Shown here piece by piece: positions 1-64,000 of a stretch of 64,000 nucleotides of DNA. The stretch covers positions 3,834-67,833 of the forward strand of contig JBDTWY010000016.1 of NCBI GenBank assembly GCA_040006455.1, in the 5' to 3' direction. This DNA comes from Betaproteobacteria bacterium (GTDB lineage: Bacteria > Pseudomonadota > Gammaproteobacteria > Burkholderiales > Casimicrobiaceae). Positions within the stretch are counted from its first letter, which is position 1. Each line of letters begins with the position of its first letter. The notes beneath the pieces were generated by a model that worked only from the letters and a program-made list of their open reading frames with translations, ran no database searches and was not told the origin of the DNA. Made by a program: the position numbers and the translations under genes.

Positions 1-739
1 GCTGCCACACGATCAAGGTCAGCGGCTCGCCTTCCTGCTGCAGGATCGACAGGATGCGCAATGCGCGCGCGGCCTCGCCGTCGAGCCACGCCGCCGACAG
101 CGCGAACACGTCGAAGCGCGCGACGTCCGACATCGCCTGCTCGACGTCATCGTGCGCGAGCTCGCCCGGCGGCAGCAGCAGCGCCAGCTTGTCGATCTCC
201 TGCCGCGCGGCGAGCAGGTTGCCTTCGCAGAGCTCGGCGAGGAATTCGAGCGTCGCGGGTGACGCCTGCTGCTGCTGGCGCGCGAGGCGCGCGGCGATCC
301 AGTGCGGCAGTTCGGCGCGATCGACCGGCTGCACGGCGACGGTGACCGCGTTGCGCGTGAGCGAGGTGAACCACGCGCTCTTCTGCGTCGCGCCGTCGAG
401 GCGCGGCAGCGTCACCAAGGTCACGTTGTCCGGGTTGGGATCGGCCACATAGCGTTCCAGCGCGGCCGCGCCTTCGACGCCCGGCTTGCCCGACGGGATG
501 CGCAGGTCAATGAGCTTGCGGTTGCCGAATAGTCCCATGCTCGCGTTGGCGGCGAGGAACGCATCCCACTTGAAGTGCTGCTCGGCGATCAGCGTCTCGC
601 GCTCGTCGCAGCCGGCGCTACGTGCCGCGGCGCGTACCGCGTCGCCGGCCTCGAGCGCCAGCAGCGGCTCGTCGCCGTGGATCACGTAGAGCGGCGCGAT
701 GCCCTTGGCGAGATGCCGCGGCAGGTCGTCGGCGCGCAT
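1..739 (-). CDS. holA: DNA polymerase III subunit delta (partial, runs off window start)
   Basis: My own minus-strand translation from the ATG at 739..737 gives MRADDLPRHLAKGIAPLYVIHGDEPLLALEAGDAVRAAARSAGCDERE... It lies directly downstream of leuS-lptE, the conserved leuS-lptE-holA order. It is absent from the ORF track because no stop falls inside the window. Confidence 0.7.
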   Translation of the reverse strand, partial: MRADDLPRHLAKGIAPLYVIHGDEPLLALEAGDAVRAAARSAGCDERETLIAEQHFKWDAFLAANASMGLFGNRKLIDLRIPSGKPGVEGAAALERYVADPNPDNVTLVTLPRLDGATQKSAWFTSLTRNAVTVAVQPVDRAELPHWIAARLARQQQQASPATLEFLAELCEGNLLAARQEIDKLALLLPPGELAHDDVEQAMSDVARFDVFALSAAWLDGEAARALRILSILQQEGEPLTLIVWQ

Positions 740-742
740 CGC

Positions 743-1226
743 CTACGCGTTGGGGTCGTGGGCCGCCTGCAGCCGGCGCACGATCTGCTGCACCGCTTCG
801 GTCTGCATTTCCCTGACCAGCCGGTTTTCCTGGATCTGCCGCGCGAGGCGCTCGGTGTCGTCGTAGAGGTAGGAGCGGCGCACGATGATCTCGTCGGTGG
901 GAAGCCAGTCGTTGCCCGCCTTGTCGTGCAGCCGGATCTGCACGCGCTTCTGCAACGCGAACTCGCGCGCGCGGCCACCCTGCGACAGCGACAGCACGTC
1001 CTTGTCGTCGATCACCACGGGAATGTCGAGAATCACCTGCGCATTCGCGGGGTCCGTCGCGAGCTTCGCGCTGCCGGCGTTTTCCAGCGCCTTGCGGAGC
1101 TCGGTGGCGAACACCGGCGCGCCCGGCGCATTGACGTAGATGGACTCGAAGTGATACGTCGCCTGGCCACGCAGGTGGAAGCCGCAGCCGCCCAGCGCGG
1201 CAAGCGCCAGGATGATCACACCGCGT

Positions 1227-1240
<14 letters not shown>
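743..1240 (-). CDS. lptE: LPS-assembly lipoprotein LptE
   Basis: 165 aa with lipoprotein signal and lipobox ([10 protein letters not shown]). Small protein overlapping the leuS stop in the conserved position. Confidence 0.8.
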
Positions 1241-3842
<2,602 letters not shown>

Positions 3843-4085
3843 GGTGCGTTGCCGGCGATGAGCCGACAGCGGGGTCGAAGGGGTTGCACCGGATTATACC
3901 GAGCGCCCTGTGCACCACTGTCGTGCGCCCGTTCGTGCGTATCGCCGCTGTTGCGGCCGCACGCGGGGACAGCCTTCACAGCGCCGGTGGCGGTGGCACG
4001 CAATGCGCATGACGGTGCCCGACCCGTCGTCAGCAAATTGTAAGGTGAGCCGGCAATCCATTATCCTTGCAGTGGGAGGTGGGGA

Positions 4086-5168
4086 ATGTCGGCGACGGGG
4101 GAATCGCGGTCTTGTGCCTGGCATGCGGTGGGCGGCGCGCCCTCGCATCGGGTCGGCGGATGGCGGGTATCGCGTGTGCGCGCGAAGCGCAGGTTCGGCA
4201 TTTCGCGCCGCGGCGTCATCGTCGCGGCGACCGCGTTCGCATGCGCCGGCCAGGCGTTGCTTGCGCATGCGCAGTTCGGCGACAGGCCCGTGACACTGGT
4301 GGTGGGCTCGTCGCCGGGCGGCGGCGTCGACCGTACCGCGCGGCTGCTGGCGCCCGAGCTTGCGGGGCAGCTTCACCAGAACGTCATCGTCGAGAATCGC
4401 GCCGGCGCGGGCACCCGGCTCGCCAGCGAATACGTGGCCAAATCGGCGCCCGACGGACGCACGCTGCTGTTCACCACCGGCGAGTCGACGATCGACCTCG
4501 CGTTCGATCCGCAAGCGACTCCCAACATCCTGAAGGACCTGGTGCCGGTATCGCTGGTCGCCGTGTGCCAGATGCTGCTCGTGATCAACGCGTCGCTGCC
4601 CGTGCGCGACGTGACGGAACTGCTGGCGCGCGCTCGCGCGGCGCCGGGCAAGCTCAACTATTCGACCGCGGGCGTCAAGACCACGATGCACCTCGTCGGC
4701 GCGCTCTTCGCACAGCGCACCGGCACTGACATCGTGCACATTCCCTACAAGGGCACCATGCCGGCGCTGGCGGCGCTTATGGCGCGCGACGTCGACATGA
4801 CTTACGCGTCGTTGCCGTCGGCGCTGCCGTTCGTCGAGTCGGGGAGGCTGCGCGCGCTGGCGGTGGCAGGCAGCCGGCGGTCGTCGTTGATGCCGGACGT
4901 GCCGACCTTGGCGGAGTCCGGGGTCACGGGCGTCCAGGCGAATATCTGGTACGGATTGCTCGCGCCCGCCGGCACGCCGGCCGACATCGTCGACGCGCTC
5001 GCTCGCGCCGTCAACGCGGCGTCGCGGTCGGCCGATTACCGGCAGAGCCTCGCGACCATGGGAGAGGAGCCGTCGCCGGGCACGCCGGCCGCGTTCGGCG
5101 AACTGTTGCAGGACGATGTGAGCAAATACGGCGCCGTCATCAGGGCCGCCCGGATACCCGCCGAATGA
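4086..5168 (+). CDS. Bug/TctC-family periplasmic solute-binding protein (tripartite tricarboxylate transporter receptor family)
   Basis: Family-typical strings: PVTLVVGSSPGGGVDRTARLLA, NRAGAGT, HIPYKG, NIWYGLLAPAGTP. A strong SD (GGGAGGTGG) precedes the ATG at 4086. An in-frame GTG at 4176 would give a shorter signal peptide. Confidence 0.85.
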   Translation: MSATGESRSCAWHAVGGAPSHRVGGWRVSRVRAKRRFGISRRGVIVAATAFACAGQALLAHAQFGDRPVTLVVGSSPGGGVDRTARLLAPELAGQLHQNVIVENRAGAGTRLASEYVAKSAPDGRTLLFTTGESTIDLAFDPQATPNILKDLVPVSLVAVCQMLLVINASLPVRDVTELLARARAAPGKLNYSTAGVKTTMHLVGALFAQRTGTDIVHIPYKGTMPALAALMARDVDMTYASLPSALPFVESGRLRALAVAGSRRSSLMPDVPTLAESGVTGVQANIWYGLLAPAGTPADIVDALARAVNAASRSADYRQSLATMGEEPSPGTPAAFGELLQDDVSKYGAVIRAARIPAE

Positions 5169-6193
5169 CCATAGTCCGATGTCTTCCAAAGTCGGTGCGC
5201 TGCGCCAGCGCGCGCGCAGCCGTCGTCGCTGGCAACGCGGTCGTCGCGCTGGTGGCCGTTTGCATGTTCGGTGCCCAGCCGCTGCCGGCGCGCGCGGCAT
5301 TGGGCGAGCAGACGGTGACGCTGGTGCTGAGCAGCGCGCCCGGCGGCGGTATTGATCGCATGGCCCGGCTGCTTGCGCAACGGCTCTCCCAGCAACTCCA
5401 TCGCAACGTCATCATCGAGAACCGGCCCGGTGGCAGGTCCAGGCTCGCGGCCGACCATGTGTCGAAAGCGCCAGCGGACGGCAACATGCTGCTGATCACG
5501 ACGGGAACGTCGACGATCGACCTTGCGTTCGACCCGCGCACGCGCCCCAACGTGATGCAGGATCTGGTGCCCGTATCGTTGCTCGCGAAGTGCCAGATCG
5601 TGCTGGTCGTGAATCCGGCGCGGCAGCTCACCACCGTGCAGGCGCTCGCGGCGCGCGCGCGCGCCGCGCCGGGCACGCTCAACTCGGCCACGTCGGGCGT
5701 GATATCGACGATGCGCATCGTGTCGGAGCTTTTCAGGCAGCGCATCGGCGCCGACATCGTGCAGATTCCCTACAAGGCCGAAGTGGAGACGTCGACCGCC
5801 GTCGTCGGCGACCGTGTCGACATGGCATTCGTTACGCTGCCCTCGGTGCTGCCGTTCGTGAATTCGGGACAGGTGCGCGCACTGGCCATCGCCGGCGCAC
5901 AGCGTTCGCCGATGATGCCCGGCGTGCCAACGCTGACCGAATCCGGCCTGCCAGGCATCGAGGCGACGGTTTGGTACGGATTGTTCGCGCCGGCGGGCAC
6001 GCCCGCCGACGTCGTCGACGCGCTCGCGCGCAGCGTCGAGCAGGCGTCGACATTCCCCGGCTACCGGCAAGGCCTTGCGGCGATGGGCATGGAGCCCGCA
6101 CCGATCGCGTCCGCAGCCTTCGTCGCGATGCTGCGCGACGAAGTGGTCAAGTTCCGCGCCGTCATCGAGACCACGAACATTCGCCCCGAATGA
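5165..6193 (+). CDS. Bug/TctC-family periplasmic solute-binding protein (paralog of the upstream gene)
   Basis: Same family strings: TVTLVLSSAPGGGIDRMARLLA, NRPGG, QIPYKA, VWYGLFAPAGTP. Its ATG overlaps the upstream stop (ATGA at 5165-5168). Confidence 0.85.
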   Translation: MTIVRCLPKSVRCASARAAVVAGNAVVALVAVCMFGAQPLPARAALGEQTVTLVLSSAPGGGIDRMARLLAQRLSQQLHRNVIIENRPGGRSRLAADHVSKAPADGNMLLITTGTSTIDLAFDPRTRPNVMQDLVPVSLLAKCQIVLVVNPARQLTTVQALAARARAAPGTLNSATSGVISTMRIVSELFRQRIGADIVQIPYKAEVETSTAVVGDRVDMAFVTLPSVLPFVNSGQVRALAIAGAQRSPMMPGVPTLTESGLPGIEATVWYGLFAPAGTPADVVDALARSVEQASTFPGYRQGLAAMGMEPAPIASAAFVAMLRDEVVKFRAVIETTNIRPE

Positions 6194-8817
6194 CGATGTC
6201 GCCCATCGACGCCAAACCCGCAATCGACTCCTGCGACCTGCCAATGAATGCACCGATGCCACTGCCTGCCGGCGCCGCGACAAGCGCGGTCGAAACCATC
6301 GCGACCCGGCTCGCGCGCTTCGCGCAACGTTCGCCCGACGCCGTCGCGCTCATCGACAGTGACGCGCGCGTGACATGGGCGGATCTCGACGCCGACGCCA
6401 CGGCGATCGCGCGACGGCTCCTCGACATCGGCAATGGCGTCAACGGCCATGTGTGCCTGTTCTTCCGCGACAGGCGATCCGCGGTGGCGTCCATTGTCGG
6501 CACCGCACGCGCGGGAGGCGTCTACATACCGTTCGATCCCGCCGATCCGGAGGAGCGGCTGCGTTTCATGCTCGACGATGCCGCGCCGATCGCGATGCTC
6601 ACCGAACCGTCGCTGGTCGAGCGCGCACGGGCGCTCGCGCCTGCGGGTTGCGTGATCGTCGACGTCACCGTGCTCGAGCGCGGCGCAGCCGGCGGGGCGC
6701 TGCCGCAGGTCGACGGCAACGCGACCGCGCATCTTTACTACACGTCGGGCTCGACCGGCCGGTCGAAAGGCGTGCGCCAGACGCACGCCAACCAGCTTTT
6801 CTTCATCGACTCCTATGCCAGGGCCGTCGGCATCGGTGAAGGTGACAGGCTGTCGATGCTCTACTCGCTGAGCTTTGGCGCGGGCCTCGGCGGTATCTAC
6901 CGCGGCGTGGCGCTCGGCGCGACGCTGTGCGCGTACGACATCAAGCGCGATGGCATCGCCGGCCTCGCCGACTGGCTCGACCGCGAGCGCATCACCTCGT
7001 TGCAGACCTTCCCGATGGTGTATCGCGAGCTTGCGCAAACGCTCGGCGCCACCCGGGTGTTCCCGCATCTCGAGGTGCTGCACCTCGGCGGCGAATCGTT
7101 GTACGCGCGCGACGTCGAGCTCTTCCGCGCGCACACGGTCCCGCACTGCAAGCTCGTCCACCAACTGGCCGCCACTGAGATCAGCCTGATCGCGCAGAAC
7201 ATCCTGCGGCACGACAGCGTGCTGTCACCGGGCCCGATCGTGCCGGTCGGCCGGCCGATCGAAGGCGTGCACCTCGAGATTCGGCGCGACGACGGCAGCC
7301 TCGCGGGGCCGGACGAGCCGGGTGAGCTGTTCGCCTGCAGTCGCCACGTCAGTCCCGGCTACTGGAACCGGCCCGAGCTCGATGCCGTCGCGTTCTCCGC
7401 GGATCCGCGCGTGCCGGGCGGTCGTTGCTACCGCACCGGCGACTTCGGACGCATCGATGCGGCAGGCGACCTGCATTTTCTCGGTCGCACGGGAAGCCGC
7501 GTGAAAATCCGCGGCTACACGATCGACCTCGCCGAAATCGACGCGGCGCTCGCCGCGTGGCCGCAGGCGGCGGGCGGCGCCGCAGCCGCGGAGAGCGACG
7601 ACAACGATCCGGCGTCCGCCCGGCTCGTTGCCTACGTCGAAGCGCGTGAGGGTGCCGCACGCGATCCGGCGGCGTGCAAGCGCTTCCTCGCGGGCAAGCT
7701 GCCGCTGCACATGCTGCCGGCGGAGATCCGCTACCTCCGCGAGATGCCGCGGACCCCCGGCGGCAAGCTCGACCACAAGCGGCTTGCGGGTGCCGAGAGG
7801 CTGCCTGCGGACACGGTTCGCGCTGCGCCGAGTCGCGGCGCGGCGCCGCGTGACGCCACGCAAGCGGCGGTCGCGCACGTCTTCGAGGAGCTTCTGAAGG
7901 TCGAAGGCGTCGGTCCCGACGACGACTTCTTCCTGCTGGGCGGCGATTCGCTGATGGGCGCCGACCTGCAGGCGCGCCTCAAGGACACCTTCGGCGTGCG
8001 CATCGGCAATTTCCACCAGGATGCGACGGTGGCGGGCATTGCCGCCAGCATCCGTCGCGGCATCGCGCAGGCGCCGACGCAGTCGCGCGCGATCCCGATG
8101 CTGGTGCCGCTGTGGCCGGGCGGCCGCGAGACGCCGCTGTTCATGGTGCATGGCCGTCACGGCCAGGCATTCTTCAGCCCGCATTTCATGAAGCTGCTCG
8201 GCGACGAGCAGCCCGTGTGGGCGTTGCAGGCGCGCGGCCTCGACGGCATCAGCGAACCGCACGCCACGATCGAGGCGATGGTCGACGACTACGTGGCGGA
8301 AATTCGCAACGTGCGCCCGCACGGGCCCTATTTCCTGGGCGGCCTGTGCGTCGGCGGCTTCGTCGCCGCGGCGATGGCCCGCGCGCTGCGCGCCGCGGGC
8401 GAGGAGGTGCTGCCGCTGCTGCTGCTCGATCCTCCCAATCGCGTGCGCGCGCGTACCGAGGCACACGCCGATCCGGCGCACGTGGCGGCCAAGATGCAGG
8501 CGCGACGGGCGGCGGGCCGGATCCTCGGGCCGATGGAGGATCCCGCGTATCTCGACGCGTCGGTCCGCGCCGCAGCGGCCTTCGACGACGCGATCGCGCG
8601 CTACCGGCCGCTGCCCTATGACGGCGCGGTCTACGTGCTGTCGAGCCGCCATCGGATGCAGATGATGGATCCGCTGGAGCTGCGAACGATCTTCACCGGT
8701 CGCTACAAACGCTACGAAGTCGGGCAATCGCATGGCCATGCGCTCGACCCGCGCAATCCGGTGTTCGCGCAGACGCTGACGCGCTGCGTCGACCTGATTC
8801 GCGCTGCGTCGATCTGA
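6190..8817 (+). CDS. stand-alone NRPS-like enzyme with adenylation, thiolation (PCP) and thioesterase domains
   Basis: A-domain cores: YYTSGSTGRSKGV (A3), YRTGDFGR (A7), GRTGSRVKIRGYTIDLAEID (A8), PRTPGGKLDHKRL (A10). PCP motif FFLLGGDSLMG. TE motifs LFMVHG and GGLCVGG. The start was placed at the ATG at 6190, overlapping the Bug stop (ATGA). The 5590 start in the track lies inside the upstream gene. Confidence 0.85.
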   Translation: MTMSPIDAKPAIDSCDLPMNAPMPLPAGAATSAVETIATRLARFAQRSPDAVALIDSDARVTWADLDADATAIARRLLDIGNGVNGHVCLFFRDRRSAVASIVGTARAGGVYIPFDPADPEERLRFMLDDAAPIAMLTEPSLVERARALAPAGCVIVDVTVLERGAAGGALPQVDGNATAHLYYTSGSTGRSKGVRQTHANQLFFIDSYARAVGIGEGDRLSMLYSLSFGAGLGGIYRGVALGATLCAYDIKRDGIAGLADWLDRERITSLQTFPMVYRELAQTLGATRVFPHLEVLHLGGESLYARDVELFRAHTVPHCKLVHQLAATEISLIAQNILRHDSVLSPGPIVPVGRPIEGVHLEIRRDDGSLAGPDEPGELFACSRHVSPGYWNRPELDAVAFSADPRVPGGRCYRTGDFGRIDAAGDLHFLGRTGSRVKIRGYTIDLAEIDAALAAWPQAAGGAAAAESDDNDPASARLVAYVEAREGAARDPAACKRFLAGKLPLHMLPAEIRYLREMPRTPGGKLDHKRLAGAERLPADTVRAAPSRGAAPRDATQAAVAHVFEELLKVEGVGPDDDFFLLGGDSLMGADLQARLKDTFGVRIGNFHQDATVAGIAASIRRGIAQAPTQSRAIPMLVPLWPGGRETPLFMVHGRHGQAFFSPHFMKLLGDEQPVWALQARGLDGISEPHATIEAMVDDYVAEIRNVRPHGPYFLGGLCVGGFVAAAMARALRAAGEEVLPLLLLDPPNRVRARTEAHADPAHVAAKMQARRAAGRILGPMEDPAYLDASVRAAAAFDDAIARYRPLPYDGAVYVLSSRHRMQMMDPLELRTIFTGRYKRYEVGQSHGHALDPRNPVFAQTLTRCVDLIRAASI

Positions 8818-8840
8818 TCCGCGAGGCGTCGACCACGGCC
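8781..8840 (+). repeat. imperfect 20-bp tandem repeat (3 units) spanning the stop codon of the NRPS-like gene
   Basis: The units are gcgctgcgtcgacctgattc, gcgctgcgtcgatctgatcc (18/20 identical) and gcgaggcgtcgaccacggcc (13/20). Confidence 0.7.
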
Positions 8841-8882
8841 TGACGATCGCCTCCCGCGCGCGTAAAACCTTTCGCCGCGCGA

Positions 8883-9452
8883 TCAGCCCGGCGCCGGCAC
8901 CCACAGCGTGGTGATGCCGAGAATCACGAACAGGATCGCCGTCGCGATGCGCACCACCCTGAACGGGATCTTTTTCGCGGCGATGCCGGCGAACAGCACC
9001 GTCGGCACGTCGACGATCAACATGCCGAGCGTGGTGCCGGCGACCACCGGCAGCAGCGTGCCGAAGCGCGACGCGAGGATCGCCGTGGCGACCTGCGTCT
9101 TGTCGCCCATTTCCGCCAGGAAGAACGCGACCGTCGTCACCCAGAACACGCCATGCGTCGACAACGCCGGTGCTTCGGACTCGTCCAGCGTGTCGGGCTT
9201 GAGCGCCCACGCGGCGACCGCGAAGAACGACAGCGCGACGATCCAGCGCAGCGTGTGCTCGGGAACGACGTTGCGGACCCATGCGCCGACGGCACCTGCG
9301 AGCGTGTGGTTGACCAGCGTCGCGGCGAGAATGCCGGCGATGATCGGCCACGGCCGGCGGAAACGCACCGCCAGCAACATTGCCAAAAGCTGCGTTTTGT
9401 CGCCAATTTCGCCCAACGCGACGACACCGGCGCTGACCAGGAACGATTCCAA
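8883..9452 (-). CDS. UPF0016/GDT1 (TMEM165)-family membrane protein, putative Mn2+/Ca2+ transporter
   Basis: 189 aa with two copies of the signature E-x-G-D-K-T motif (GEIGDKTQ and AEMGDKTQ) in a polytopic hydrophobic protein. Confidence 0.8.
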   Translation of the reverse strand: MESFLVSAGVVALGEIGDKTQLLAMLLAVRFRRPWPIIAGILAATLVNHTLAGAVGAWVRNVVPEHTLRWIVALSFFAVAAWALKPDTLDESEAPALSTHGVFWVTTVAFFLAEMGDKTQVATAILASRFGTLLPVVAGTTLGMLIVDVPTVLFAGIAAKKIPFRVVRIATAILFVILGITTLWVPAPG

Positions 9453-9575
9453 GAGGTAGCGGACTAAAGGTGGCCTTCGCCGTCGCGGACGGAGAGGGCG
9501 CGGAATGGAATGGCACTATTATAGGTTGGCTCAATCTCGCGCCCTCGGGGCGCCGTCCCTGCCGATCGTGACGAC

Positions 9576-11711
9576 GTGAATTCGATGACTTCCCGCGCGA
9601 CCTTGATACTTGCCGCCGCGCTGGCGCTCGCGCCGGCTGGGGCCGCGGCCGCGCCGGTTCGCACCGGGCACGTCGAAGCCGAGCTGATCGCGCAAAAGAC
9701 GGCGTTCATCCCGGGCGCCGACAACGTCGTCGCATTGCGGCTGACGCTGGACAAGGGCTGGCACACGTACTGGCGCAATCCGGGCGATTCCGGCCTGCCG
9801 ACGACGCTCGAGTGGAAACTGCCGGCCGGCGTCAGCGCGGGACCGATCGAATGGCTGCCGCCGCAGCTATTGCCCGCGGGGCCGCTCACCAACTACGGAT
9901 ACGAGGACGTCGCGCTGCATCCGGTGACGCTGCGCACGGCGCCGGCGTTCAGCGGCGCGCAGGTGGTCACGCTCGCCGCGCGCGCCGACTGGCTCGTGTG
10001 CCGCGAGACTTGCATACCCGAAGGCGCCGACCTGACGCTCTCGCTACCCGTCGCGCCCGACGCCGTCGACGATCCACGCGACGGTGCGCTGATCACGGCG
10101 GCGCTGGCGACGCTGCCGGGGCCGCTGGATCGCAGGGGTTGGAAGGCCGACGCGCGCGGCGACGGCCAGCACGTCGTCGTCGCGCTGACGCCACCCGGCG
10201 GCGCCGCCGATCCCGGCGCGTTGCGCTTCTTCCCCGACGACGATGGACGGATCGAGCCCTCGGGTGCGCAGAAACTCGCGCGCAGTGGCGAGCGCTACCT
10301 GCTCACACTGCCGGTCGCCTACCAGCTCGACAAGGGCTTCGTGCGCGTCAAGGGCCTGGTGACGGCGGGGGGCAGCGGATTCGCCGGCGCACGCGCGGCG
10401 ACGATCGACGTGCCACTAACCGGCGCCGTCGTCGCAGGACCCAAGCCGCTCGACGCGGCGCCGGCGCCGCGCCTCGACGTCGCCCCTGCAAGCGGCGGCA
10501 TGACACTCGCGCTCGCGGCATTGTTCGCATTCGTCGGCGGCATGATCCTCAACCTGATGCCATGCGTGTTCCCGGTGCTGTCGCTCAAGGTGCTCGGTTT
10601 CGCGCAACGCCAGGACAACCGCGCGACGATGCGCCGCGAAGCCTACGCATTCACCGCGGGCGTCATCGCCACGTTCGTGCTGCTCGCAGCGCTTCTGCTG
10701 GCGTTGCGCGCCGCCGGCCTGCAACTCGGCTGGGGCTTCCAGTTGCAATCGCCGCTGGTGGTCAGCGCATTGGCGACGCTGTTCTTCGTGCTCGGACTCA
10801 ACCTGGCCGGCGTGTTCGAATTCGGCCAGGTCGTGCCGGCGTCGATGCGCGGCTGGACCAGCGACAATCGCACGCTCGACGCGTTCGGCTCCGGTGTCCT
10901 CGCTGTGGTCGTGGCGTCGCCGTGCACGGCGCCGTTCATGGGTGCGGCGCTCGGCTTCGCGCTGTCGCAGTCGACATGGGCGACGCTGGCAATCTTCGTG
11001 ATGCTCGGCGCCGGCATGGCGCTGCCCTATGCGCTGCTGGCGCTGTTCCCGGCGTGGCAGCGTCGCCTGCCCCGGCCCGGCGCCTGGATGCTGCGCTTCA
11101 AGCAGGTGCTCGCATTCCCGATGTTCGCCACCGTCGCCTGGCTCTCGTGGGTGCTCGGTGCGCAGGTCGACAACGACGCCGTGCTGCGGCTGATGCTGAT
11201 GCTGCTGTTGCTGGCGTTCGCGCTGTGGGCGTGGCACGCGCGACGGCTGGGCGGCGGGCGCGGTTACGTGGTCGCGGCGATCGCCGCGGTCGCCGCCGTG
11301 CTGGCGCTGGCGCAGCCGCTGGCGACGCTGGAGTCGGCGCCGCCCGACGCATCGACGGCGCGGCGCAACACCGACGGCTGGCAGGCGTTCGCGCCGGCGA
11401 CCGTCGACGCGATCACGATGTCGGGGCGGCCGGTGTTCGTCGACTTCACCGCGGCGTGGTGCGTGACCTGCCAGGTCAACAAGCGCACGACGCTCGGGCG
11501 CCCGCCCGTGCGCGACGCGTTCGCGCGCGCCAACGTCGCGCTGCTGCGCGCCGACTGGACACGCCGCGATCCGCAGATCACCGCGGCGCTGGCGGCGCTC
11601 GGCCGCAACGGCGTGCCCGTCTACGTGCTGTACCGGCCGGGCAAGGAACCCTTGCTGCTTCCCGAAATTCTCACTCAACAGGCGGTATTCGACGCGCTGG
11701 CGACGTTGTAG
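9576..11711 (+). CDS. DsbD/ScsB-family protein-disulfide reductase (N-terminal periplasmic domain, CcdA-like membrane core, C-terminal thioredoxin)
   Basis: Signal peptide, N-terminal Cys pair (LVCRETCIPEG), central multi-TM region with the PCVFPVL motif, and C-terminal FTAAWCVTCQ thioredoxin motif. Confidence 0.85.
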   Translation: MNSMTSRATLILAAALALAPAGAAAAPVRTGHVEAELIAQKTAFIPGADNVVALRLTLDKGWHTYWRNPGDSGLPTTLEWKLPAGVSAGPIEWLPPQLLPAGPLTNYGYEDVALHPVTLRTAPAFSGAQVVTLAARADWLVCRETCIPEGADLTLSLPVAPDAVDDPRDGALITAALATLPGPLDRRGWKADARGDGQHVVVALTPPGGAADPGALRFFPDDDGRIEPSGAQKLARSGERYLLTLPVAYQLDKGFVRVKGLVTAGGSGFAGARAATIDVPLTGAVVAGPKPLDAAPAPRLDVAPASGGMTLALAALFAFVGGMILNLMPCVFPVLSLKVLGFAQRQDNRATMRREAYAFTAGVIATFVLLAALLLALRAAGLQLGWGFQLQSPLVVSALATLFFVLGLNLAGVFEFGQVVPASMRGWTSDNRTLDAFGSGVLAVVVASPCTAPFMGAALGFALSQSTWATLAIFVMLGAGMALPYALLALFPAWQRRLPRPGAWMLRFKQVLAFPMFATVAWLSWVLGAQVDNDAVLRLMLMLLLLAFALWAWHARRLGGGRGYVVAAIAAVAAVLALAQPLATLESAPPDASTARRNTDGWQAFAPATVDAITMSGRPVFVDFTAAWCVTCQVNKRTTLGRPPVRDAFARANVALLRADWTRRDPQITAALAALGRNGVPVYVLYRPGKEPLLLPEILTQQAVFDALATL

Positions 11712-11764
11712 CCTGCGCATTTCTGATGCGGTGCGCGCGATTGGCGCGCTGAGGAGACCCTGAG

Positions 11765-12382
11765 ATGCGACGTTCATCGATGGCAATGACTATGACTATG
11801 ACTATGGCGCTGGCGCTGGCGGCGTCCACCGTTCCCGTCGCGGCGCAGCAGGCGGGTTCGCAGGCGCCCGATTTCACGCTCGCCGACACGGCAGGCAAGC
11901 CGGTGCACCTGTCCGACTACCGCGGCAAGTTCGTCGTGCTGGAGTGGACCAATCCGGAGTGCCCATTCGTGCAGTCGCACTACCAGGCGCGCACGATGCA
12001 GGGATTGCAGCAAACATGGGGCGCGAAGGACGTCGTCTGGCTGGCGATCAACTCAACGAACCAGCAGCATTCGGAGTACAAGCCGGCGGCGACGATGCAG
12101 GGCTGGATCAGGACGCAGGGCGCGGCGCCGAAGGCCGTGCTGATCGACGGCAGCAGCGCTGTCGGTCGCGCGTACGCGGCCAAGACGACGCCGCACATGT
12201 TCGTCGTCGACCCGGCGGGCAAGGTCGTTTACGACGGCGCGATCGACGACCATCGCTCGGCGCGCGCCGCCGCGCACAGCGCCACAGACAATTTCGTGCA
12301 GGCCGCGCTGACCGAGGCCACGGCCGGCAAGCCGGTAAAAGTCGCGAGCACGACGCCCTACGGCTGCTCGATCAAGTACTGA
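11765..12382 (+). CDS. secreted thioredoxin-fold redoxin/peroxiredoxin-like protein
   Basis: Signal peptide, then APDFTLADTAGKPVHLSDYRGKFVVLEWTNPECPFV (AhpC/TSA-redoxin-like N-terminus with a single Cys in CPFV), and a C-terminal YGCSIKY. Confidence 0.7.
   Translation: MRRSSMAMTMTMTMALALAASTVPVAAQQAGSQAPDFTLADTAGKPVHLSDYRGKFVVLEWTNPECPFVQSHYQARTMQGLQQTWGAKDVVWLAINSTNQQHSEYKPAATMQGWIRTQGAAPKAVLIDGSSAVGRAYAAKTTPHMFVVDPAGKVVYDGAIDDHRSARAAAHSATDNFVQAALTEATAGKPVKVASTTPYGCSIKY
11786..11818 (+). repeat. short tandem repeats (ATGACT)x3+ATG followed by (GCGCTG)x2 inside the signal-peptide coding region
   Basis: The sequence is atgactatgactatgactatggcgctggcgctg, encoding MTMTMTMALAL. Confidence 0.8.
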
Positions 12383-12417
12383 CATCCGTTTTCGGAAGGC
12401 CCGCCGGGGGGGAGCTG

Positions 12418-13881
12418 CTACCTCGAGACCTCCCACCAGCCGCCGCCCAGCGCGTCGAGCAGCGCCGCGGTGTCGGCGAAGCGCGCCGCGGTGGCTTCGT
12501 CGCGCGCCAGTTCGGCATCGAGGCGCGTGCGCTCGGCGTCGAGCAGCGCGAGCTGGCTCACCCCCCCCAGGTCGTAGCGCTGCCGCGTGATGTCCGATGC
12601 GCGCCGCGCGGCGTCCGCCTGCTCGCTGCGCGCCGCAAGCGCCTGTGAATCGGCTTCGAGTGCGCGCAGCGTGTCGGCGACGTCCTGCAGCGCGTGCAGC
12701 ACGCTGTCACGATACGTGGCCTTGGCGGCGTCGAATGCAGCGATCGCGGCGCGCCGGCGCGCCGCGAGCTCGGGCCCGCGCAGCAGCGGTTGCGCGAGGT
12801 CGAGGCCGATGCTCCAGATGTTGATGCCGTTGGCGATGTCGGCGAGGCGCGTGCGCGACGACGATGCATTGCCGGAAAAGTTGAACTGCGGATAGAGGTT
12901 CGCGGTGGCGACGCCGATGTCGGCGCTGGCGCGATGCAGCAACGCCGCGCTGGCGCGCACGTCCGGCCGGCGCTGCGCGAGTTGCGAGGGCAGCGTCAGC
13001 GGAATCTGCGGTGGCAGCGTGAAGTCGGCGAGCATGAACGGCGGCGCCGTGGCGGTCGCAGGCTCGCGACCCGCGTACACGGCGAGGCGATGCACGGTGC
13101 GCGCCAGCTCGGCGCGCAGTGGCGGCAGCCGCGCGTCGGTCTGCGCGACCAGCGCGCGCTGGCTCGCGAGCTCGACTTCGGCGATCGCGCCCAGATCGAA
13201 GCGCTTCTGCGCGATGGCCAGCGTGTCGTGTTGCGCGGCGGCGATGCGTTCCAGCGTCGCGATCTGCGTTGCCAGCGACGCCTGGCGCAGCGCGGTGGTG
13301 ACGACGTTGGCGGCGAGCGTGCGTTGCGCGGCCTCGAGCTCGTAGCGGCGATAGTCAACGTCGGCGGCGAGGCCCTCGAGCGCGCGGCGCGTGCCGCCGA
13401 AGACGTCGAACGCGTAGGAAACGTCGACGCCGACGTTGTACAGGGTGAACGGACCGGGTGTCGGCACTCCCGTCAAACCCATCGCCGCCGGATCGATGCG
13501 CTGGCGCTCGATGCCGGCGCGCAGGTTGGCGCTGGGCCATGCCACGGCGTCGCCGGCCGCGCCGCGTTCCTCCTGGGCGCGCACGAGGCGCGCGCGCGCG
13601 GCGTCCAGCATCGGGCTCGCGGCGAGCGCGTCGCCCACCAACGCGTCGAGTCGCGGCGACGCGAACATCGTCCACCAGTCGGCGCGAATGTCATCGGCGC
13701 CGACGATGCGCTGCGTGACACCCGCCGCCTGCAGCGTCGCCGGCGCCGCGCCGGGCACGTACTGCGCGGCCGATGCGGATTGCGGCCCGTGATAGTCCGG
13801 ACCGACGGTGCAGGCGGCGAGGCTCGCCAGCGCGCCGCACGTGGCGATCAGCCGCAAGCGGCAGGTGAATGTCGTCGCCAT
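12418..13881 (-). CDS. efflux outer-membrane factor lipoprotein, NodT family
   Basis: 487 aa with lipobox (LASLAAC). Two OEP/TolC-like repeats rich in A/L/R/Q coiled segments. Last gene of an efflux operon. Confidence 0.85.
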   Translation of the reverse strand: MATTFTCRLRLIATCGALASLAACTVGPDYHGPQSASAAQYVPGAAPATLQAAGVTQRIVGADDIRADWWTMFASPRLDALVGDALAASPMLDAARARLVRAQEERGAAGDAVAWPSANLRAGIERQRIDPAAMGLTGVPTPGPFTLYNVGVDVSYAFDVFGGTRRALEGLAADVDYRRYELEAAQRTLAANVVTTALRQASLATQIATLERIAAAQHDTLAIAQKRFDLGAIAEVELASQRALVAQTDARLPPLRAELARTVHRLAVYAGREPATATAPPFMLADFTLPPQIPLTLPSQLAQRRPDVRASAALLHRASADIGVATANLYPQFNFSGNASSSRTRLADIANGINIWSIGLDLAQPLLRGPELAARRRAAIAAFDAAKATYRDSVLHALQDVADTLRALEADSQALAARSEQADAARRASDITRQRYDLGGVSQLALLDAERTRLDAELARDEATAARFADTAALLDALGGGWWEVSR

Positions 13882-13882
13882 G

Positions 13883-15040
13883 TCAGTCGAGCGTGCGCCG
13901 GTAGAACAGCAGCGCGATCGTCATCACGATCGTGGTGAACACGATCAGCGGCCACGTGTCGGGCCACAGGTCGACCCAGCCATTGCCCTTGAGCAGGATG
14001 CCGCGCACCAGCCGGTTGAAGTGCGTCAGCGGCAATACGGTGCCGATCGCGCGCGCCCATTCGGGCATTCCCTGGAACGGAAACATGAAGCCCGATAACA
14101 GGATGTTGGGCAGGAAGTAGAAGAACGTCAGCTGCATCGCCTGCAGCTGGTTGGCCGCCAGCGACGACAGCGTGATGCCGACGGTCAGGTTGGCGGCGAT
14201 GAACAGCAGTGACGACACGTACAGCGCGGCGATGCTGCCGACGAACGGCACGCCAAATATCAGGTATGCGGCGATAAGGATGATCGTCGCCTGCGTGAGG
14301 CCGATCGCGACGTACGGCACGATCTTGCCGCTCATCACCTCGAGCGGCGTCGCCGGCGTGGCGAGCAGGTTTTCCATCGTGCCGCGCTCGCGCTCGCGGG
14401 TGATCGCAAGGCCGGTCATCATCACCATCGTCATCGTCAGGATCACGCCCATCAATCCCGGCACGATGTTGTACTGCGTGATGTTCTCGGGGTTGTACAG
14501 CCGGTGCACGTCGATCGCGAATGGCGGCGGCGCAGCCCCCAGCGCGGCGAGCGGGCCGCGCAGGTCCTTGACGGCCACGCTTTGCACGATGCCACCCGCG
14601 GTGGCGAGCGCCATCGACGTCGCCAGCGGATCGGTGGCGTCGGCCTCGATCAGCAGCGACGGTCGCTCGCCGCGCGCGAGTCGTCGCGAAAAGTCGGGCG
14701 GGATGCTCAGCACGAATTGCACACGCCCCTGCGCCAGTGCGTGACGCGCGGCGGCTTCGTCGTCGAGGCCGTCGACGATGCGGAAGTAGTCGGACGCCTG
14801 CAGCGCCGCCACCACCGAGCGCGTGAACTCGCTCGAGTCCGCGACCAGCAACGCCGTGGGCATCTGCCGTGGATCGGTGTTGATCGCGTAGCCGAACAGC
14901 GTCAGCTGGACGATCGGGATGCCGATGATCATCGCGAAGGTGATGCGGTCGCGGCGGAGCTGCAGGAACTCCTTCAGCACGATGCTCCACCAGCGTGCGA
15001 ACGAGAACGCCGCGCCTTCGCGCCGGCGGCGCGGTTTCAT
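13883..15040 (-). CDS. ABC-2 type transporter permease (YbhS/YhhJ-like)
   Basis: 385 aa with an N-terminal TM, a large periplasmic loop, then 5 TM segments. Overlaps the upstream ATPase gene. Confidence 0.85.
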   Translation of the reverse strand: MKPRRRREGAAFSFARWWSIVLKEFLQLRRDRITFAMIIGIPIVQLTLFGYAINTDPRQMPTALLVADSSEFTRSVVAALQASDYFRIVDGLDDEAAARHALAQGRVQFVLSIPPDFSRRLARGERPSLLIEADATDPLATSMALATAGGIVQSVAVKDLRGPLAALGAAPPPFAIDVHRLYNPENITQYNIVPGLMGVILTMTMVMMTGLAITRERERGTMENLLATPATPLEVMSGKIVPYVAIGLTQATIILIAAYLIFGVPFVGSIAALYVSSLLFIAANLTVGITLSSLAANQLQAMQLTFFYFLPNILLSGFMFPFQGMPEWARAIGTVLPLTHFNRLVRGILLKGNGWVDLWPDTWPLIVFTTIVMTIALLFYRRTLD

Positions 15041-16014
15041 GCGCCGGCTCCGTTACCATCGCCGGCGTTGCGCATCATGTGGATGAACACGTCCTCGATG
15101 CTGGTGTCGATGCGCAGCAGCTTGACGTCGGTGCCAGCGATCGCGTCGCGCAACGTCGCCTCGAGCGCACCGCCCGCTGCACCTGTCGCGTGCAGCGCGC
15201 CGCCGAACGCCGCGGTCTCGTCGACGCCCGGCAGTTGCGCGACGCGCGCCGCCAGCGACACCTGGTCGCCGCCGGTCAATTCGAAGGTCTCCAGATGCTG
15301 GCTGGCGATGATGTCGACGGCAGTGCCTTGCGCGAGCAGCCTGCCGTCGGCGATGTAGGCGAGCTTGTGGCAGCGCTCGGCTTCGTCCATGTAGTGCGTG
15401 CTGACCAGCACCGAGATGCCTTGGCCGGCGAGCTTGTGCAACTCTTCCCAGAATTCGCGCCGCGCGTTGGGGTCGACGCCGGCGGTGGGCTCGTCGAGCA
15501 GCAGCAGCTGCGGCCGGTGCAGCATGCACGCAGCAAGGGCCAGGCGCTGCTTCCAGCCGCCCGACAGCTCGCCGGTCAACTGCTCGGCGCGCTTCGCGAG
15601 GCCGAGTCCTTCGAGCGCTGCCGTCACCGCGCGCTTGCGATCCGGCATCTCGAACACGCGCGCGATGAAATCGAGGTTCTCGCGGATCGTCAGGTCTTCC
15701 CAGTAGGAAAAGCGCTGCGTCATGTAACCGACGTGGCGCTTGATCGACTCCGCCTCGGCGAGGATATCGAAGCCGAGGCAATGGCCGCTGCCGGCGTCGG
15801 GCGTCAGGAGCCCGCACATCATGCGAATCGACGTCGTCTTGCCGCTGCCATTGGGGCCCAGGAAGCCGAAGATCTCGCCGCGCTGCACGGTGAGCGACAG
15901 CCCCTTGACCACTTCCTTGTCGCCGAAGCGCTTGTGCAGGTCGTGCACGTCGACCGCGGGCGCGCCGGCGCTGGCGTCGCGCCGCTCCGCGATGCTCGCT
16001 GCGGGCGCCGTCAT
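15037..16014 (-). CDS. ABC transporter ATP-binding protein
   Basis: Walker A GPNGSGKTT, signature LSGGWKQRL, Walker B LLLLDEPTAGVD. Confidence 0.9.
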   Translation of the reverse strand: MTAPAASIAERRDASAGAPAVDVHDLHKRFGDKEVVKGLSLTVQRGEIFGFLGPNGSGKTTSIRMMCGLLTPDAGSGHCLGFDILAEAESIKRHVGYMTQRFSYWEDLTIRENLDFIARVFEMPDRKRAVTAALEGLGLAKRAEQLTGELSGGWKQRLALAACMLHRPQLLLLDEPTAGVDPNARREFWEELHKLAGQGISVLVSTHYMDEAERCHKLAYIADGRLLAQGTAVDIIASQHLETFELTGGDQVSLAARVAQLPGVDETAAFGGALHATGAAGGALEATLRDAIAGTDVKLLRIDTSIEDVFIHMMRNAGDGNGAGA

Positions 16015-16982
16015 TGCAGGATGACGCTCACCGGCTGGCCCGGATGCAGGCGTGGCGTCGCGGCATTGCTTGGGCGCGCCTCGACCATGAACACGAGCTT
16101 CGCGCGCGTGTCGTTGCTGTAGATGATCGGCGGCGTGTACTCGGCCTCGGCCGAGATCCAGGTGACGGTCGCCGCGATGTCGGCGTCGCAGCCATCGCAG
16201 CGGATCGTCACCGCCTTGCCGACGCCGAACGTGCCGAGCACCGGCTGCGGCACGAAGAAGCGCAGCTTGAGGTTTTCAGGCGGCAGCAGCTTGACGACCG
16301 GCGCACCCGCACTGACGTATTCGCCGGGCTGGTACAGCGTGTCCTGCACCTGTGCTGCGCGCGTCGCCGCAACGCGCGTCTGGCGCTGGCGCCAGTCGGC
16401 CTGGTCGACGACCGCCTGCGCGGCCGCCACCTGCGACGCCTGCGCGCGGATCTGCGCGTCGCGGCTCGGCAGCGTCGCCACCGTCATCTGGCTTTGCACC
16501 TGGCGCACGCGCGCGACATCGGCGTCATGCAGCGCGCGACTGTCGTCGAGCGTTGCGCGCGAGATGCCGCCGACCTGGTATTGGGCTTCGTTGCGCGCGA
16601 GCGCGAGCGCCGACTTGCGCTCGCCGGCCTGCGCTTCGACGAGTTGCGCACGCGTGACGTCGACCTCGGGCGCGCGCTTGCCGGCGCGCAGATCGGCGAG
16701 CGTCGCCTGCGCCGCCTTGAGCTGTGCTTCAGCCTGCGCGAGCATCGCCGCCTCGTTGTCGGATTCCAGCGTGAAGAGCGGCGCGTCGGCGGCGATCGTG
16801 TCGCCGCGCTTGACGGCGAGCGAGTCGAGACGCCCGGCGATCGAGGCGCCAACGTAGACGAACTCGCCTTCGACATAGCCCTGGTATCCGGGCGGCGCCG
16901 GATGGCCGCAACCGGCAAGCGCCACCATCGCGATCACGGCCAACGGCAGCACCGCGTGGCGGGAGTTGCGGTCGATGCTCAT
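16011..16982 (-). CDS. HlyD-family periplasmic adaptor (membrane fusion protein)
   Basis: Start set at the internal ATG (MSIDRNSRHAVLPLAVIAMVALAGC) overlapping the tetR stop (ATGA). Barrel-sandwich, coiled-coil and beta-barrel layout. The upstream part of the track ORF (to 17315) lies inside tetR. Confidence 0.85.
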   Translation of the reverse strand: MSIDRNSRHAVLPLAVIAMVALAGCGHPAPPGYQGYVEGEFVYVGASIAGRLDSLAVKRGDTIAADAPLFTLESDNEAAMLAQAEAQLKAAQATLADLRAGKRAPEVDVTRAQLVEAQAGERKSALALARNEAQYQVGGISRATLDDSRALHDADVARVRQVQSQMTVATLPSRDAQIRAQASQVAAAQAVVDQADWRQRQTRVAATRAAQVQDTLYQPGEYVSAGAPVVKLLPPENLKLRFFVPQPVLGTFGVGKAVTIRCDGCDADIAATVTWISAEAEYTPPIIYSNDTRAKLVFMVEARPSNAATPRLHPGQPVSVILQ

Positions 16983-17653
16983 CGCGGTGTCCTCTTCGGC
17001 GCGTTGATCGTGCCCGTCAATCCGTGGCGCAACACCGCATGCGCGTGGCGGCGCAACTGCGCGGTCGACAGCTTCGCGCCACCGGGAAATTTTTTCCATA
17101 ACGGTCGCGTGGCGAGCGGGAACAACGTGGCGCCGGCGAGCGACAGGAACGCGAACCCGGGCTCGATGTCCGCAGTGATCTCGCCGCGCCTTCGCCCGCG
17201 CGCCAGATGCTCGATCAGCGCGCCGATCATCTGCACGGGCAGGTGCCGGAGCATGCGGTCGCGCAACAGGCCGCCGCCACTGACGACGTCGCGGATCCAG
17301 ATCGGCGGCATCCACGGCATGCGCTGCGCGGCGTCGAACACGCCGTCGACCAGCGCGTCGACGAGCTCTTCCAGCGATGCCGACGGGCCGGGCAGCTTGC
17401 GCAACGCGTATGCGACGAAACGCGACAGCCGCTCGTCGACGACGGCTTCCAGCAGTTGCTCGCGTGGACGGAAATAGTAGTGGACGAGCGCCGGCGTCAC
17501 GCCGGCGCGTGCGGCGATCTCGGCGGTGGTGGTCGCCGCGACGCCCTTTTCGGCGAACAGCGCGACTGCGGCGTCGAGCAGCGCCTCGCGCGCCTCCGGG
17601 TGCGCGTGCTGGACCGGGCGGCCGCGCGTGCGGCGGCGGGCAGGGGTGGCCAT
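16979..17653 (-). CDS. TetR/AcrR-family transcriptional regulator
   Basis: N-terminal HTH region EALLDAAVALFAEKGVAATTTAEIAARAGVTPALVHYYF. First gene of the efflux operon. Confidence 0.85.
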   Translation of the reverse strand: MATPARRRTRGRPVQHAHPEAREALLDAAVALFAEKGVAATTTAEIAARAGVTPALVHYYFRPREQLLEAVVDERLSRFVAYALRKLPGPSASLEELVDALVDGVFDAAQRMPWMPPIWIRDVVSGGGLLRDRMLRHLPVQMIGALIEHLARGRRRGEITADIEPGFAFLSLAGATLFPLATRPLWKKFPGGAKLSTAQLRRHAHAVLRHGLTGTINAPKRTPR

Positions 17654-17662
17654 CGCCCGTAT

Positions 17663-17684
17663 ATTAATTACCTTGTTAATTAAT
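17663..17684. promoter_or_regulatory. AT-rich perfect inverted repeat ATTAATTA-N6-TAATTAAT, candidate TetR operator
   Basis: The only strongly AT-rich island in the neighbourhood. It starts 10 bp upstream of the tetR ATG, in the tetR/lysE divergent region. Confidence 0.4.
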
Positions 17685-17762
17685 TGTCAAGGGCGGTGGC
17701 GCCGTCGTCGCGTGCGCAGCGCGATGCTAGAGTCGGCACTTCGCACCGACAATCACGCAACG

Positions 17763-18392
17763 ATGTCGCTCCAAACCTGGCTCGCTTTCCTTGTCGCCGC
17801 CTGGCTGATCAGCCTGTCGCCGGGCGCGGGCGCGGTGTCGTGCATGACGGCCGGCATGCGTCATGGTTACCGGCACGCGCTGTGGAATATCGTCGGGCTG
17901 CAGCTCGGCATCCAGCTCGTGCTCTGCGTCGTCGCCGCGGGGCTGGGCGCGTTGCTCGCCGCGTCGACGCTCGCGTTCACGACCGTCAAGTGGATCGGCG
18001 CGCTCTACCTCGTCTACCTCGGCATCCAGCAATGGCGCGCGGCCCCCCAGGCTCTGCAGCCGGCCGGCACCGACATCGGTGACGGCTCGGCGCGCCAGCT
18101 CGTGCTGCGCGGCTTCCTCGTCAATGCCACCAATCCCAAGGGCATCCTTTTCATGCTGGCGGTGCTGCCGCAGTTCATCGACCCTGCGCGACCGCAGCTC
18201 ATTCAGTACGCGATCTGCGGTGCGACGCTGTTCGTCACCGACACCGTGGTGATGAGCGGCTACACGGCGTTTGCGTCACGCGTGCTGACGCTGCTGCGGG
18301 GAGACGGCGCGCGGCGCTGGATGAACCGCAGCTTCGGCACGATGTTCATCGCCGCGGGCGCGGTGATGGCGACGTTCAGGCGCGCGGTCTGA
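17763..18392 (+). CDS. LysE/RhtB-family amino-acid exporter
   Basis: Start at MSLQTWLAFLVAAWLISLSPGAGAV (typical family N-terminus). About 209 aa with 6 TM segments. Confidence 0.8.
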   Translation: MSLQTWLAFLVAAWLISLSPGAGAVSCMTAGMRHGYRHALWNIVGLQLGIQLVLCVVAAGLGALLAASTLAFTTVKWIGALYLVYLGIQQWRAAPQALQPAGTDIGDGSARQLVLRGFLVNATNPKGILFMLAVLPQFIDPARPQLIQYAICGATLFVTDTVVMSGYTAFASRVLTLLRGDGARRWMNRSFGTMFIAAGAVMATFRRAV

Positions 18393-18431
18393 AGCCGGCG
18401 CGGCGCCGCCGCGCCACTTGCCGTACGCACG

Positions 18432-19307
18432 TCAGCGCAGCGCCAGCGTCACGCCGATCGGCACGAACACCAGCGACATGAGGTTGCCGATGAGAACGAT
18501 CGACGCGACCTTGCCGGGCTCCTGGTCGAACTGCTCGGCGACCATGAAGTTGAGCACCGCGGGCGGCAGGCAGCCGAACAGGAACAGCAGCCCCGTCTGC
18601 TGCTTGTCGAGACCCAGCACCGGCGCCAGCAGCGCCGCCATCGCGAGCCCGGTCAGCGCGCACGCGGCGCCGCCGATCGCGCCGAGCCGCCAGTCGCCGC
18701 GCGCGAGATGCGTCAGGCGCACGCCGAGCGATATCAGCATCACCGGCACCAGCGCGTCACCGACCATCGTGATCGCGGTGGCGAGCCAGTCGGGCATCGG
18801 CGGGTGCGCCAGCGCGAATGCGAAGCCGGCGAACGTCGCCAGCACCATCGGCGTGCGCAGCAGCTTGCCGATGCGCGCGTGGTGATCGATCATCCACACG
18901 CCGACGGTGAAGTGCAGCAGGTTGGAGATCGTGAACAACGCGACCATCGACGAGAAGCCGGCGGCGCCGAATGCGAGCGCCGCGAGCGGCAGGCCGACGT
19001 TGCCGCAGTTGTTGAACATCATCGGCGGCAGGAACGTGCGGTGGTCCTCGCGCAGCAATCGCGCCACCGGCCACGCGAGCAGTCCCGACCCCAGCACGAC
19101 ACCCACGCTCGCGACCATCAGCACGCGGCTTTCGTGGAAATCGAAATTCCTGCTCGACAACGCTGAAAAGATCAGCGCCGGGCCCAGCACGTTCATGCTG
19201 AGGCGATTGACGGTCAGCATGTCGGGCTTGTTGCGCCGGCCCCACGCATAGCCCAGCGCGATCACCAGGAACACCGGCAGGATGATGCCGGCGAGCCGCG
19301 CGATCAC
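18432..19307 (-). CDS. AEC-family (auxin efflux carrier) membrane transporter
   Basis: 291 aa polytopic protein with N-terminus (M)[19 protein letters not shown], typical of the family. The start codon is GTG, overlapping the hslU stop. Confidence 0.8.
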
Positions 19308-20632
19308 AGGATGTAGCGCGCGAGGTTGTCGTCGCCGGCGATGCCGGCCAGCCGCTGGTCGACGTAGCCGGCGTCGATCTCGACCGTCTGCCGGTCGTAC
19401 TTCGTCGCATGAAAAGAGATGTCGTCGAGCAGGCGCTCCATCACCGTGTAGAGCCTGCGCGCGCCGATGTTCTCCTGCTTTTCGTTGACGGCGAAAGCGA
19501 TCTCCGCGAGGCGCCGCACGCCATCGACGGTGAACTGGATGTCGACGTTCTCGGTGCGCATCAGCGCCGCGTACTGGCGCGTCAGGCAGGCATCGGTGGC
19601 GGTGAGGATCTGCTCGAAGTCGGCGACCGACAGCGAATCGAGCTCGACGCGGATCGGAAAGCGTCCCTGCAGCTCGGGGATCAGGTCGGACGGCTTCGAC
19701 AGGTGGAATGCGCCCGACGCGATGAACAGCACGTGGTCGGTGCGGATCGGCCCGTACTTGGTCGTCACCGACGTGCCTTCGACGAGCGGCAACAGGTCAC
19801 GCTGCACGCCTTGGCGCGACACGTCGGCGCCGTGCATTTCCGAGCGCGACGCGATCTTGTCGATCTCGTCGAGGAACACGATGCCATTCTGCTCGGCGTT
19901 GACGAGCGCGCGCGCCTTGATCTCGTCGTCGTTGAGGAGCTTGCCGGCTTCCTCGTCGGTCAGCGCCTTCTGCGCATCGGGAATCTTCATCTTGGAAAGC
20001 TTGCGCCGGCCGCTGCCGAGCTGCTGGAACATGCCCTGCAGCTGCGACGTCAGGTCCTCCATCCCGGGCGGCGCCATGATCTCCATCTGCGACGGCAGCA
20101 TCGACACCTCGACGTCGATCTCCTTGTCGTCGAGCTGGCCTTCGCGCAGCATCTTGCGGAATTTCTGCCGCGTGGCGTTGTCGGTTGGCTTCATGTCGTG
20201 GAAGTTGACCTCGCGCGTCGGCGGCAGCAGCGCATCGAGGATGCGCTCCTCGGCAGCGTCGGCGGCGCGGTCGCGCACCTTGCGCATCTCGACTTCCCGC
20301 GTCTGCTTGATCGCCACCTCGACCAGGTCGCGGACGATCGTGTCGACGTCGCGGCCGACGTAGCCCACTTCGGTGAACTTGGTCGCCTCGACCTTGACGA
20401 ACGGCGCATCGGCGAGGCGCGCGAGACGGCGTGCGATCTCCGTCTTGCCGACGCCGGTGGGGCCGATCATCAGGATGTTCTTGGGCGTGATCTCCTGGCG
20501 CAGCGGCTCCGGCACCTGCTGGCGACGCCAGCGGTTGCGCAGCGCGATCGCGACCGCGCGCTTGGCGCGATCCTGGCCGACAATGTGCTTGTCGAGTTCG
20601 GAGACGATTTCCTCCGGCGTCATGTTCGACAT
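19304..20632 (-). CDS. hslU: ATP-dependent protease ATPase subunit HslU
   Basis: [34 protein letters not shown], Walker [26 protein letters not shown]. Full-length at 442 aa. Confidence 0.97.
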
Positions 20633-20724
20633 GGCGATGCGTCTGTCAGGTGGGATGCGATGACGGATTGTACGTCGCGCGCGTCGCGCGTCCGGCGCGA
20701 CGCGTGCCGTATCATGCGCGGGTC

Positions 20725-21270
20725 ATGCATGCGCTTTCCTCATCCGTGCTCCTGCGCTCCATCGCCGCCGCCGCCTGCCTGACCCTCGCCGCCTGCGGTG
20801 GCTTCGACTGGTTATCGACGTCGATCCGCGGATCCGGTGCCGGCGTGCAGGCGGTGCTGAAGCCGGTGGGCGGCAGCTCGGGACGCGCCGACGCGACGTT
20901 CGTCGATCGCGGCAACGGCGTGTTCATGACGATATTCCTCACCAACCTGCCGCCGGGCGCGTATCGCGTGGCGATCCACCGCGACTCCAACTGCACGTCG
21001 CCCAATCTTTTTTCCGCGGGCCCGGCGTGGGCGCCGGCGGGCAGCGTGGTCGCGCCGCAGGAGCTGCTGCCGGTGTTCCGCGTCGACTCCAATGGTGACG
21101 CCACCTTGACGGCGCAGGTTCCTGGCGTGCGCACCACGGGTCCCGACAGCCTGCAGGGACGATCGGTCGTGCTGCATGCGGGAACGCGCGTCGACGAGGC
21201 CCTTCCCGGCGTGCCCAACAATCGCGTGCTGTGCGGCGTCATCGGCGCACCGCAGTCGTTCCTTTCCTGA
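20725..21270 (+). CDS. SodC-like (Cu/Zn-superoxide-dismutase fold) lipoprotein lacking most metal ligands
   Basis: Lipobox LTLAAC. Aligns by eye to the SodC frame (AIHRDSNC ... GRSVVLHAG ... NRVLCGVIG), but the His-x-His, bridging His and Zn loop are absent. Start taken at the internal ATG (MHALSSS). Confidence 0.65.
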   Translation: MHALSSSVLLRSIAAAACLTLAACGGFDWLSTSIRGSGAGVQAVLKPVGGSSGRADATFVDRGNGVFMTIFLTNLPPGAYRVAIHRDSNCTSPNLFSAGPAWAPAGSVVAPQELLPVFRVDSNGDATLTAQVPGVRTTGPDSLQGRSVVLHAGTRVDEALPGVPNNRVLCGVIGAPQSFLS

Positions 21271-22065
21271 ATGACCAGCGTGGGATTTCTCGCCAACCGC
21301 AGGATCGTCATCACCGGCGTGCTGTCGAACCGTTCGATCGCCTACGGCATCGCGCGCGCGTGCCAGCGCGAAGGCGCGACGCTCGCCTTCACCTATGTCA
21401 ACGACGACCTCAAGGATCGCGTCGTCAGGCTGGCCGCGGATTTCGGCGACTGCCTGGTGTGGCGATGCGACGTCGCGCGCGACGACGATATCGACGCGCT
21501 GTTCGCGTCGGTCGCCTCCGAGTGGGGCGGGCTCGACGGCCTCGTGCATTCGATCGCCTTTGCGCCGCGCGAGGCGCTGGCCGGTGATTTCCTCGACGCG
21601 CTGTCGCGTGCTGCGTTCGCCACCGCGCACGACATCTCGAGCTATAGCTTCGCCGCACTCGCCAAGGGCGCGCGGCCGCTGATGCAGGGACGCAACGCGT
21701 CGCTGTTGACGCTGACCTACCTCGGCGCGGTGCGCGCGCTCGCCAACTACAACGTGATGGGACTCGCGAAGGCGAGCCTCGAGGCCAACGTCCGCTACCT
21801 CGCCGCGAGCCTCGGTCCAGAGCAGATCCGTGTCAACGCGCTGTCGGCGGGGCCGATCAAGACGCTGGCCGCGGCGGGCATCGGCGGCTTCAACAAGATC
21901 CTGCATTTCGTCGAGAAGCACGCGCCGTTGCGCCGCAACGTCACTACCGACGAAGTCGGCAACGTGGCGGCGTTCTACCTGTCGGAGCTCGCGAGCGCGA
22001 TCACCGGTGAAGTGACCTACGTCGATTGCGGATTCTCGACGGTCGCCGCCGGCATGGACGAGTAG
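21271..22065 (+). CDS. fabI: enoyl-[acyl-carrier-protein] reductase (NADH) FabI
   Basis: 264 aa. ITGVLSNRSIAYGIA, catalytic Y..Y...K region (LTYLGAVRALANYNVMGLAKASLE), SAGPIKTLAA. Confidence 0.93.
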   Translation: MTSVGFLANRRIVITGVLSNRSIAYGIARACQREGATLAFTYVNDDLKDRVVRLAADFGDCLVWRCDVARDDDIDALFASVASEWGGLDGLVHSIAFAPREALAGDFLDALSRAAFATAHDISSYSFAALAKGARPLMQGRNASLLTLTYLGAVRALANYNVMGLAKASLEANVRYLAASLGPEQIRVNALSAGPIKTLAAAGIGGFNKILHFVEKHAPLRRNVTTDEVGNVAAFYLSELASAITGEVTYVDCGFSTVAAGMDE

Positions 22066-22094
22066 CGCGGCGGTCCACGGCGCGCGACCTACAG

Positions 22095-23711
22095 GTGGCC
22101 GGCAACCGCAGCCGCTTCGACGCCGTGATCATCGGCGGCGGCCACAACGGATTGGTTTGCGCCGCGTATCTCGCGGCGGCGGGGCAGTCGGTGTGCGTCG
22201 TCGAGCGTCGCGATGTCGTCGGTGGTGCTGCGGTCACCGAGGAATTTTATCCGGGTTTCCGCAATTCGACGGCGAGCTACACGGTGAGCCTGCTCGATCC
22301 CGCAGTGATCCGCGACCTGCGGCTGCACGAGCATGGCCTCGAGATCGTCGAGCGGCCGTTCGCCAATTTCCTGCCGCTGTCGCCGACAGAGTCGCTGCGC
22401 GTCGGCGGCGGCCTCCTGGCGACGCAAGCCGAGGTCGCGCGCTTTTCCTCGCGCGACGCCGCGCGGCTCCCTGACTACTACGCGATGCTCGATCGCGTCG
22501 CCGACGTGCTGCGCGATCTGCTGCATGCAACGCCACCCAACGTCGGCGCGGGCATGCCCGCGCTGCTCGATGCGTGGAAAGTCGCCAGGCGCTTTCGCGC
22601 GCTCGATCGTGCGGGCCAGCGCGACGTGCTCGACCTCTTCACCAAGAGCGCCGGCGAGTTGCTCGACCATTGGTTCGAGTCGGCGCCGATCAAGGCGGCG
22701 TTCGGCTTCGACGCGGTCGTCGGCAACTTCCAGAGTCCCTATACGCCGGGCTCGGCGTACGTGCTGCTGCACCACGTGTTCGGCGAGGTCAACGGCAAGC
22801 GCGGCCAGTGGGGACATGCGCGCGGCGGCATGGGATCGATCACGCAGGCGATGGCGAAGGAATGCGCGGTGCGCGGCGTCGACATCCGCGTCGCGAGCCC
22901 GGTTGCACGTGTCGTCGTCGACAACAAGCGCGCCGTCGGCGTCGAGCTCGGCGACGGCGAAGTCGTGCGCGCGCGGCGCGTGGTCGCCAACGTCAATCCA
23001 CGGCTGCTGTTCCAGCAGTTGCTGGCGCCGGAGCACGTCGATGCCGACTTTCGCCGCCGCATCGAAAGCTACCGTTGCGGCTCGGGCACGTTCCGGATGA
23101 ACGTCGCGCTGTCGGCGCTGCCCGATTTCAGCTGCGCGCGCGGCACGCGCGCGGCGCCGCATCACGCCGCGGGTATCGTCATTGCGCCGTCGCTCGATTA
23201 CATGGAGCGCGCGTATTTCGACGCCAAGACGACCGGTGTATCCGCCGCACCCATCGTCGAAGTGCTGATTCCGTCGGTGGTCGACGACTCGCTGGCGCCG
23301 CCGGGGATGCACGTCGCCAGCCTCTTCTGCCAGCACGTGCACCCGCAGATGCCGGCGGTCAGCGGCCGCAGCTTCGACGACGCGCGCGACGACTTGGCCG
23401 ACCTGATGATCGCAACCGTCGACGCGATGGCGCCCAACTTCAAGGCGAGCGTCATCGGCCGGCGCGCGATGACGCCGCTCGACCTCGAGCGCACGTTCGG
23501 CCTGATCGGCGGCGACATCTTCCATGGCGCGTTGGGACTCGACCAGCTTTTCTCCGCGCGGCCGGTGCTTGGCAGCGCCGACTATCGGATGCCGCTCGCC
23601 GGCCTCTACCTGTGCGGCGCCGGCGCGCATCCGGGCGGCGGCGTCACCGGCATCCCCGGGCGCAACGCGGCGCGCGAGATCCTGCGCGACGTGCGTCGCC
23701 ACCGCCACTGA
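22095..23711 (+). CDS. phytoene-desaturase-family NAD(P)/FAD-dependent oxidoreductase
   Basis: Dinucleotide-binding motif FDAVIIGGGHNGLVCAAYLAAAG near the N-terminus and C-terminal GLYLCGAGAHPGGGVTG. Start set at the GTG at 22095, after the fabI stop; the track start at 22026 overlaps fabI. Confidence 0.8.
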   Translation: MAGNRSRFDAVIIGGGHNGLVCAAYLAAAGQSVCVVERRDVVGGAAVTEEFYPGFRNSTASYTVSLLDPAVIRDLRLHEHGLEIVERPFANFLPLSPTESLRVGGGLLATQAEVARFSSRDAARLPDYYAMLDRVADVLRDLLHATPPNVGAGMPALLDAWKVARRFRALDRAGQRDVLDLFTKSAGELLDHWFESAPIKAAFGFDAVVGNFQSPYTPGSAYVLLHHVFGEVNGKRGQWGHARGGMGSITQAMAKECAVRGVDIRVASPVARVVVDNKRAVGVELGDGEVVRARRVVANVNPRLLFQQLLAPEHVDADFRRRIESYRCGSGTFRMNVALSALPDFSCARGTRAAPHHAAGIVIAPSLDYMERAYFDAKTTGVSAAPIVEVLIPSVVDDSLAPPGMHVASLFCQHVHPQMPAVSGRSFDDARDDLADLMIATVDAMAPNFKASVIGRRAMTPLDLERTFGLIGGDIFHGALGLDQLFSARPVLGSADYRMPLAGLYLCGAGAHPGGGVTGIPGRNAAREILRDVRRHRH

Positions 23712-23715
23712 CGCG

Positions 23716-25251
23716 ATGACCGGCACGACGGCGTTCAACCTGGCCGAACGCCTCGCGCAGTCCGCGCGGCGCTGGCCCGACGCACCGGCGGTGGCGCGCG
23801 GCCTGACGATCGTCCACGACTACGCGGCGCTGGCGTTGCGTGTGGCGACGCTCGGCGCGGCACTGCGCGCCATGGGCCTCGGCGACGGCGTCCGCGTCGC
23901 GATCGTGTCGCGCAACGGCGTCGAATACATCGAGGCGCTGTACGCATGCTGGTGGGCGGGCCTCGTCGCCGTGCCTGTCAACGCCAAGCTGCACCCGCGG
24001 GAGCTCGCGTTCATCCTGGACGACTGCGGCGCGCGCTGCGTGCTGGTCGATCGCGAGTGGGCGACAACGCTGCCCGCGCTCGCCGCGAATGTGCGCGTCG
24101 TGGAGTTCGGCTCGGGCGACTACCGGCGCCTGTTCAGCGGCGCGCCGATTGCGGCGCCCGCGCGCTGCGATCGCGACGCCGCGGCGTGGCTTTTCTACAC
24201 CAGCGGCACGACGGGGCGGCCCAAGGGTGTCGTCATCACGCACGCCAACCTCGACGCGATGGCGACCTGTTTCGTGCGCGATGTCGAGGCGATCCTGCCA
24301 GGTGACGCGATCCTGCATCCGGCGCCGCTGTCGCACGGCTCCGGCCTCTATGTCGTGCCGCATATCGCCGGCGGCGCCGTCAACGTCGTGCCAGAGTCGG
24401 GCGGCTTCGACGCCGACGAAGTCGCGAAGCTCGTGTCGAACTGGAACCGCGCGCTGTTGTTCGCGGCGCCGACGATGGTCAAGCGGCTGGTGCGCAGCCC
24501 CGCGCTTGCCGGCGCGGGGCTCGAGCGGCTGAAGTGCATCGTCTTCGGTGGCGGGCCGATGTACGTCGCCGACTGCCGCGAGGCGTTCGCCGCGCTCGGT
24601 CCGCGCCTTGCGCAGATCTACGGCCAGGGCGAATCACCGATGACGATCACGGCGATGGACCGCGCGACGCTGGCGGATGCGATCGCGCGCGGCGACGACA
24701 CGCGCCTCGCATCGGTGGGAACCGCGCAATCGGGTGTCGAGCTGCGCATCGACGCCGGCTCGAAGGCGGACGCGCCGGCGGCGGGCGAAGTGCTGGTGCG
24801 CGCGCCGACGGTGATGCGCGGCTACTGGAACAATCCCGCAGCGACGGCGGCGGCGCTCGCCGATGGCTGGCTGCACACGGGCGACATCGGCACTCTAGCC
24901 GCCGATGGCTACCTGACGCTCAAGGATCGCAGCAAGGACCTGATCATCAGCGGCGGCAGCAACATCTATCCGCGCGAAGTCGAGGAAGTGCTGCAGCAGC
25001 ATTCGCAGGTCGCCGAAGTCGCCGTCGTCGGACGCCCGCATGGCGAGTGGGGCGAGGAAGTCGTCGCCTGCGTCGTCGTGCGCGACGGCGCCGACGCGCA
25101 AGCGGTCGAGCGCGAGTGCGACGCGCTGTGCATCGCGCGCATTGCGCGCTTCAAGCGTCCGAAGGCGTACGTGTTCGTCACCGCGCTGCCGAAGAACAAC
25201 GCCGGCAAGGTCCTGAAGACCGAGTTGCGCGGCATCGTCGCGGCGCGTTGA
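23716..25251 (+). CDS. AMP-dependent acyl-CoA synthetase/ligase
   Basis: FYTSGTTGRPKGVVITH, YGQGESP, WLHTGDIG, LPKNNAGKVLK. Start at the ATG (MTGTTAFNLAERL) just after the upstream stop. Confidence 0.85.
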   Translation: MTGTTAFNLAERLAQSARRWPDAPAVARGLTIVHDYAALALRVATLGAALRAMGLGDGVRVAIVSRNGVEYIEALYACWWAGLVAVPVNAKLHPRELAFILDDCGARCVLVDREWATTLPALAANVRVVEFGSGDYRRLFSGAPIAAPARCDRDAAAWLFYTSGTTGRPKGVVITHANLDAMATCFVRDVEAILPGDAILHPAPLSHGSGLYVVPHIAGGAVNVVPESGGFDADEVAKLVSNWNRALLFAAPTMVKRLVRSPALAGAGLERLKCIVFGGGPMYVADCREAFAALGPRLAQIYGQGESPMTITAMDRATLADAIARGDDTRLASVGTAQSGVELRIDAGSKADAPAAGEVLVRAPTVMRGYWNNPAATAAALADGWLHTGDIGTLAADGYLTLKDRSKDLIISGGSNIYPREVEEVLQQHSQVAEVAVVGRPHGEWGEEVVACVVVRDGADAQAVERECDALCIARIARFKRPKAYVFVTALPKNNAGKVLKTELRGIVAAR

Positions 25252-25325
25252 ACGCGCGGCGCGCATCGACGCGCGTGGGGAAGGGTGCACCGGGCGTGTC
25301 GCCTGCACCGATTCACCGAAGAATA

Positions 25326-25678
25326 AATCCGAAGTCAGCCGATAAGCCGGGTTCTGTTACGGCGCGACTGTGACATCGCGCTATGACTGCCATTCCTCTT
25401 GGCGCCACGTTGCCGTGGCGCTCGTGCCGCCTACCCGCGGACTCGGCGAGCAGCGTCGTCGTCCGCCTATTTGGCGTTGCTCCGGATGGAGGTTGCCGCG
25501 TTTCACCCGCTTCCGTTTGACGGGAAGCGACTCGTCTCTGTGGCCCTGTTCCTCACTTTGGCCGTCCGCGTGAGCGGCCGGCGTATGGCGGCCGGGGGTT
25601 ACCCGGCATCCTGCTCTGTGGAGCCCGGACTTTCCTCTGTCCCCTTGCGGGAACAGCGGCAGTCTGGCTGGCTTCGGA
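25326..25678 (-). ncRNA. rnpB: RNase P RNA (bacterial type A)
   Basis: The reverse complement contains the universal GAGGAAAGTCCGGGCTCC core, a 5-prime CCGAAGCCAGCCAGACTGCCGCTG pairing with the 3-prime ACAGAACCCGGCTTATCGGCTGACTTCGG (P1), and GGGTAACCCCCGGCCGCC-type helices. Ends are approximate. Confidence 0.88.
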
Positions 25679-25712
25679 CGACGAGGATAGCACCTCGCAG
25701 CGCATGCAGCGG

Positions 25713-26765
25713 CTAGCGCGGCGCGGCGAGTCGCCAGCCGACGCTTTCGCCGGCGCGCAACGGCACGACGGCAGCGTTGCCGAACGCCAGTTCGGCGGGC
25801 ACTTGCCAGGCTTCGCGCCGCAAGGTGATCGCGCCGGCATTGCGCGGCAGCCGGTAGAAATCGGCGCCATGGAGGCTCGCGAAGCCCTCGAGCCTGTCGA
25901 GTGCACCGGCGGCGTCGAACACTTCCGCATAGAGCTCGATCGCGGCGGGCGCCGAATAGCAGCCCGCGCATCCGCAGTCGCTTTCCTTGGCGTGCCGCGG
26001 GTGCGGCGCGCTGTCGGTGCCGAGGAAGAACTTGGGCTCGCCCGACGTCGCCGCGGCGACCAGCGCCAGCCGGTGGACTTCGCGCTTGAGGATCGGCAGG
26101 CAGTAGAGATGCGGTCGCACGAAGCCGGCGAGCATCGCGTTGCGTGAATGCAGCAGGTGCTGCGGCGTGATCGTCGCCGCGACGTTCGGTCCCGCCGCGC
26201 GCACGAACGCGATCGCCTCCTGCGTCGTTACGTGCTCGACGACGATGCGCAGCGCCGGGAACTCGGCGACGATCCGTGCCAGATGGCGCTCGACGAACAC
26301 GCGTTCGCGATCGAACACGTCGACGTCCGCGTCGGTGACCTCGCCGTGCACGCACAGCACGACACCGTGGCGCTCCATCGCCGCGAACGTCGGCCACGCG
26401 TGGTCGATCGACGTCACCCCGGCTTCCGAATTCGTGGTCGCGCCGGCCGGGTAGTACTTGCAGGCGTGGACGAAGCCCGACGCCTTGGCGCGCGCGATTT
26501 CCGCAGCCGGCGTGGCGTCGGTGAGGTAGAGCGTCATCAGGGGCTCGAAGCGGCTCGCCGCCGGCAGCGCGGCAAGGATCCGCGCCCGATAGGCGGCGGC
26601 CGCGGCGACGGTCGTCACCGGCGGCTTGAGGTTGGGCATGACGATTGCTCGCGCAAATACACGTGCCGTGGCTGCGACGACCGCCACCAGCGCCTGCCCG
26701 TCGCGAAGGTGCAGGTGCCAGTCGTCGGGGCGCGTCAGCGTCAGCGTCGTTACCGGATCGTTCAT
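25713..26765 (-). CDS. pyrC: dihydroorotase (homodimeric type)
   Basis: 350 aa. LTRPDDWHLHLRDG metal-binding motif, ...MPNLKPP..., ...FFLGTDSAPH... Confidence 0.93.
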   Translation of the reverse strand: MNDPVTTLTLTRPDDWHLHLRDGQALVAVVAATARVFARAIVMPNLKPPVTTVAAAAAYRARILAALPAASRFEPLMTLYLTDATPAAEIARAKASGFVHACKYYPAGATTNSEAGVTSIDHAWPTFAAMERHGVVLCVHGEVTDADVDVFDRERVFVERHLARIVAEFPALRIVVEHVTTQEAIAFVRAAGPNVAATITPQHLLHSRNAMLAGFVRPHLYCLPILKREVHRLALVAAATSGEPKFFLGTDSAPHPRHAKESDCGCAGCYSAPAAIELYAEVFDAAGALDRLEGFASLHGADFYRLPRNAGAITLRREAWQVPAELAFGNAAVVPLRAGESVGWRLAAPR

Positions 26766-26924
26766 CGGAAGGCCTTGTTTTTGCGGAAGTATACGTTCGG
26801 GGTCGCGGACGGTGCCGATGGTGGAGGCGGGTGGCGCTGCAGCGCCGGTACAGGCTATAATCCGATGTTAACCGCGGCCGGGACACATTCGACGTCCGGG
26901 CCGGTGACGAGCATGGAGTCAGGC

Positions 26925-27368
26925 ATGGCAGGCAAAACGGCAACCGCACTGAAAAAAGTCCGCGAGCTTAGCGAGGAGGAAATCCTCAAGGCCCCGGAGA
27001 AGGACTACATGAACGAAGCGCAGCTCGCCTTCTTCAGGCAGCGCCTCGTCGAGCTCCGCGACCAGTTGCTGCAGAACGCCGACGACACCGGCGAGCACCT
27101 GCGCGAGAACGAGATCACTACCGATCCCTCCGACCGGGCGACGCTCGAGGAGGAGTACACGCTCGAGCTGCGCACCCGCGACCGCGAGCGCAAGCTCCTG
27201 AAGAAGATCGAGAAGTCGATTCGCATGATCGACGACGGCAGCTACGGCTTCTGCGAGGAAACCGGCGAGCCGATCGGCGTGCCGCGTCTGCTCGCGCGTC
27301 CGACGGCGACGCTGTCGCTCGAGGCGCAGGAGCGTCGCGAGCGTGTGCAAAAGCTCTACGGGGACTGA
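26925..27368 (+). CDS. dksA: RNA polymerase-binding transcription factor DksA
   Basis: DYMNEAQLAFFRQRL, coiled-coil tip DPSDRATLEEE, zinc finger CEETGEPIG...RP. GGAG lies 8 nt upstream of the ATG at 26925; an alternative ATG is at 26913. Confidence 0.9.
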   Translation: MAGKTATALKKVRELSEEEILKAPEKDYMNEAQLAFFRQRLVELRDQLLQNADDTGEHLRENEITTDPSDRATLEEEYTLELRTRDRERKLLKKIEKSIRMIDDGSYGFCEETGEPIGVPRLLARPTATLSLEAQERRERVQKLYGD

Positions 27369-27414
27369 TCGCGCGCTGTGGCGCGCATCGCCGTTGTCGT
27401 CATCGGAGAGCCCA

Positions 27415-27966
27415 ATGAACCGGAACATCCTCTGCGCGTGTTGCGCGGCCGCGATACTTGTCGCCGGCTGCGCCTCGCAATCATCGACGCCGGCCTCGGC
27501 TCCCAAAGTGGCAGCAAAGGCGCCCGAGGCGTTCGCGCTGCTCGAGCCCACGCGCGGCAACCTCACCAATGGCAGCGTGCGCTTCACGCAGGAGGGTGAA
27601 CGCGTGCTGGTGGTGGCCAAGGTGCACAACCTGCCGCCCAACACCGAGCATGGCTTTCACCTTCACGACAAGGGCGATTGCAGCTCGGGCGACGGCATGA
27701 GCACCGGCGGCCATTTCAATCCCGACGGCCATCCACATGGACCGCAGAGCGGCCCGCACCACGATGGCGACATGCCGGCGCTCAAGGCCGATGGCAACGG
27801 CGTCGCCGAGACTGCGTTCGTGCTGCGGGGCGTCACCGTGTCAGCGGGAGCCCACAGCGTTGTCGGCAAGGGGCTGATCGTCCACAAGGACCCCGACGAT
27901 TACACTACACAGCCCACCGGCAATGCCGGCGCGCGCGTCGCCTGCGGGGTGGTCGCGCAGCGCTAG
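27415..27966 (+). CDS. sodC: periplasmic Cu/Zn superoxide dismutase (lipoprotein)
   Basis: Lipobox LVAGC. Full ligand set visible: HGFHLHDKGDC, GGHFNP, HPHGP, HHDGDMP, LIVHKDPDD, RVACGVV. Confidence 0.9.
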   Translation: MNRNILCACCAAAILVAGCASQSSTPASAPKVAAKAPEAFALLEPTRGNLTNGSVRFTQEGERVLVVAKVHNLPPNTEHGFHLHDKGDCSSGDGMSTGGHFNPDGHPHGPQSGPHHDGDMPALKADGNGVAETAFVLRGVTVSAGAHSVVGKGLIVHKDPDDYTTQPTGNAGARVACGVVAQR

Positions 27967-28014
27967 AAGACGTCGCGGCGCCGGTGCCAGCCAACAACAA
28001 GGAGCTGTCGAACC

Positions 28015-28611
28015 ATGTTCACTTTACCTCCGCTACCCTTCGCCGAAGGCGCGCTCGCGCCTGTCATTTCTGCGAACACGCTGGGCTTCCACTATGGCAA
28101 ACATCACAAGGCCTACGTCGACAACCTCAACAACCTTGTCAAGGGCACCGAGCTCGAGAGCGCGACGCTCGAGAAGATCATCAAGGACACTGCCGGCAAG
28201 GCGGACAAGGCGGGGATCTTCAACAATGCCGCGCAGGTGTGGAACCACACGTTCTACTGGAACTGCCTGAAGCCGGGCGGCGGCGGCAAGCCCACCGGCA
28301 AGATCGCGCAGATGATCGACAGCGATCTCGGCGGATATGACAAGTTCAGGACCGATTTCGCGCAGACCTGCGTCACGCAGTTCGGCTCGGGATGGGGATG
28401 GCTCGTCGCCGAGGGCGGCAAGCTGAAGCTCGCGAAGACTCCCAACGCCGAGAACCCGTTGAGCAAGGGTCAGACCGCGCTGCTGACGATCGACGTGTGG
28501 GAACACGCGTACTACCTCGATTACCAGAATCGCCGACCCGATCACGTCAATGCGGTGATCGACAAGCTTCTCAACTGGGATTTTGCCGCGCAGAACCTCG
28601 CCAAGGCCTGA
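28015..28611 (+). CDS. sodB: Fe/Mn-family superoxide dismutase
   Basis: [63 protein letters not shown] upstream. Confidence 0.93.
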
Positions 28612-28799
28612 ACGGCGCGCGCCGGCAACGGCGCGTCGCTAGCGGTCGCGCCACGGCACCCTGCCCCCGCGCATTTGCGGGGCGGCGATGACGGCTGCAT
28701 AATTTCGGACGTCCGCGCAATGGCGCGCGGCTAGCCGAACGCCGTTGCACCTGCGGTGGTCCGCCGATGTTTCATTCACGCGATTGCGAAGAGCGCACG

Positions 28800-30032
28800 A
28801 TGGCCTTGTTCCAGAAGCCGCCCAAGCGACCCGAGCCTGCGCCCGTCAAGCGCGTGCCGGGCGCGCTTGCGTCGCGGCCGCAGTCGGCGCGCGAGCTCGC
28901 CGCACAGGCGCTGGGCAAGGGTGGACAGCAACGACCACGCTCCGAGCCGACGGCGCGCGACATCACCGTCACCGGCCAGAGCCTGATGGGCGCGCCGCCG
29001 CCGACATCGTCGATCGAGGTGCAGCAGGCCAACCCGGGACTCTGCGCGGTGCTCGAAAACGCCGCATTGCTCTACGCGAGCGGCCAGGCGCAACCGGCGC
29101 GCGCGCTGCTCGAGCAGGGGGTCGCGACCGACCACGACGCCAAGCTGTCGCCGCTCGCCTGGCTCGCGCTCTTCGACCTGCTGCAGCGCGCCGGCGATCG
29201 CAGCGCGTTCGACCAGCTCGCGATGCAGTACGTCGTGCAGTTCGAGCGCTCGGCACCGGCGTGGGACGATGCCGCGAAGCCCGCGGCTGGCGCCAAGGCC
29301 GCCGTGGGCGGCTACCTCGCGATCACCGGCAAGCTGTCGGCGGAAAGCGCGCCGCAGTTCGACAGCCTGAAACGCGCGATCGAACGCAAGCTCCCGCAGG
29401 CACGAATCGACCTCGCAGCGGTCACCGGCTTCGACGATGCCGGCGCGAAGCTGCTCGCCGACGCGCTGATCCACGCGCGCCGCAGCCAGTTCGCGCTGGT
29501 GCTCCAGCGTCCCGAGAAGCTGCGTTCGGCGATCGAATCGATGGTCAAGCGCGGCCGCGACGCCGGCGAGGGCGTGTGGCTGCTGTCGCTGGAGCTGATG
29601 CAATGGCTGCACGACCAGGCGGCATTCGACGACCGCGCGATCGAATATGCGATCGCATTCGAGACGTCGCCGCCGTCGTGGGAGCCGCCGCCCAAGTTGC
29701 AGAGCGTCGAGCTGGCGCTCGTCGACGACAGCGAGTCGGCCGAGGCGCAGGCGCACGGTGACGTGCTCGCGTGGAGCGGCGTGCTGGTCGGCTCGAATGC
29801 GCCGCAGTTGACGCAGCTCACCGAGTTCGCGCAGGGCCGCGCCGTGGTGCCGATCGACATGTCGACGGTGGAGCGCATCGACTTCGTGTGCGCAGGCGCG
29901 CTGCTGAACATGATCAACCGGATCGAGTCGCAGCGGCGCGCCGTGCAGGTCGCCGGCGCATCGCCGATCATCCGCGCGCTATTGCTTCTGATCGGCATCT
30001 CACCCCGGCACTTCGTCAAGAAAGCGCAGTAG
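28800..30032 (+). CDS. conserved hypothetical protein with two tandem helical + STAS-like (anti-sigma-antagonist fold) modules
   Basis: Internal duplication is visible: WLALFDLLQRAGDRSAFDQLAMQYVVQFERSAPAWD + ITGKLSAESAPQF..IDLAAVTGFDDAGAKLL versus WLLSLELMQWLHDQAAFDDRAIEYAIAFETSPPSWE + WSGVLVGSNAPQL..IDMSTVERIDFVCAGALL. Start taken at MALFQKP. The family call is by pattern only. Confidence 0.55.
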   Translation: MALFQKPPKRPEPAPVKRVPGALASRPQSARELAAQALGKGGQQRPRSEPTARDITVTGQSLMGAPPPTSSIEVQQANPGLCAVLENAALLYASGQAQPARALLEQGVATDHDAKLSPLAWLALFDLLQRAGDRSAFDQLAMQYVVQFERSAPAWDDAAKPAAGAKAAVGGYLAITGKLSAESAPQFDSLKRAIERKLPQARIDLAAVTGFDDAGAKLLADALIHARRSQFALVLQRPEKLRSAIESMVKRGRDAGEGVWLLSLELMQWLHDQAAFDDRAIEYAIAFETSPPSWEPPPKLQSVELALVDDSESAEAQAHGDVLAWSGVLVGSNAPQLTQLTEFAQGRAVVPIDMSTVERIDFVCAGALLNMINRIESQRRAVQVAGASPIIRALLLLIGISPRHFVKKAQ

Positions 30033-30122
30033 CCATTCGCGCCGGCGCCGCGCTCGACGCGGGCCGCGCCTCGTTGCCGCACTCGTTTGCTTCCTCAACT
30101 TCTTCTCGCTCTCGTCACCCTG

Positions 30123-30662
30123 ATGGAGACTTTCCACGGCACCACGATCCTCTCCGTTCGGCGCGGCAACGAGGTCGCGCTCGGCGGCGACGGCCAGGTG
30201 ACGCTCGGTAACGTCGTCATCAAGGCAACGGCGCGCAAGGTTCGGCGCATCTATCACGACCGTGTGCTGGCCGGCTTTGCCGGCGCGACCGCGGATGCGT
30301 TCACGCTGTTCGAGCGCTTCGAGGCGAAGCTCGACAAGCACCAGGGCCACCTGACGCGCTCAGCGGTGGAGCTCGCCAAGGACTGGCGCACCGACCGCGT
30401 GCTGCGGCGCCTCGAAGCGATGCTCGCTGTTGCGGATGCCACGACGTCGCTGATCATCACCGGCACCGGCGACGTGCTCGAGCCCGAGCTCGGCATCGTC
30501 GCGATCGGTTCCGGCGGCGCGTATGCGCAGGCGGCGGCGCGCGCGCTGCTCGACCACACCACTCTGGCGCCGAAAGCGATCGTCGAGCAGGCGCTGCTGA
30601 TCGCCGCCGACATCTGCATCTACACCAACAAGGAGCTCGTCATCGAGACGTTGACAGCATGA
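30123..30662 (+). CDS. hslV: ATP-dependent protease peptidase subunit HslV
   Basis: [42 protein letters not shown] with the catalytic Thr after a short propeptide. Full-length at about 179 aa. Confidence 0.93.
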
Positions 30663-31894
30663 GCGCGCCGGGCCGTCCCAAGGGCGAATACCGGAACGCG
30701 CAGCGCGAAGCTGTTGCAAGTGCGCCCCGTGAATTCGACGTCGTCATTGCCGGCGCAGGCTTGCCCGGGCTCGCGCTCGCAGCAGCGCTCGCCGGCAAGG
30801 GACTGGCCGTGGCGCTGAGCGACCGGCACGCGATCGCCGCATCGGAAGTGCCGTCGGACGGATTCGACACGCGGATCTACGCGGTGAGCCCGGGCAGCGC
30901 GGCGATGCTCGATGCGCTGGGCGCGTGGGCGAAACTACCCGCCGAGCGCATCACCGCGGTGGAGACGATGCGCGTATTGGGGGACGCCGGCGGCGCACTG
31001 GAATTCTCCGCGTACGACCTCCACCAGCGCGCACTGGCGTGGATCGTCGAGGAACGCGCGCTGCGCGCGGCGCTGGTCGCCCGCGTGCATGCGAGCGCCA
31101 CGACGCTGGTCGCGCCTGCGGCGTTCGCGCAGCTCGCCTTCGACGTCGAGGGCGCGACGCTCACGCTCGGCGATGGCGATGCGTTGCGTGCCCGGCTCGT
31201 CGTCGGCGCCGATGGCCTCAACTCGTGGATACGCAACGCCGCCGGTTTCACCGCGCTGCCGCGCCCCTATGCTCAAGTCGCGGTGGTCGCCAATTTCGCG
31301 TGTGAGCACGAGCACCACGGACGCGCCTCGCAATGGTTTCTCGCCGACGGCGGCGTGCTCGCTTGGCTGCCGCTGCCGGGACGGCACATCTCGATCGTGT
31401 GGTCGGCGCCCACCGCGCTGGCGCACGAGCTCGCCGGACTGCCCGCCGACGCGCTGGCGCAACGCGTCGCCGAGGCCGGCGCGCACGCGCTCGGCGCATT
31501 GACGCTGCAGGACGGTCCGGCGACGTTTCCGCTGTCGTTCCTGCGCCTGCCATCGGTCGTCGCGCACCGTCTCGCGCTGGTGGGCGATGCGGCGCATGGC
31601 GTGCATCCGCTCGCGGGACAGGGGGTCAACCTGGGGTTCGGCGATGTCGCCGTGCTGGCGCGGATCCTTGCCGAGCGGGGCCCGGTCGACGACGCCGGCG
31701 CACCGATCCTGCTCGAGCGCTACGCGCGCCGGCGCGCCGAGCCGGTGCTGGCGATGCAGACGGTCACCGATGTGCTGGCGCGTGCCTTCAGCCTGGACCA
31801 GCGGTGGCTGGCAGGGCTGCGCAACCACGCAATGGCGACAATCGACCGCTTTTCGCTGATCAAGCGGGCACTTGCGCAACCCGCGCTCCGTTAA
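30659..31894 (+). CDS. UbiH/UbiF/VisC/COQ6-family FAD-dependent hydroxylase
   Basis: [47 protein letters not shown]. Its ATG overlaps the hslV stop (ATGA at 30659-30662). Confidence 0.85.
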
Positions 31895-31927
31895 ACTGTC
31901 GAAAGTGACCCAATCCTGGAGTTTTGC

Positions 31928-32734
31928 ATGAATATCAAAAGCTTGACGGTTGCTGCCGTTGCCGTTGCGGCGCTCGCGCTGGCCGATGCGCCGGTTGCGC
32001 TTGCGCAAACGGCGTCGAAGCCCGCCGTGAAAGCGCCCGCGGCACCGGCGATGACGTCGGAAATGGCGGCGATCCGCAAGCTGGTCGAGCAGCGCGTGCC
32101 GGGCATGGAAGTTCGCTCGATCACCAGCACCGGCATCGCCGGGCTGTACGAAGTGCTGGCCGACGACCGCATCGTCTACGTCGATCCGCAGGTCAACTAC
32201 CTGATCATGGGATCGATCTACGACCTGGCGTCGAAGCAGAACCTCACCGACGACCGCTATCGCAAGCTCAACCGGATCGCCTTCGACAGCCTGCCGTTCG
32301 ACCAGTCGTTCAAGCGCGTGCGCGGCGACGGCTCGCGGCGCGTCGCGATGTTCTCCGATGCCGATTGCCCGTTCTGCGCGCGCATCGAGAAGGAACTGGG
32401 CGGAATGACCAACGTGACGATCTACACCTTCCCTTTCCCGATCGACTCGCTGCATCCGTCGTCGGCGCTTAAGTCGCGGCAGATCTGGTGCGCCGCCGAC
32501 CGCGGCAAGGCATGGGACGAGTGGTTCAACAGCCAGAAGCTGCCCGACAACAAGGGTGACTGCGCGAATCCCGTCGCCGCCAACCAGGCGCTCGGCGAAA
32601 AGCTGCACATCTCGGCGACGCCCACGCTCGTATTCGCCGATGGTTCCGTCGTGCCGGGCGCGTTGCCGCTGGCGCAGCTGGAACAGATGCTGGCGAAGGC
32701 GGAATCCGACGCGCGCGTCGGCGCGACCCGGTAG
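31928..32734 (+). CDS. dsbC: periplasmic thiol:disulfide interchange protein, DsbC/DsbG family
   Basis: Signal peptide, N-terminal dimerisation-like domain, and a thioredoxin domain with FSDADCPFCARIEKE and ISATPTLVF (cis-Pro loop). Confidence 0.8.
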   Translation: MNIKSLTVAAVAVAALALADAPVALAQTASKPAVKAPAAPAMTSEMAAIRKLVEQRVPGMEVRSITSTGIAGLYEVLADDRIVYVDPQVNYLIMGSIYDLASKQNLTDDRYRKLNRIAFDSLPFDQSFKRVRGDGSRRVAMFSDADCPFCARIEKELGGMTNVTIYTFPFPIDSLHPSSALKSRQIWCAADRGKAWDEWFNSQKLPDNKGDCANPVAANQALGEKLHISATPTLVFADGSVVPGALPLAQLEQMLAKAESDARVGATR

Positions 32735-32794
32735 CTTTTGCAGTTCCGGCCGCGCGGGCCCGTTGCCTGCGCTTTTCCCGTTCGAGGCGCCACG

Positions 32795-33862
32795 ATGGCC
32801 ATCATCGACTTCCTGAAGAAGCAGTTCATCGACATCATCGAGTGGACCGATGATTCGCGCGACACGCTGTCGTATCGCTTCCCCGACGAGGACAAGGAGA
32901 TCAAGAACGGTGCGCAGCTGATCGTGCGCGAGTCTCAGGTCGCGCAGTTCGTCTATCTCGGCGCGTTCGCTGACAGCTTCGGCCCGGGCAAGCACACGCT
33001 GACGACCGACAACATCCCGATCCTCACCAACCTCAAGAGCTGGAAGTACGCGCTGCAGAGCCCGTTCAAGGCCGACGTCTATTATGTCGTGACACGACTC
33101 TTCACCGGCAACAAGTGGGGCACGGCCAACCCGGTGATGATGCGCGACGCCGACTTCGGCATCGTGCGCCTGCGCGCCTACGGCACGTACGACTTCCGCG
33201 TCGTCGACGTGCCGAAGTTCCTCAAGGAAGTCGCCGGTACCGACGATCATTTCCGCCTCGACGAATTCAACGATGCGATGCGCTCGCGCATCGTCAGCGT
33301 GTTCTCCGACGCGCTCGCCACCGCCAAGGTTCCCGCGCTCGACGTCGCCGCGCGCTACGGCGAGCTGGGCGAGGCGTTGTTGCCCTTGATCAACCCGGTG
33401 CTCGGCGACAAGTACGGGCTTGCGATGGCATCGTTCATCGTCGAGAACGTTTCGGTGCCACCCGAGGTCGAACAGGCGATCGACAAGCGGTCGAGCATGG
33501 CCGCGGTCGGCAATCTCAACGACTACGTCAAGTTCCAGATGGCGCAGGGACTCGAAAAAGGCAACGGCGGCCCCGGCGGCATGGCTGCGGAAATGGCGAT
33601 CGGCATGTCGATGGCGCAGCAGATGATGAACCAGACCGGAGGCTTGATGGCGCAGCAGACGCCTGGCATCGCCGCACCGGCGCCCGCCAACGGCGCCGCG
33701 GCCGCCGTCGAGTTGCTCAATCCCGCGCAGGTCGCTCAACTGCTGGGCGTCGCCGAGTCCGACGTGATGGCGAGCCTCGAGTCGGGCGACTTGAAGGGCA
33801 AGCGGATCGGCACGCAATGGCGCGTGACGCGCGACGCCGTCAACGCGTTCCTGGCAAACTGA
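32795..33862 (+). CDS. SPFH/Band-7 protein of the YdjI-like (COG4260) type fused to a C-terminal excisionase-type HTH
   Basis: N-terminus MAIIDFLKKQFIDIIEWTDDSRDTLSYRFPDEDKEIKNGAQLIVRESQ plus WKYALQSPFKADVYYV and VRLRAYGTYDFRV match my memory of the YdjI-like SPFH family. A Met/Gln/Gly/Ala-rich linker follows, then LLNPAQVAQLLGVAESDVMASLESGDLKGKRIGTQWRVTRDAVNAFL (HTH_17-like). Confidence 0.75.
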   Translation: MAIIDFLKKQFIDIIEWTDDSRDTLSYRFPDEDKEIKNGAQLIVRESQVAQFVYLGAFADSFGPGKHTLTTDNIPILTNLKSWKYALQSPFKADVYYVVTRLFTGNKWGTANPVMMRDADFGIVRLRAYGTYDFRVVDVPKFLKEVAGTDDHFRLDEFNDAMRSRIVSVFSDALATAKVPALDVAARYGELGEALLPLINPVLGDKYGLAMASFIVENVSVPPEVEQAIDKRSSMAAVGNLNDYVKFQMAQGLEKGNGGPGGMAAEMAIGMSMAQQMMNQTGGLMAQQTPGIAAPAPANGAAAAVELLNPAQVAQLLGVAESDVMASLESGDLKGKRIGTQWRVTRDAVNAFLAN

Positions 33863-34281
33863 TGCGACGCGGATTCCTGCTGGCGTTCTTCGCGCTCGCC
33901 ATTGCCGCGTCGCTGCCTGCGGCCAACGCGCAGGATGCACGCGCCACCGAGGCACAGGCGGCAGCGCGGTCCTGGCTGGCGCTTGCCGACAAGCTCGACG
34001 GCAGTGCCACCTACGCGGCTTCCGGTGACAAGTTCCAGCGTGCAATGCCGGTCAAGCGCTGGACGAAGGCGCTCCAGGATTCGCGCGGACCGTTCGGCGC
34101 GACGCAGACGCGCACCGTCGTATCGACGCAATTCGTCGATACGATCGCCGGGCAACCCAAGGGTGAATACGCGCTGGTGCTGTTCCGGTCGTCGTTCGCC
34201 AATCGGGATTTCATCCAGGAGCGGCTCACGCTCGAGAAGACGGCGAAGGGCTGGCAGGTGATCGGCTACTTCCCGCGCTGA
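33862..34281 (+). CDS. secreted DUF4019-like protein
   Basis: Signal peptide (AASLPAANAQ), then AQAAARSWLALADKLDGSATYAASGDKFQRAMPVKRW...GEYALVLFRSSF...GWQVIGYF, a pattern I associate with DUF4019. Its start overlaps the upstream stop by 1 nt (TGATG). Confidence 0.6.
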   Translation: MRRGFLLAFFALAIAASLPAANAQDARATEAQAAARSWLALADKLDGSATYAASGDKFQRAMPVKRWTKALQDSRGPFGATQTRTVVSTQFVDTIAGQPKGEYALVLFRSSFANRDFIQERLTLEKTAKGWQVIGYFPR

Positions 34282-34302
34282 CAGCCGCGCGCGCTACACC
34301 TT

Positions 34303-34321
34303 GACGGCCGCCGCGGCCGTC
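34303..34321. promoter_or_regulatory. 19-nt perfect palindrome GACGGCCGC-C-GCGGCCGTC in the spacer before the zinc-ribbon gene
   Basis: Read directly from the sequence. It lies 22 nt after the DUF4019 stop and 82 nt before the next ATG. Function unknown (hairpin or protein-binding site). Confidence 0.35.
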
Positions 34322-34402
34322 GCCGATGATCGCGGCACGCTGCGGCAGCCGACGCGGCGCGCGGATGCAACATTCCCCTGACGCCTTGCTGGCCGAACGT
34401 CG

Positions 34403-35506
34403 ATGACCGAGATCAACGCGCGCGAGAAATTCACCTGCCCCGCATGTGGCGGCGAAGCGGTGTGGGACCCGCGCAAGCAGAGGCTCGTGTGCCCATTCTG
34501 CGGCACCGAGTCGTCCGCGGCGCTGGCGAAGGATGGCGAAGTCGCCGAGCACGACCTCGCGGCGGCGCTGCGCAGGATGCTCGCGCCCGCGGCGAACGGC
34601 GACGCGACGCCGCGCAACGCGCAGCGGCAAGTGCGTTGCCAGAGCTGCAATGCGATTTCTCTGCTCGATCCTGCGCGGCAGGCGCAGAGCTGCGAATTCT
34701 GCGGATCGGCGCAGCTGGTCGCGTACGACGCCGCGCGCGAGATGTTCCTCCCCGAGGGCGTGCTGCCGTTCAGCGTCGCCGAGGACAGCGCGCGCGATCG
34801 CATCCGCGCGTGGTACGGCAAGCTGTGGCTCGCGCCCGCCGCGCTGAAGCGCCGCGCGCTGACCGACACCGTCAAGGGTGTCTACCTGCCGTACTGGACG
34901 TTCGACGCGCACGTCGATGCGACATGGACGGCGGAAGCCGGGCACTACTACTGGACCACCGAGACCTATACCGAAGGCGGGCAGAGCCGCACGCGCCAGG
35001 TGCGACAGGTGCGGTGGGAGCCGGCGGCGGGCCGGCTGTCGCACCAGTTCGACAACGACCTCGTGTGCGCATCGGTGGGCGTGCACCCCGGACTGATGCG
35101 CGGCATCGAGCCGTTTCCGATGGGTGCGCTGAAGCCCTACGACGCCGGCTACGTCAGCGGCTGGGTCGCCGAGCGTTACCAGGTCGACCTGGCGGACGCG
35201 GCGGAACGCGCGCGCGCCGACATGGACAATCAATTGCGGCAGCTGTGCGGCGCCGCGGTCCCCGGCGACACGTTTCGCAACCTGCAGGTCGACGCGCACT
35301 ATTCTGCGCAGACCTTCAAGCATATCCTCGCGCCGGTCTGGCTGCTGTCGTACACGTTCGGCGCGAAGAGCTTCCAGTGCGTGATCAACGGCGTGTCGGG
35401 GGCGATCCGGGGCGAGTACCCGAAGAGCGCGTGGAAGATCGCGCTGCTGGTGCTCGCGGTCGTCGTCGCGGTGATCATTGTCGCATCCATGGGAGGGCAG
35501 CATTGA
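34403..35506 (+). CDS. membrane-anchored double zinc-ribbon protein (YdjG-like architecture)
   Basis: Two CxxC..CxxC ribbons (CPACGGEAVWDPRKQRLVCPFCG and CQSCNAISLLDPARQAQSCEFCG), a central domain of about 230 aa, and a C-terminal TM helix (WKIALLVLAVVVAVIIVASMG). Confidence 0.65.
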   Translation: MTEINAREKFTCPACGGEAVWDPRKQRLVCPFCGTESSAALAKDGEVAEHDLAAALRRMLAPAANGDATPRNAQRQVRCQSCNAISLLDPARQAQSCEFCGSAQLVAYDAAREMFLPEGVLPFSVAEDSARDRIRAWYGKLWLAPAALKRRALTDTVKGVYLPYWTFDAHVDATWTAEAGHYYWTTETYTEGGQSRTRQVRQVRWEPAAGRLSHQFDNDLVCASVGVHPGLMRGIEPFPMGALKPYDAGYVSGWVAERYQVDLADAAERARADMDNQLRQLCGAAVPGDTFRNLQVDAHYSAQTFKHILAPVWLLSYTFGAKSFQCVINGVSGAIRGEYPKSAWKIALLVLAVVVAVIIVASMGGQH

Positions 35507-35552
35507 GCACACGACGATATCCTCGCGCCAGCCGCGCCGCATCGAGGCCCCG

Positions 35553-36305
35553 GTGAGCACATCAGGCAACGTCGCGTTCGTCACCGGCGTGTCGCGCGGA
35601 TTGGGCGAGGCGCTCGCCGCGCGACTGCTCGCCGCCGGCTGGTCGGTCGCCGGCCTTTCGCGCAGCGCGCCCGCGACGCTGGCCGGCCCGCGCTTCACGT
35701 GGGTCGAGGCCGATCTCGGCGATGTCGCGATGGCGACGGCGGCGATGCTCGCGGCGATGCGACGCGCGGCCACGCCGATGCCGGCGCGTGCGCTGCTGGT
35801 CAACAACGCGGCGATGGCCGAGCCGGTCGGACGGATGGGTGAACTCGCCGTTGGCGCGCTCGCCGCGTCGCTCGCCGTCAACCTGGTCGCGCCGACTGCG
35901 CTCGCCAACGCGTTTTGCGCGACGTTCGCCGACGCGCGCATCGCGCGCCGCGTGATCAACGTGACGTCAGGACTCGCCGGGCGCGCGATCAGCGGTGCGT
36001 CGCTGTACAGCATCGGCAAGTGCGGGATGGAAATGCTGACCCGCGCGCTCGCCATCGATCATCCCGAGCACGGATTCGCCGCGGTGACGCTGCGGCCAGG
36101 CATCATCGACACCGCGATGCAGGTGTTCATGCGCAGCCGCTCCAGCGAAGAGCTGCCCGACGTCGGGATGTTCAGGAGCTTCCACGACGACGGCCAGCTC
36201 GTCGCCGCCGACCGCGTCGCCGAGGTGACGATCGCGCGCCTCGTCGATCGCGACGTCGAGTCGGGCCGCACCTACAACTACGCGGAGCTCGCCGCCGGCA
36301 CCTAA
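35553..36305 (+). CDS. short-chain dehydrogenase/reductase (SDR)
   Basis: VAFVTGVSRGLGEALA (TGxxxGxG), LVNNAA, and the S...YSIGK catalytic motif. GTG start chosen so that it does not overlap the upstream gene. Confidence 0.8.
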   Translation: MSTSGNVAFVTGVSRGLGEALAARLLAAGWSVAGLSRSAPATLAGPRFTWVEADLGDVAMATAAMLAAMRRAATPMPARALLVNNAAMAEPVGRMGELAVGALAASLAVNLVAPTALANAFCATFADARIARRVINVTSGLAGRAISGASLYSIGKCGMEMLTRALAIDHPEHGFAAVTLRPGIIDTAMQVFMRSRSSEELPDVGMFRSFHDDGQLVAADRVAEVTIARLVDRDVESGRTYNYAELAAGT

Positions 36306-36457
36306 GCAAGGTCCGCCGGCGCCTCCACCGTATCGTCGTCTGGCGCGACGGCGCCCATCCGCATCAGCGCGTGGCGTACGCAGGCGACGATGCCGGGACG
36401 GCTGTCGGTGAGCGTGCCGTCGAGATCGAACAGCAGCGTGTCAGGCGCCGCGATCAT
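36302..36457 (-). pseudogene. N-terminal remnant (about 50 codons) of a HAD-superfamily phosphatase
   Basis: MIAAPDTLLFDLDGTLTDSRPGIVACVRHALMRMG is a typical HAD motif-I N-terminus. The frame stops after 51 codons, where it meets the convergent SDR gene (4-nt overlap). HAD motifs II-IV are absent. Confidence 0.45.
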
Positions 36458-36825
36458 CGCGGCGACGAATGCACGGTGACGTGATAGCTGATGGCGGCGC
36501 CGGCGGCGCCGGCCTTCCACGCAAGGCAATAGCGACCGGGGATTTCCACGGCGAACACGCCGGCGTCCGCGATCACGTCCTGCCGCGACAGCGGAATGAT
36601 CACCGCGGATCCCTGCCGGTAGTAGAGATCGAAGCCGACCTTGTCAGTCGACTCGAAGCGGAAGTCGATGCGATCGCCGGCGCCGGCGTCGGCGCAGTCC
36701 TCGCGAATCTGCCACGGCGCAATCGGCTGCGCGGCGACGACGTGCGGCGTGTCCGGAGGAAACGGCACGGTGGTGGCGCAGGCCCCCACCCAAGACGCGA
36801 CCAGCAGCGCGCAGGCGCGCTTCAT
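36454..36825 (-). CDS. small lipoprotein of unknown function
   Basis: MKRACALLVASWVGAC lipobox. About 123 aa and predicted beta-rich. ATGA overlaps with both neighbours. Confidence 0.55.
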   Translation of the reverse strand: MKRACALLVASWVGACATTVPFPPDTPHVVAAQPIAPWQIREDCADAGAGDRIDFRFESTDKVGFDLYYRQGSAVIIPLSRQDVIADAGVFAVEIPGRYCLAWKAGAAGAAISYHVTVHSSPR

Positions 36826-37376
36826 CGGCGCCGCAGCTCGCGCCAGTCTTCGGCGAGCATTGCGAAGCGCGCGTGGTCGCGCCAACGTCCGCCGATCTTG
36901 AGATAGCGCCGCGAATAGCCTTCGCGCGTGAAGCCGTTGCGCGCGAGGAATTCGATCGAGCGCGTGTTGCCCGGCTGCACGTTCGCCTCGACGCGATGCA
37001 GCTTCAAGTCGCGAAACGCGGCATCGAGCACCAACCGCAGTCCCTCGCTCATCTCGCCCTTGCCGGCCGCGCGGGCGAATGCGTAATAGCCGAGGTACGC
37101 GCTGCAGAACACGCCGTGGACGATCTCCGACAGGTTGAACACGCCGGCCAGCGCGAGATCCCGGTTGCGAACGACGAGATAGCCGCGATAGGTGGCGACG
37201 CGACCGATGGCCTGGCGCAGGTACGCGGCGAATTGCGCCGGCGTCGCCGGCGCGCGGACCCAGCGCTCGTGCAGTGCGCGGCTCGCACGCGCGGAGGCGA
37301 GAAAAGCGTGAGCGTCATCGGCGTGCGGTGCGCGAATCGAGACATTGGCGGACTTGCGCACGAACGACGTAGGCAT
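36822..37376 (-). CDS. GNAT-family N-acetyltransferase (RimJ/RimL-like)
   Basis: 184 aa from MPTSFVRKS. LHRVEANVQPGNTRSIEFLARNGFTREGYSRRYLKIGGRWRDH is typical of the RimJ-like subgroup. The longer track ORF (to 37670) is a low-complexity extension antisense to fpr. Confidence 0.8.
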   Translation of the reverse strand: MPTSFVRKSANVSIRAPHADDAHAFLASARASRALHERWVRAPATPAQFAAYLRQAIGRVATYRGYLVVRNRDLALAGVFNLSEIVHGVFCSAYLGYYAFARAAGKGEMSEGLRLVLDAAFRDLKLHRVEANVQPGNTRSIEFLARNGFTREGYSRRYLKIGGRWRDHARFAMLAEDWRELRRR

Positions 37377-37410
37377 AATCGTATTCTCAGGGCTTGGATG
37401 AAAGACCGCA

Positions 37411-38247
37411 ATGTCAGCATGGATTGAAGGCCGCGTCATGGCGAAAAAACGCTGGACCCCCGGACTTCTGTCGCTCGAAGTCAACGCGCCGGAGGTGGCG
37501 TTCGTCGCCGGGCAATTCGCACGGCTCGCGCTGCCCGCGCCGGTGGCCGTCGACGCGCAACCCGCGGTCGCGACGGCGACGCCATCATCGGCAAGTGCGC
37601 CGGCCGGTGTACCAGCCACGACGAGCGCGAGCAAGGAGCAGATGATCGGCAGGCCGTACTCGTTCGTCAACGCGCCGGGTGCGCCGCATCACGAGTTCTA
37701 CTTCAACGTGGTTCCCGAGGGTCCGTTCTCGCCGCGGCTCGCGCTGCTGGAGCCCGGCGATCCGCTGTGGCTCGCGCCGCGCGCCAACGGTTTCTTTTCG
37801 GTTAGCGAGACGCCCGCGACGGACGTGCTGTGGTGCCTGTCGACCGGCACGGGCATCGGTCCCTTCCTGTCGATCCTGCGCACCACCGAGCCCTGGGAGA
37901 AATTCTCGCGCATCGTGCTCGTGCACGCGGTGCGCGTGTCGTCGGACCTCACTTACCGCGAATTGATGAATGACCTCGTGCACGCGCACAGCGGCGCGTT
38001 CGCGTACGTTCCGGTGGTGAGCCGCGAAGCGCATCCGCGCGCGCTCGAGGGCCGCATTCCGTCGCTGATCGAGGATGGCTCGCTGGAGACACGCGTTGGT
38101 CTGGCGCTCACCGCGGAGAATTCGCACACGATGCTGTGCGGCAATCCGGCGATGGTGGACGACGTGCAGGCGGTGCTGTTGACGCGGGGAATGAAGCGGC
38201 ACCGGCGCAAGGAGCCGGGGCATGTGACCGTGGAGACTTATTGGTAG
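37411..38247 (+). CDS. fpr: ferredoxin--NADP(+) reductase (Fpr type)
   Basis: GQFARL...RPYSFVNAP (FAD RxYS motif), WCLSTGTGIGPFLSIL, MLCGNPAMV, C-terminal VETYW. Carries a low-complexity insert (see findings). Confidence 0.85.
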   Translation: MSAWIEGRVMAKKRWTPGLLSLEVNAPEVAFVAGQFARLALPAPVAVDAQPAVATATPSSASAPAGVPATTSASKEQMIGRPYSFVNAPGAPHHEFYFNVVPEGPFSPRLALLEPGDPLWLAPRANGFFSVSETPATDVLWCLSTGTGIGPFLSILRTTEPWEKFSRIVLVHAVRVSSDLTYRELMNDLVHAHSGAFAYVPVVSREAHPRALEGRIPSLIEDGSLETRVGLALTAENSHTMLCGNPAMVDDVQAVLLTRGMKRHRRKEPGHVTVETYW

Positions 38248-38267
38248 TCGTTGAGAGGCTCGCATTC

Positions 38268-38490
38268 ATCCGTCATTCGGACAACAAGGGCCGTCATTCC
38301 CGCGACAGGGCCGTCATTCCCGCGAAAGCGGGAACCCAGGGGCGTTGGTTTGACGTCACATCGAAGCCAAAAGTCCGTCGTTCCCGCATTCATCAAAGCC
38401 GTCATTCCCGCGAAAGCGGGAACCCAGTGTCGCTGGTGTGACGTCACATCGAAGTCACTGGGTTCCCGCTTGCGCGGGAATGACGGCCTT
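38268..38490. repeat. cluster of REP/MITE-like palindromic units (CGTCATTCCCGCG-AAAG-CGGGAACCCAG)
   Basis: Full units lie at 38311-38339 and 38399-38427 (direct, 88 bp apart), each followed by a TGACGTCACATCGAAG box. An inverted unit lies at 38456-38487. Degenerate half-units start at 38271, 38292 and 38377. The cluster sits between convergent fpr and pepN. Confidence 0.75.
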
Positions 38491-38493
38491 TTT
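38398..38493 (+). terminator. long hairpin formed by inverted REP units followed by a T5 run (probable fpr terminator)
   Basis: Arms at 38398-38429 and 38456-38487 are nearly perfectly complementary. TTTTT at 38489-38493 follows immediately. Confidence 0.45.
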
Positions 38494-38521
38494 CCAGCGA
38501 TGACGGCGACGGCGGCCTCCT

Positions 38522-41179
38522 TCAATCCGCCAGACTGCGCGTGACGATCTCGCTGACGTCCACCGACAGCTCCGGCGCGGCGGCGAGCCGCTGCAGCGCC
38601 GCTTGCATCAGGCCACGGCGCGGTTGCGGAAAACGCTTCCACATATCGAAGCTGCCGGCGATGCGCGCAGCGACCTTCGGGTTGAGCGCGTCGATCGACA
38701 GCACCTGCTCGGCGATGAACGCGTAGCCTTCGCCGGTCTGCGCGTGAAAGCGCGGGAAGTTGCGCGCGAACGCGCCGACCAGCGCGCGCACGCGGTTGGG
38801 ATTGCGCACGTTGTACCCCGGATGCGAGATCAGCGACTTGACGCGCGCCAGCGTGTCGGCGCCATCGGTCATCGCCTCCTGCATGAACCACTTGTCGAGG
38901 ACCAGCGGGTCGTCGCGCCATTTCGCCTCGAAGCGCGCGAAAAGATCATCGCGATCGATCGACTTGCTGTCCGCCAGCGCTTCCAGCGCGGCGATGGCAT
39001 CGGTCATGTTGTCACTGTCGTCGTACTGGGCAACGATGCGTGCGCGTGCCGGAACATCGTCGAGAGCGGCGAGATACGCCAGCGCCGTGTTGCGCAACTT
39101 ACGCGGACCCACTTGCGCTTGCGACGCGGCGTACGGGCGCGAAGGACGATGGCGTTCGACGAGCGACTCGAGTGCCGCGCGATGCCGTGACGCCAGCGCG
39201 CCAACGATGAACGTGCGCGCGGCGCTCACGCCGTCGACGTCGATCTCGTCTTCCAGCGCGGCCACGTATGCGGCATCCGGCGGCCGCAGCGCCAGCGCCA
39301 GCAGCGCCGGGTCGCTGGCCGTGTCGCCGAGGAGATGTCCCACCAGCACCTCGAGGGATCGCGGCAGTGCCAGCGGCTTGCCGTCGCGGTGATCACCGGC
39401 GAGCGTGAGGATCGCGTTGGCGAAGCTGCGCTGCGCGGCGTCCCAGCGGTTGACCGGGTCGCTGTCGTGCGCGGCGAGCATCGCCAGCTCGTCGTCGGTG
39501 TGGTGGAACTCGAGCCGCACCGGCGCCGAATAGCCGCGGGCGAGCGACGGCACCGGCCTGGTGGCGACGTTGACGAACGTGAAGCGTTGCAGTGGCTCGC
39601 GGATGTCGAGCACGCGCGTCGTGCCGCTGGCGACGGGCTCGCCCTCGAGTTGCAACGGCAGGTCGCGACCGTCGCCGCCGACCAGACCGACCGCAAGCGG
39701 AAGGTGGAACGGCAACTTGGAAGTTTGTCCCGGCGTCGGCTCGGTGTGCTGCGAAACCTCCAGCATGTACGTGCGGGCGCGCGCATCGTATTCGCCGCGT
39801 GCATTGACGACCGGCGTGCCGGCCTGCGCGTACCAGCGCCGGAATTGCGCGAGGTCGACGCCGGTCGCGTCGCTCATCGACTGCACGAAGTCCTCGCATG
39901 TGACGGCCTGTCCGTCGTGGCGGTCGAAGTAGAGATCCATGCCGCGGCGAAAGCCCTCGTCACCCAGCAGCGCGTGTTGCATGCGGATCACTTCCGCGCC
40001 TTTTTCGTACACGGTGGCCGTGTAGAAGTTGTTGATCTCCTGGTACTCGTCGGGGCGGATCGGGTGCGCGCCGGGACCCGCGTCCTCCGGATACTGCAGG
40101 CGCCGCAGCGACTCGACCGCGGAGATGCGCTCGACCGCGGGCGAGCCCTGCGAGCTCGAGAATTCCTGGTCGCGGTAGACGGTGAGCCCTTCCTTCAGCG
40201 ACAGCTGGAACCAGTCGCGACAGGTGACGCGATTGCCGGTCCAGTTGTGGAAATACTCGTGGCCGATCACGCCGACGATCGCCGCAAAGTCGTCGTCGGT
40301 CGCGCTCGCCGGATCGGCGAGGACGAGGCGGCTGTTGAAGATGTTGAGGCCCTTGTTCTCCATCGCTCCCATGTTGAAGTCATCGGCGCAGAAGATCATG
40401 AAGCGGTCGAGGTCGTATTCGCGGCCGAAGCGCTCTTCGTCCCAGCGCATCGCGTGCTTGAGCGACGCCATCGCATGCGTGCAGCGCGGAAGGTTCTGCG
40501 GCGTCGAGTGGATCGACAGCCGCACGCTGCGGCCGCTCGCCGTCGTGAACGTGTCGGCGAGCTCGGCCACGTCGCCAGCGACCAGTGCGAACAGGTACGA
40601 AGGCTTGGGGTAGGGGTCGTGCCACCTGGCGTAGTGCCGGCCGCCGTCGAGCGGGCCCTGGTCGACGAGATTGCCGTTGGAAAGCAACACCGGGTAGCGC
40701 GCGCGATCGGCGCGCAGCGTCACCGTAAAGGTTGCGAGCACGTCGGGCCGGTCGGGAAAATACGTGATGCGGCGAAATCCCTCGGGCTCGCATTGCGTGC
40801 AGAACACGCCGGACGATATGTACAGGCCTTCGAGCTCAAGGTTCTTCGCCGGCGCGTGCGTCGAGCGAACCGTCAGCGTGCCTTCACGCGGCGGATCATT
40901 GAGCGTCAGGCCATCGACACCGAGCAGCACGCGCGGCGCGGCGAGCCTGACGCCGTCGAGCTCGACTTCGACGTCCGACTGGTGCCTGCCGTCGAGCACC
41001 AGCGGCGAGCGCACTTCGGTCGCGCTGGCGGCGGGGTTACGGAGGAAGACGAGCGTGGTGGTGACGCGCGTCACATCGGGATCGAGGTCGAACTCGAGCG
41101 CGACCGTCGGTACGAGGAACGTCGGCGGGCGGTAGTCGGCGCGCCGCTTGGCGGGCGCGCGTCCATCACGGGGCAGCAT
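38522..41179 (-). CDS. pepN: aminopeptidase N
   Basis: 885 aa. GAMENKGLNIF, zinc motif VIGHEYFHNWTGNRVT...WFQLSLKEGLT. Confidence 0.95.
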   Translation of the reverse strand: MLPRDGRAPAKRRADYRPPTFLVPTVALEFDLDPDVTRVTTTLVFLRNPAASATEVRSPLVLDGRHQSDVEVELDGVRLAAPRVLLGVDGLTLNDPPREGTLTVRSTHAPAKNLELEGLYISSGVFCTQCEPEGFRRITYFPDRPDVLATFTVTLRADRARYPVLLSNGNLVDQGPLDGGRHYARWHDPYPKPSYLFALVAGDVAELADTFTTASGRSVRLSIHSTPQNLPRCTHAMASLKHAMRWDEERFGREYDLDRFMIFCADDFNMGAMENKGLNIFNSRLVLADPASATDDDFAAIVGVIGHEYFHNWTGNRVTCRDWFQLSLKEGLTVYRDQEFSSSQGSPAVERISAVESLRRLQYPEDAGPGAHPIRPDEYQEINNFYTATVYEKGAEVIRMQHALLGDEGFRRGMDLYFDRHDGQAVTCEDFVQSMSDATGVDLAQFRRWYAQAGTPVVNARGEYDARARTYMLEVSQHTEPTPGQTSKLPFHLPLAVGLVGGDGRDLPLQLEGEPVASGTTRVLDIREPLQRFTFVNVATRPVPSLARGYSAPVRLEFHHTDDELAMLAAHDSDPVNRWDAAQRSFANAILTLAGDHRDGKPLALPRSLEVLVGHLLGDTASDPALLALALRPPDAAYVAALEDEIDVDGVSAARTFIVGALASRHRAALESLVERHRPSRPYAASQAQVGPRKLRNTALAYLAALDDVPARARIVAQYDDSDNMTDAIAALEALADSKSIDRDDLFARFEAKWRDDPLVLDKWFMQEAMTDGADTLARVKSLISHPGYNVRNPNRVRALVGAFARNFPRFHAQTGEGYAFIAEQVLSIDALNPKVAARIAGSFDMWKRFPQPRRGLMQAALQRLAAAPELSVDVSEIVTRSLAD

Positions 41180-41191
41180 CGGTCGTCGGTC

Positions 41192-41668
41192 CTATTTCAC
41201 TTCGAGGAGTTCGACATCGAAAATCAGCGGGGCATTGGGTGGGATCACGCCGCCGGCACCGCGTTCCCCATAGCCGAGTCGCGCGGGAATGATCAGCCTT
41301 CGCTTGCCGCCGGCCTTCATTCCCACCACGCCTTCATCCCATCCCTTGATTACCTTGCCTTCGCCGAGGAAGAATCCGAATGGCACCTTGCGATCCAGCG
41401 AGCTGTCGAATTTCTTGCCCTTGCCTTCGGGCGCAGCCGGGTCGTACAACCACCCGCTGTAGTGAACGATCACCACTTTGCCGCTCACGGCTTCCGCGCC
41501 ATCGCCTTGTTTGATATCGATTTTCTGCAGATCTTCGGGGTTGGCACTCAACTTGCTCACCGTAGCAATGGGAGGCGTGTTGCCGGTCTGGGCGAACGCC
41601 GGAGCCGCGACGCCCGCGGCGAGCAACAACGCAATGATGAAACTTGGACAAACGCGCAAGCGATTCAT
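41192..41668 (-). CDS. secreted FKBP-type peptidyl-prolyl cis-trans isomerase
   Basis: Signal peptide (AAPAFAQ), then VHYSGWL..G.KFDSSLDR..PF.F.LG.G.VIKGWDEGV.GMK.GG.R.L.IP..LGYG. TAG stop. Confidence 0.88.
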   Translation of the reverse strand: MNRLRVCPSFIIALLLAAGVAAPAFAQTGNTPPIATVSKLSANPEDLQKIDIKQGDGAEAVSGKVVIVHYSGWLYDPAAPEGKGKKFDSSLDRKVPFGFFLGEGKVIKGWDEGVVGMKAGGKRRLIIPARLGYGERGAGGVIPPNAPLIFDVELLEVK

Positions 41669-41898
41669 GGCGGAATGGAGAATGATTGCGCCGCAATTCG
41701 CAGCAGGCCGTACTGCACACTACAACGGATCGGGCGACGCGATGGATGAAGCATCAATTGTATCGGAGCGCCGATGGTTTTGCGCCATCGCGCGAATTGG
41801 GCTATAAACATCAGCTCCGCTTCGCATTTCCGACCTGGTTGCGTCGTCGATCACACGCAATCGCGCGCGGACCCGCGCGCTTCGCCAACAGGCATTGA

Positions 41899-43590
41899 AT
41901 GTTCGGTTTTCTGACATCTTCCGGCAAGGACGTTGCCGATCCGCTGGTTTCGGCGAAGACCGCATCGGCGTGGCTGCGCCAGTTGCCGGCGCTCGACGTG
42001 ATCGGCCGCCAGCAGCACGTGATGCGCGCGTTCGACGCGATCCGGCAGTCGCGCAAGCCCATGGACACCGCGCGCGCCGGCGCAATCCAGTTCCTCGATG
42101 CGGCACTCGCGGCCGACCGCCGCCAGTTGACGAAGCAATACGTCGAGAACGTCGACGCCGGACCCAAGCTGTCGATCCGCATCTGGCACGCGGTGTTCGA
42201 CCTGACGCAGGGATTCATCTTCGCCTACCAGCTCGCGCTCGAGGAGGCCGTCAAGCAGCAGGCCAATCCGCGCTGGAAACCGATGCTGCCGCTGCTGTTT
42301 GCGCGCCTTCTGCACTACTACGGCACCGACGCCAAGCTGCGCGTCGCGCGCTACGAACGCTGGATTCCTGCCAAGTGGATGGAGCTGCACCGCACGTACC
42401 TGCGCGCGACCGAGCTCAGCATCGAGCGCGTGCCGGTCGCGCTGGGCGCTACCAATCCGAGCGCCACGCAGTGGACGGTGGAGCAGGAATACCTGTTCGC
42501 GCTGCTGATTCACCAGCTCAACACCGGCAACCTTTCGCCGGCCGAGCTCGACTGGGGGTCGTCGCAGCTTCGCGCATGGAGCCGCCGGCTGCTGCTCGAG
42601 GCGATGCCGGGCTCGCCCGAAGGCTTCTTCGTCGACATCGCCGGCAAGACCGGTCTCACGCGCCGCACCGGCAACGACTCGGGATCGATGCTGCGCTACC
42701 TGGACACGACGCCGATGGCCGACCAGCTCGATCGCGCGATCGCGTCGTTGCGTCAGGCCGAAGGCACTGACCAGGGACCAGCGGCGTCGATCAACCCGTT
42801 GCGCGTCGCCATCCTCGACAAGATCCGGCCTGCGATCGCGCCCAACGTCAACACCGATTTTCGCCGCGACCCGCGCATTTCCTGCGCGGTCACCGCGATG
42901 GTTCGCGTCGGGCTTGCGCGCATCTCGCGCGATCTCGCCGCCAACGACATCGGCGACCCTGAAGCCGCGCATGGTCACGAGCAGATCGAGGTGTATGCGG
43001 TCGCCGATGCGCCGCGCTCGCGCAAGCGCGTGCCGGACGAGCACGATTCGCTGGCGGCGAGCCTGTCGTCGTTTTCCGATCCGATGTGGCAGGTCAAGGA
43101 CCGCAGCGTCGCCGGCCTGCGCATCGCGGCATCCGGCGGCATCGGCCAGAGCCTGACGCTCGGCGCGCTGGTCGCGGTGCGCCAATCCGATGTTTCGGAC
43201 TGGGTGCTGGGCGTCGTGCGACGGCTCAACAAGGTGTCGACCGAGGAAGTCGAGGCGGGCGTGTCGATCATCGCCGACCGCATCGTCGCAGTCACGCTCA
43301 ACTCGCGCCGCGAGCCCAAGGACGACATGGGCTTCATGGTCAACGGCATCGACGTGTCGACGATCGGTGCGCGCTTCGACGGCCTGTACCTGCCGCCGCC
43401 GTCGCGTCCCGACAAGCCGTTGTCGGTGAAGACGCTGATCGTGCCGACGCAGGAGTATTCCGAAGGGCGCAACATCATCCTTGGCACCGGACGCTCGATC
43501 TACACGGTGGCATTGCGCCACCTGGTCGAGCAGCGCGCCGACTGGTCGTGGGCGGCGATCCAGATCATCGAAAAGCGCGCGCGCGAATAA
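41899..43590 (+). CDS. conserved hypothetical protein with a C-terminal PilZ-like (c-di-GMP-binding) domain
   Basis: 563 aa. RSRKR (RxxxR, 43015-43029) is followed 23 residues later by DRSVAG (DxSxxG, 43099-43116) and a beta-rich segment (GLRIAASGG...LVAVRQSD..WVLGVVRRL). I do not recognise the N-terminal 370 aa or so. Confidence 0.55.
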   Translation: MFGFLTSSGKDVADPLVSAKTASAWLRQLPALDVIGRQQHVMRAFDAIRQSRKPMDTARAGAIQFLDAALAADRRQLTKQYVENVDAGPKLSIRIWHAVFDLTQGFIFAYQLALEEAVKQQANPRWKPMLPLLFARLLHYYGTDAKLRVARYERWIPAKWMELHRTYLRATELSIERVPVALGATNPSATQWTVEQEYLFALLIHQLNTGNLSPAELDWGSSQLRAWSRRLLLEAMPGSPEGFFVDIAGKTGLTRRTGNDSGSMLRYLDTTPMADQLDRAIASLRQAEGTDQGPAASINPLRVAILDKIRPAIAPNVNTDFRRDPRISCAVTAMVRVGLARISRDLAANDIGDPEAAHGHEQIEVYAVADAPRSRKRVPDEHDSLAASLSSFSDPMWQVKDRSVAGLRIAASGGIGQSLTLGALVAVRQSDVSDWVLGVVRRLNKVSTEEVEAGVSIIADRIVAVTLNSRREPKDDMGFMVNGIDVSTIGARFDGLYLPPPSRPDKPLSVKTLIVPTQEYSEGRNIILGTGRSIYTVALRHLVEQRADWSWAAIQIIEKRARE

Positions 43591-43600
43591 CCCGCAGTTT

Positions 43601-43670
43601 GGGGTCGGAGTCGAATTCACGCAGGGAAATCCGATTGACACCGCGTCACACGAAATTCGACTCCGACCCC
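43601..43670. repeat. 17-bp perfect inverted repeat GGGGTCGGAGTCGAATT / AATTCGACTCCGACCCC with a 36-nt spacer (REP/MITE-like)
   Basis: Read directly from the sequence. It lies between the PilZ-like gene stop (43590) and the conserved core of the DUF488 gene. Confidence 0.7.
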
Positions 43671-44225
43671 AATCTCGGGAGCGACACGGCACCCCTGGTT
43701 TTCCTGACGATCGGGCATTCGACGCGGCCGATCGCCGAATTCATCGAGCTCCTGCGCGAGTCGGACGTGCGCCTCGTCGCCGACGTCCGCACGGTGCCGC
43801 GATCACGCACCAATCCCCAGTTCAACCGCGACACGCTGCCGGCGTCGCTCGCAGCCGCCGACATCGGCTACGCGCACATGCCCACGCTCGGCGGGCTGCG
43901 CGGGCGCGATGCTGCGACGCCTGCGGAAGTCAACGGTTTCTGGGACAACGCGAGCTTTCACAACTACGCCGACTACGCGATGACGGAATCATTCGCGGCG
44001 GGTTTGCAGGCGCTGCGCGATGGCGGACATGCGCGACGCTGCGCGATCATGTGCGCGGAGGCGGTGTGGTGGCGCTGCCACCGCCGCATCGTCAGCGACT
44101 ACCTGCTGGCGCAGGGCGAAAGCGTGTTCCACATCATGGGACCCGGCAACATCGAGGTGGCGCTGCTCAATCCGGCGGCACGCGCGGCGAACGGCGTGCT
44201 GGTCTATCCGCGGGCGCCGGCATAG
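43635..44225 (+). CDS. DUF488-family protein
   Basis: LVFLTIGHSTRPIAEFIELLRESDVRLVADVRTVPRSRTNPQF ... RCAIMCAEAVWWRCHRRIVSDYL match my memory of DUF488. There is no in-frame ATG or GTG. The candidate starts are TTG at 43635 or TTG at 43599, so the start is uncertain. Confidence 0.7.
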   Translation: MTPRHTKFDSDPNLGSDTAPLVFLTIGHSTRPIAEFIELLRESDVRLVADVRTVPRSRTNPQFNRDTLPASLAAADIGYAHMPTLGGLRGRDAATPAEVNGFWDNASFHNYADYAMTESFAAGLQALRDGGHARRCAIMCAEAVWWRCHRRIVSDYLLAQGESVFHIMGPGNIEVALLNPAARAANGVLVYPRAPA

Positions 44226-44255
44226 CCGCACGGCAACTAACCGCCGTTGCGCGCG

Positions 44256-45146
44256 TCAGTCGTTCGGGCGAAAACGCAGGTTCAGCACGCGCTCGAACAT
44301 GTCCGCGCGCTCGGGCTTGGGCAGCGGTGACGACTTGAGGATCGCGCGCTGCAGGGCATCGTCGTAGCTCTTCGCGCCGCTCGATTTCTTCAGGCGCACG
44401 TCGATGATCTCGCCGGTCGGCAATTGCACGACGTCGAACTCCGCCTGCGGATTGCCGGCAAGGTCCGGCGGCAGGATCACGTTGCCCTTGATCTTCGCCT
44501 GGATGCGGCTGATGTAGTCCGACTCGGCGGACTTGCGCGCCACCTGCGCGCGCTGCGCGGTCTCGGCGTTGGCGCGCTGCTGCATTTCCTTTTCCACCTG
44601 CTCGCGCATCTGCGTCATCGCGCGCTCCTGGCGTTCGCGCACGTCGGTGGCCTTCTTCGCGTCCGCCGCCTTCTTCTCGTCGAGCTGCTTCTGCAGCTCG
44701 CGCTGGTGCTGCAGGTCGGCGACGCGCTTCTGCTGCTCGGACTGTGCGCGAAGCTCCGCGTCGACGCGCTTGCGGCGCTCGGCGTCGCTGCGCGCCTTCA
44801 ACGCGATCTCGGCGTCGTGGTTGTCAGGTTTTTCCGGCTCGACAACGGGCTTGGGTGGTGGCGCAGGCGTGCCCTTCGGCGGCGGCACCGGCACGGGCTC
44901 GGGCTTGGGTGGCGTTGGCGCGGGCTCGATTTTCGGCGGCGGTGGCGTCGGTGCGGATTTCGGCGGCTGCGCGATTGGCGCGTAGAGCTCGGCGGTGACG
45001 GGCTCGGGCGCGCGATTCTGCCAGCGGATCGAGAAGATCAGCACCGCGAGGAACGCGAGGTGCACGATCACCGCGAGCGCCAGCGCGAGCCCGCGATGCG
45101 GCAGGCGGGCGCCGTCGCGAGGAGCGCTGCGCGGATCGGCGTTCAT
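44256..45146 (-). CDS. tolA: cell envelope integrity protein TolA
   Basis: N-terminal TM, Pro-rich then Lys/Glu/Ala/Gln-rich helical domain, and a C-terminal TolA-III-like domain. Follows tolQ-tolR. Confidence 0.85.
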   Translation of the reverse strand: MNADPRSAPRDGARLPHRGLALALAVIVHLAFLAVLIFSIRWQNRAPEPVTAELYAPIAQPPKSAPTPPPPKIEPAPTPPKPEPVPVPPPKGTPAPPPKPVVEPEKPDNHDAEIALKARSDAERRKRVDAELRAQSEQQKRVADLQHQRELQKQLDEKKAADAKKATDVRERQERAMTQMREQVEKEMQQRANAETAQRAQVARKSAESDYISRIQAKIKGNVILPPDLAGNPQAEFDVVQLPTGEIIDVRLKKSSGAKSYDDALQRAILKSSPLPKPERADMFERVLNLRFRPND

Positions 45147-45164
45147 CGTTGCGATCGGCGCAGC

Positions 45165-45578
<414 letters not shown>

Positions 45579-45582
45579 CGTG

Positions 45583-46251
45583 TCAGCTCTGGCGTTGCAG
45601 GATGTTGGAGAATTCTTCGATGAACGTCTCGTAGCGCGCCGCGAGCCGGTCGACGTCGTGCGTGAAGCGGTTGTACGCGACGACGGCGGGAATGGCCGCG
45701 AAGAGGCCGATCGCCGTCGCGATCAGCGCCTCGGCGATGCCCGGCGCCACCTGCGCGAGCGTCGCCTGGCTCACGTTGGCGAGTCCGCGGAACGCGTTCA
45801 TGATTCCCCACACGGTGCCGAACAGGCCGACGTACGGTGACACCGAACCCACGGTGGCGAGACCGGACAGGTGTGCGTCGAGCGAGTCGACTTCGCGCTG
45901 GTACGCGGCGCGCATCGCGCGGCGCGCCGAATCGAGCGTGATCACCGACGAGCTGCCCTGGCGGCGATGCTTGGAGAATTCGCGGAAGCCGGCGGTGAAG
46001 ATGTGCTCGAGGCCACTGCCGGTGCGCGCCTGGCCCGCGCGCTGGTAGAGCTCATTGAGGTCGCCGCCCTTCCAGAAATTCTCCTCGAACAGGTCGGCGT
46101 CGCGCGCCGAGCGCTTCAGCTGGAACATCTTGAGGAAGATGTGCCACCAGCTCCACAGCGATGCCAGCGCCAGCAGCACCAGGATCGCCTGCACGACCAC
46201 CGATGCCGTGGTGATCAACGACAGGAACGACAAGTCGGGGTGAACGTTCAA
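45583..46251 (-). CDS. tolQ: Tol-Pal system protein TolQ (MotA/TolQ/ExbB family)
   Basis: (L)[35 protein letters not shown] and GLATVGSVSPYVGLFGTVWGIMNAF. TTG start at 46251 overlaps the ybgC stop (TTGA). The longer track ORF extends into ybgC. Confidence 0.88.
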   Translation of the reverse strand: MNVHPDLSFLSLITTASVVVQAILVLLALASLWSWWHIFLKMFQLKRSARDADLFEENFWKGGDLNELYQRAGQARTGSGLEHIFTAGFREFSKHRRQGSSSVITLDSARRAMRAAYQREVDSLDAHLSGLATVGSVSPYVGLFGTVWGIMNAFRGLANVSQATLAQVAPGIAEALIATAIGLFAAIPAVVAYNRFTHDVDRLAARYETFIEEFSNILQRQS

Positions 46252-46649
46252 GTTCGCGTCTCCAGCAGGTTCGAAGGCATCTTGCGCGGCTTCCAGGTCG
46301 ATATGTCGAGGCAGGCGAGGGTGACCGTGGCCTCGGCGACCATCCGGTCGCTGCAGGTGATTTCCTGCCGGGCGATGAAGCGCGCACGCCCATGCTCGAC
46401 CATGTCGACGCCCACCATCAGCAGGTCGCCCAGCCGGGCGGGCGCGCGAAACGCCACGTCCGCGCGTGTCACGACGAATACGAGTGCGGAATCGCGCTCG
46501 AGTTCCGCAAGCGCCACGCCGCGCGCCGCCAGCCACTCGGTACGCGCACGCTCCATGAACTTGAGGTAGTTCGCGTAGTAGACGACACCGGCGGCATCGG
46601 TGTCCTCGTAGTAGACACGCACCGGGTGGGCGAAACGCGCGAGCGTCAT
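46248..46649 (-). CDS. ybgC: tol-pal-associated acyl-CoA thioesterase YbgC (4HBT fold)
   Basis: 133 aa. [31 protein letters not shown]. Confidence 0.85.
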
Positions 46650-47692
46650 TCGGGTGCGAACAGCTCGGCCGACGGCAACGGCGGCGCGAGTCCGAAGTGG
46701 CGATACGACAGCGCGGTGGCGATGCGTCCGCGCGACGTGCGCTGCAGGAACCCCTGCTGGATCAGGTACGGCTCGAGCACGTCCTCGATGGTGTCGCGCT
46801 CCTCGCCGATCGCCGCGGCGAGGTTGTCGACACCCACCGGGCCGCCGTCGAACTTGGACAGCACCGTCTGCAGCAGCTTGCGATCCATCACGTCGAGCCC
46901 GACGACGTCGACGTCGAGCATCGACAGCGCGGCGTCGGCCACGGCGCGCGTGATCGCGCCGTCGGCCTTCACTTCGGCATAGTCGCGCACGCGCCGCAAC
47001 AGCCGGTTGGCGATGCGTGGCGTGCCGCGAGAGCGCCGCGCGATCTCCATCGAACCTGCGGGGTCGAGCGGAATCTCGAGCAGCGCCGCCGAGCGCGTGA
47101 CGATCCGCGTCAACTCGTCGGCGGTGTAGAACTCGAGGCGCGCGACGATGCCGAAGCGGTCGCGCAGCGGATTGGTCAGCATGCCGGCACGCGTGGTCGC
47201 GCCGATCAGCGTGAACGGCGGCAGGTCGAGCTTGACGCTGCGCGCTGCCGGTCCTTCGCCGATCATGATGTCGAGCTGGAAATCCTCGAGCGCCGGATAG
47301 AGGATTTCCTCGACCACCGGCGACAGCCGGTGGATCTCGTCGATGAACAGCACGTCGCGCGGCTCGAGGTTGGTCAGCAACGCCGCGAGGTCGCCGGGTC
47401 GCTCGAGCACCGGACCGGAAGTCTGCCGCAGGTTGACGCCGAGCTCGTGCGCGATGATGTGCGACAGCGTCGTCTTGCCGAGCCCGGGCGGTCCGAACAG
47501 CAGCACGTGATCGAGCGCTTCCTCGCGCTTGCGCGTCGCCTCGATGAAGATGCCGAGCTGGTGGCGGATCTTTTCCTGGCCGACGTAGTCGGCGAGCGCG
47601 CGCGGACGCAGCGCGCGCTCGAACTGCTCCTCGACGACGCCCACCGTGCGTGCGGTGACGACGCGGGTGAGCGGATCGCTTTCGATGGCCAT
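46646..47692 (-). CDS. ruvB: Holliday junction branch migration DNA helicase RuvB
   Basis: [37 protein letters not shown]. Confidence 0.97.
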
Positions 47693-47718
47693 GCGCGGAA
47701 CTCTACGCTTTCACCGGG

Positions 47719-48300
47719 TCAGGACTTCGACAACAGCTTGAGCGACTGGCGGATGCCGTCGGCGACCGCGATGTTGTCAGGCAGCTGCCTGACCGCCGCG
47801 ACCGCTTCCTTGTCGCTGTAGCCGAGCGCCAACAGCGCGTTGAGGATGTCGGCCGAGGCCGGCGGTACGCGGTGCACGCCGACCGCCGTCGTCAGGTCGG
47901 CGCCGAGCTTGTCCTTGAGCTCGAGCAGGATGCGTTCCGCAGTCTTCTTGCCGATGCCTGGAATCTTGGTGAGGCGCCCCGATTCCTGCAGCGTGATCGC
48001 CTGCGCGAGCTCGGCGACGGACAGTCCCGACAGCACCGACAGCGCGGTGCGCGCGCCGATGCCATTGACCTTGTTCAACTGGCGGAACGCACGGCGCTCG
48101 TTGTCGGTGCCGAAGCCGAACAGCAGGTGCGCGTCCTCGCGCACGACCAGATGCGTGAACAGCGTGACTGCGTGGCCGGTGGCGGGCAGGTTGTAGAACG
48201 TGCTCATCGGCACGTCGACCTCGTACGCGACACCCTGCACATCGAGCAGGATTTGCGGCGGATTTTTCTCGAGCAGCGTGCCCGACAGTCGGCCGATCAT
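47719..48300 (-). CDS. ruvA: Holliday junction branch migration complex subunit RuvA
   Basis: Start at [28 protein letters not shown]. HhH motifs ([22 protein letters not shown]). Confidence 0.93.
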
Positions 48301-48465
48301 CGGTATGCGAAACGGCTGGGCGCAATGGCTTGCATGACGCGCGCAATATAGCAGCCGCGCGCGCCATCGCGGCGCCGGGCGGCGCGAAGCGCGATCAATG
48401 GAACAACTTCGCGCGCAGCGCTCCGGCGCATTGGGCACTTCGGCCCTTGGGACGGCCCGGCGGGC

Positions 48466-49146
48466 TCATGGCGACACGAGTGCGGCGAGATAGCGCTGCA
48501 CGTCGGCAAGCGAATCGAGGATGTGTGGCGACAGCTCGAGCAGCCCGGCCTGCGGCACGATCAGGTCGGGCACGAGGATCGTCGTCATGCCGGCCGCGTA
48601 CGCGGCGCGAAAGCCCGGCTCCGAATCCTCGATCGCGAGGCAGTCCTTGGCGGCCACGCCCAGCGCGGCGGCAGCGGCGTAGTAGATGTCCGGCGCCGGT
48701 TTGCCGTGCGTGACGTCGTCGCCGCCGATGACAGTGACGAAATGCCCGAGGAGTCCCGCATCGCGCAGCTTGGAGCGCGCGCGCTCGCGGCGCGTCGTCG
48801 TCGCCACCGCGCAGGGAATGCCCGCGGCGCGAATCCAGCCAAGCAGTTCGCTGGCGCCGTCCTTGACGACGATGCCTTCGCGTTCGACGAGCGCTTCGTA
48901 GCTCGCGTGCCAGCCGCCCAGCACCTCGTCGACCGGATAGTGGTGGGCGTCGAAATGCGCGCGCAGCCGCGACGAGCAGTCGGCGAAATTGCGCCCGATC
49001 AGCGTGCGCGCGAGATCGGATTCGAAAGTCGCGCCCACTGCCGCCGCGGCTTCCTGCCACGCGCGCAGCGCGAGCGTCTCGGTGTCGAGCAGCGTCCCGT
49101 CCATGTCGAACACGATCGCGCGCGGTCGCCAGGCCCGCTCAGTCAT
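48466..49146 (-). CDS. HAD-superfamily hydrolase (beta-phosphoglucomutase/phosphatase-like)
   Basis: [14 protein letters not shown] (motif I), CAVATTT (II), [10 protein letters not shown] (III), EDSEPG (IV). Its start overlaps the ruvC stop (ATGA). Confidence 0.8.
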
Positions 49147-49679
49147 CGCATTCGTCCCGCGCGCAATCGGTGCCGCCCGGCCACCAGCAGGCCGATGCCG
49201 GTGCTGCCGTGCGCGTGGCAGATTGCGCAGGCGAGCGCATCGGCAGCATCGCTCGCCGGGGCACCCGGCAGCAGCAGCAGCCGTTGCACCATCGCCTGCA
49301 CCTGCAGCTTCTGCGCGCGTCCCTGGCCGACGACCGCCTGCTTGACCTGGCCAGCCGTGTACTCGGTGACCGGGAGGCCGGCCAGGACGGCGGCGGCGAT
49401 CGCCGCACCTCGCGCCTGTCCGAGCAGCAGCGTCGAATTGGGATTGACGTTGACGAAGACTTTTTCGACCGCCACTTCGTCGGGGCGCATTTCGGCGATC
49501 AGGTGCGCGAGATCGCGCGCGATGACGCCGAGCCGGGTCGGCAGGCTGGTGCCGCTCGCGCGTATGCACCCTGAGGTCACGTAGACGAGGCCGCCGCGGC
49601 CGACTTCGATCAGCCCGAAGCCGGTGACGCGAAGACCAGGGTCGATGCCGAGGATCCTGCGCGTGGTCGCGGCCGTCAC
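49143..49679 (-). CDS. ruvC: crossover junction endodeoxyribonuclease RuvC
   Basis: [58 protein letters not shown] start at 49679. Confidence 0.9.
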
Positions 49680-49683
49680 GCGA

Positions 49684-50409
49684 TCAATCGGCGATGACGG
49701 CGGATGTGTAGACCTCCTGCACGTCATCGAGCGATTCCAGCGCGTCGAGCAGCTTCTGCATCTTCTGCGCATCCTCGCCATCGAGGTCGACGTCGGCCAG
49801 CGCCTTCATCGTCACTTCGGCAAACCCGGGCTTGAATCCCTTCGCCGCCAGCGCGTCCTTGATCGCGACGAAGTCGTAGGGGCCGGTGACCACCTCGACG
49901 CTGCCGTCATCGTGCGTGACGACATCGTCGGCGCCGGCGTCGATCGCCGCATCCATCATCTTCGTCTCGTCGGTGCCGGGTGCGAACACGATCTGCCCGC
50001 AGTGCCTGAACAGGAACGCCACCGAGCCGTCGGTGCCGAGATTGCCACCATGCTTGGAGAACGCATGGCGGACGTCGGCGACGGTGCGCACGCGATTGTC
50101 GGTCATGCAATCGACGATCACCGCGGCACCATTGATGCCGTAGCCCTCGTAGCGGATTTCCTCGTAGCTGACGCCTTCCAGGTCACCGCCGCCGCGCTTG
50201 GCGGCGCGCTCGATCGTGTCTTTCGGCATGTTCTGGCTGGTAGCCTTGTCGACGGCGAGGCGCAGCCGCGGATTCATCGACACGTCGGCGCCGCCAAGCC
50301 TCGCCGCGACGGTGATTTCCTTGATGAGGCGCGTGAAGATCTTGCCGCGCTTGGCGTCGGTCGCGGCTTTCTTGTGCTTGATGTTCGCCCATTTGCTGTG
50401 GCCGGCCAT
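49684..50409 (-). CDS. yebC: YebC/PmpR-family DNA-binding transcriptional regulator
   Basis: [32 protein letters not shown], 241 aa. Confidence 0.93.
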
Positions 50410-50546
50410 GGGGCTTTCGCTGCATTCGTGGGGGAGCGAAATTATACCGTGCGACGACGGCGCGGCGCGGCCCGCGAAAGCATTTGCGGCCGTTCGCGCA
50501 GCGTCCACGCCGCGCACCGCGCGCCGCCCGCCGACCGCAACAGCGA

Positions 50547-51167
50547 TCAGATCAGCTGCTGCTGCACGAGGAATTCGCGCAATACCTTGAGCCGGACGCC
50601 GGCATCGTTGATCTCGAGCATCGTCTGCTTGATGTGCAGCGGCAGCGGCAACACTTCGGCGAGCCGGTAGCCGACCCAGGAGCCGTCGTCGTAACGCGGC
50701 TCCACCGGGAAGTTGGCGGCGCCGATCTTGCCGGCGATCAGCTCGAGCAGGCGCGCGAGCGGCAGCGAGTCGTCGCTCATCGCCACCGCCGGCTCCGGCG
50801 CGAGCGTCGTCACCTCGGCGACGGCGAGATGGTTGCTCTCGACGTGATGGCGTTGCACCTGGTAGCGCGATCCGCCTTCCGCGGTCACGTGCAGGATGCC
50901 CAGCTGCGGCATGTCCCAGCGCACGATGCGCGCCAGCGTGCCGATCATTGCGAAATCCTGGCGCCCGCCGTCGCTCGCCACCTCGTCGCCCTGCGTGAGC
51001 AGGCACACGCCGAATGGCTTGTCGTCGGCGAGGCACGCCTTGGCCATGTCGATGTAGCGCTGCTCGAAAATCTTGATCGGCAGCAGGCCGCCGGGGAAAA
51101 GCACGGTGCGCAGCGGGAACAACGGCAGCGTCATCGGCGCGCGCGCCTCGTGCAGGAACGCGAGCAT
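50547..51167 (-). CDS. LON-peptidase N-terminal (substrate-binding) domain protein
   Basis: [28 protein letters not shown] is the typical LON N-domain start. Candidate starts are at 51167 (overlaps the ubiX stop) or 51134. Confidence 0.75.
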
Positions 51168-51811
51168 CAGGCGCGCGCGACGTGCGGCGCGGGCGCCACT
51201 TCGCCCCAGCGCGGCACCAGCGCGTGCGCGACGCCGAGGTGGTCGAGCACGCGCGCGACGACGAAATCGATGACGTCGTCGACGCTCTGCGGCCGCGTGT
51301 AGAAAGCCGGTACTGGCGGCAGGATCACCGCGCCCGCGCGTGCGAGCTTGAGCATGTTCTCGAGATGGATTGCCGACAACGGCGTTTCGCGGGGCACCAG
51401 CACCAGCGTGCGACGTTCCTTGAGCATCACGTCGGCGGCGCGCTCGATCAGGTTGTCGGCGAGGCCTCCGGCGATCGCGCCGAGCGTTCCCATCGTGCAC
51501 GGGCACACGGCCATCGCATCGGCGGGATTGGAGCCCGACGCGATCGGCGCCATCCAGTCGTCCCGGCCGAACACGCGCAACTGCCCGTCGCGCGCACCAT
51601 AGCGCTCGCCGAGCGCACGTTGCGCTTCGCGCGGCTGCGCCGGCAGCGCGAGCCCGCATTCTTGCTTGGCGACCACTTGCGCCGCCGCCGAATACATCAG
51701 ATGCACGTTGTCACCCGCTTGCAGCACGCATTCGAGGACGCGCAGTCCGAACGGCATTCCCGACGCGCCGGTGAACGCGAGCGCGATCGTGCGCGGCGGA
51801 AGCGATCTCAT
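51167..51811 (-). CDS. ubiX: flavin prenyltransferase UbiX
   Basis: [52 protein letters not shown]. Confidence 0.9.
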
Positions 51812-51856
51812 CGGACGATGTTAGCACGCGAAAAACACGTGCCGGTCCCTCTGGCG

Positions 51857-52693
51857 TCAGGTCATTTCCCGGTGCCGCGTGAGCACCTGGTAGCGCGGCG
51901 AGAACGCGCGCGCGAGCCGCTCGACGAGGTACACCGAGCGATGCTGTCCGCCGGTGCAGCCGATCGCCACGGTCAGGTAGTTGCGATTGTCGCGCGCGTA
52001 GTCGGGCAGCCAGCCGGCGACGAAATGATAGATGTCCCCGTACATGCGCTCGACCTCGGGGATGCGCTCGAGGAACTCGACCACCGCGGCATCACGGCCG
52101 GTGAGCGGCTGCAGCTGCGGCTCGTAGTGCGGATTGGGCAGGCAGCGCACGTCGAACACGAGGTCGGCGTCGAGCGGAATTCCCAGCTTGAAGCCGAACG
52201 ACTCGAACAGCAGCGTCAAGCGCGACGGGTCGACGCTCAGGAAATCCTTGACCCAGCCGCGCAACGCCGCCGCCGGCAGCTCGCTGGTGTCGAACGTCGT
52301 GCCCAGCATCCGCACGTCGTTGACGAGGCTGCGCTCGTATTCGATCGCCTCGGGTAGCGTGCGATCGTCGCCCGAGAACGGATGGCGGCGCCGCGTTTCC
52401 GAAAAGCGCTTGACCAGCGTCTCGACCTTGGCGTCGAGGTAGACGAAGCGTACCGTCCATTCCTTCGCCTTCAGCGACGCGATCGCGTCGGCGAGTCCCG
52501 GCAGTCCCGGGCCCGCCTTGACGTCGAGCGAAACGGCGACGCGTGCGATGCGCTTGCTCGCGAGATAGACGAGCGTGCCGAGCAGCATCGGCATCGGCAG
52601 GTTGTTGACCGTGTAGTAGCCCGAGTCCTCGAGCGCGGCCAGTGCGACGTTCTTGCCGGAGCCCGACACGCCGCCGATCAGCACGATATCCAT
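51857..52693 (-). CDS. rapZ: RNase adapter protein RapZ
   Basis: MDIVLIGGVSGSGKNVALAALEDSGYYTVNNLP and CTGGQHRSV. An alternative upstream start is at 52714. Confidence 0.9.
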   Translation of the reverse strand: MDIVLIGGVSGSGKNVALAALEDSGYYTVNNLPMPMLLGTLVYLASKRIARVAVSLDVKAGPGLPGLADAIASLKAKEWTVRFVYLDAKVETLVKRFSETRRRHPFSGDDRTLPEAIEYERSLVNDVRMLGTTFDTSELPAAALRGWVKDFLSVDPSRLTLLFESFGFKLGIPLDADLVFDVRCLPNPHYEPQLQPLTGRDAAVVEFLERIPEVERMYGDIYHFVAGWLPDYARDNRNYLTVAIGCTGGQHRSVYLVERLARAFSPRYQVLTRHREMT

Positions 52694-52717
52694 CGGTGCG
52701 CCGTCGTCGGCCACCTG

Positions 52718-53689
52718 TCAGCCGCCGTCTTCCATCAGCTTCTGCTGGCGCTCGATGAATTCCTTGGTGCTGTCGATGCCGCGCTGGTTGAGCACGAAGT
52801 TGCGCACCGCCGCCTCGACCAGCACCGCGAGGTTGCGGCCCGCGGCGACCGGTATCGTCACCTTGCGGATCGGCACGCCCAGCACTTCCTGGTACGTCGC
52901 GTCGACCTTGAGGCGGTCGAGCTCGCTGAATGCCTCATTGCTGTGATCCTCGAGATGGACGAGCAGCTTCAGGAGCTTGCGCGGCCGCACCGCGGTCTCG
53001 CCGAAGATCGTGCGGATGTTGAGGATGCCGATGCCGCGCACCTCGAGGAAGTCGCGCAACACCGCGGGGCAGCGTGCCTCGATCGTGTCCGGCGAGATCC
53101 GGTAGAGCTCGACGATGTCGTCGGCGACGAGGCCGTTGCCGCGCGAGATCAGCTCGAGCGCGAGCTCGCTCTTGCCGATCGCCGACGCGCCGGTGATGAG
53201 CACGCCCATCTCCAGCACGTCGAGGAACACGCCGTGCAGCGCGGTGTTTTCGGCGAGCACGCGCGACAAGTAGAGGCGGATAACGTCGGCCAGGTGCGGC
53301 GACGGTTGCGACGACGTGAACAGCGCGACGTGATGCGCGTTGCACTGCGCGAGGAGCTGATCCGGAACCGCCTCGCCATTGGCGACGACGATCGCCACGA
53401 GCTCCTGGTTGAACAGCCGCTCGATCGAGCGGTCGAGCTCGTCCTGCGGCAATCCGCGCAGGTAGGCGAGCTCCGCCGTGCCCATGATCTGGATGCGGAA
53501 CGGGTGGATGAAATTCATGTGGCCGACGAGGCCGATCGTCGGCTGCAGCGAGGCTTCGCTGGTCAGCGCGCGGCTGCCGCCCTGGCGGCCGGCAAGCCAC
53601 ATCAGGCCGGTGCGCTCCCGAACGTCGTCGAACAGGCGCTCGACACTCACCTGGCGCAGGTGCGTGTCGCCGCTTATCGGGGTTGCCAT
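52718..53689 (-). CDS. hprK: HPr kinase/phosphorylase
   Basis: GVLITGASAIGKSELALELISRGNGLVADD (P-loop) and LEVRGIGILNI. The start could be 53689 or 53707. Confidence 0.9.
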   Translation of the reverse strand: MATPISGDTHLRQVSVERLFDDVRERTGLMWLAGRQGGSRALTSEASLQPTIGLVGHMNFIHPFRIQIMGTAELAYLRGLPQDELDRSIERLFNQELVAIVVANGEAVPDQLLAQCNAHHVALFTSSQPSPHLADVIRLYLSRVLAENTALHGVFLDVLEMGVLITGASAIGKSELALELISRGNGLVADDIVELYRISPDTIEARCPAVLRDFLEVRGIGILNIRTIFGETAVRPRKLLKLLVHLEDHSNEAFSELDRLKVDATYQEVLGVPIRKVTIPVAAGRNLAVLVEAAVRNFVLNQRGIDSTKEFIERQQKLMEDGG

Positions 53690-54132
53690 TCGCCGATCAG
53701 CGCGCACAGCTCGCGGGCGTCGTGGGCGCTGGCGAGGCGATCGCGGAATTCGCGCTCGCTGAACATCTGCGCGAGCTCGGACAGGAGCTGCAGGTGCTGG
53801 TCGGTCGCGTGCTCGGGCACGAGCAACACGAACACCTGCGACACGGGCTTGCCGTCGGGTGCGTCGAAGGGGATCGGGTGCGCGAGGCGCAGGAACGCGC
53901 CCTGTGCCTCCTTGAGGCCCCGCGGCCGGCCGTGCGGAATCGCGATGCCTTGCCCGAGGCCCGTGGAGCCGAGCTTCTCGCGCGCGGCGAGGCTCGTCGC
54001 GACGGTGTTGGCGGCGAGTCCCAGGCTCGCGGCGAACAGCGCGCCTACCCTGGCGAATAGCTGCGCCTTGTCTGCGACATCAATGCCGAGGACAACGTTC
54101 GCGGCCGGAAGCAATTCGGCGATCTGGTTCAT
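53674..54132 (-). CDS. ptsN: PTS IIA-like nitrogen regulatory protein PtsN
   Basis: MNQIAELLPAANVVLGIDVADKAQLF and GLGQGIAIPHGR (phosphorylatable His). Confidence 0.88.
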   Translation of the reverse strand: MNQIAELLPAANVVLGIDVADKAQLFARVGALFAASLGLAANTVATSLAAREKLGSTGLGQGIAIPHGRPRGLKEAQGAFLRLAHPIPFDAPDGKPVSQVFVLLVPEHATDQHLQLLSELAQMFSEREFRDRLASAHDARELCALIGEWQPR

Positions 54133-54140
54133 CGGTGATT

Positions 54141-54175
54141 GAAAACAAAACGGCGGGCAGCCTGAGCGCCCGCCG
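54141..54175 (-). terminator. intrinsic terminator-like hairpin plus U tract between hpf and ptsN
   Basis: The minus strand reads CGGCGGGC-GCTCAGGCT-GCCCGCCG followed by TTTTGTTTTC. It lies 84 nt after the hpf stop. Confidence 0.6.
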
Positions 54176-54258
54176 GGCGGTCGAACGCGTCGGCTTTTAC
54201 TGACGATTTCCGGCACGGTACGCCATTGCTTGGGCGGCGATTATACGCCGCGCGGCCC

Positions 54259-54603
54259 TTATTCGGCGCCTTCCCGGGAAAGCGACTCGGGGTCGCGCTT
54301 GTGCGCGCTGTCGTGGCGGTTGGCGATCAGCATTTCCTTGTGCTTGACAACCGCGCGGTCGAGCTTGTCGGCCAGGCCGTCGATCGCCGCGTACATGTCG
54401 GCATCGATGCATTCGCAATGGATGTCCTTGCCGCGCACGTGCAGGTTGGCCTCGATTTTCTGTCGCAGCTTGTCCACCGACAGCACCATGTTGACGTCAA
54501 TCACGTGGTCGAAATGCCGTGTGACTCGGTCGAGCTTGGCGATCACGTAGTCGCGGATCGCCGCAGTGACGACAAGGTGTTGGCCGGTGAGGTGAAGATT
54601 CAT
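54259..54603 (-). CDS. hpf: ribosome hibernation promoting factor (sigma-54 modulation protein family)
   Basis: MNLHLTGQHLVVTAAIRDYVIAKLDRV. 114 aa, with a GGAGGAG SD. Confidence 0.9.
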   Translation of the reverse strand: MNLHLTGQHLVVTAAIRDYVIAKLDRVTRHFDHVIDVNMVLSVDKLRQKIEANLHVRGKDIHCECIDADMYAAIDGLADKLDRAVVKHKEMLIANRHDSAHKRDPESLSREGAE

Positions 54604-54622
54604 CGAGCGCTCCTCCATTGGA

Positions 54623-54642
54623 CACGGGGATGATTCCCCGTG
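54623..54642 (-). promoter_or_regulatory. perfect 8-bp stem / 4-nt loop hairpin in the rpoN-hpf spacer
   Basis: CACGGGGA-TGAT-TCCCCGTG. It ends 19 nt upstream of the hpf ATG, just before the SD. Confidence 0.35.
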
Positions 54643-54671
54643 CAAATACGCAAGAGCCGGGCCAGCGAGCG

Positions 54672-56132
54672 TCATGGCGTCCTGCGAAGGTTGACGGGAG
54701 GAATTGCGAGGGCCTCCCGGTACTTTGCGATCGTGCGACGGGCGACCAGGATGCCCTGTTCGCCGAGGAGATCGGCAATGCGGCTGTCGGTCAGCGGCGC
54801 CTGCACGTTCTCGGCGCCGATCAGCTGCTTGATCAGCGCGCGAATCGCCGTCGCGGATGCGGCGCCGCCGGTGTCGGTGGCGACGTGGCTGCCGAAGAAG
54901 TACTTGAGCTCGAACGTGCCGCGCGGCGTCAGCATGTACTTCTGCGTCGTCACGCGCGAAATCGTCGATTCGTGCAATGTCAGCATGTCGGCGATCTCGC
55001 GCAGCACCATCGGCCGCATCGCGACTTCGCCATGGTCGAAGAACCGGCGCTGGCGCTCGACGATCGCCTGGGCGACGCGCAGGATCGTGTCGAAGCGCTG
55101 CTGCACGTTGCGGATTAGCCATTTGGCTTCCTGCAACTGCGCGGAGAGCTGCTGGTTCGACGAGTCGCGGTTGCGCGTCAGGATGTCGGCGTAGATGCGG
55201 TTGAGGCGCAGCTTGGGCATTGCCGCCTCGTTGAGCGACGCCACCCAGCGCCCGCGGGTCTTGCGCACGACGACGTCGGGCACGATATAGTTGGACTCGG
55301 TCGTCGCGAACGCTGCGCCGGGGCGCGGCGACAGGCTGCGGATCAGGTCGCGCACGGCGCGCACGCCGTCGTCGTCGGTGTGCAGCACGCGCTTCAGCTT
55401 GGTGAAGTCGCGCGACGCCAGCAGCGGCAGGTGCTCGGCGACGAGCTTTTGCGCCATCGCGCGGTGCGCCGTCGACGCCGGCAGCGCGCGCAGCTGCAGC
55501 GCCAGGCATTCAGCGCAGTCGCGCGCACCGACGCCCACGGGCTCGAAGCTCTGCACGAACTTGAGCGCGATGCTGAGCTCGTCGGGATCGATGCCGAGCT
55601 CGTCAGGCAGGTATTCGGCGATCTCCTCGAGCGACGACGACAGGTAGCCGTCCTCGTTGACCGCGTCGATCAGCGCGGCGACGATCTGGCGGTCGCGCAG
55701 CGGCAGCTTGAGCAGCGCGAGCTGCTGCAGCAAGTGGTCGCGCAGCGTGCTCGCGGCAACCTGCTGCGGATAGAATTCGTCGTCGTCCGACGAGGGCGCG
55801 CTGCCCCAGTCGCCATCGCCACCGCCGCTGCCGCCGTAGTCGGTGAAATCATTGTCGTCAGTTGCCGTCGACGTCGCGCTCGCGTTCTCGTCGTGCGTCG
55901 CGCGGTCGTTGGGAGCGGACTCAGGCGCGGTGGAGTTGCTGTTGGCCTCGTAGACGGGCAGCGCGGGCTCGTCGTCGGTGTCGACCTTCTCGAGCAGCGG
56001 GTTTTCCTGCAGCATCCGCTCGACTTCGGCGTTGAGCTCGATCGTCGACAACTGCAACAGGCGGATCGACTGCTGCAACTGCGGTGTCAGCGTCAGGTGC
56101 TGCGAAAGCTTGAGCTGCAGTGTCTGCTTCAC
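54672..56132 (-). CDS. rpoN: RNA polymerase sigma-54 factor
   Basis: (V)KQTLQLKLSQHLTLTPQLQQSIRLLQLST, HTH, and RpoN box ARRTIAKYRE. GTG start at 56132. Confidence 0.95.
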   Translation of the reverse strand: MKQTLQLKLSQHLTLTPQLQQSIRLLQLSTIELNAEVERMLQENPLLEKVDTDDEPALPVYEANSNSTAPESAPNDRATHDENASATSTATDDNDFTDYGGSGGGDGDWGSAPSSDDDEFYPQQVAASTLRDHLLQQLALLKLPLRDRQIVAALIDAVNEDGYLSSSLEEIAEYLPDELGIDPDELSIALKFVQSFEPVGVGARDCAECLALQLRALPASTAHRAMAQKLVAEHLPLLASRDFTKLKRVLHTDDDGVRAVRDLIRSLSPRPGAAFATTESNYIVPDVVVRKTRGRWVASLNEAAMPKLRLNRIYADILTRNRDSSNQQLSAQLQEAKWLIRNVQQRFDTILRVAQAIVERQRRFFDHGEVAMRPMVLREIADMLTLHESTISRVTTQKYMLTPRGTFELKYFFGSHVATDTGGAASATAIRALIKQLIGAENVQAPLTDSRIADLLGEQGILVARRTIAKYREALAIPPVNLRRTP

Positions 56133-56243
56133 GTGCCTCGGCGCGGCAATGAAGCCGCGCGTTCCCCATGCGTCGTTGCGAAAGGCGATCGAATCGTTAC
56201 GCGCCAGGCGTCGCCGCGTCGGGCCCCTGCGCACGTCCCCATG

Positions 56244-56966
56244 CTACAGCCGGAAGTGCTCACCGAGATACACTTTTCTGACAGCCTCATTATAGACAAT
56301 CTCGTCCGGCGCACCGAAGGCCAGCACGCTGCCCTCGTTGATGATGTACGCGCGGTCGCAGATACCGAGCGTCTCGCGGACGTTGTGGTCGGTGATCAGC
56401 ACGCCGATGCCGCGTTCCTTGAGAAAGCCGATAATGCGCTGGATGTCGAGCACGGCGATGGGGTCGACGCCGGCGAACGGCTCGTCCAGCAGGATGAAGC
56501 GCGGCCGCGTCGCCAGCGCGCGCGCGATCTCGCAGCGCCTGCGCTCGCCGCCGGACAGCGAAATCGCCGGCGCATCGGCGAGGTGCGAGATCGACAGGTC
56601 CTCCAGCAGCGCATCGAGGCGATTGGCGATCACGTCGCTGTCGGTCTCGACGAGCTCGAGGATCGCGCGCACATTTTCCGATACCGTCAGCTTGCGGAAG
56701 ATCGACGCCTCCTGCGGCAGGTACGACAGGCCGCGCCGCGCACGCTGGTGGATCGGCAAGCCCGCGAGGTCCTCGTTGTCGAGCGTGATGTTGCCGCCAT
56801 CGGCCGCGACGAGGCCCACGATCATGTAGAAGCACGTCGTCTTGCCCGCGCCGTTCGGGCCCAGCAGTCCCACCACTTCGCCGCTCGCGACTTCGAGCGA
56901 AACGTCGTGGACGACGGTGCGTGCCTTGTAGCGCTTTTTCAGGCGTGAGGCGGCGAGCTGGCTCAC
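56244..56966 (-). CDS. lptB: LPS export ABC transporter ATP-binding protein LptB
   Basis: [36 protein letters not shown]. Lies upstream of rpoN. Confidence 0.95.
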
Positions 56967-57631
56967 TTCGTCCGTAGCTCGTTGTCGATCGTCAGCGGCA
57001 ATGGCGCGGGTGGCGCCGGCTTCGCCGCATCCGATTTGGGCTTGGCCGGCGTCGCATCCTTGTTGGCGTCGCCCGACTTGTCGTCCTTCGGCTTGTCGGC
57101 GCCATTGATGTCCTTCGGCAGGATCACGCCGGTGACGCGGGTCGCGGGCTTGTCGGGCGTCGAAGTGCCGGCCGGTGCGCCGGCGCTCGCCACGCCGTTC
57201 GCGCGATTGTAGGAAATGTAATCGCTGCGCAGCTCCTTGGTCGGTCCCTGCTTCAGCAGCGCGCGGTCGAAGAGTTCGACCAGCTGCTTCTGGCCGTCGT
57301 AGACGATGCGCTGCGCATATGCCTCGTCGTATTCGTCAGTGCCCTGGCGCTTCTGCCGATAGCTCACCGGCGCACCGGTCGCGGTCGCGGACAGTGAGTT
57401 GTCGGGATTTCGCTTGAACGTGACTTTGTCGGCATGCAGCACCAGCGTGCCCTGGGTGATCGTCACGTGCCCGGACAGCTCGCCGACACCCGTTGCGCTG
57501 CTGCCGCCTCCGGTGTCGCCGGAAAAATTGATCGGCTTGTCCTTGTCGCTGTCGTCCGCGCGGCAGGTTGGCGAGAGCACGAGCATGATGGCCAGCAATG
57601 GGCAGGCGAAGCGGATCGCGGTTGTTTTCAT
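56963..57631 (-). CDS. lptA: LPS transport periplasmic protein LptA
   Basis: Start at [19 protein letters not shown] (signal peptide). OstA-like beta-jellyroll strings ([17 protein letters not shown]). Lys/Pro/Ala-rich tail. Confidence 0.8.
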
Positions 57632-58248
57632 TTGGATAGCGCCTGGGGCTCGATCGTCCCTTGCAAACGGGACAGGAAGCTCACTGTCTTCTTGTCGGCG
57701 TCGAGCCTCATGCCGACGGCGCGAATGATGCCACGCGCCTCCTCGATCGTCACGGCCTTGTCGGTGTCTGCTTGCCTCTGCCGCGGCAGCACGTGCAGGT
57801 ACTCGGTGGACAGCGTCAGCGGGCTCGCGACGTTGGCGCCCTTCTCCGCGTTGGGATCGGCGTCGCGCTTCACGTGCACGTTGCCGGTGAACCAAACGTT
57901 GTTGCGGTCGCCGCCGATCTTCGCCGCATCGGCGGTCACCGCGAACGTCGGTTGCCTGGGATCCTTCAGCACGAGGTCGGGCTTCACGAACACCGTGGTG
58001 TCGTCATCGGGGAAATGCTCGCCGCGCGCGGCGCTCAGCAATTGCGTCGGCTTGCCGTCGGCGCCGTAGATCACCGCGCGCAGGTTCTCGACGTAGATGT
58101 CAACGTCGTGCCGGCGGTTGCCGTCGGCGCGCACCACGGGCGGCGTGATCTGCGCGTCGAGCCAGTAGGTCAAAGCGGCGAGCCCGGCCAGCAGCAGCAC
58201 CGGTGACCACGACACGAACCGGTCGGTCAATGCGCGCGAGCGATTCAT
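57628..58248 (-). CDS. lptC: LPS export system protein LptC
   Basis: Start at MNRSRALTDRFVSWSPVLLLAGLAAL (N-terminal TM anchor). Conserved position between kdsC and lptA. Confidence 0.7.
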   Translation of the reverse strand: MNRSRALTDRFVSWSPVLLLAGLAALTYWLDAQITPPVVRADGNRRHDVDIYVENLRAVIYGADGKPTQLLSAARGEHFPDDDTTVFVKPDLVLKDPRQPTFAVTADAAKIGGDRNNVWFTGNVHVKRDADPNAEKGANVASPLTLSTEYLHVLPRQRQADTDKAVTIEEARGIIRAVGMRLDADKKTVSFLSRLQGTIEPQALSK

Positions 58249-58324
58249 CGCAACGCGGGCCGGTGGGTGTGACGGCGGAGGGCGGGAGTGTGGCGCGTGA
58301 CGTGCATCCGCCCGATTATCGCCT

Positions 58325-58345
58325 AGTGGGCCGTTACGGCCCACT
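58325..58345 (-). promoter_or_regulatory. perfect 9-bp stem / 3-nt loop hairpin immediately after the kdsC stop
   Basis: AGTGGGCCG-TTA-CGGCCCACT, abutting the kdsC TAG (58346-58348). No U tract. Confidence 0.35.
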
Positions 58346-58891
58346 CTAGACGCGGGCCGGGCGTCCGGCATCCCAGTGCGCGAGCGCATCGGCGAGCACG
58401 CCACGCGCCTCGAGGATCAGCTCGCAGGCTTCGCGCACCGCGCCCAGTCCCGCCGGCGCACGCGTGACGAAATGCGCGGCTTGCTGCACGACCGGTGGCG
58501 CGTGCGCGACGCTGAAGCCGACGCCGGATGCGCGCAACAGCGGCAGGTCGGGAAGGTCGTCGCCCATGTGCGCGCACTCCGCAGGCTCGATCCCGAGCTT
58601 GCCGATCAATGCGCGCCAGCCCGGCATCTTGTCGTCGTTGCCTTGCAGCACATGACCGATGCCGAGCCGTATCGCGCGATGCGCGATCGAAGGCGACGAG
58701 CTGCCGGAGATCAGCGCGACTTCGATGCCCGCGCCTTGCAGCAGCCTGATGCCGATGCCGTCGGGAGCGTAGAACGCCTTGGTCTCGCGTCCGTCGTCGT
58801 CGACGTAGACGCGGCCGTCGGTCAGCACGCCGTCGACGTCGAGCGTCAGCAGGCGCAGCGCGGCCAGCTTCGCTGCGAGCTCCGGCGTCAT
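58346..58891 (-). CDS. kdsC: 3-deoxy-D-manno-octulosonate 8-phosphate phosphatase KdsC
   Basis: LLTLDVDGVLTDGRVY, GIEVALISG, MGDDLPDLP. Its start overlaps the kdsD stop (ATGA). Confidence 0.88.
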   Translation of the reverse strand: MTPELAAKLAALRLLTLDVDGVLTDGRVYVDDDGRETKAFYAPDGIGIRLLQGAGIEVALISGSSSPSIAHRAIRLGIGHVLQGNDDKMPGWRALIGKLGIEPAECAHMGDDLPDLPLLRASGVGFSVAHAPPVVQQAAHFVTRAPAGLGAVREACELILEARGVLADALAHWDAGRPARV

Positions 58892-59883
58892 AGCACGCGC
58901 GCGCGGAACAGATCGTGCATGTGCACGGCACCGATCAGCACGCCGCCCCCATCGGGCACCAGCAGCTGCGTGACCCGTGGCGACGCTTCCATCCTTTCCA
59001 CGCAATCGATCGCCATCCGATCGGCGTCGATCGTGCGTGGCGCGCGTGACATCAGCCCGGCGACCGGCAACGTCATCGCGTGCTCTATCTGCGTGATCGA
59101 GCGGCGCAGGTCGCCGTCGGTGAAGACGCCGACGGCGCGACCGGCGGCATCGACGATCGCCGTCATTCCCATGCCCTTGCCGGTCATTTCGACGAGCGCC
59201 TCCGCGAGCGTGGCGTCGAGCCTGACGATCGGCAACGCGCTGCCGGTGCGCATCACATCGGACACTCTGATCAGGAGTCGCCGTCCCAGCACGCCGCCCG
59301 GGTGCGAGCGCGCGAAATCCTCGGCGGAAAAGCCGCGCGCGTCGAGCAGCGCCAGTGCCAGCGCGTCGCCGAGCGCCTGCGCCGCCGACGTGCTCGCCGT
59401 TGGCGCGAGCCCCAGCGGACATGCCTCGGCATCGACGGCGGCGTCGAGATGGACGTCGGCGTTCTGGGCGAGTGACGACTGCTCGTTGCCGGTAATCGAC
59501 ACGATTTTCGCGCCTTGGCGCTTGATATGCGGCATCAGCAGCGTGAGCTCGTCGGTCTCGCCGGAGTTCGACAGCATCACGACGACGTCGTCGGCGGTGA
59601 TCATGCCGAGGTCGCCGTGGCTCGCTTCCGCCGGATGCACGAAGAACGCGGGCGTGCCGGTCGAGGCGAGCGTCGCCGCGAGCTTGCGCGCGACGTGGCC
59701 GGACTTGCCGATGCCCGACACGACGACGCGGCCGTTGCATTGCAGCAGCAACGTCACGGCCGCGACGAACGCATCGGAGAGCCGAGCCGCGAGCGCGTCG
59801 ATCGCGCGCGCCTCGGTCTGCAACACGTCGCGCGCGAGCCGCAACGCGCGGTCCGCGTCGACGATCCGGGGTGTTTTCGTCAC
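58888..59883 (-). CDS. kdsD: arabinose-5-phosphate isomerase KdsD (SIS + tandem CBS)
   Basis: GRVVVSGIGKSGHVARKLAATLASTGTPAFFVHPAEASHGDLGMI. GTG start at 59883. Confidence 0.9.
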   Translation of the reverse strand: MTKTPRIVDADRALRLARDVLQTEARAIDALAARLSDAFVAAVTLLLQCNGRVVVSGIGKSGHVARKLAATLASTGTPAFFVHPAEASHGDLGMITADDVVVMLSNSGETDELTLLMPHIKRQGAKIVSITGNEQSSLAQNADVHLDAAVDAEACPLGLAPTASTSAAQALGDALALALLDARGFSAEDFARSHPGGVLGRRLLIRVSDVMRTGSALPIVRLDATLAEALVEMTGKGMGMTAIVDAAGRAVGVFTDGDLRRSITQIEHAMTLPVAGLMSRAPRTIDADRMAIDCVERMEASPRVTQLLVPDGGGVLIGAVHMHDLFRARVL

Positions 59884-60039
59884 GTCGAAGAGTATACCTG
59901 CCACATTTGCGTGGTAAGTTTGGCGCGGGGAGCGCCCGTGCTGCTGCTGAAGGCGAGCGGGCGCAACGACAAAACCGCTCGCGGCGCGCGCCTGGTGCGC
60001 GACATCGCGGCCGAACACTCACGCTGCAATCCCGACACG

Positions 60040-62007
60040 ATGCCGCATACCCTGCAATCGATCCTCGTGCTGCTCGCGTCGGCGGTCGTCGTCGTCGTAC
60101 TGTGCCGCGTGTCCCGGTTGCCGGCGATCCTCGGCTACCTGGTGGTCGGCGTTGCCGTCGGGCCGTTCGGCCTGCGCTGGATTCCCGACAATGAGACCAC
60201 GCGCTTTTTCGCCGAGTTCGGCATCGTGTTCCTGCTGTTCTCGATCGGCCTCGAATTCAGCCTGCCGCAACTGAAGGCAATGCGTCGCGCGGTGTTCGGC
60301 CTCGGGTTGTCGCAGGTCGCGCTGACCACGCTGCTGGCGGGCGGCGTGCTGTGGTGGTACCAGGGCAGCTGGCAAACCGGCCTGGTGCTGGGCGCGGCGA
60401 TCGCGATGAGCTCGACGGCGATCGCGTCGAAGATGCTGGCGGAGCGCAACGAGCTCGCCACGCCGTACGGCCGCGACGTGATGGCGATCCTGCTGTTCCA
60501 GGACCTCGCCGTGGTCGCGTTCCTGATCATCATCCCGTCGCTGGCGCATCCCGGCAAGGAGATGGCGGAGCAGCTCGGGCTGGCGGCGATCAAGGCGGTC
60601 GCCGTGCTGTCGATCATCCTGTACTTCGGCCAGAAGCCGATGCGCGCGTGGTTCCGGCTGATTGCGCGCCAGCGCTCGACCGAGTTGTCGATGCTGAACC
60701 TGCTGTTCGTCACGCTGGGACTTGCGTCGCTGACCGCTTATGCCGGGCTGTCGCTCGAATTGGGTGCGTTCATCGCCGGCATGATGATCGCCGAGACCGA
60801 GTTCCGCTACGAGGTCGACGAGCACGTGGCGCCGTTTCGCGACGTGCTGCTGGGCCTCTTCTTCGTCACCGTGGGGATGTCGCTCGACCTGCGCGTCGTG
60901 TTCGCCAACGTGGGCCTCGTGCTGTTGCTGCTAGTGATTCCCGTGGTCGGCAAGCTGCTGCTGGTGACGGGGATTTCCCGGGTCATGGGCGCGCCGCGCG
61001 CCACTGCGATCCGCACCGGGCTTTATGTCGCGCAGGCGGGCGAGCTGGCGCTGGTGATGCTGACGCTCGCCAACGTCAACGAAGTGCTCGATGCGACGAC
61101 GACACAAATCGTGCTGGCGGCGATGGTGCTGTCGATGCTGTCGGGGCCACTGGTGATCCAGCTCGGCGATCCGCTCGTCAAGCGCTTCACCGCCAACGAC
61201 TGGCTGGCGCGTGCCACGCAGGTGACGCAGATCGCCGCCAAGGCGATGGCGCGCCAGGAGCACGTGATCATCTGTGGCTTCGGCCGCAGTGGCCAGAATC
61301 TCGCGCGCCTGCTCGAGGCCGAGCAGATCCCGTTCATCGCGCTCGACAACGACGCGCACCGCGTCAAGGAGGCAGCGATCGACGGCAGCAACGTCGTGTT
61401 CGGCGACGCCAGCCGCCGCGAGACCTTGCTGGCGGCGGGGCTGATGAAGGCGCGCGCCGTCTGCGTGACGTTTGCCGATACGCCGCTCGCGCTCAAGATC
61501 CTGCACCAGGTGCAATTCCAGCGACCCGACCTGCCGGTGATCGTGCGCACGTTCGACGACACCGATCTCGACCAGTTGCTGAAGGCGGGCGCCGCCGAGG
61601 TCGTGCCAGAGGTGCTGGAGGGCAGCCTGATGCTGGCGTCGCACTCGCTGCTGCTGCTGGGGGTGCCGCTCGTCCGCGTGCTGGAACGCATCCGCGCGGT
61701 GCGCGAAGAGCGCTACACGCTCTTCCGCGGATTCTTTCATGGCGCGTCCGACACCGGTGAAGTCGCCGAGAACGTGCAGCCGCGGCTGCATTCGGTGCTG
61801 CTGGCCGAGGGCGCCGCGGCGGTCGGTCGCACGCTGACGAGCGTCGAAGTCGGCGAGCGCATCGAGGTGACCGGCGTGCGCCGGCGCGGCGCGCGCTCTG
61901 AACGGCCGGGCGGCGACTGGCAATTCGAAGCGGGCGACGTCGTCGTGCTGCTGGGCCGGCCGGGCGACCTCGACCGTGCGGAGAGCCGGCTGCTGCGCGG
62001 CCGGTGA
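60040..62007 (+). CDS. CPA2-family monovalent cation:proton antiporter (KefB/YbaL-like) with RCK (TrkA-N/TrkA-C) domains
   Basis: LPAILGYLVVGVAVGPFGL, EFGIVFLLFSIGLEFS, then VIICGFGRSGQNLARLL (Rossmann) and a C-terminal TrkA-C-like segment. Confidence 0.88.
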   Translation: MPHTLQSILVLLASAVVVVVLCRVSRLPAILGYLVVGVAVGPFGLRWIPDNETTRFFAEFGIVFLLFSIGLEFSLPQLKAMRRAVFGLGLSQVALTTLLAGGVLWWYQGSWQTGLVLGAAIAMSSTAIASKMLAERNELATPYGRDVMAILLFQDLAVVAFLIIIPSLAHPGKEMAEQLGLAAIKAVAVLSIILYFGQKPMRAWFRLIARQRSTELSMLNLLFVTLGLASLTAYAGLSLELGAFIAGMMIAETEFRYEVDEHVAPFRDVLLGLFFVTVGMSLDLRVVFANVGLVLLLLVIPVVGKLLLVTGISRVMGAPRATAIRTGLYVAQAGELALVMLTLANVNEVLDATTTQIVLAAMVLSMLSGPLVIQLGDPLVKRFTANDWLARATQVTQIAAKAMARQEHVIICGFGRSGQNLARLLEAEQIPFIALDNDAHRVKEAAIDGSNVVFGDASRRETLLAAGLMKARAVCVTFADTPLALKILHQVQFQRPDLPVIVRTFDDTDLDQLLKAGAAEVVPEVLEGSLMLASHSLLLLGVPLVRVLERIRAVREERYTLFRGFFHGASDTGEVAENVQPRLHSVLLAEGAAAVGRTLTSVEVGERIEVTGVRRRGARSERPGGDWQFEAGDVVVLLGRPGDLDRAESRLLRGR

Positions 62008-62126
62008 CGAACCGCAGGGGCGACAAACGCTGCGCCCGCCGGTGCAAATGAACCACGGTCATTGCGACGCGTGCGCGCGCACGGATACAATCGCCCTCTT
62101 CCCCGCCATCCCCGATCGACCCCCTC

Positions 62127-62978
62127 TTGCCGCACGCCCGACGCCCAACCCCCGCCGTCGCTTTCGATGCGCAATCCACGAACGTGGTGGAGCTGACCGA
62201 CGTGACGTTCGGCTACGACCGCAGGCGTCCGGTGCTGACCGGCATCGACATGACGATTCCGCGCGGCAAGGTGGTGGCGATCATGGGCGCGTCGGGCAGC
62301 GGCAAGACGACGCTGCTGCGCCTCATCGGCGGGCAGATCCGGCCGATCCGCGGCAAGGTGATCGTCGCCGGGCAGTCGGTGCCGGATCTCGACCGCGACG
62401 GCCTCTATGCGCTGCGCCGCAAGGTCGGCATGCTGTTCCAGTTCGGCGCCCTGTTCACCGACCTTTCGGTGTTCGAGAACGTCGCGTTCCCGGTGCGCGA
62501 GCTCACCGACCTGCCCGAGGAACTGATCCGCGACCTGGTGCTGATGAAGCTCAACGCTGTCGGCCTGCGCGGCGCCGCGCAGCTGAAACCTTCCGAGTTG
62601 TCGGGCGGCATGGGTCGGCGCGTGGCGCTGGCGCGCGCGATCGCGCTCGACCCGATGCTCGTGCTCTACGACGAGCCGTTCGCCGGACTCGACCCGATCT
62701 CGCTGGGTGTCGTCGGCCAGCTGATCAGGCGCATGAACGATGCGCTCGGCATTTCGTCGGTGATCGTGACGCACGACATCTACGAATCGCTGAAGATCGT
62801 CGACTACATCTACTTCGTGTCGGAGGGCCGCATCGTCGCCAAGGGCACGCCGGCGGAAGTGCGCGCGTCGCAGGACGCGTTCGTGCGCCAGTTCGTCAAC
62901 GGCGAGCCTGACGGCCCGGTGCCGTTCCACATGCGCGCCCGGCCGCTCGCCACCGAGTTCGCCGCCAATGCCCGCTGA
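62127..62978 (+). CDS. mlaF: phospholipid (Mla) ABC transporter ATP-binding protein
   Basis: GASGSGKTTLL, LSGGMGRRVALARA, VLYDEPFAGLDP. Followed by mlaE-mlaD. TTG start is uncertain. Confidence 0.9.
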   Translation: MPHARRPTPAVAFDAQSTNVVELTDVTFGYDRRRPVLTGIDMTIPRGKVVAIMGASGSGKTTLLRLIGGQIRPIRGKVIVAGQSVPDLDRDGLYALRRKVGMLFQFGALFTDLSVFENVAFPVRELTDLPEELIRDLVLMKLNAVGLRGAAQLKPSELSGGMGRRVALARAIALDPMLVLYDEPFAGLDPISLGVVGQLIRRMNDALGISSVIVTHDIYESLKIVDYIYFVSEGRIVAKGTPAEVRASQDAFVRQFVNGEPDGPVPFHMRARPLATEFAANAR

Positions 62979-63774
62979 CGCGATCGCCCGTGGCGTGCGG
63001 CGGCTGGGCGGCGGCACGCTCAACGCCGTTGCGCGCATCGGCTTCGCCACGCGCTTCTTCGGCGCGGTGCTCTTGCATTCGCCGCAGGCGCTGTGGCGCT
63101 TCGGCCTTACGGTCCGCGAAATCTATTTTTCCGGCGTGCTGTCGCTCGTCATCATCATGGTGTCGGGCGTGTTCGTCGGCATGGTGCTCGCGCTGCAGGG
63201 GTTCGACGCGCTGTCGAAGTACGGCGCCGGCGATTCGCTCGGCCTCTTCGTGGCGCTGTCGCTGGCGCGCGAGCTGGGACCGGTGGTGGCCGGATTGCTG
63301 TTCGCGAGCCGCGCCGGCAGCGCGATCACCGCCGAAATCGGCCTGATGAAGACCACCGACCAGCTGGCTGCAATGGAAATGATGGCGGTCGACCCGCTCG
63401 CGCGGATCGTCGCGCCGCGCTTCTGGGGTGGCGTGCTGTCGATGCCACTGCTGGCGGCGCTGTTCTCGGTAATGGGCGTGTTCGGCGCCTACCTGGTCGG
63501 CGTGCGCTTGATCGGCGCCGACAGCGGCACGTTCTGGGGCAACATGCGGGCCGGCATCGACTTCTGGCCGGACGTCACCAACGGCATCATCAAGAGCTTC
63601 GTGTTCGGGGTCGCCGTCAGCCTGATCGCGGTGTTCGAGGGCTACAACGCCCAGCCGACGGCCGAAGGCGTCGCCAATGCCACCACGCGCACCGTGGTAG
63701 TGGGATCGCTCGCGATCCTGGCGCTCGACTTCGTGCTGACGGTCTTCATGTTTCGCGGCATGGGAGTGGTATGA
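62968..63774 (+). CDS. mlaE: phospholipid (Mla) ABC transporter permease
   Basis: 268 aa. LARELGPVVAGLLFASRAGSAITAEIGLMK is typical MlaE. Confidence 0.9.
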   Translation: MPADAIARGVRRLGGGTLNAVARIGFATRFFGAVLLHSPQALWRFGLTVREIYFSGVLSLVIIMVSGVFVGMVLALQGFDALSKYGAGDSLGLFVALSLARELGPVVAGLLFASRAGSAITAEIGLMKTTDQLAAMEMMAVDPLARIVAPRFWGGVLSMPLLAALFSVMGVFGAYLVGVRLIGADSGTFWGNMRAGIDFWPDVTNGIIKSFVFGVAVSLIAVFEGYNAQPTAEGVANATTRTVVVGSLAILALDFVLTVFMFRGMGVV

Positions 63775-64000
63775 ATCGATCGACGCTGGATTTCTGGGTG
63801 GGCATATTCGTCGTGATCGGCATCGGCGCGATCGTGTTCCTGGCGCTGCGCGTCGGCAACCTCACCTCGCTGACGACGACGCCGAGCTATCGTCTCGAAG
63901 CGCGCTTCGACAACATCGGCGGGCTCAAGCTGCGCGCGCCGATCAAGGCCGCAGGCGTCGCCGTGGGGCGCGTCGATCGCATCTCGCTCGACCCCAAGAC
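63771..64000 (+). CDS. mlaD: outer membrane lipid asymmetry maintenance protein MlaD (partial, runs off window end)
   Basis: My own translation gives MNRSTLDFWVGIFVVIGIGAIVFLALRVGNL...LEARFDNIGGLKLRAPIKAAGVAVGRV (MCE domain start). Its ATG overlaps the mlaE stop (ATGA). Confidence 0.85.
   Translation, partial: MNRSTLDFWVGIFVVIGIGAIVFLALRVGNLTSLTTTPSYRLEARFDNIGGLKLRAPIKAAGVAVGRVDRISLDPK

Follow-up and report, generated by a model that had tools for sequence, protein, structure and literature searches.

A possible receptor-plus-synthetase operon pairing Bug-family periplasmic receptors with a stand-alone A-T-TE enzyme in uncultured soil Betaproteobacteria

The window, that is, the whole 64-kb stretch of DNA that was analysed, contains a cassette of three forward-strand genes, in which two genes for Bug/TctC-family receptors precede the gene for an NRPS-like enzyme composed of adenylation (A), thiolation (T) and thioesterase (TE) domains. 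The features of the cassette are as follows.

4055..4085, + strand: upstream block and Shine-Dalgarno sequence, probably the promoter-proximal part of the operon with its ribosome-binding site
4086..5168, + strand: bug1, Bug/TctC-family periplasmic solute receptor, 360 aa
5165..6193, + strand: bug2, Bug/TctC receptor with a putative signal peptide, 342 aa
6190..8817, + strand: A-T-TE enzyme gene, stand-alone and NRPS-like, 875 aa from ATG6190
6313..7767, + strand: adenylation domain, residues ~42-526, placed by motif mapping
7870..8004, + strand: thiolation (PCP) domain, placed by Pfam PP-binding
8134..8814, + strand: type-I thioesterase domain, PF00975
8780..8834, + strand: tandem duplication, 20 bp in 2.8 copies, spanning the enzyme stop codon (TRF score 82)

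As described in an earlier note on this DNA, the three ORFs are chained by ATGA overlaps; both junctions read GAATGA, with stop and start overlapping by 4 nt. The only Shine-Dalgarno motif of the cassette, also in agreement with that note, is GGGAGGTGG at 4074-4082 ahead of ATG4086, with nothing similar before 5165, 6190 or any of the alternative starts. The orthologous loci L001, L002 and L005 share this motif, which backs the start of bug1, and they also retain the block AATCCATTATCCTTGCA (4055-4071, 5' of bug1) and the bug1/bug2 ATGA overlap. A consensus scan of the upstream region found no sigma-70 site, and no Rfam family matched across 3750-4250. The overlap between bug2 and the enzyme gene is usable in this window only; in the orthologues, the enzyme begins 64 nt past the bug2 stop, and the NCBI model of the same enzyme (P0001, 853 aa) starts at Met23. 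Thus, of the proposed translationally coupled unit, the operon structure is well supported, while coupling between bug2 and the enzyme gene is not a conserved feature. The ATGA itself reflects the way in which Bug genes end, with a conserved Glu-stop (GAA TGA), and is therefore, alone, weak evidence for coupling. The cassette is flanked by housekeeping genes, namely lptE/leuS (-) on the left and GDT1/UPF0016 (-) followed by dsbD (+) on the right (Pfam), and its GC and GC3 are in line with those of the rest of the window. Comparison with homologue C-termini indicated that the 20-bp duplication frameshifts the end of the enzyme, which reads ...LIRAASI* instead of ...LIREASTTA*.

The products of bug1 and bug2 match PF03401 (TctC) with E 9e-70 (profile positions 2-271 of 274) and E 5e-56 (positions 2-273 of 274), respectively, and share 57% identity across 305 aa, which bears out their description as paralogous Bug/TctC proteins. 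Inspection by eye of both translations revealed a basic n-region, a hydrophobic core and an AxA site; the long N-terminal signal region of bug1 (...RRFGISRRGVIVAATAFACAGQALLAHA|QF) is possibly of the Tat type, and the PDB alignments of the Bug proteins begin at residue 62-71, past the signal region. The PDB matches range from E 3e-59 to 4e-44, and the nearest solved structures to bug1 are those of the terephthalate-binding protein, BugE, Bug27, BugD and AdpC, to which bug1 aligns from residue ~62-69 on. In the second carboxylate-binding loop, the canonical Gly is replaced by K, I, L, M, R or Q in the Bug copies of the arrays described below. A Pfam scan of two still-unidentified multi-TM proteins of the window, together with the LysE, ABC-2 and MlaE membrane proteins, revealed no TctA or TctB; the multi-TM proteins in the 64 kb are DsbD, Mem_trans, Na_H_Exchanger, LysE, ABC-2 and MlaE. 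Neither TctA nor TctB was found within ±10 kb of the orthologous locus L158. As had been noted, the flanks, with leuS on the left and UPF0016 on the right, also lack condensation, MbtH and tailoring genes. Most Bug genes are orphans whose TctAB-type permease is encoded elsewhere, and such orphan genes usually adjoin the gene for a cytoplasmic enzyme that consumes their ligand. The missing TctA/TctB next to bug1 and bug2 is typical of such "orphan" Bugs.

The assignment of the third gene as a stand-alone A-T-TE protein was upheld by Pfam (AMP-binding, E 2e-52; PP-binding, E 1.5e-9; Thioesterase PF00975, E 7e-20), which detected no condensation domain in the enzyme or in the cassette flanks. The A domain further matches TIGR01733 (NCBIfam amino-acid adenylation, E 1e-75) and NRPS A domains in the PDB (E 1e-106). 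More than 900 homologues were found, and the best 120 of these nearly all possess the same A-T-TE length and architecture. The catalytic A10 Lys (K526) is present and, like YTSGSTG, is invariant in the homologue alignment. The residues corresponding to GrsA positions 235/236/239/278/299/301/322/330/331/517 are approximately G230, A231, G234, Q272, H298, G300, Q325, L333, I334 and K526, as placed by motif alignment rather than structure and checked on a HMMER alignment to LgrA. In the latter alignment, Gly230, which replaces the α-amino-binding Asp, lies opposite the Asp of the LgrA FSFD motif, and the homologues show G, A, N or S at this position in the family alignment. His and Gln are prominent in this pocket, which suggests that the substrate may carry a further acidic or polar substituent, as in acids of the di-/poly-carboxylate or hydroxy-acid type. 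Among A domains, His and Lys at positions 278, 299 and 322 typically go with recognition of an acidic side chain. In the T domain, the phosphopantetheine-attachment residue Ser587 lies in LGGDSL (codon 7948-7950), and G584, G585, D586 and S587 are invariant in the 18 homologues aligned. The triad of the TE domain, Cys720-Asp747-His848 (codons 8347-8349, 8428-8430 and 8731-8733), is also invariant in the homologue alignment, with G-L-C-V-G as the nucleophile elbow. Across 77 aligned family members, the nucleophile is Cys in 71 and Ser in five distant ones, and the remaining TE-truncated copy has a gap. Cys720 is opposite the Ser of Skyxy-TE and the Cys of AB3403 in PDB alignments, and the nearest TE relatives are NRPS thioesterases that cyclise or hydrolyse.

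The earlier note had placed this enzyme in the aryl-pyruvate-dimerising RalA/TdiA/AtrA class, in which case it would dimerise aromatic α-keto acids as a furanone/quinone synthetase. The enzyme does resemble RalA, TdiA and AtrA in that it is a stand-alone A-T-TE protein with no condensation domain, has lost Asp235 and would use a substrate without an α-amino group, and the TE-less A-T paralogues that occur inside related gene arrays would suit a two-unit condensation. However, the enzyme shows only 25% identity (16% gaps, E 4e-27) to the 937-aa A-T-TE ORF of the Ralstonia GMI1000 megaplasmid (pGMI1000MP, L159:28455-31268, an unannotated record), which is presumed here to be RalA, and this value is below its identity to ordinary NRPS modules (29-35%). 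In addition, the nucleophile of the Ralstonia protein is Ser (GYSYG), in contrast to Cys720. The aromatic-keto-acid code of the class, V-A-E-F-S-G-G-A-C-K, is hydrophobic. On the other hand, the signature of the enzyme, ~G-A-G-Q-H-G-Q-L-I-K, is polar. The cassette also lacks aminotransferase and tailoring genes, and its context is one of periplasmic receptors rather than a secondary-metabolite cluster. The identity and the nucleophile speak against membership in the class, as the pocket may also do, and such a dimerising function is very unlikely.

In species-representative genomes, a Bug gene was found directly upstream of the A-T-TE gene, that is, on the same strand and ending at most 400 nt upstream of it, for 16 of 85 homologues and at 14 of 77 genome loci. 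The synteny looked for in other genomes is thus present, and the literature search found no paper on such a pairing, consistent with the previous view that it is undescribed. Because only four other Bug genes occur in 1.31 Mb of flanks, approximately 0.05 pairs would be expected by chance. The Bug to A-T-TE pairing is non-random. An adjacency without functional meaning, in which one of the numerous scattered Bug genes of Burkholderiales is merely a chance neighbour, would fit the abundance of Bug genes in related metagenomic contigs, where they are often arrayed, and the enzyme family itself, the greater part of which lacks a neighbouring Bug gene. Such an explanation is highly improbable in view of the excess of observed over expected pairs, the retention of the pair in at least nine unrelated neighbourhoods, and the placement of Bug and enzyme genes on the same strand with short or overlapping gaps. 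Moreover, pairwise Bug and enzyme distances are correlated (r = 0.88, Mantel p <= 2e-4), although this co-divergence is evidence of linkage as a unit and not necessarily of a common ligand. The cassette Bugs form a distinct subfamily: all except that of L020 score 260-450 bits to bug1, and the four unlinked Bugs reach 167-235 bits. The reciprocal scan with the Bug proteins found the enzyme downstream of L078 alone, the closest relative at 55% identity; generic Bugs (~40% identical) were not followed by it.

The arrangement of the cassette varies by genome. Tandem arrays at the conserved leuS-lptE / GDT1-dsbD site take the forms BBA, BBA-B-(A-T) and B-A-B-A-B (B, Bug; A, enzyme), in which TE-less A-T paralogues occur, and the cassettes carry n+1 receptors per n enzymes. 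At L020, a distant Bug is paired with an enzyme of a different pocket type, which suggests that a Bug may have been recruited a second, independent time. The predicted pocket co-varies with gene context: of 17 Bug-linked enzymes, 14 have His at position 299, where most enzymes of the sulfotransferase-linked and other types have Asp. This is a real gene cassette that has been held together, moved and duplicated as a unit in uncultured soil Betaproteobacteria. The term "fixed pairing" used previously is nevertheless too strong, since Bug genes accompany some branches of the enzyme family only, and other branches adjoin sulfotransferase, PAPS-synthesis or SsuA-like genes, or neither.

These sister branches bear on what the Bug receptors bind. 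Their neighbours include a GT2-sulfotransferase fusion, Sulfotransfer_2 and CysNC, P0111 is an enzyme-sulfotransferase fusion, and in the sulfotransferase-type branches an orphan SsuA-like binding protein, of another family than Bug, adjoins the enzyme. Such biosynthetic contexts are no less compatible with a product that is made and exported than with a substrate that is imported. Accordingly, the enzyme could make a secreted acid-derived metabolite from an endogenous precursor, with the Bugs binding the product or its metal complex for recapture or sensing, much as binding proteins serve as product receptors in siderophore clusters. Such a product might, for example, be an ester or lactone dimer resembling a metallophore or a signal. 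The n+1 stoichiometry of receptors also favours this scheme, which is nonetheless unlikely: none of the nine or more contexts shows an exporter, TonB receptor or regulator conserved alongside the cassette, and orphan Bug genes are generally established to serve substrate uptake for the adjacent enzyme. Alternatively, an imported or endogenous acid may be loaded onto the T domain and transferred by the Cys "thioesterase" to a glycan, lipid or small molecule, a logic with precedents in DltA/DltC, AlmEFG and the Pks13 thioesterase. The enzyme is weakly similar to DltA and to an exosortase-associated ligase (NCBIfam), Pks13 TEs are among the weak PDB matches of its TE domain, and glycosyl- and sulfotransferases adjoin the sister clades. 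However, the Bug-linked cassettes contain no acceptor-making gene, and the cyclising or hydrolysing NRPS thioesterases remain the nearest TE relatives, so acyl transfer of this kind is distinctly unlikely.

Based on the gene context and the predicted active sites, a possible mechanism starting from an imported acid was proposed for the cassette, which is tentatively regarded as a self-contained "receptor + synthetase" operon. The receptors would capture an exogenous acid without an α-amino group and the enzyme would thio-template it and release it non-hydrolytically, a scheme given somewhat less than an even chance. This follows the suggestion of the earlier note that organic-acid uptake may be linked to thiotemplated conversion, and it is the preferred one among the readings considered here. 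Bug1 and Bug2 would be exported to the periplasm, bind the exogenous organic acid and deliver it to a permease of the TctAB type whose genes lie elsewhere. Once in the cytoplasm, the imported carboxylate may be adenylated by the A domain. The acyl group could then be attached to the phosphopantetheine of Ser587 through a thioester and move to Cys720 of the thioesterase. Release may occur by cyclisation, by ester or C-C dimerisation, or by transfer to an acceptor. Plain hydrolytic release would render uptake and activation futile, and the proposal therefore needs the putative non-hydrolytic step. In this scheme, the class of the ligand, the reliance on a remote TctAB, the identity of the receptor ligand with the enzyme substrate, and the release mode are inferred. 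A bolder version, which is rather improbable as a whole, is precursor-directed thiotemplate synthesis from the imported acid, in which receptor and A-domain pocket would co-evolve as a mobile two-gene module diversified by tandem duplication and make strained lactones or ester dimers from di-/poly-carboxylic or hydroxy acids scavenged in the soil. If true, such a module would represent a new logic for thiotemplate chemistry, in which the TE-less A-T copies may permit mixed products, and the sulfotransferase-linked sister clade would comprise minimal single-module kin of Cys-TE ring-forming systems with sulfazecin-like logic.

The cassette receptors are similar to the orphan Bug receptors TphC/TBP, AdpC and BugD/BugE in fold, family, signal peptides and the absence of adjacent TctAB, and in both cases the bug genes lie directly 5' of a gene for a (here predicted) cytoplasmic carboxylate-activating enzyme. 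Contrary to those systems, in which the partner is a CoA-transferase, CoA ligase or dioxygenase, the partner here is a thiotemplate A-T-TE protein, with which the receptors form co-diverging tandem units. The sequence of adenylation, carrier thioester and release by an α/β-hydrolase fold is common to DltA/DltC, AlmE/F/G and Pks13; unlike in DltA/DltC and AlmE/F/G, the three functions are fused in one protein, which belongs to a Bug-type cassette without an acceptor pathway. ObiF1 and SulM form a β-lactone and, after N-sulfonation, a β-lactam, respectively, and the sulfotransferase/PAPS neighbours of the sister clades recall SulM/SulN logic. With ObiF1, SulM and AB3403 the enzyme shares a Cys-Asp-His thioesterase after A-T. 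The TE of ObiF1 has a catalytic Cys (PMC10510592). GGWCFGG of AB3403 (Acinetobacter baumannii) aligns with GGLCVGG of the enzyme, and the ObiF1 TE is absent from the sequence matches of its TE domain. ObiF1, SulM and AB3403 possess condensation domains and process peptidyl intermediates from α-amino acids, whereas the enzyme of the cassette is a single A-T-TE unit without the α-amino-binding Asp.

In the window, Bug/TctC-type periplasmic receptor genes lie directly upstream of a gene for a stand-alone adenylation-thiolation-thioesterase (A-T-TE) enzyme, and the three genes form the following cassette.

4086-5168, + strand: bug1, TctC/Bug receptor (PF03401, E 9e-70)
5165-6193, + strand: bug2, TctC/Bug receptor (PF03401, E 5e-56)
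6190-8817, + strand: A-T-TE enzyme with Pfam AMP-binding, PP-binding and Thioesterase (PF00975) domains and no other domain

These domains and the 57% identity between Bug1 and Bug2 bear out the earlier note's reading of a paralogous receptor pair followed by an A/PCP/TE protein, and its description of three + strand genes joined by ATGA overlaps, with a Shine-Dalgarno sequence at the first gene alone, agrees with the sequence. Both junctions read GAATGA and overlap by 4 nt; the Shine-Dalgarno sequence GGGAGGTGG lies at 4074-4082, ahead of the ATG at 4086, and no similar motif was found upstream of the other two starts. Of the two overlaps from which translational coupling was proposed, the bug1/bug2 ATGA is kept in three other genomes (L001, L002, L005), but the bug2/enzyme overlap is not, the enzyme starting 64 nt downstream in orthologues. 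An NCBI protein of a "Betaproteobacteria bacterium" MAG (P0001) matches the enzyme at 100% identity, its start being placed 22 codons downstream of ATG6190. Inspection of the translations by eye indicated a basic n-region, a hydrophobic core and an AxA-type cleavage site at the N-termini of Bug1 and Bug2, and solved Bug structures align only from residue ~62-71 of both proteins, i.e. past the signal. At the other end of the cassette, a 20-bp unit is repeated 2.8 times at 8780-8834 across the enzyme stop codon; owing to a frameshift caused by the second copy, the protein ends in RCVDLIRAASI rather than in the homologue-like RCVDLIREASTTA. A recent duplication or an assembly artefact would account for the repeat, which is probably harmless.

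The cassette is flanked on the left by lptE/leuS on the minus strand and on the right by GDT1 (formerly UPF0016) and dsbD, followed by a peroxiredoxin gene and a TetR-HlyD-ABC-OEP efflux operon. No TctA/TctB, the membrane partners of TctC, was found among the window membrane proteins scanned, and the flanks described earlier (leuS, UPF0016, no TctA/TctB nearby) were recovered by Pfam. Horizontal transfer was considered on the basis of composition and rejected, since the cassette matches the window mean in both GC and GC3. No credible RNA element, riboswitches included, emerged ahead of bug1 in an Rfam search of 3750-4250, where the best match was an archaeal snoRNA at E 0.17, and a consensus promoter scan of 3700-9600 gave no promoter; terminator-like sites in the same interval occur at the background rate, so the scan is uninformative on operon boundaries in this 68% GC DNA. 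The motif GGATTATACCG adjoining leuS is conserved in all six loci compared (window 3880-4085, L001, L002, L005, L006 and L066) and, reading TATAAT on the minus strand, is likely the leuS -10 element, and AATCCATTATYCTTGCA followed by GGGAGG is conserved ahead of bug1 in four loci. Elsewhere in the window (22095-25251), a flavin amine oxidase gene precedes that of a stand-alone 511-aa AMP-binding ligase without a carrier domain; this ligase resembles the cassette enzyme only weakly (E 1e-19), and the two genes probably represent an unrelated acyl-CoA ligase pair.

The adenylation domain of the enzyme is of the genuine NRPS type (TIGR01733, E 1e-75; LgrA, E 1e-106). In an alignment of 18 sequences with 50-68% identity to the window protein, the YTSGSTG motif, the A10 lysine (K526), the carrier motif GGDS587L and the triad Cys720-Asp747-His848 are invariant, with a nucleophile elbow of G-L-C-V-G. 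The enzyme has all the residues required to adenylate an acyl group, tether it at Ser587 and trans-thioesterify it at Cys720, as read from the sequence. Across 77 aligned family members, the thioesterase nucleophile is Cys in 71 and Ser in five distant ones, and the remaining TE-truncated copy has a gap. Among thioesterases of the PDB, Cys720 aligns with the catalytic Ser of the skyllamycin enzyme and with the Cys of AB3403 (GGWCFGG), and Cys thioesterases such as that of ObiF1 are a recognised variant (PMC10510592). A PhaC-like polyester synthase, which the G-x-C-x-G-G box might suggest, was set aside because the domain matches NRPS type-I thioesterases and such Cys enzymes have precedent. 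An acyl-transfer role for the enzyme was also weighed and is considered rather improbable.

In ordinary adenylation domains, the Asp of the A4 motif FDxS binds the α-amino group. The corresponding motif of the window enzyme is SFGAG, in which Gly230 lies opposite this Asp in HMMER alignments to both LgrA modules, and G, A, N or S occupies the position across the family. With the A4 Asp replaced, the substrate probably lacks an α-amino group. The ten-position specificity pocket (GrsA numbering), mapped by motifs and checked against the LgrA alignment, reads G-A-G-Q-H-G-Q-L-I-K, position 278 being the least certain. More than 900 homologues were retrieved in a protein search, the relatives being overwhelmingly from Casimicrobiaceae (Burkholderiales) MAGs of soil and sludge; no characterised close relative was found among the NCBIfam, PDB and plasmid-record matches.

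The earlier note had likened the enzyme to the RalA/TdiA/AtrA class of aryl-pyruvate-dimerising synthetases. A tblastn search of 72,556 plasmid and megaplasmid records gave ordinary NRPS modules as the best matches (29-35% identity). By tblastn and Pfam, the Ralstonia GMI1000 megaplasmid pGMI1000MP (L159) holds a 937-aa stand-alone A-T-TE ORF at 28455-31268, which we take to be ralA (locus RSp1419; the record carries no annotation); the first strong match in that stretch was discarded as an ordinary C-A-T-TE NRPS. The presumed RalA shares 25% identity with the window enzyme, with 16% gaps, and has a Ser nucleophile (GYSYG) in contrast to Cys720. Because of this low identity and the different nucleophile, membership of the class is not supported, and RalA-like chemistry is regarded as very improbable, even though a two-unit condensation on the thioesterase is mechanistically possible.

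The association of receptor and enzyme extends well beyond the window. One genome per GTDB species was scanned and the best 77 of 369 matching loci were kept; genes and pairs were counted by ORF-level phmmer, as a start-refining gene caller failed to call the enzyme in 14 loci of different codon bias. These best 77 loci (1.31 Mb) contain 85 A-T-TE genes and 30 Bug genes, and 16 of the 85 enzymes, in 14 of the 77 loci, follow a same-strand Bug gene ending at most 400 nt upstream. Of the 30 Bug genes, 26 belong to such cassettes or adjoin them, and the four found elsewhere give a chance expectation of ~0.05 pairs. At least nine unrelated neighbourhoods contain the pair; for example, it lies downstream of hemX/hemY in L032, follows yggS-proC-yggT in L020 and precedes a TRAP transporter in L014. 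The synteny on which the earlier proposal had staked itself was thus found in other genomes, and mere coincidence of the two genes is the least credible of the explanations considered. A Mantel test further indicated that Bug-Bug and enzyme-enzyme distances are correlated over 15 pairs (r = 0.88, p ≤ 2e-4), receptor and enzyme being inherited as a unit. The outlier is L020, with an enzyme of another pocket type and a Bug ~35% identical to the others, which suggests a second, independent recruitment. In the reciprocal scan of metagenome contigs with the cassette-Bug alignment, among the matches listed, an enzyme follows the closest relative alone (L078, 55% identity), and ~75 generic Bugs (~40% identity) have no following enzyme. 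Three more family members adjoin a Bug gene on the opposite strand, in convergent or divergent orientation (L027:12587-13669, L013:12641-13621 and L063:8709-9833, all minus strand); with 344 bits to bug1, the L027 Bug is no more distant from it than the cassette Bugs.

At the window's own leuS-lptE/GDT1-dsbD site, arrays of differing length were found in six genomes.

Table. Gene order of arrays at the leuS/dsbD site
Bug-Bug-enzyme: window, L001, L002
Bug-Bug-enzyme-Bug-(A-T only): L005, L158
Bug-enzyme-Bug-enzyme-Bug: L066
Seven-gene array, first enzyme copy TE-truncated and without the nucleophile region: L006

The TE-less paralogue of L158 has 603 aa (13787-15598), the TE-truncated copy of L006 lies at 6662-8923, and a decayed enzyme fragment begins at 12550 in L001. 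Judging from these variants, the unit evidently undergoes birth-and-death turnover through tandem duplication and decay, and the TE-less or TE-truncated paralogues may cooperate in trans with a full-length enzyme. In the Bug alignment (A2), the loop S-x-G-x-G-T-T (bug1 residues ~193-200) corresponds to the canonical carboxylate-binding loop. In the Bugs of the leuS-site arrays, K (as in Bug1), I, L, M, R or Q takes the place of its second Gly, and single-copy cassettes elsewhere keep Gly, a variation consistent with ligand diversification among the array paralogues.

Sequence analysis indicated that the receptors are exported Bug-fold proteins and that the enzyme is cytoplasmic. Orphan Bug genes usually adjoin the gene of an enzyme using their ligand, with TctAB encoded elsewhere. 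Because this is the usual arrangement, the ligand of Bug1/Bug2 may be the substrate of the enzyme, imported through a TctAB partner encoded elsewhere. The imported acid could bear an additional acidic or polar group, as suggested by His/Gln at positions 278, 299 and 322 (Q272, H298 and Q325) and by analogy with Asp- and Glu-specific adenylation domains. The acyl group would then leave by a non-hydrolytic route, since hydrolysis would serve no purpose and Cys thioesterases occur in known ring-forming termini. This reading, in which the receptors supply the acid substrate, is tentatively preferred.

A neighbour-joining tree labelled with flanking genes, read together with the pocket comparison, showed three recurrent types of the enzyme family.

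Table. Recurrent enzyme types by context and pocket
Type 1, Bug-linked: (A/G)-A-x-(H/Q)-H-G-Q-x-(I/V)-K; His at position 299 in 14 of 17 enzymes
Type 2, sulfur-linked: N-A-M-H-D-G-Q-L-I-K; L008, L012, L015, L017, L021, L023, L024, L029, L040, L065 (around 10000 each)
Type 3, widespread: S-A-M-H-D-G-H-V-I-K; Casimicrobiaceae, Pirellulaceae, Verrucomicrobiales, Azoarcus

Type 2 genes neighbour a ~1000-aa GT2-sulfotransferase fusion, a 198-aa Sulfotransfer_2 protein and CysN/CysC for PAPS synthesis, together with a divergently transcribed binding protein whose similarity to the SsuA (aliphatic-sulfonate) family is under the curated cut-off (E 5e-13). In places, type 3 genes adjoin a PLP enzyme that resembles cysteate synthase below the threshold (L034:12661-14867, L057 and L059:3291-4535) and, in L034 and L057, a ThiO-like FAD oxidase; these neighbours hint at a sulfo- or keto-acid substrate. 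Three further arrangements were noted: a 1178-aa protein (P0111) in which A-T-TE is fused to SEC-C and sulfotransferase domains; the order Bug, A-T-TE, SEC-C sulfotransferase and creatininase-family gene in L020 (at 12580-13422); and a distant family member in an overlapping operon of Rokubacteria/Methylomirabilota MAGs (L075:7954-14250 and L076), which also includes two 4Fe-4S ferredoxins and a gene of the aromatic amino acid lyase/aminomutase family. By sequence comparison, the pocket varies in step with the kind of binding protein and tailoring genes nearby, as a functional link predicts, and shared ancestry explains part of this change. The main rival, in which the enzyme makes a secreted product that the Bugs recapture or sense, is supported by the biosynthetic settings of the sister clades; however, the cassette has no conserved exporter, and this alternative is considered unlikely.

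Burkholderiales carry hundreds of orphan Bug/TTT receptors, the ligands of which are mostly unassigned. Substrate supply by the receptors, if true, would join these proteins with an uncharacterised single-module Cys-thioesterase NRPS-like family; each cassette would be a matched pair in which the ligand predicts the substrate and vice versa, and both orphan families would thereby become open to direct tests. How binding-protein and A-domain specificity co-diversify could be studied in the natural series that the tandem arrays provide. The sister clade that links a Cys thioesterase with sulfotransferases points to possible strained-ring or sulfated small molecules, the potential producers being the abundant, mostly uncultured Casimicrobiaceae of soil and activated sludge.

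The literature search gave no description of a TctC/Bug and NRPS-like enzyme pairing, in line with the earlier statement that this is not a described system, and the Casimicrobiaceae papers it found contained nothing relevant to the cassette. In sulfazecin biosynthesis, the SulM/SulN logic combines a Cys thioesterase with a sulfotransferase; the sulfur-linked clade resembles this logic and, by analogy, could be a minimal sulfated-product synthetase. Bug receptors and NRPS-like enzymes are both of well-known kinds, and an orphan Bug gene beside that of a carboxylate-activating enzyme is a known pattern.

Follow-up and report, generated by a model that had tools for sequence, protein, structure and literature searches.

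To our knowledge, the thioesterase (TE) domains of ObiF, SulM and AB3403 are the only ones with a catalytic cysteine that have been looked at experimentally, with AB3403 having no assigned function, and from these three has grown the view that such a cysteine is a sign of strained-ring formation. A catalytic aspartate that has been relocated, with a glycine at the EntF-like site, sets ObiF and SulM apart (PMC6668435, PMC11298585). The aspartate of ObiF1 has moved to a later strand, and the C1146S exchange in ObiF abolished product formation while hydrolysis was kept or gained (PMC6668435); SulM carries a Gln-Cys-Asn motif and processes an N-sulfonated substrate (PMC11298585). AB3403 of Acinetobacter baumannii (PDB 4ZXH/4ZXI) has its aspartate behind the next strand, at the EntF-like site (PMC11298585), which is named 'position I' (PMC11298585, PMC6668435). 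Lone A-T-TE enzymes are represented by the non-reducing NRPS-like TdiA, the atromentin and polyporic acid synthetases and RalA, which according to PMC9047271 condense two aromatic alpha-keto acids, and in bacteria by the free-standing pacidamycin protein PacP, whose TE has no catalytic triad and is considered inactive (PMC8748450). SyrC and CmaE, cited in PMC8748450, are aminoacyl shuttles: alpha/beta-hydrolases with a catalytic cysteine that pass acyl groups between thiols.

The window analyzed here, the whole stretch of 64,000 nucleotides from an uncultured soil betaproteobacterium, contains an NRPS-like A-T-TE gene preceded by two genes for periplasmic solute-binding proteins (Table 1). The ORF encodes 875 amino acids, and the database gene call uses the same frame but starts at Met23, giving 853 amino acids. 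Pfam assigned AMP-binding (residues 42-392), PP-binding (561-605) and Thioesterase (PF00975, 649-825) domains to the product, the last C-terminal to PP-binding and scoring 72.7 bits (cut-off 26.4; E 6.6e-20), and detected no condensation (C) domain in the 875-residue ORF. In the AlphaFold2 model the TE domain is predicted to have an alpha/beta-hydrolase fold on which two helices (residues 750-813) form a lid. In the tentative best explanation of the locus, the product would be a functional stand-alone enzyme. A riboswitch, which might have given a clue to the ligand, was not found upstream of the locus at Rfam gathering thresholds.

Table 1. Features of the A-T-TE locus (positions in the window; residues of the 875-residue product)
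Feature	Position	Strand	Basis or remark
TctC/Bug periplasmic solute-binding protein 1 (TctC1)	4086..5168	+	PF03401, E 9.2e-70; sequence with SRRGVIVAATAFACAGQALLAHA
TctC/Bug periplasmic solute-binding protein 2 (TctC2)	5165..6193	+	PF03401, E 5e-56
Stand-alone NRPS-like A-T-TE gene, 875 aa	6190..8817	+	ORF, Pfam, AlphaFold2, Foldseek
Adenylation domain, residues 42-533	6313..7788	+	PF00501, E 1.8e-52
Gly230 at the position of GrsA Asp235	6877..6879	+	A4 core SFGAG instead of FDxS
A10 Lys526 codon	7765-7767	+	Invariant in 74-sequence alignment
Ser587 (GGDS), phosphopantetheine attachment site of the T domain	7948..7950	+	PF00550 at 561-605; Ser587 invariant
Thioesterase domain, residues 636-875	8095..8814	+	PF00975, PDB matches, model secondary structure
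Nucleophile elbow GGLCVGG	8338..8358	+	Translation of GGCGGCCTGTGCGTCGGCGGC; alignments; model
Asp747 (GAT), triad acid at Cys+27, directly after strand 743-746	8428..8430	+	EntF/AB3403 'position I'
His848, triad base, directly after strand 839-845	8731..8733	+	

A preliminary description of this DNA had proposed a type-I TE domain with a cysteine at the position of the catalytic serine, based on the GGLCVGG elbow, its TGC codon (8347-8349) and the motifs LFMVHG, LLLLDPP and GQSHGH. Translation and TE alignments confirmed the codon, which specifies Cys720 within the ORF, and its placement; all three motifs are present in the TE region, LLLLDPP holding Asp747 and GQSHGH holding His848, and Pfam, PDB alignments and the model agree on such a domain in a lone A-T-TE protein. 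This agreement of motifs is far beyond chance. In phmmer alignments with solved TE domains the cysteine aligned with the nucleophilic serines of 7crn (GWSLG) and EntF (GYSLG) and with the cysteine of AB3403 (GGWCFGG). Neither the conservation check nor the structural check suggested in the same description refuted it: the cysteine is kept in 119 of 119 homologs and in all orthologs and paralogs examined, and the model (pLDDT 86, above 90 at the elbow) places Cys720 in a predicted strand-turn-helix elbow, preceded by strand 714-719 and followed by helix 722-735, with Asp747 behind the next strand and His848 behind the last one. Cys720, Asp747, His848, Ser587 and Lys526 are all invariant in an alignment of 74 sequences, and across the family the residues bordering the cysteine follow the pattern L/F/M-C-A/V/I. 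The best Foldseek matches of the model were the termination modules EntF, AB3403, SrfA-C and ObiF1. The Cys720-Asp747-His848 triad is genuine and has the predicted geometry of EntF and AB3403, and the domain shares with AB3403 both a GxCxG elbow and an aspartate at position I. A sequencing error or strain-specific substitution is excluded by the presence of the cysteine in every homolog and paralog examined, a location outside the nucleophile elbow by the topology of the model, and an inactive TE like that of PacP, with which the protein shares the free-standing A-T-TE order, by the invariant triad. Cysteine and serine may be functionally interchangeable in this domain.

Among the solved structures, the sequence of the TE region was matched best by the TE domain deposited as 'Non-ribosomal peptide synthetase 4' (7crn/7dxo; E 4e-21 over residues 31-161 of the query piece), which has the elbow context GPYxLxGxxxG in common with it but uses a serine nucleophile (GWSLG) and is part of an NRPS with several modules. 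AB3403, with the elbow G-G-x-C-x-G-G, aligned over the elbow with E 3.7e-15 and was a top Foldseek match; it is, however, a glycine-binding C-A-T-TE module supplied by a carrier protein upstream of it, whereas the enzyme described here has no C domain and an A domain that appears not to be made for amino acids.

This reading of the A domain is based on several features of its sequence. The score for amino-acid adenylation (TIGR01733) was 254.8 bits, under the cut-off of 317.4, and HMMER alignment to both LgrA A domains placed the LgrA 'fd' over 'fg' of the query. Relatives carry G, A, N, S or P at the Asp235 position. With Asp235 absent, an alpha-amino group would find no anchor in the A domain, and the best reading is that its substrate would be a non-amino carboxylic acid. 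The specificity code, GAGQHGQLIK, had no match among the characterized specificities compared; it probably differs from the aromatic alpha-keto-acid code of the quinone and furanone synthetases.

The preliminary description had further regarded TE domains with cysteine for serine as rare. This is contradicted by the distribution of the residue, since 107 of the 146 nearest cluster representatives (50% identity) carry cysteine and a solved cysteine TE, AB3403, is among the closest structures as well. In the tree the protein falls within a well-supported (starred) clade of 72 clusters in which every member has cysteine, almost all are lone A-T-TE proteins and nearly all have lengths of 830-930 amino acids. 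Switches between cysteine and serine among related TE domains occurred at least 10 times on the tree, two of them forced by starred branches. Judged from these sequences, cysteine has become fixed throughout a large clade of lone A-T-TE enzymes. A contig search seeded on the generic A3 motif retrieved only NRPS modules of about 30% identity, and tblastn against plasmids gave no match above about 35% identity and hence no relative that is both cultured and annotated. Neither the A-T-TE family nor its pairing with TctC was the subject of any paper found in literature searches.

The genes of TctC1, TctC2 and the A-T-TE protein overlap in series within the window, in each case by ATGA: the TctC1 stop overlaps the start of the TctC2 gene, and the TctC2 stop (TGA, 6191-6193) shares bases with the start codon (ATG) of the A-T-TE gene. 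TctC1 may in fact start further downstream, close to a signal peptide of twin-arginine-like type. The best solved relative of TctC2 was the terephthalate-binding protein 8hka (E 4.1e-45). Two TctC genes on the same strand lie directly upstream in all five orthologous loci checked (at least 60% identity), and three paralogs have one upstream TctC gene each. Chance adjacency in a Bug-rich genome is excluded by the modest number of such genes, only 25 TctC matches in 3.8 Mb, three of which immediately precede two of the three A-T-TE paralogs. Neither a TctA nor a TctB gene adjoins the locus. As the TctC proteins are periplasmic and the A-T-TE protein is cytoplasmic, the link between them must be indirect. 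A candidate gene for making an acceptor was not found beside the A-T-TE gene in the window. A group of paralogs adjoins GT2-sulfotransferase fusions, a second sulfotransferase and genes for PAPS synthesis, a context that would call for an acyl donor to a glycoconjugate and so speaks for transfer over hydrolysis.

These observations are tentatively explained, with somewhat less than even confidence in the explanation as a whole, by an acyltransferase that acts on a non-amino acid through an acyl thioester on Cys720 and passes the acyl group to an acceptor other than water. The A domain, devoid of Asp235, would adenylate a carboxylic acid lacking an alpha-amino group, probably a polar aromatic acid or a dicarboxylate such as the two co-translated TctC/Bug proteins would bind. 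The acyl group would then be loaded onto the phosphopantetheine of Ser587 and moved to Cys720 by an energy-neutral transthioesterification. Finally, the acyl-S-enzyme would be resolved by an acceptor alcohol, amine or thiol, so that the TE domain would act as an acyltransferase and neither as a hydrolase nor as a cyclase forming four-membered rings. SyrC and CmaE provide a precedent for cysteine alpha/beta-hydrolases that shuttle acyl groups (cited in PMC8748450), although both are free-standing proteins not fused to A-T domains. The proposal of unusual release or condensation chemistry in the preliminary description is plausible, but its comparison with ObiF and SulM did not hold up.

The feature shared with ObiF1 and SulM is the cysteine in the elbow of a type-I TE, which in those enzymes carries the acyl-S-enzyme thioester intermediate. 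A release in which the acyl group on Cys720 is cyclized to a beta-lactone or beta-lactam draws on the GxCxG nucleophile, on the use of cysteine by both characterized ring-forming TEs, and on the sulfotransferases that adjoin some paralogs, given the N-sulfonated substrate of SulM. [quoted passage not shown] The substrates of both enzymes are N-acyl beta-hydroxy- or beta-amino amino acids supplied via a C domain, whereas here there is no C domain for N-acylation and an A domain without Asp235 is not expected to load a beta-hydroxy- or beta-amino-alpha-amino acid; moreover, neither the ObiF1 nor the SulM TE was among the 27 PDB sequence matches of the TE region. Aspartate position, motif, missing Asp235 and missing C domain therefore make ring-forming release very improbable. 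A plain hydrolytic or editing TE, in which cysteine merely replaces serine and a free acid is released or proofreading is performed, would agree with the ordinary EntF-type geometry of the triad and with the recurrent exchanges of the two residues among related TEs. It is nonetheless unlikely, because without a C domain or upstream module activation with ATP followed by hydrolysis would be a futile cycle, and because the presence of cysteine without exception in the 72-cluster clade argues for selection on the thioester intermediate.

Two further possibilities retain the thioester. The acyl group on Cys720 might be joined to an identical one on the phosphopantetheine by a C-C (Claisen or Dieckmann) or C-O bond, with TdiA, the atromentin synthetases, RalA and the oligomerizing TE of EntF as models. 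A thioester on cysteine would favor enolate chemistry, which counts for such a self-condensation, and close relatives encode an additional A-T didomain protein two genes downstream that could bring the second unit. A lone A-T-TE protein with a non-amino-acid A domain is also the architecture of the non-reducing NRPS-like enzymes, whose TE makes bonds and does not hydrolyze (PMC9047271). However, the aminotransferase and tailoring genes usual for those enzymes are missing beside the A-T-TE gene (for the aminotransferase, within 6 kb on either side). The neighborhoods of the family are of a housekeeping type and not biosynthetic clusters, and the specificity code is probably unlike that for aromatic keto acids, so that self-condensation is considered improbable. 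Alternatively, Cys720 might hand the acyl group to another thiol, for example that of CoA or of the T domain in an A-T partner. Bug genes are usually found with genes of catabolic enzymes that activate acids, and an MmgE/PrpD gene adjoins a TctC gene at the locus of one relative. The A-T didomain of close relatives would offer a recipient, and transfer from thioester to thioester is the task of SyrC and CmaE (cited in PMC8748450). The window, however, contains no gene for a partner A-T didomain, and an ordinary acyl-CoA ligase would be a cheaper route to the same end, which makes a shuttle quite unlikely.

The enzyme belongs to a large and deeply conserved group of cysteine TEs with ordinary triad geometry, a loading module predicted to be for non-amino acids and no C domain. 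The existence of such a group with an EntF-type triad means that the cysteine cannot be read as a marker of beta-lactone or beta-lactam formation. More speculatively, and with considerable doubt, the 72-cluster all-cysteine clade could represent an undescribed class in which an NRPS-like loading module and a cysteine TE jointly use ATP to transfer or condense non-amino carboxylic acids, with one branch linked to TTT/Bug binding proteins and another to glycosyl- and sulfotransferases. If so, the Bug-linked branch would tie the conjugation of a carboxylate to its capture from outside, and the branch linked to glycosyl- and sulfotransferases would acylate a sulfated glycoconjugate. The tight, repeated pairing of A-T-TE enzymes with Bug proteins offers a handle both on the product of the A-T-TE family and on the ligands of the orphan Bug binders of the Burkholderiales.

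The public gene call P0002 follows the same frame as the lone adenylation-thiolation-thioesterase (A-T-TE) gene, with Met23 as start and 853 residues. The Pfam scan of the full-length product detected three domains and no condensation (C) domain. The elbow sequence GGCGGCCTGTGCGTCGGCGGC translates to GGLCVGG, and when the C-terminal 275 residues are aligned with solved structures by phmmer, Cys720 pairs with the nucleophile Ser of 7crn (GWSLG) and EntF (GYSLG) and with the Cys of AB3403 (GGWCFGG), which confirms the preliminary description of a TGC codon at the nucleophile position. A tandem repeat extends over the final codons and the stop codon of the gene; it touches only the last few residues and spares the catalytic residues of the TE, and the C-terminus that it yields (...RCVDLIRAASI) remains similar to the ...LIRxAA... 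ending of the homologues.

Positions of the A-T-TE gene, its parts and neighbouring or related features (window coordinates unless stated otherwise)
Feature	Position	Strand	Evidence or remark
TctC/Bug periplasmic binding protein 1	4086-5168	+	PF03401, E 9e-70; signal peptide
TctC/Bug periplasmic binding protein 2	5165-6193	+	PF03401, E 5e-56; signal peptide
A-T-TE gene	6190-8817	+	Most likely start ATG 6190, stop 8815-8817; 875 residues
AMP-binding domain	Residues 42-392		Pfam
A5 core region	Residues 321-334; 7150-7190		HQLAATE
PP-binding domain	Residues 561-605		Pfam
Thioesterase domain PF00975	Residues 649-825		Pfam, E 6.6e-20
Loop after first TE strand	Residues 651-685; 8140-8240		VHGRHGQA
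Nucleophile elbow	8338-8358		GGLCVGG
Cys720 codon	8347-8349		TGC
Tandem repeat	8780-8834		20 bp, 2.8 copies, 85% match
GDT1	8883-9452	-	Directly after A-T-TE gene
RNase P RNA, bacterial class A	25327-25675	-	207 bits; sole Rfam match in window at gathering thresholds
Extra TctC and A-T didomain genes	L013:12721-15598; L100:10557-13461		Loci of relatives
Paralogue loci	L102:7579-14086; L104:2226-9920; own contig C84:80-10328		Outside window

A homologue search with the TE region (residues 600-875) matched 408 proteins, and the 120 listed matches shared 54-78% identity over this region, nearly all being 840-875 aa long with the same three Pfam domains. Among these listed matches, Cys occupied the nucleophile column in all 119 aligned homologues, within an elbow of the form G/A-G/A/S-L/F-C-A/V/I-G. 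Cys720, Asp747, His848, the Ppant Ser587 and the A10 Lys526 were invariant in an alignment of 74 full-length sequences. The preliminary description had named Ser in orthologues or a Cys outside the elbow as refuting outcomes, and neither was found. Every orthologue and paralogue recovered (the source being 8 of 25 genomes in the genus) has Cys. In the AlphaFold2 model built on the 74-sequence alignment (mean pLDDT 86, and >90 near the active site), strand 714-719 precedes Cys720 and helix 722-735 follows it. Asp747 directly follows strand 743-746 and His848 strand 839-845 in this model, so that the predicted active-site layout is the canonical alpha/beta-hydrolase arrangement, and the top Foldseek ranks were termination modules of EntF, AB3403, SrfA-C and ObiF1. 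The TE is almost certainly functional, with Cys720 as its catalytic nucleophile.

The loop after the first TE strand differs from the usual HPxGG-type oxyanion loop. His654, Gly655, Arg656, Gly658, Gln659 and Ala660 are invariant in the full-length alignment, as is a QARGLD motif with Arg682, and Arg656 and Arg682 may serve to bind the carboxylate of a substrate or the Ppant phosphate.

The assumed rarity of Cys-for-Ser TEs did not hold up. An exhaustive HMMER search with the TE domain against 1.84 billion cluster representatives gave 13,390 matches at E ≤ 1e-10, and the nucleophile was scored in 146 new proteins of the best 150 (four were already among the TE-region homologues): 107 carried Cys, 32 Ser, and seven another or an unscorable residue. 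A FastTree phylogeny of the 135 rows that have ≥200 aa of TE sequence and a Cys or Ser nucleophile placed the query in a clade (starred, 96) of 72 clusters, all with Cys, whose complete members almost all have A-T-TE size (830-930 aa); further Cys clades, with GGYCFGGN, consist of multimodular NRPSs. Cys is thus fixed throughout a large, diverse clade and seems rare only among characterised enzymes.

The suggested likeness to the beta-lactone- and beta-lactam-forming TEs of ObiF and SulM could not be sustained. The ObiF1 triad consists of Cys1146, His1284 and Asp1254, with the Asp shifted to a later strand and Gly1173 at the EntF-like site (Cys+27), and a triad like that of EntF reportedly hinders loading (PMC6668435). 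SulM shares the relocated "position II" Asp and has a Gln-Cys-Asn motif, whereas AB3403 was singled out as a Cys TE with an ordinary "position I" Asp (PMC11298585). In contrast to ObiF1 and SulM, the query retains an invariant Asp at Cys+27 (LLLLDPP), and it reads Leu-Cys-Val in place of Gln-Cys-Asn; a C domain and Asp235 of the A domain are also missing. Overall it departs from the ObiF/SulM type in three of four tested characters. AB3403, EntF and NocB were present among the 27 PDB sequences matched at E ≤ 0.01, and the ObiF1 and SulM TEs were absent from them. The query TE, which shares Cys and the position-I Asp with AB3403-type Cys thioesterases, probably works like these and by the tested characters belongs with them.

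In HMMER alignments with both LgrA A domains, the A4-core "fd" pairs with "fg" of the query, so that the alpha-amino anchor Asp235 corresponds to Gly230; across the family this position is G, A, N, S or P. The score against TIGR01733, the model for amino-acid adenylation, was 254.8 bits, under the cut-off of 317.4, and the ten-residue specificity code, read by hand in GrsA numbering, is GAGQHGQLIK. Lacking this Asp, the A domain cannot anchor an alpha-amino group. In place of the A5 core NxYGPTE stands HQLAATE (NQLASTE in the family consensus), an unusual adenylation-domain signature, and Cys320 just upstream is invariant in the family.

The two TctC/Bug genes and the A-T-TE gene overlap consecutively by ATGA, flanked by housekeeping genes (holA, lptE and leuS upstream on the minus strand; GDT1, dsbD and a redoxin gene downstream). 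Among solved structures, 8hka, a terephthalate-binding protein, is nearest to the second TctC protein (E 4e-45), ahead of other Bug proteins. Two same-strand TctC genes lie directly upstream in all five orthologous loci (≥60% identity; the window, L098, L099, L100/L013 and L016), and one lies upstream of the paralogues on own contig C13, L101 and L107; L014 has one convergent TctC gene downstream. Relatives of the own genome are named Casimicrobiaceae by the sources. Since TctC accounts for only about 0.7% of genes, chance adjacency was ruled out. The own genome (a 3.8-Mb MAG in 146 contigs) contains only 25 TctC matches, 5 TctA matches and 2 phosphopantetheinyl transferases; most of its Bug binders are thus orphans, and three of these orphan genes lie directly upstream of Cys A-T-TE genes. 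In the syntenic loci L013 and L100, two further genes, absent from the window, separate the A-T-TE gene from GDT1: one for another TctC protein and one for an A-T didomain protein of ~605 aa that lacks a TE and shares 59% identity with the A-T portion of the query.

Within the Cys A-T-TE family, a second group of paralogues (identity about 50%; own C84, L102, L104 and partly L014) has a different, also recurrent context. In C84, L102 and L104 the paralogue adjoins a large GT2-Sulfotransfer_3 fusion that contains a SEC-C motif; C84 and L104 have a Sulfotransfer_2 protein beside it as well, the own genome also has CysN/CysC and CysD (PAPS synthesis), and L014 has a sulfotransferase upstream. The C84/L102/L104 context resembles a gene cluster that would make an acylated, sulfated glycoconjugate.

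In established NRPS chemistry, adenylation of an acid is followed by its attachment to the Ppant arm as a thioester and then by its transfer to the TE nucleophile. The query has an intact loading module (Lys526, Ser587) and an intact Cys-Asp-His TE, and no partner domain able to make a peptide bond. The A domain would adenylate an acid, which would form a thioester on the Ppant arm of Ser587 and pass to Cys720 by thermoneutral transthioesterification, keeping the acyl group activated, as argued for ObiF (PMC6668435); the SyrC/CmaE acyl shuttles (cited in PMC8748450) rest on the same principle. Release would then employ a nucleophile other than water, which is favoured since hydrolysis would leave the enzyme a futile ATPase; plain hydrolysis is improbable. 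Acyl transfer to an external acceptor is the leading if tentative reading, suggested by the glycosyl- and sulfotransferases near the paralogues; the acyl donor suggested by the Bug proteins is a polar aromatic acid or dicarboxylate.

The protein is alike in architecture to non-reducing NRPS-like A-T-TE enzymes, and self-condensation of two units, as in quinone and furanone synthetases, is an unlikely outcome. A shuttle from one thiol to another, with CoA or a partner carrier as recipient, is rather doubtful. Release by four-membered-ring formation, as beta-lactone or beta-lactam, is very improbable because the query has no alpha-amino acid anchor and no C domain and its triad is of the EntF type. 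The remaining probability falls to some other form of release.

The literature searched contained no description of the A-T-TE family or its pairing with TctC, and the plasmid collection no annotated relative above ~35% identity. The query belongs to a deep clade of uncharacterised lone Cys-TE loading modules, in which two gene contexts recur. In itself, the Cys substitution surprises less than the preliminary description held, and a clade of this size that is linked to orphan Bug binders poses a concrete, testable question.
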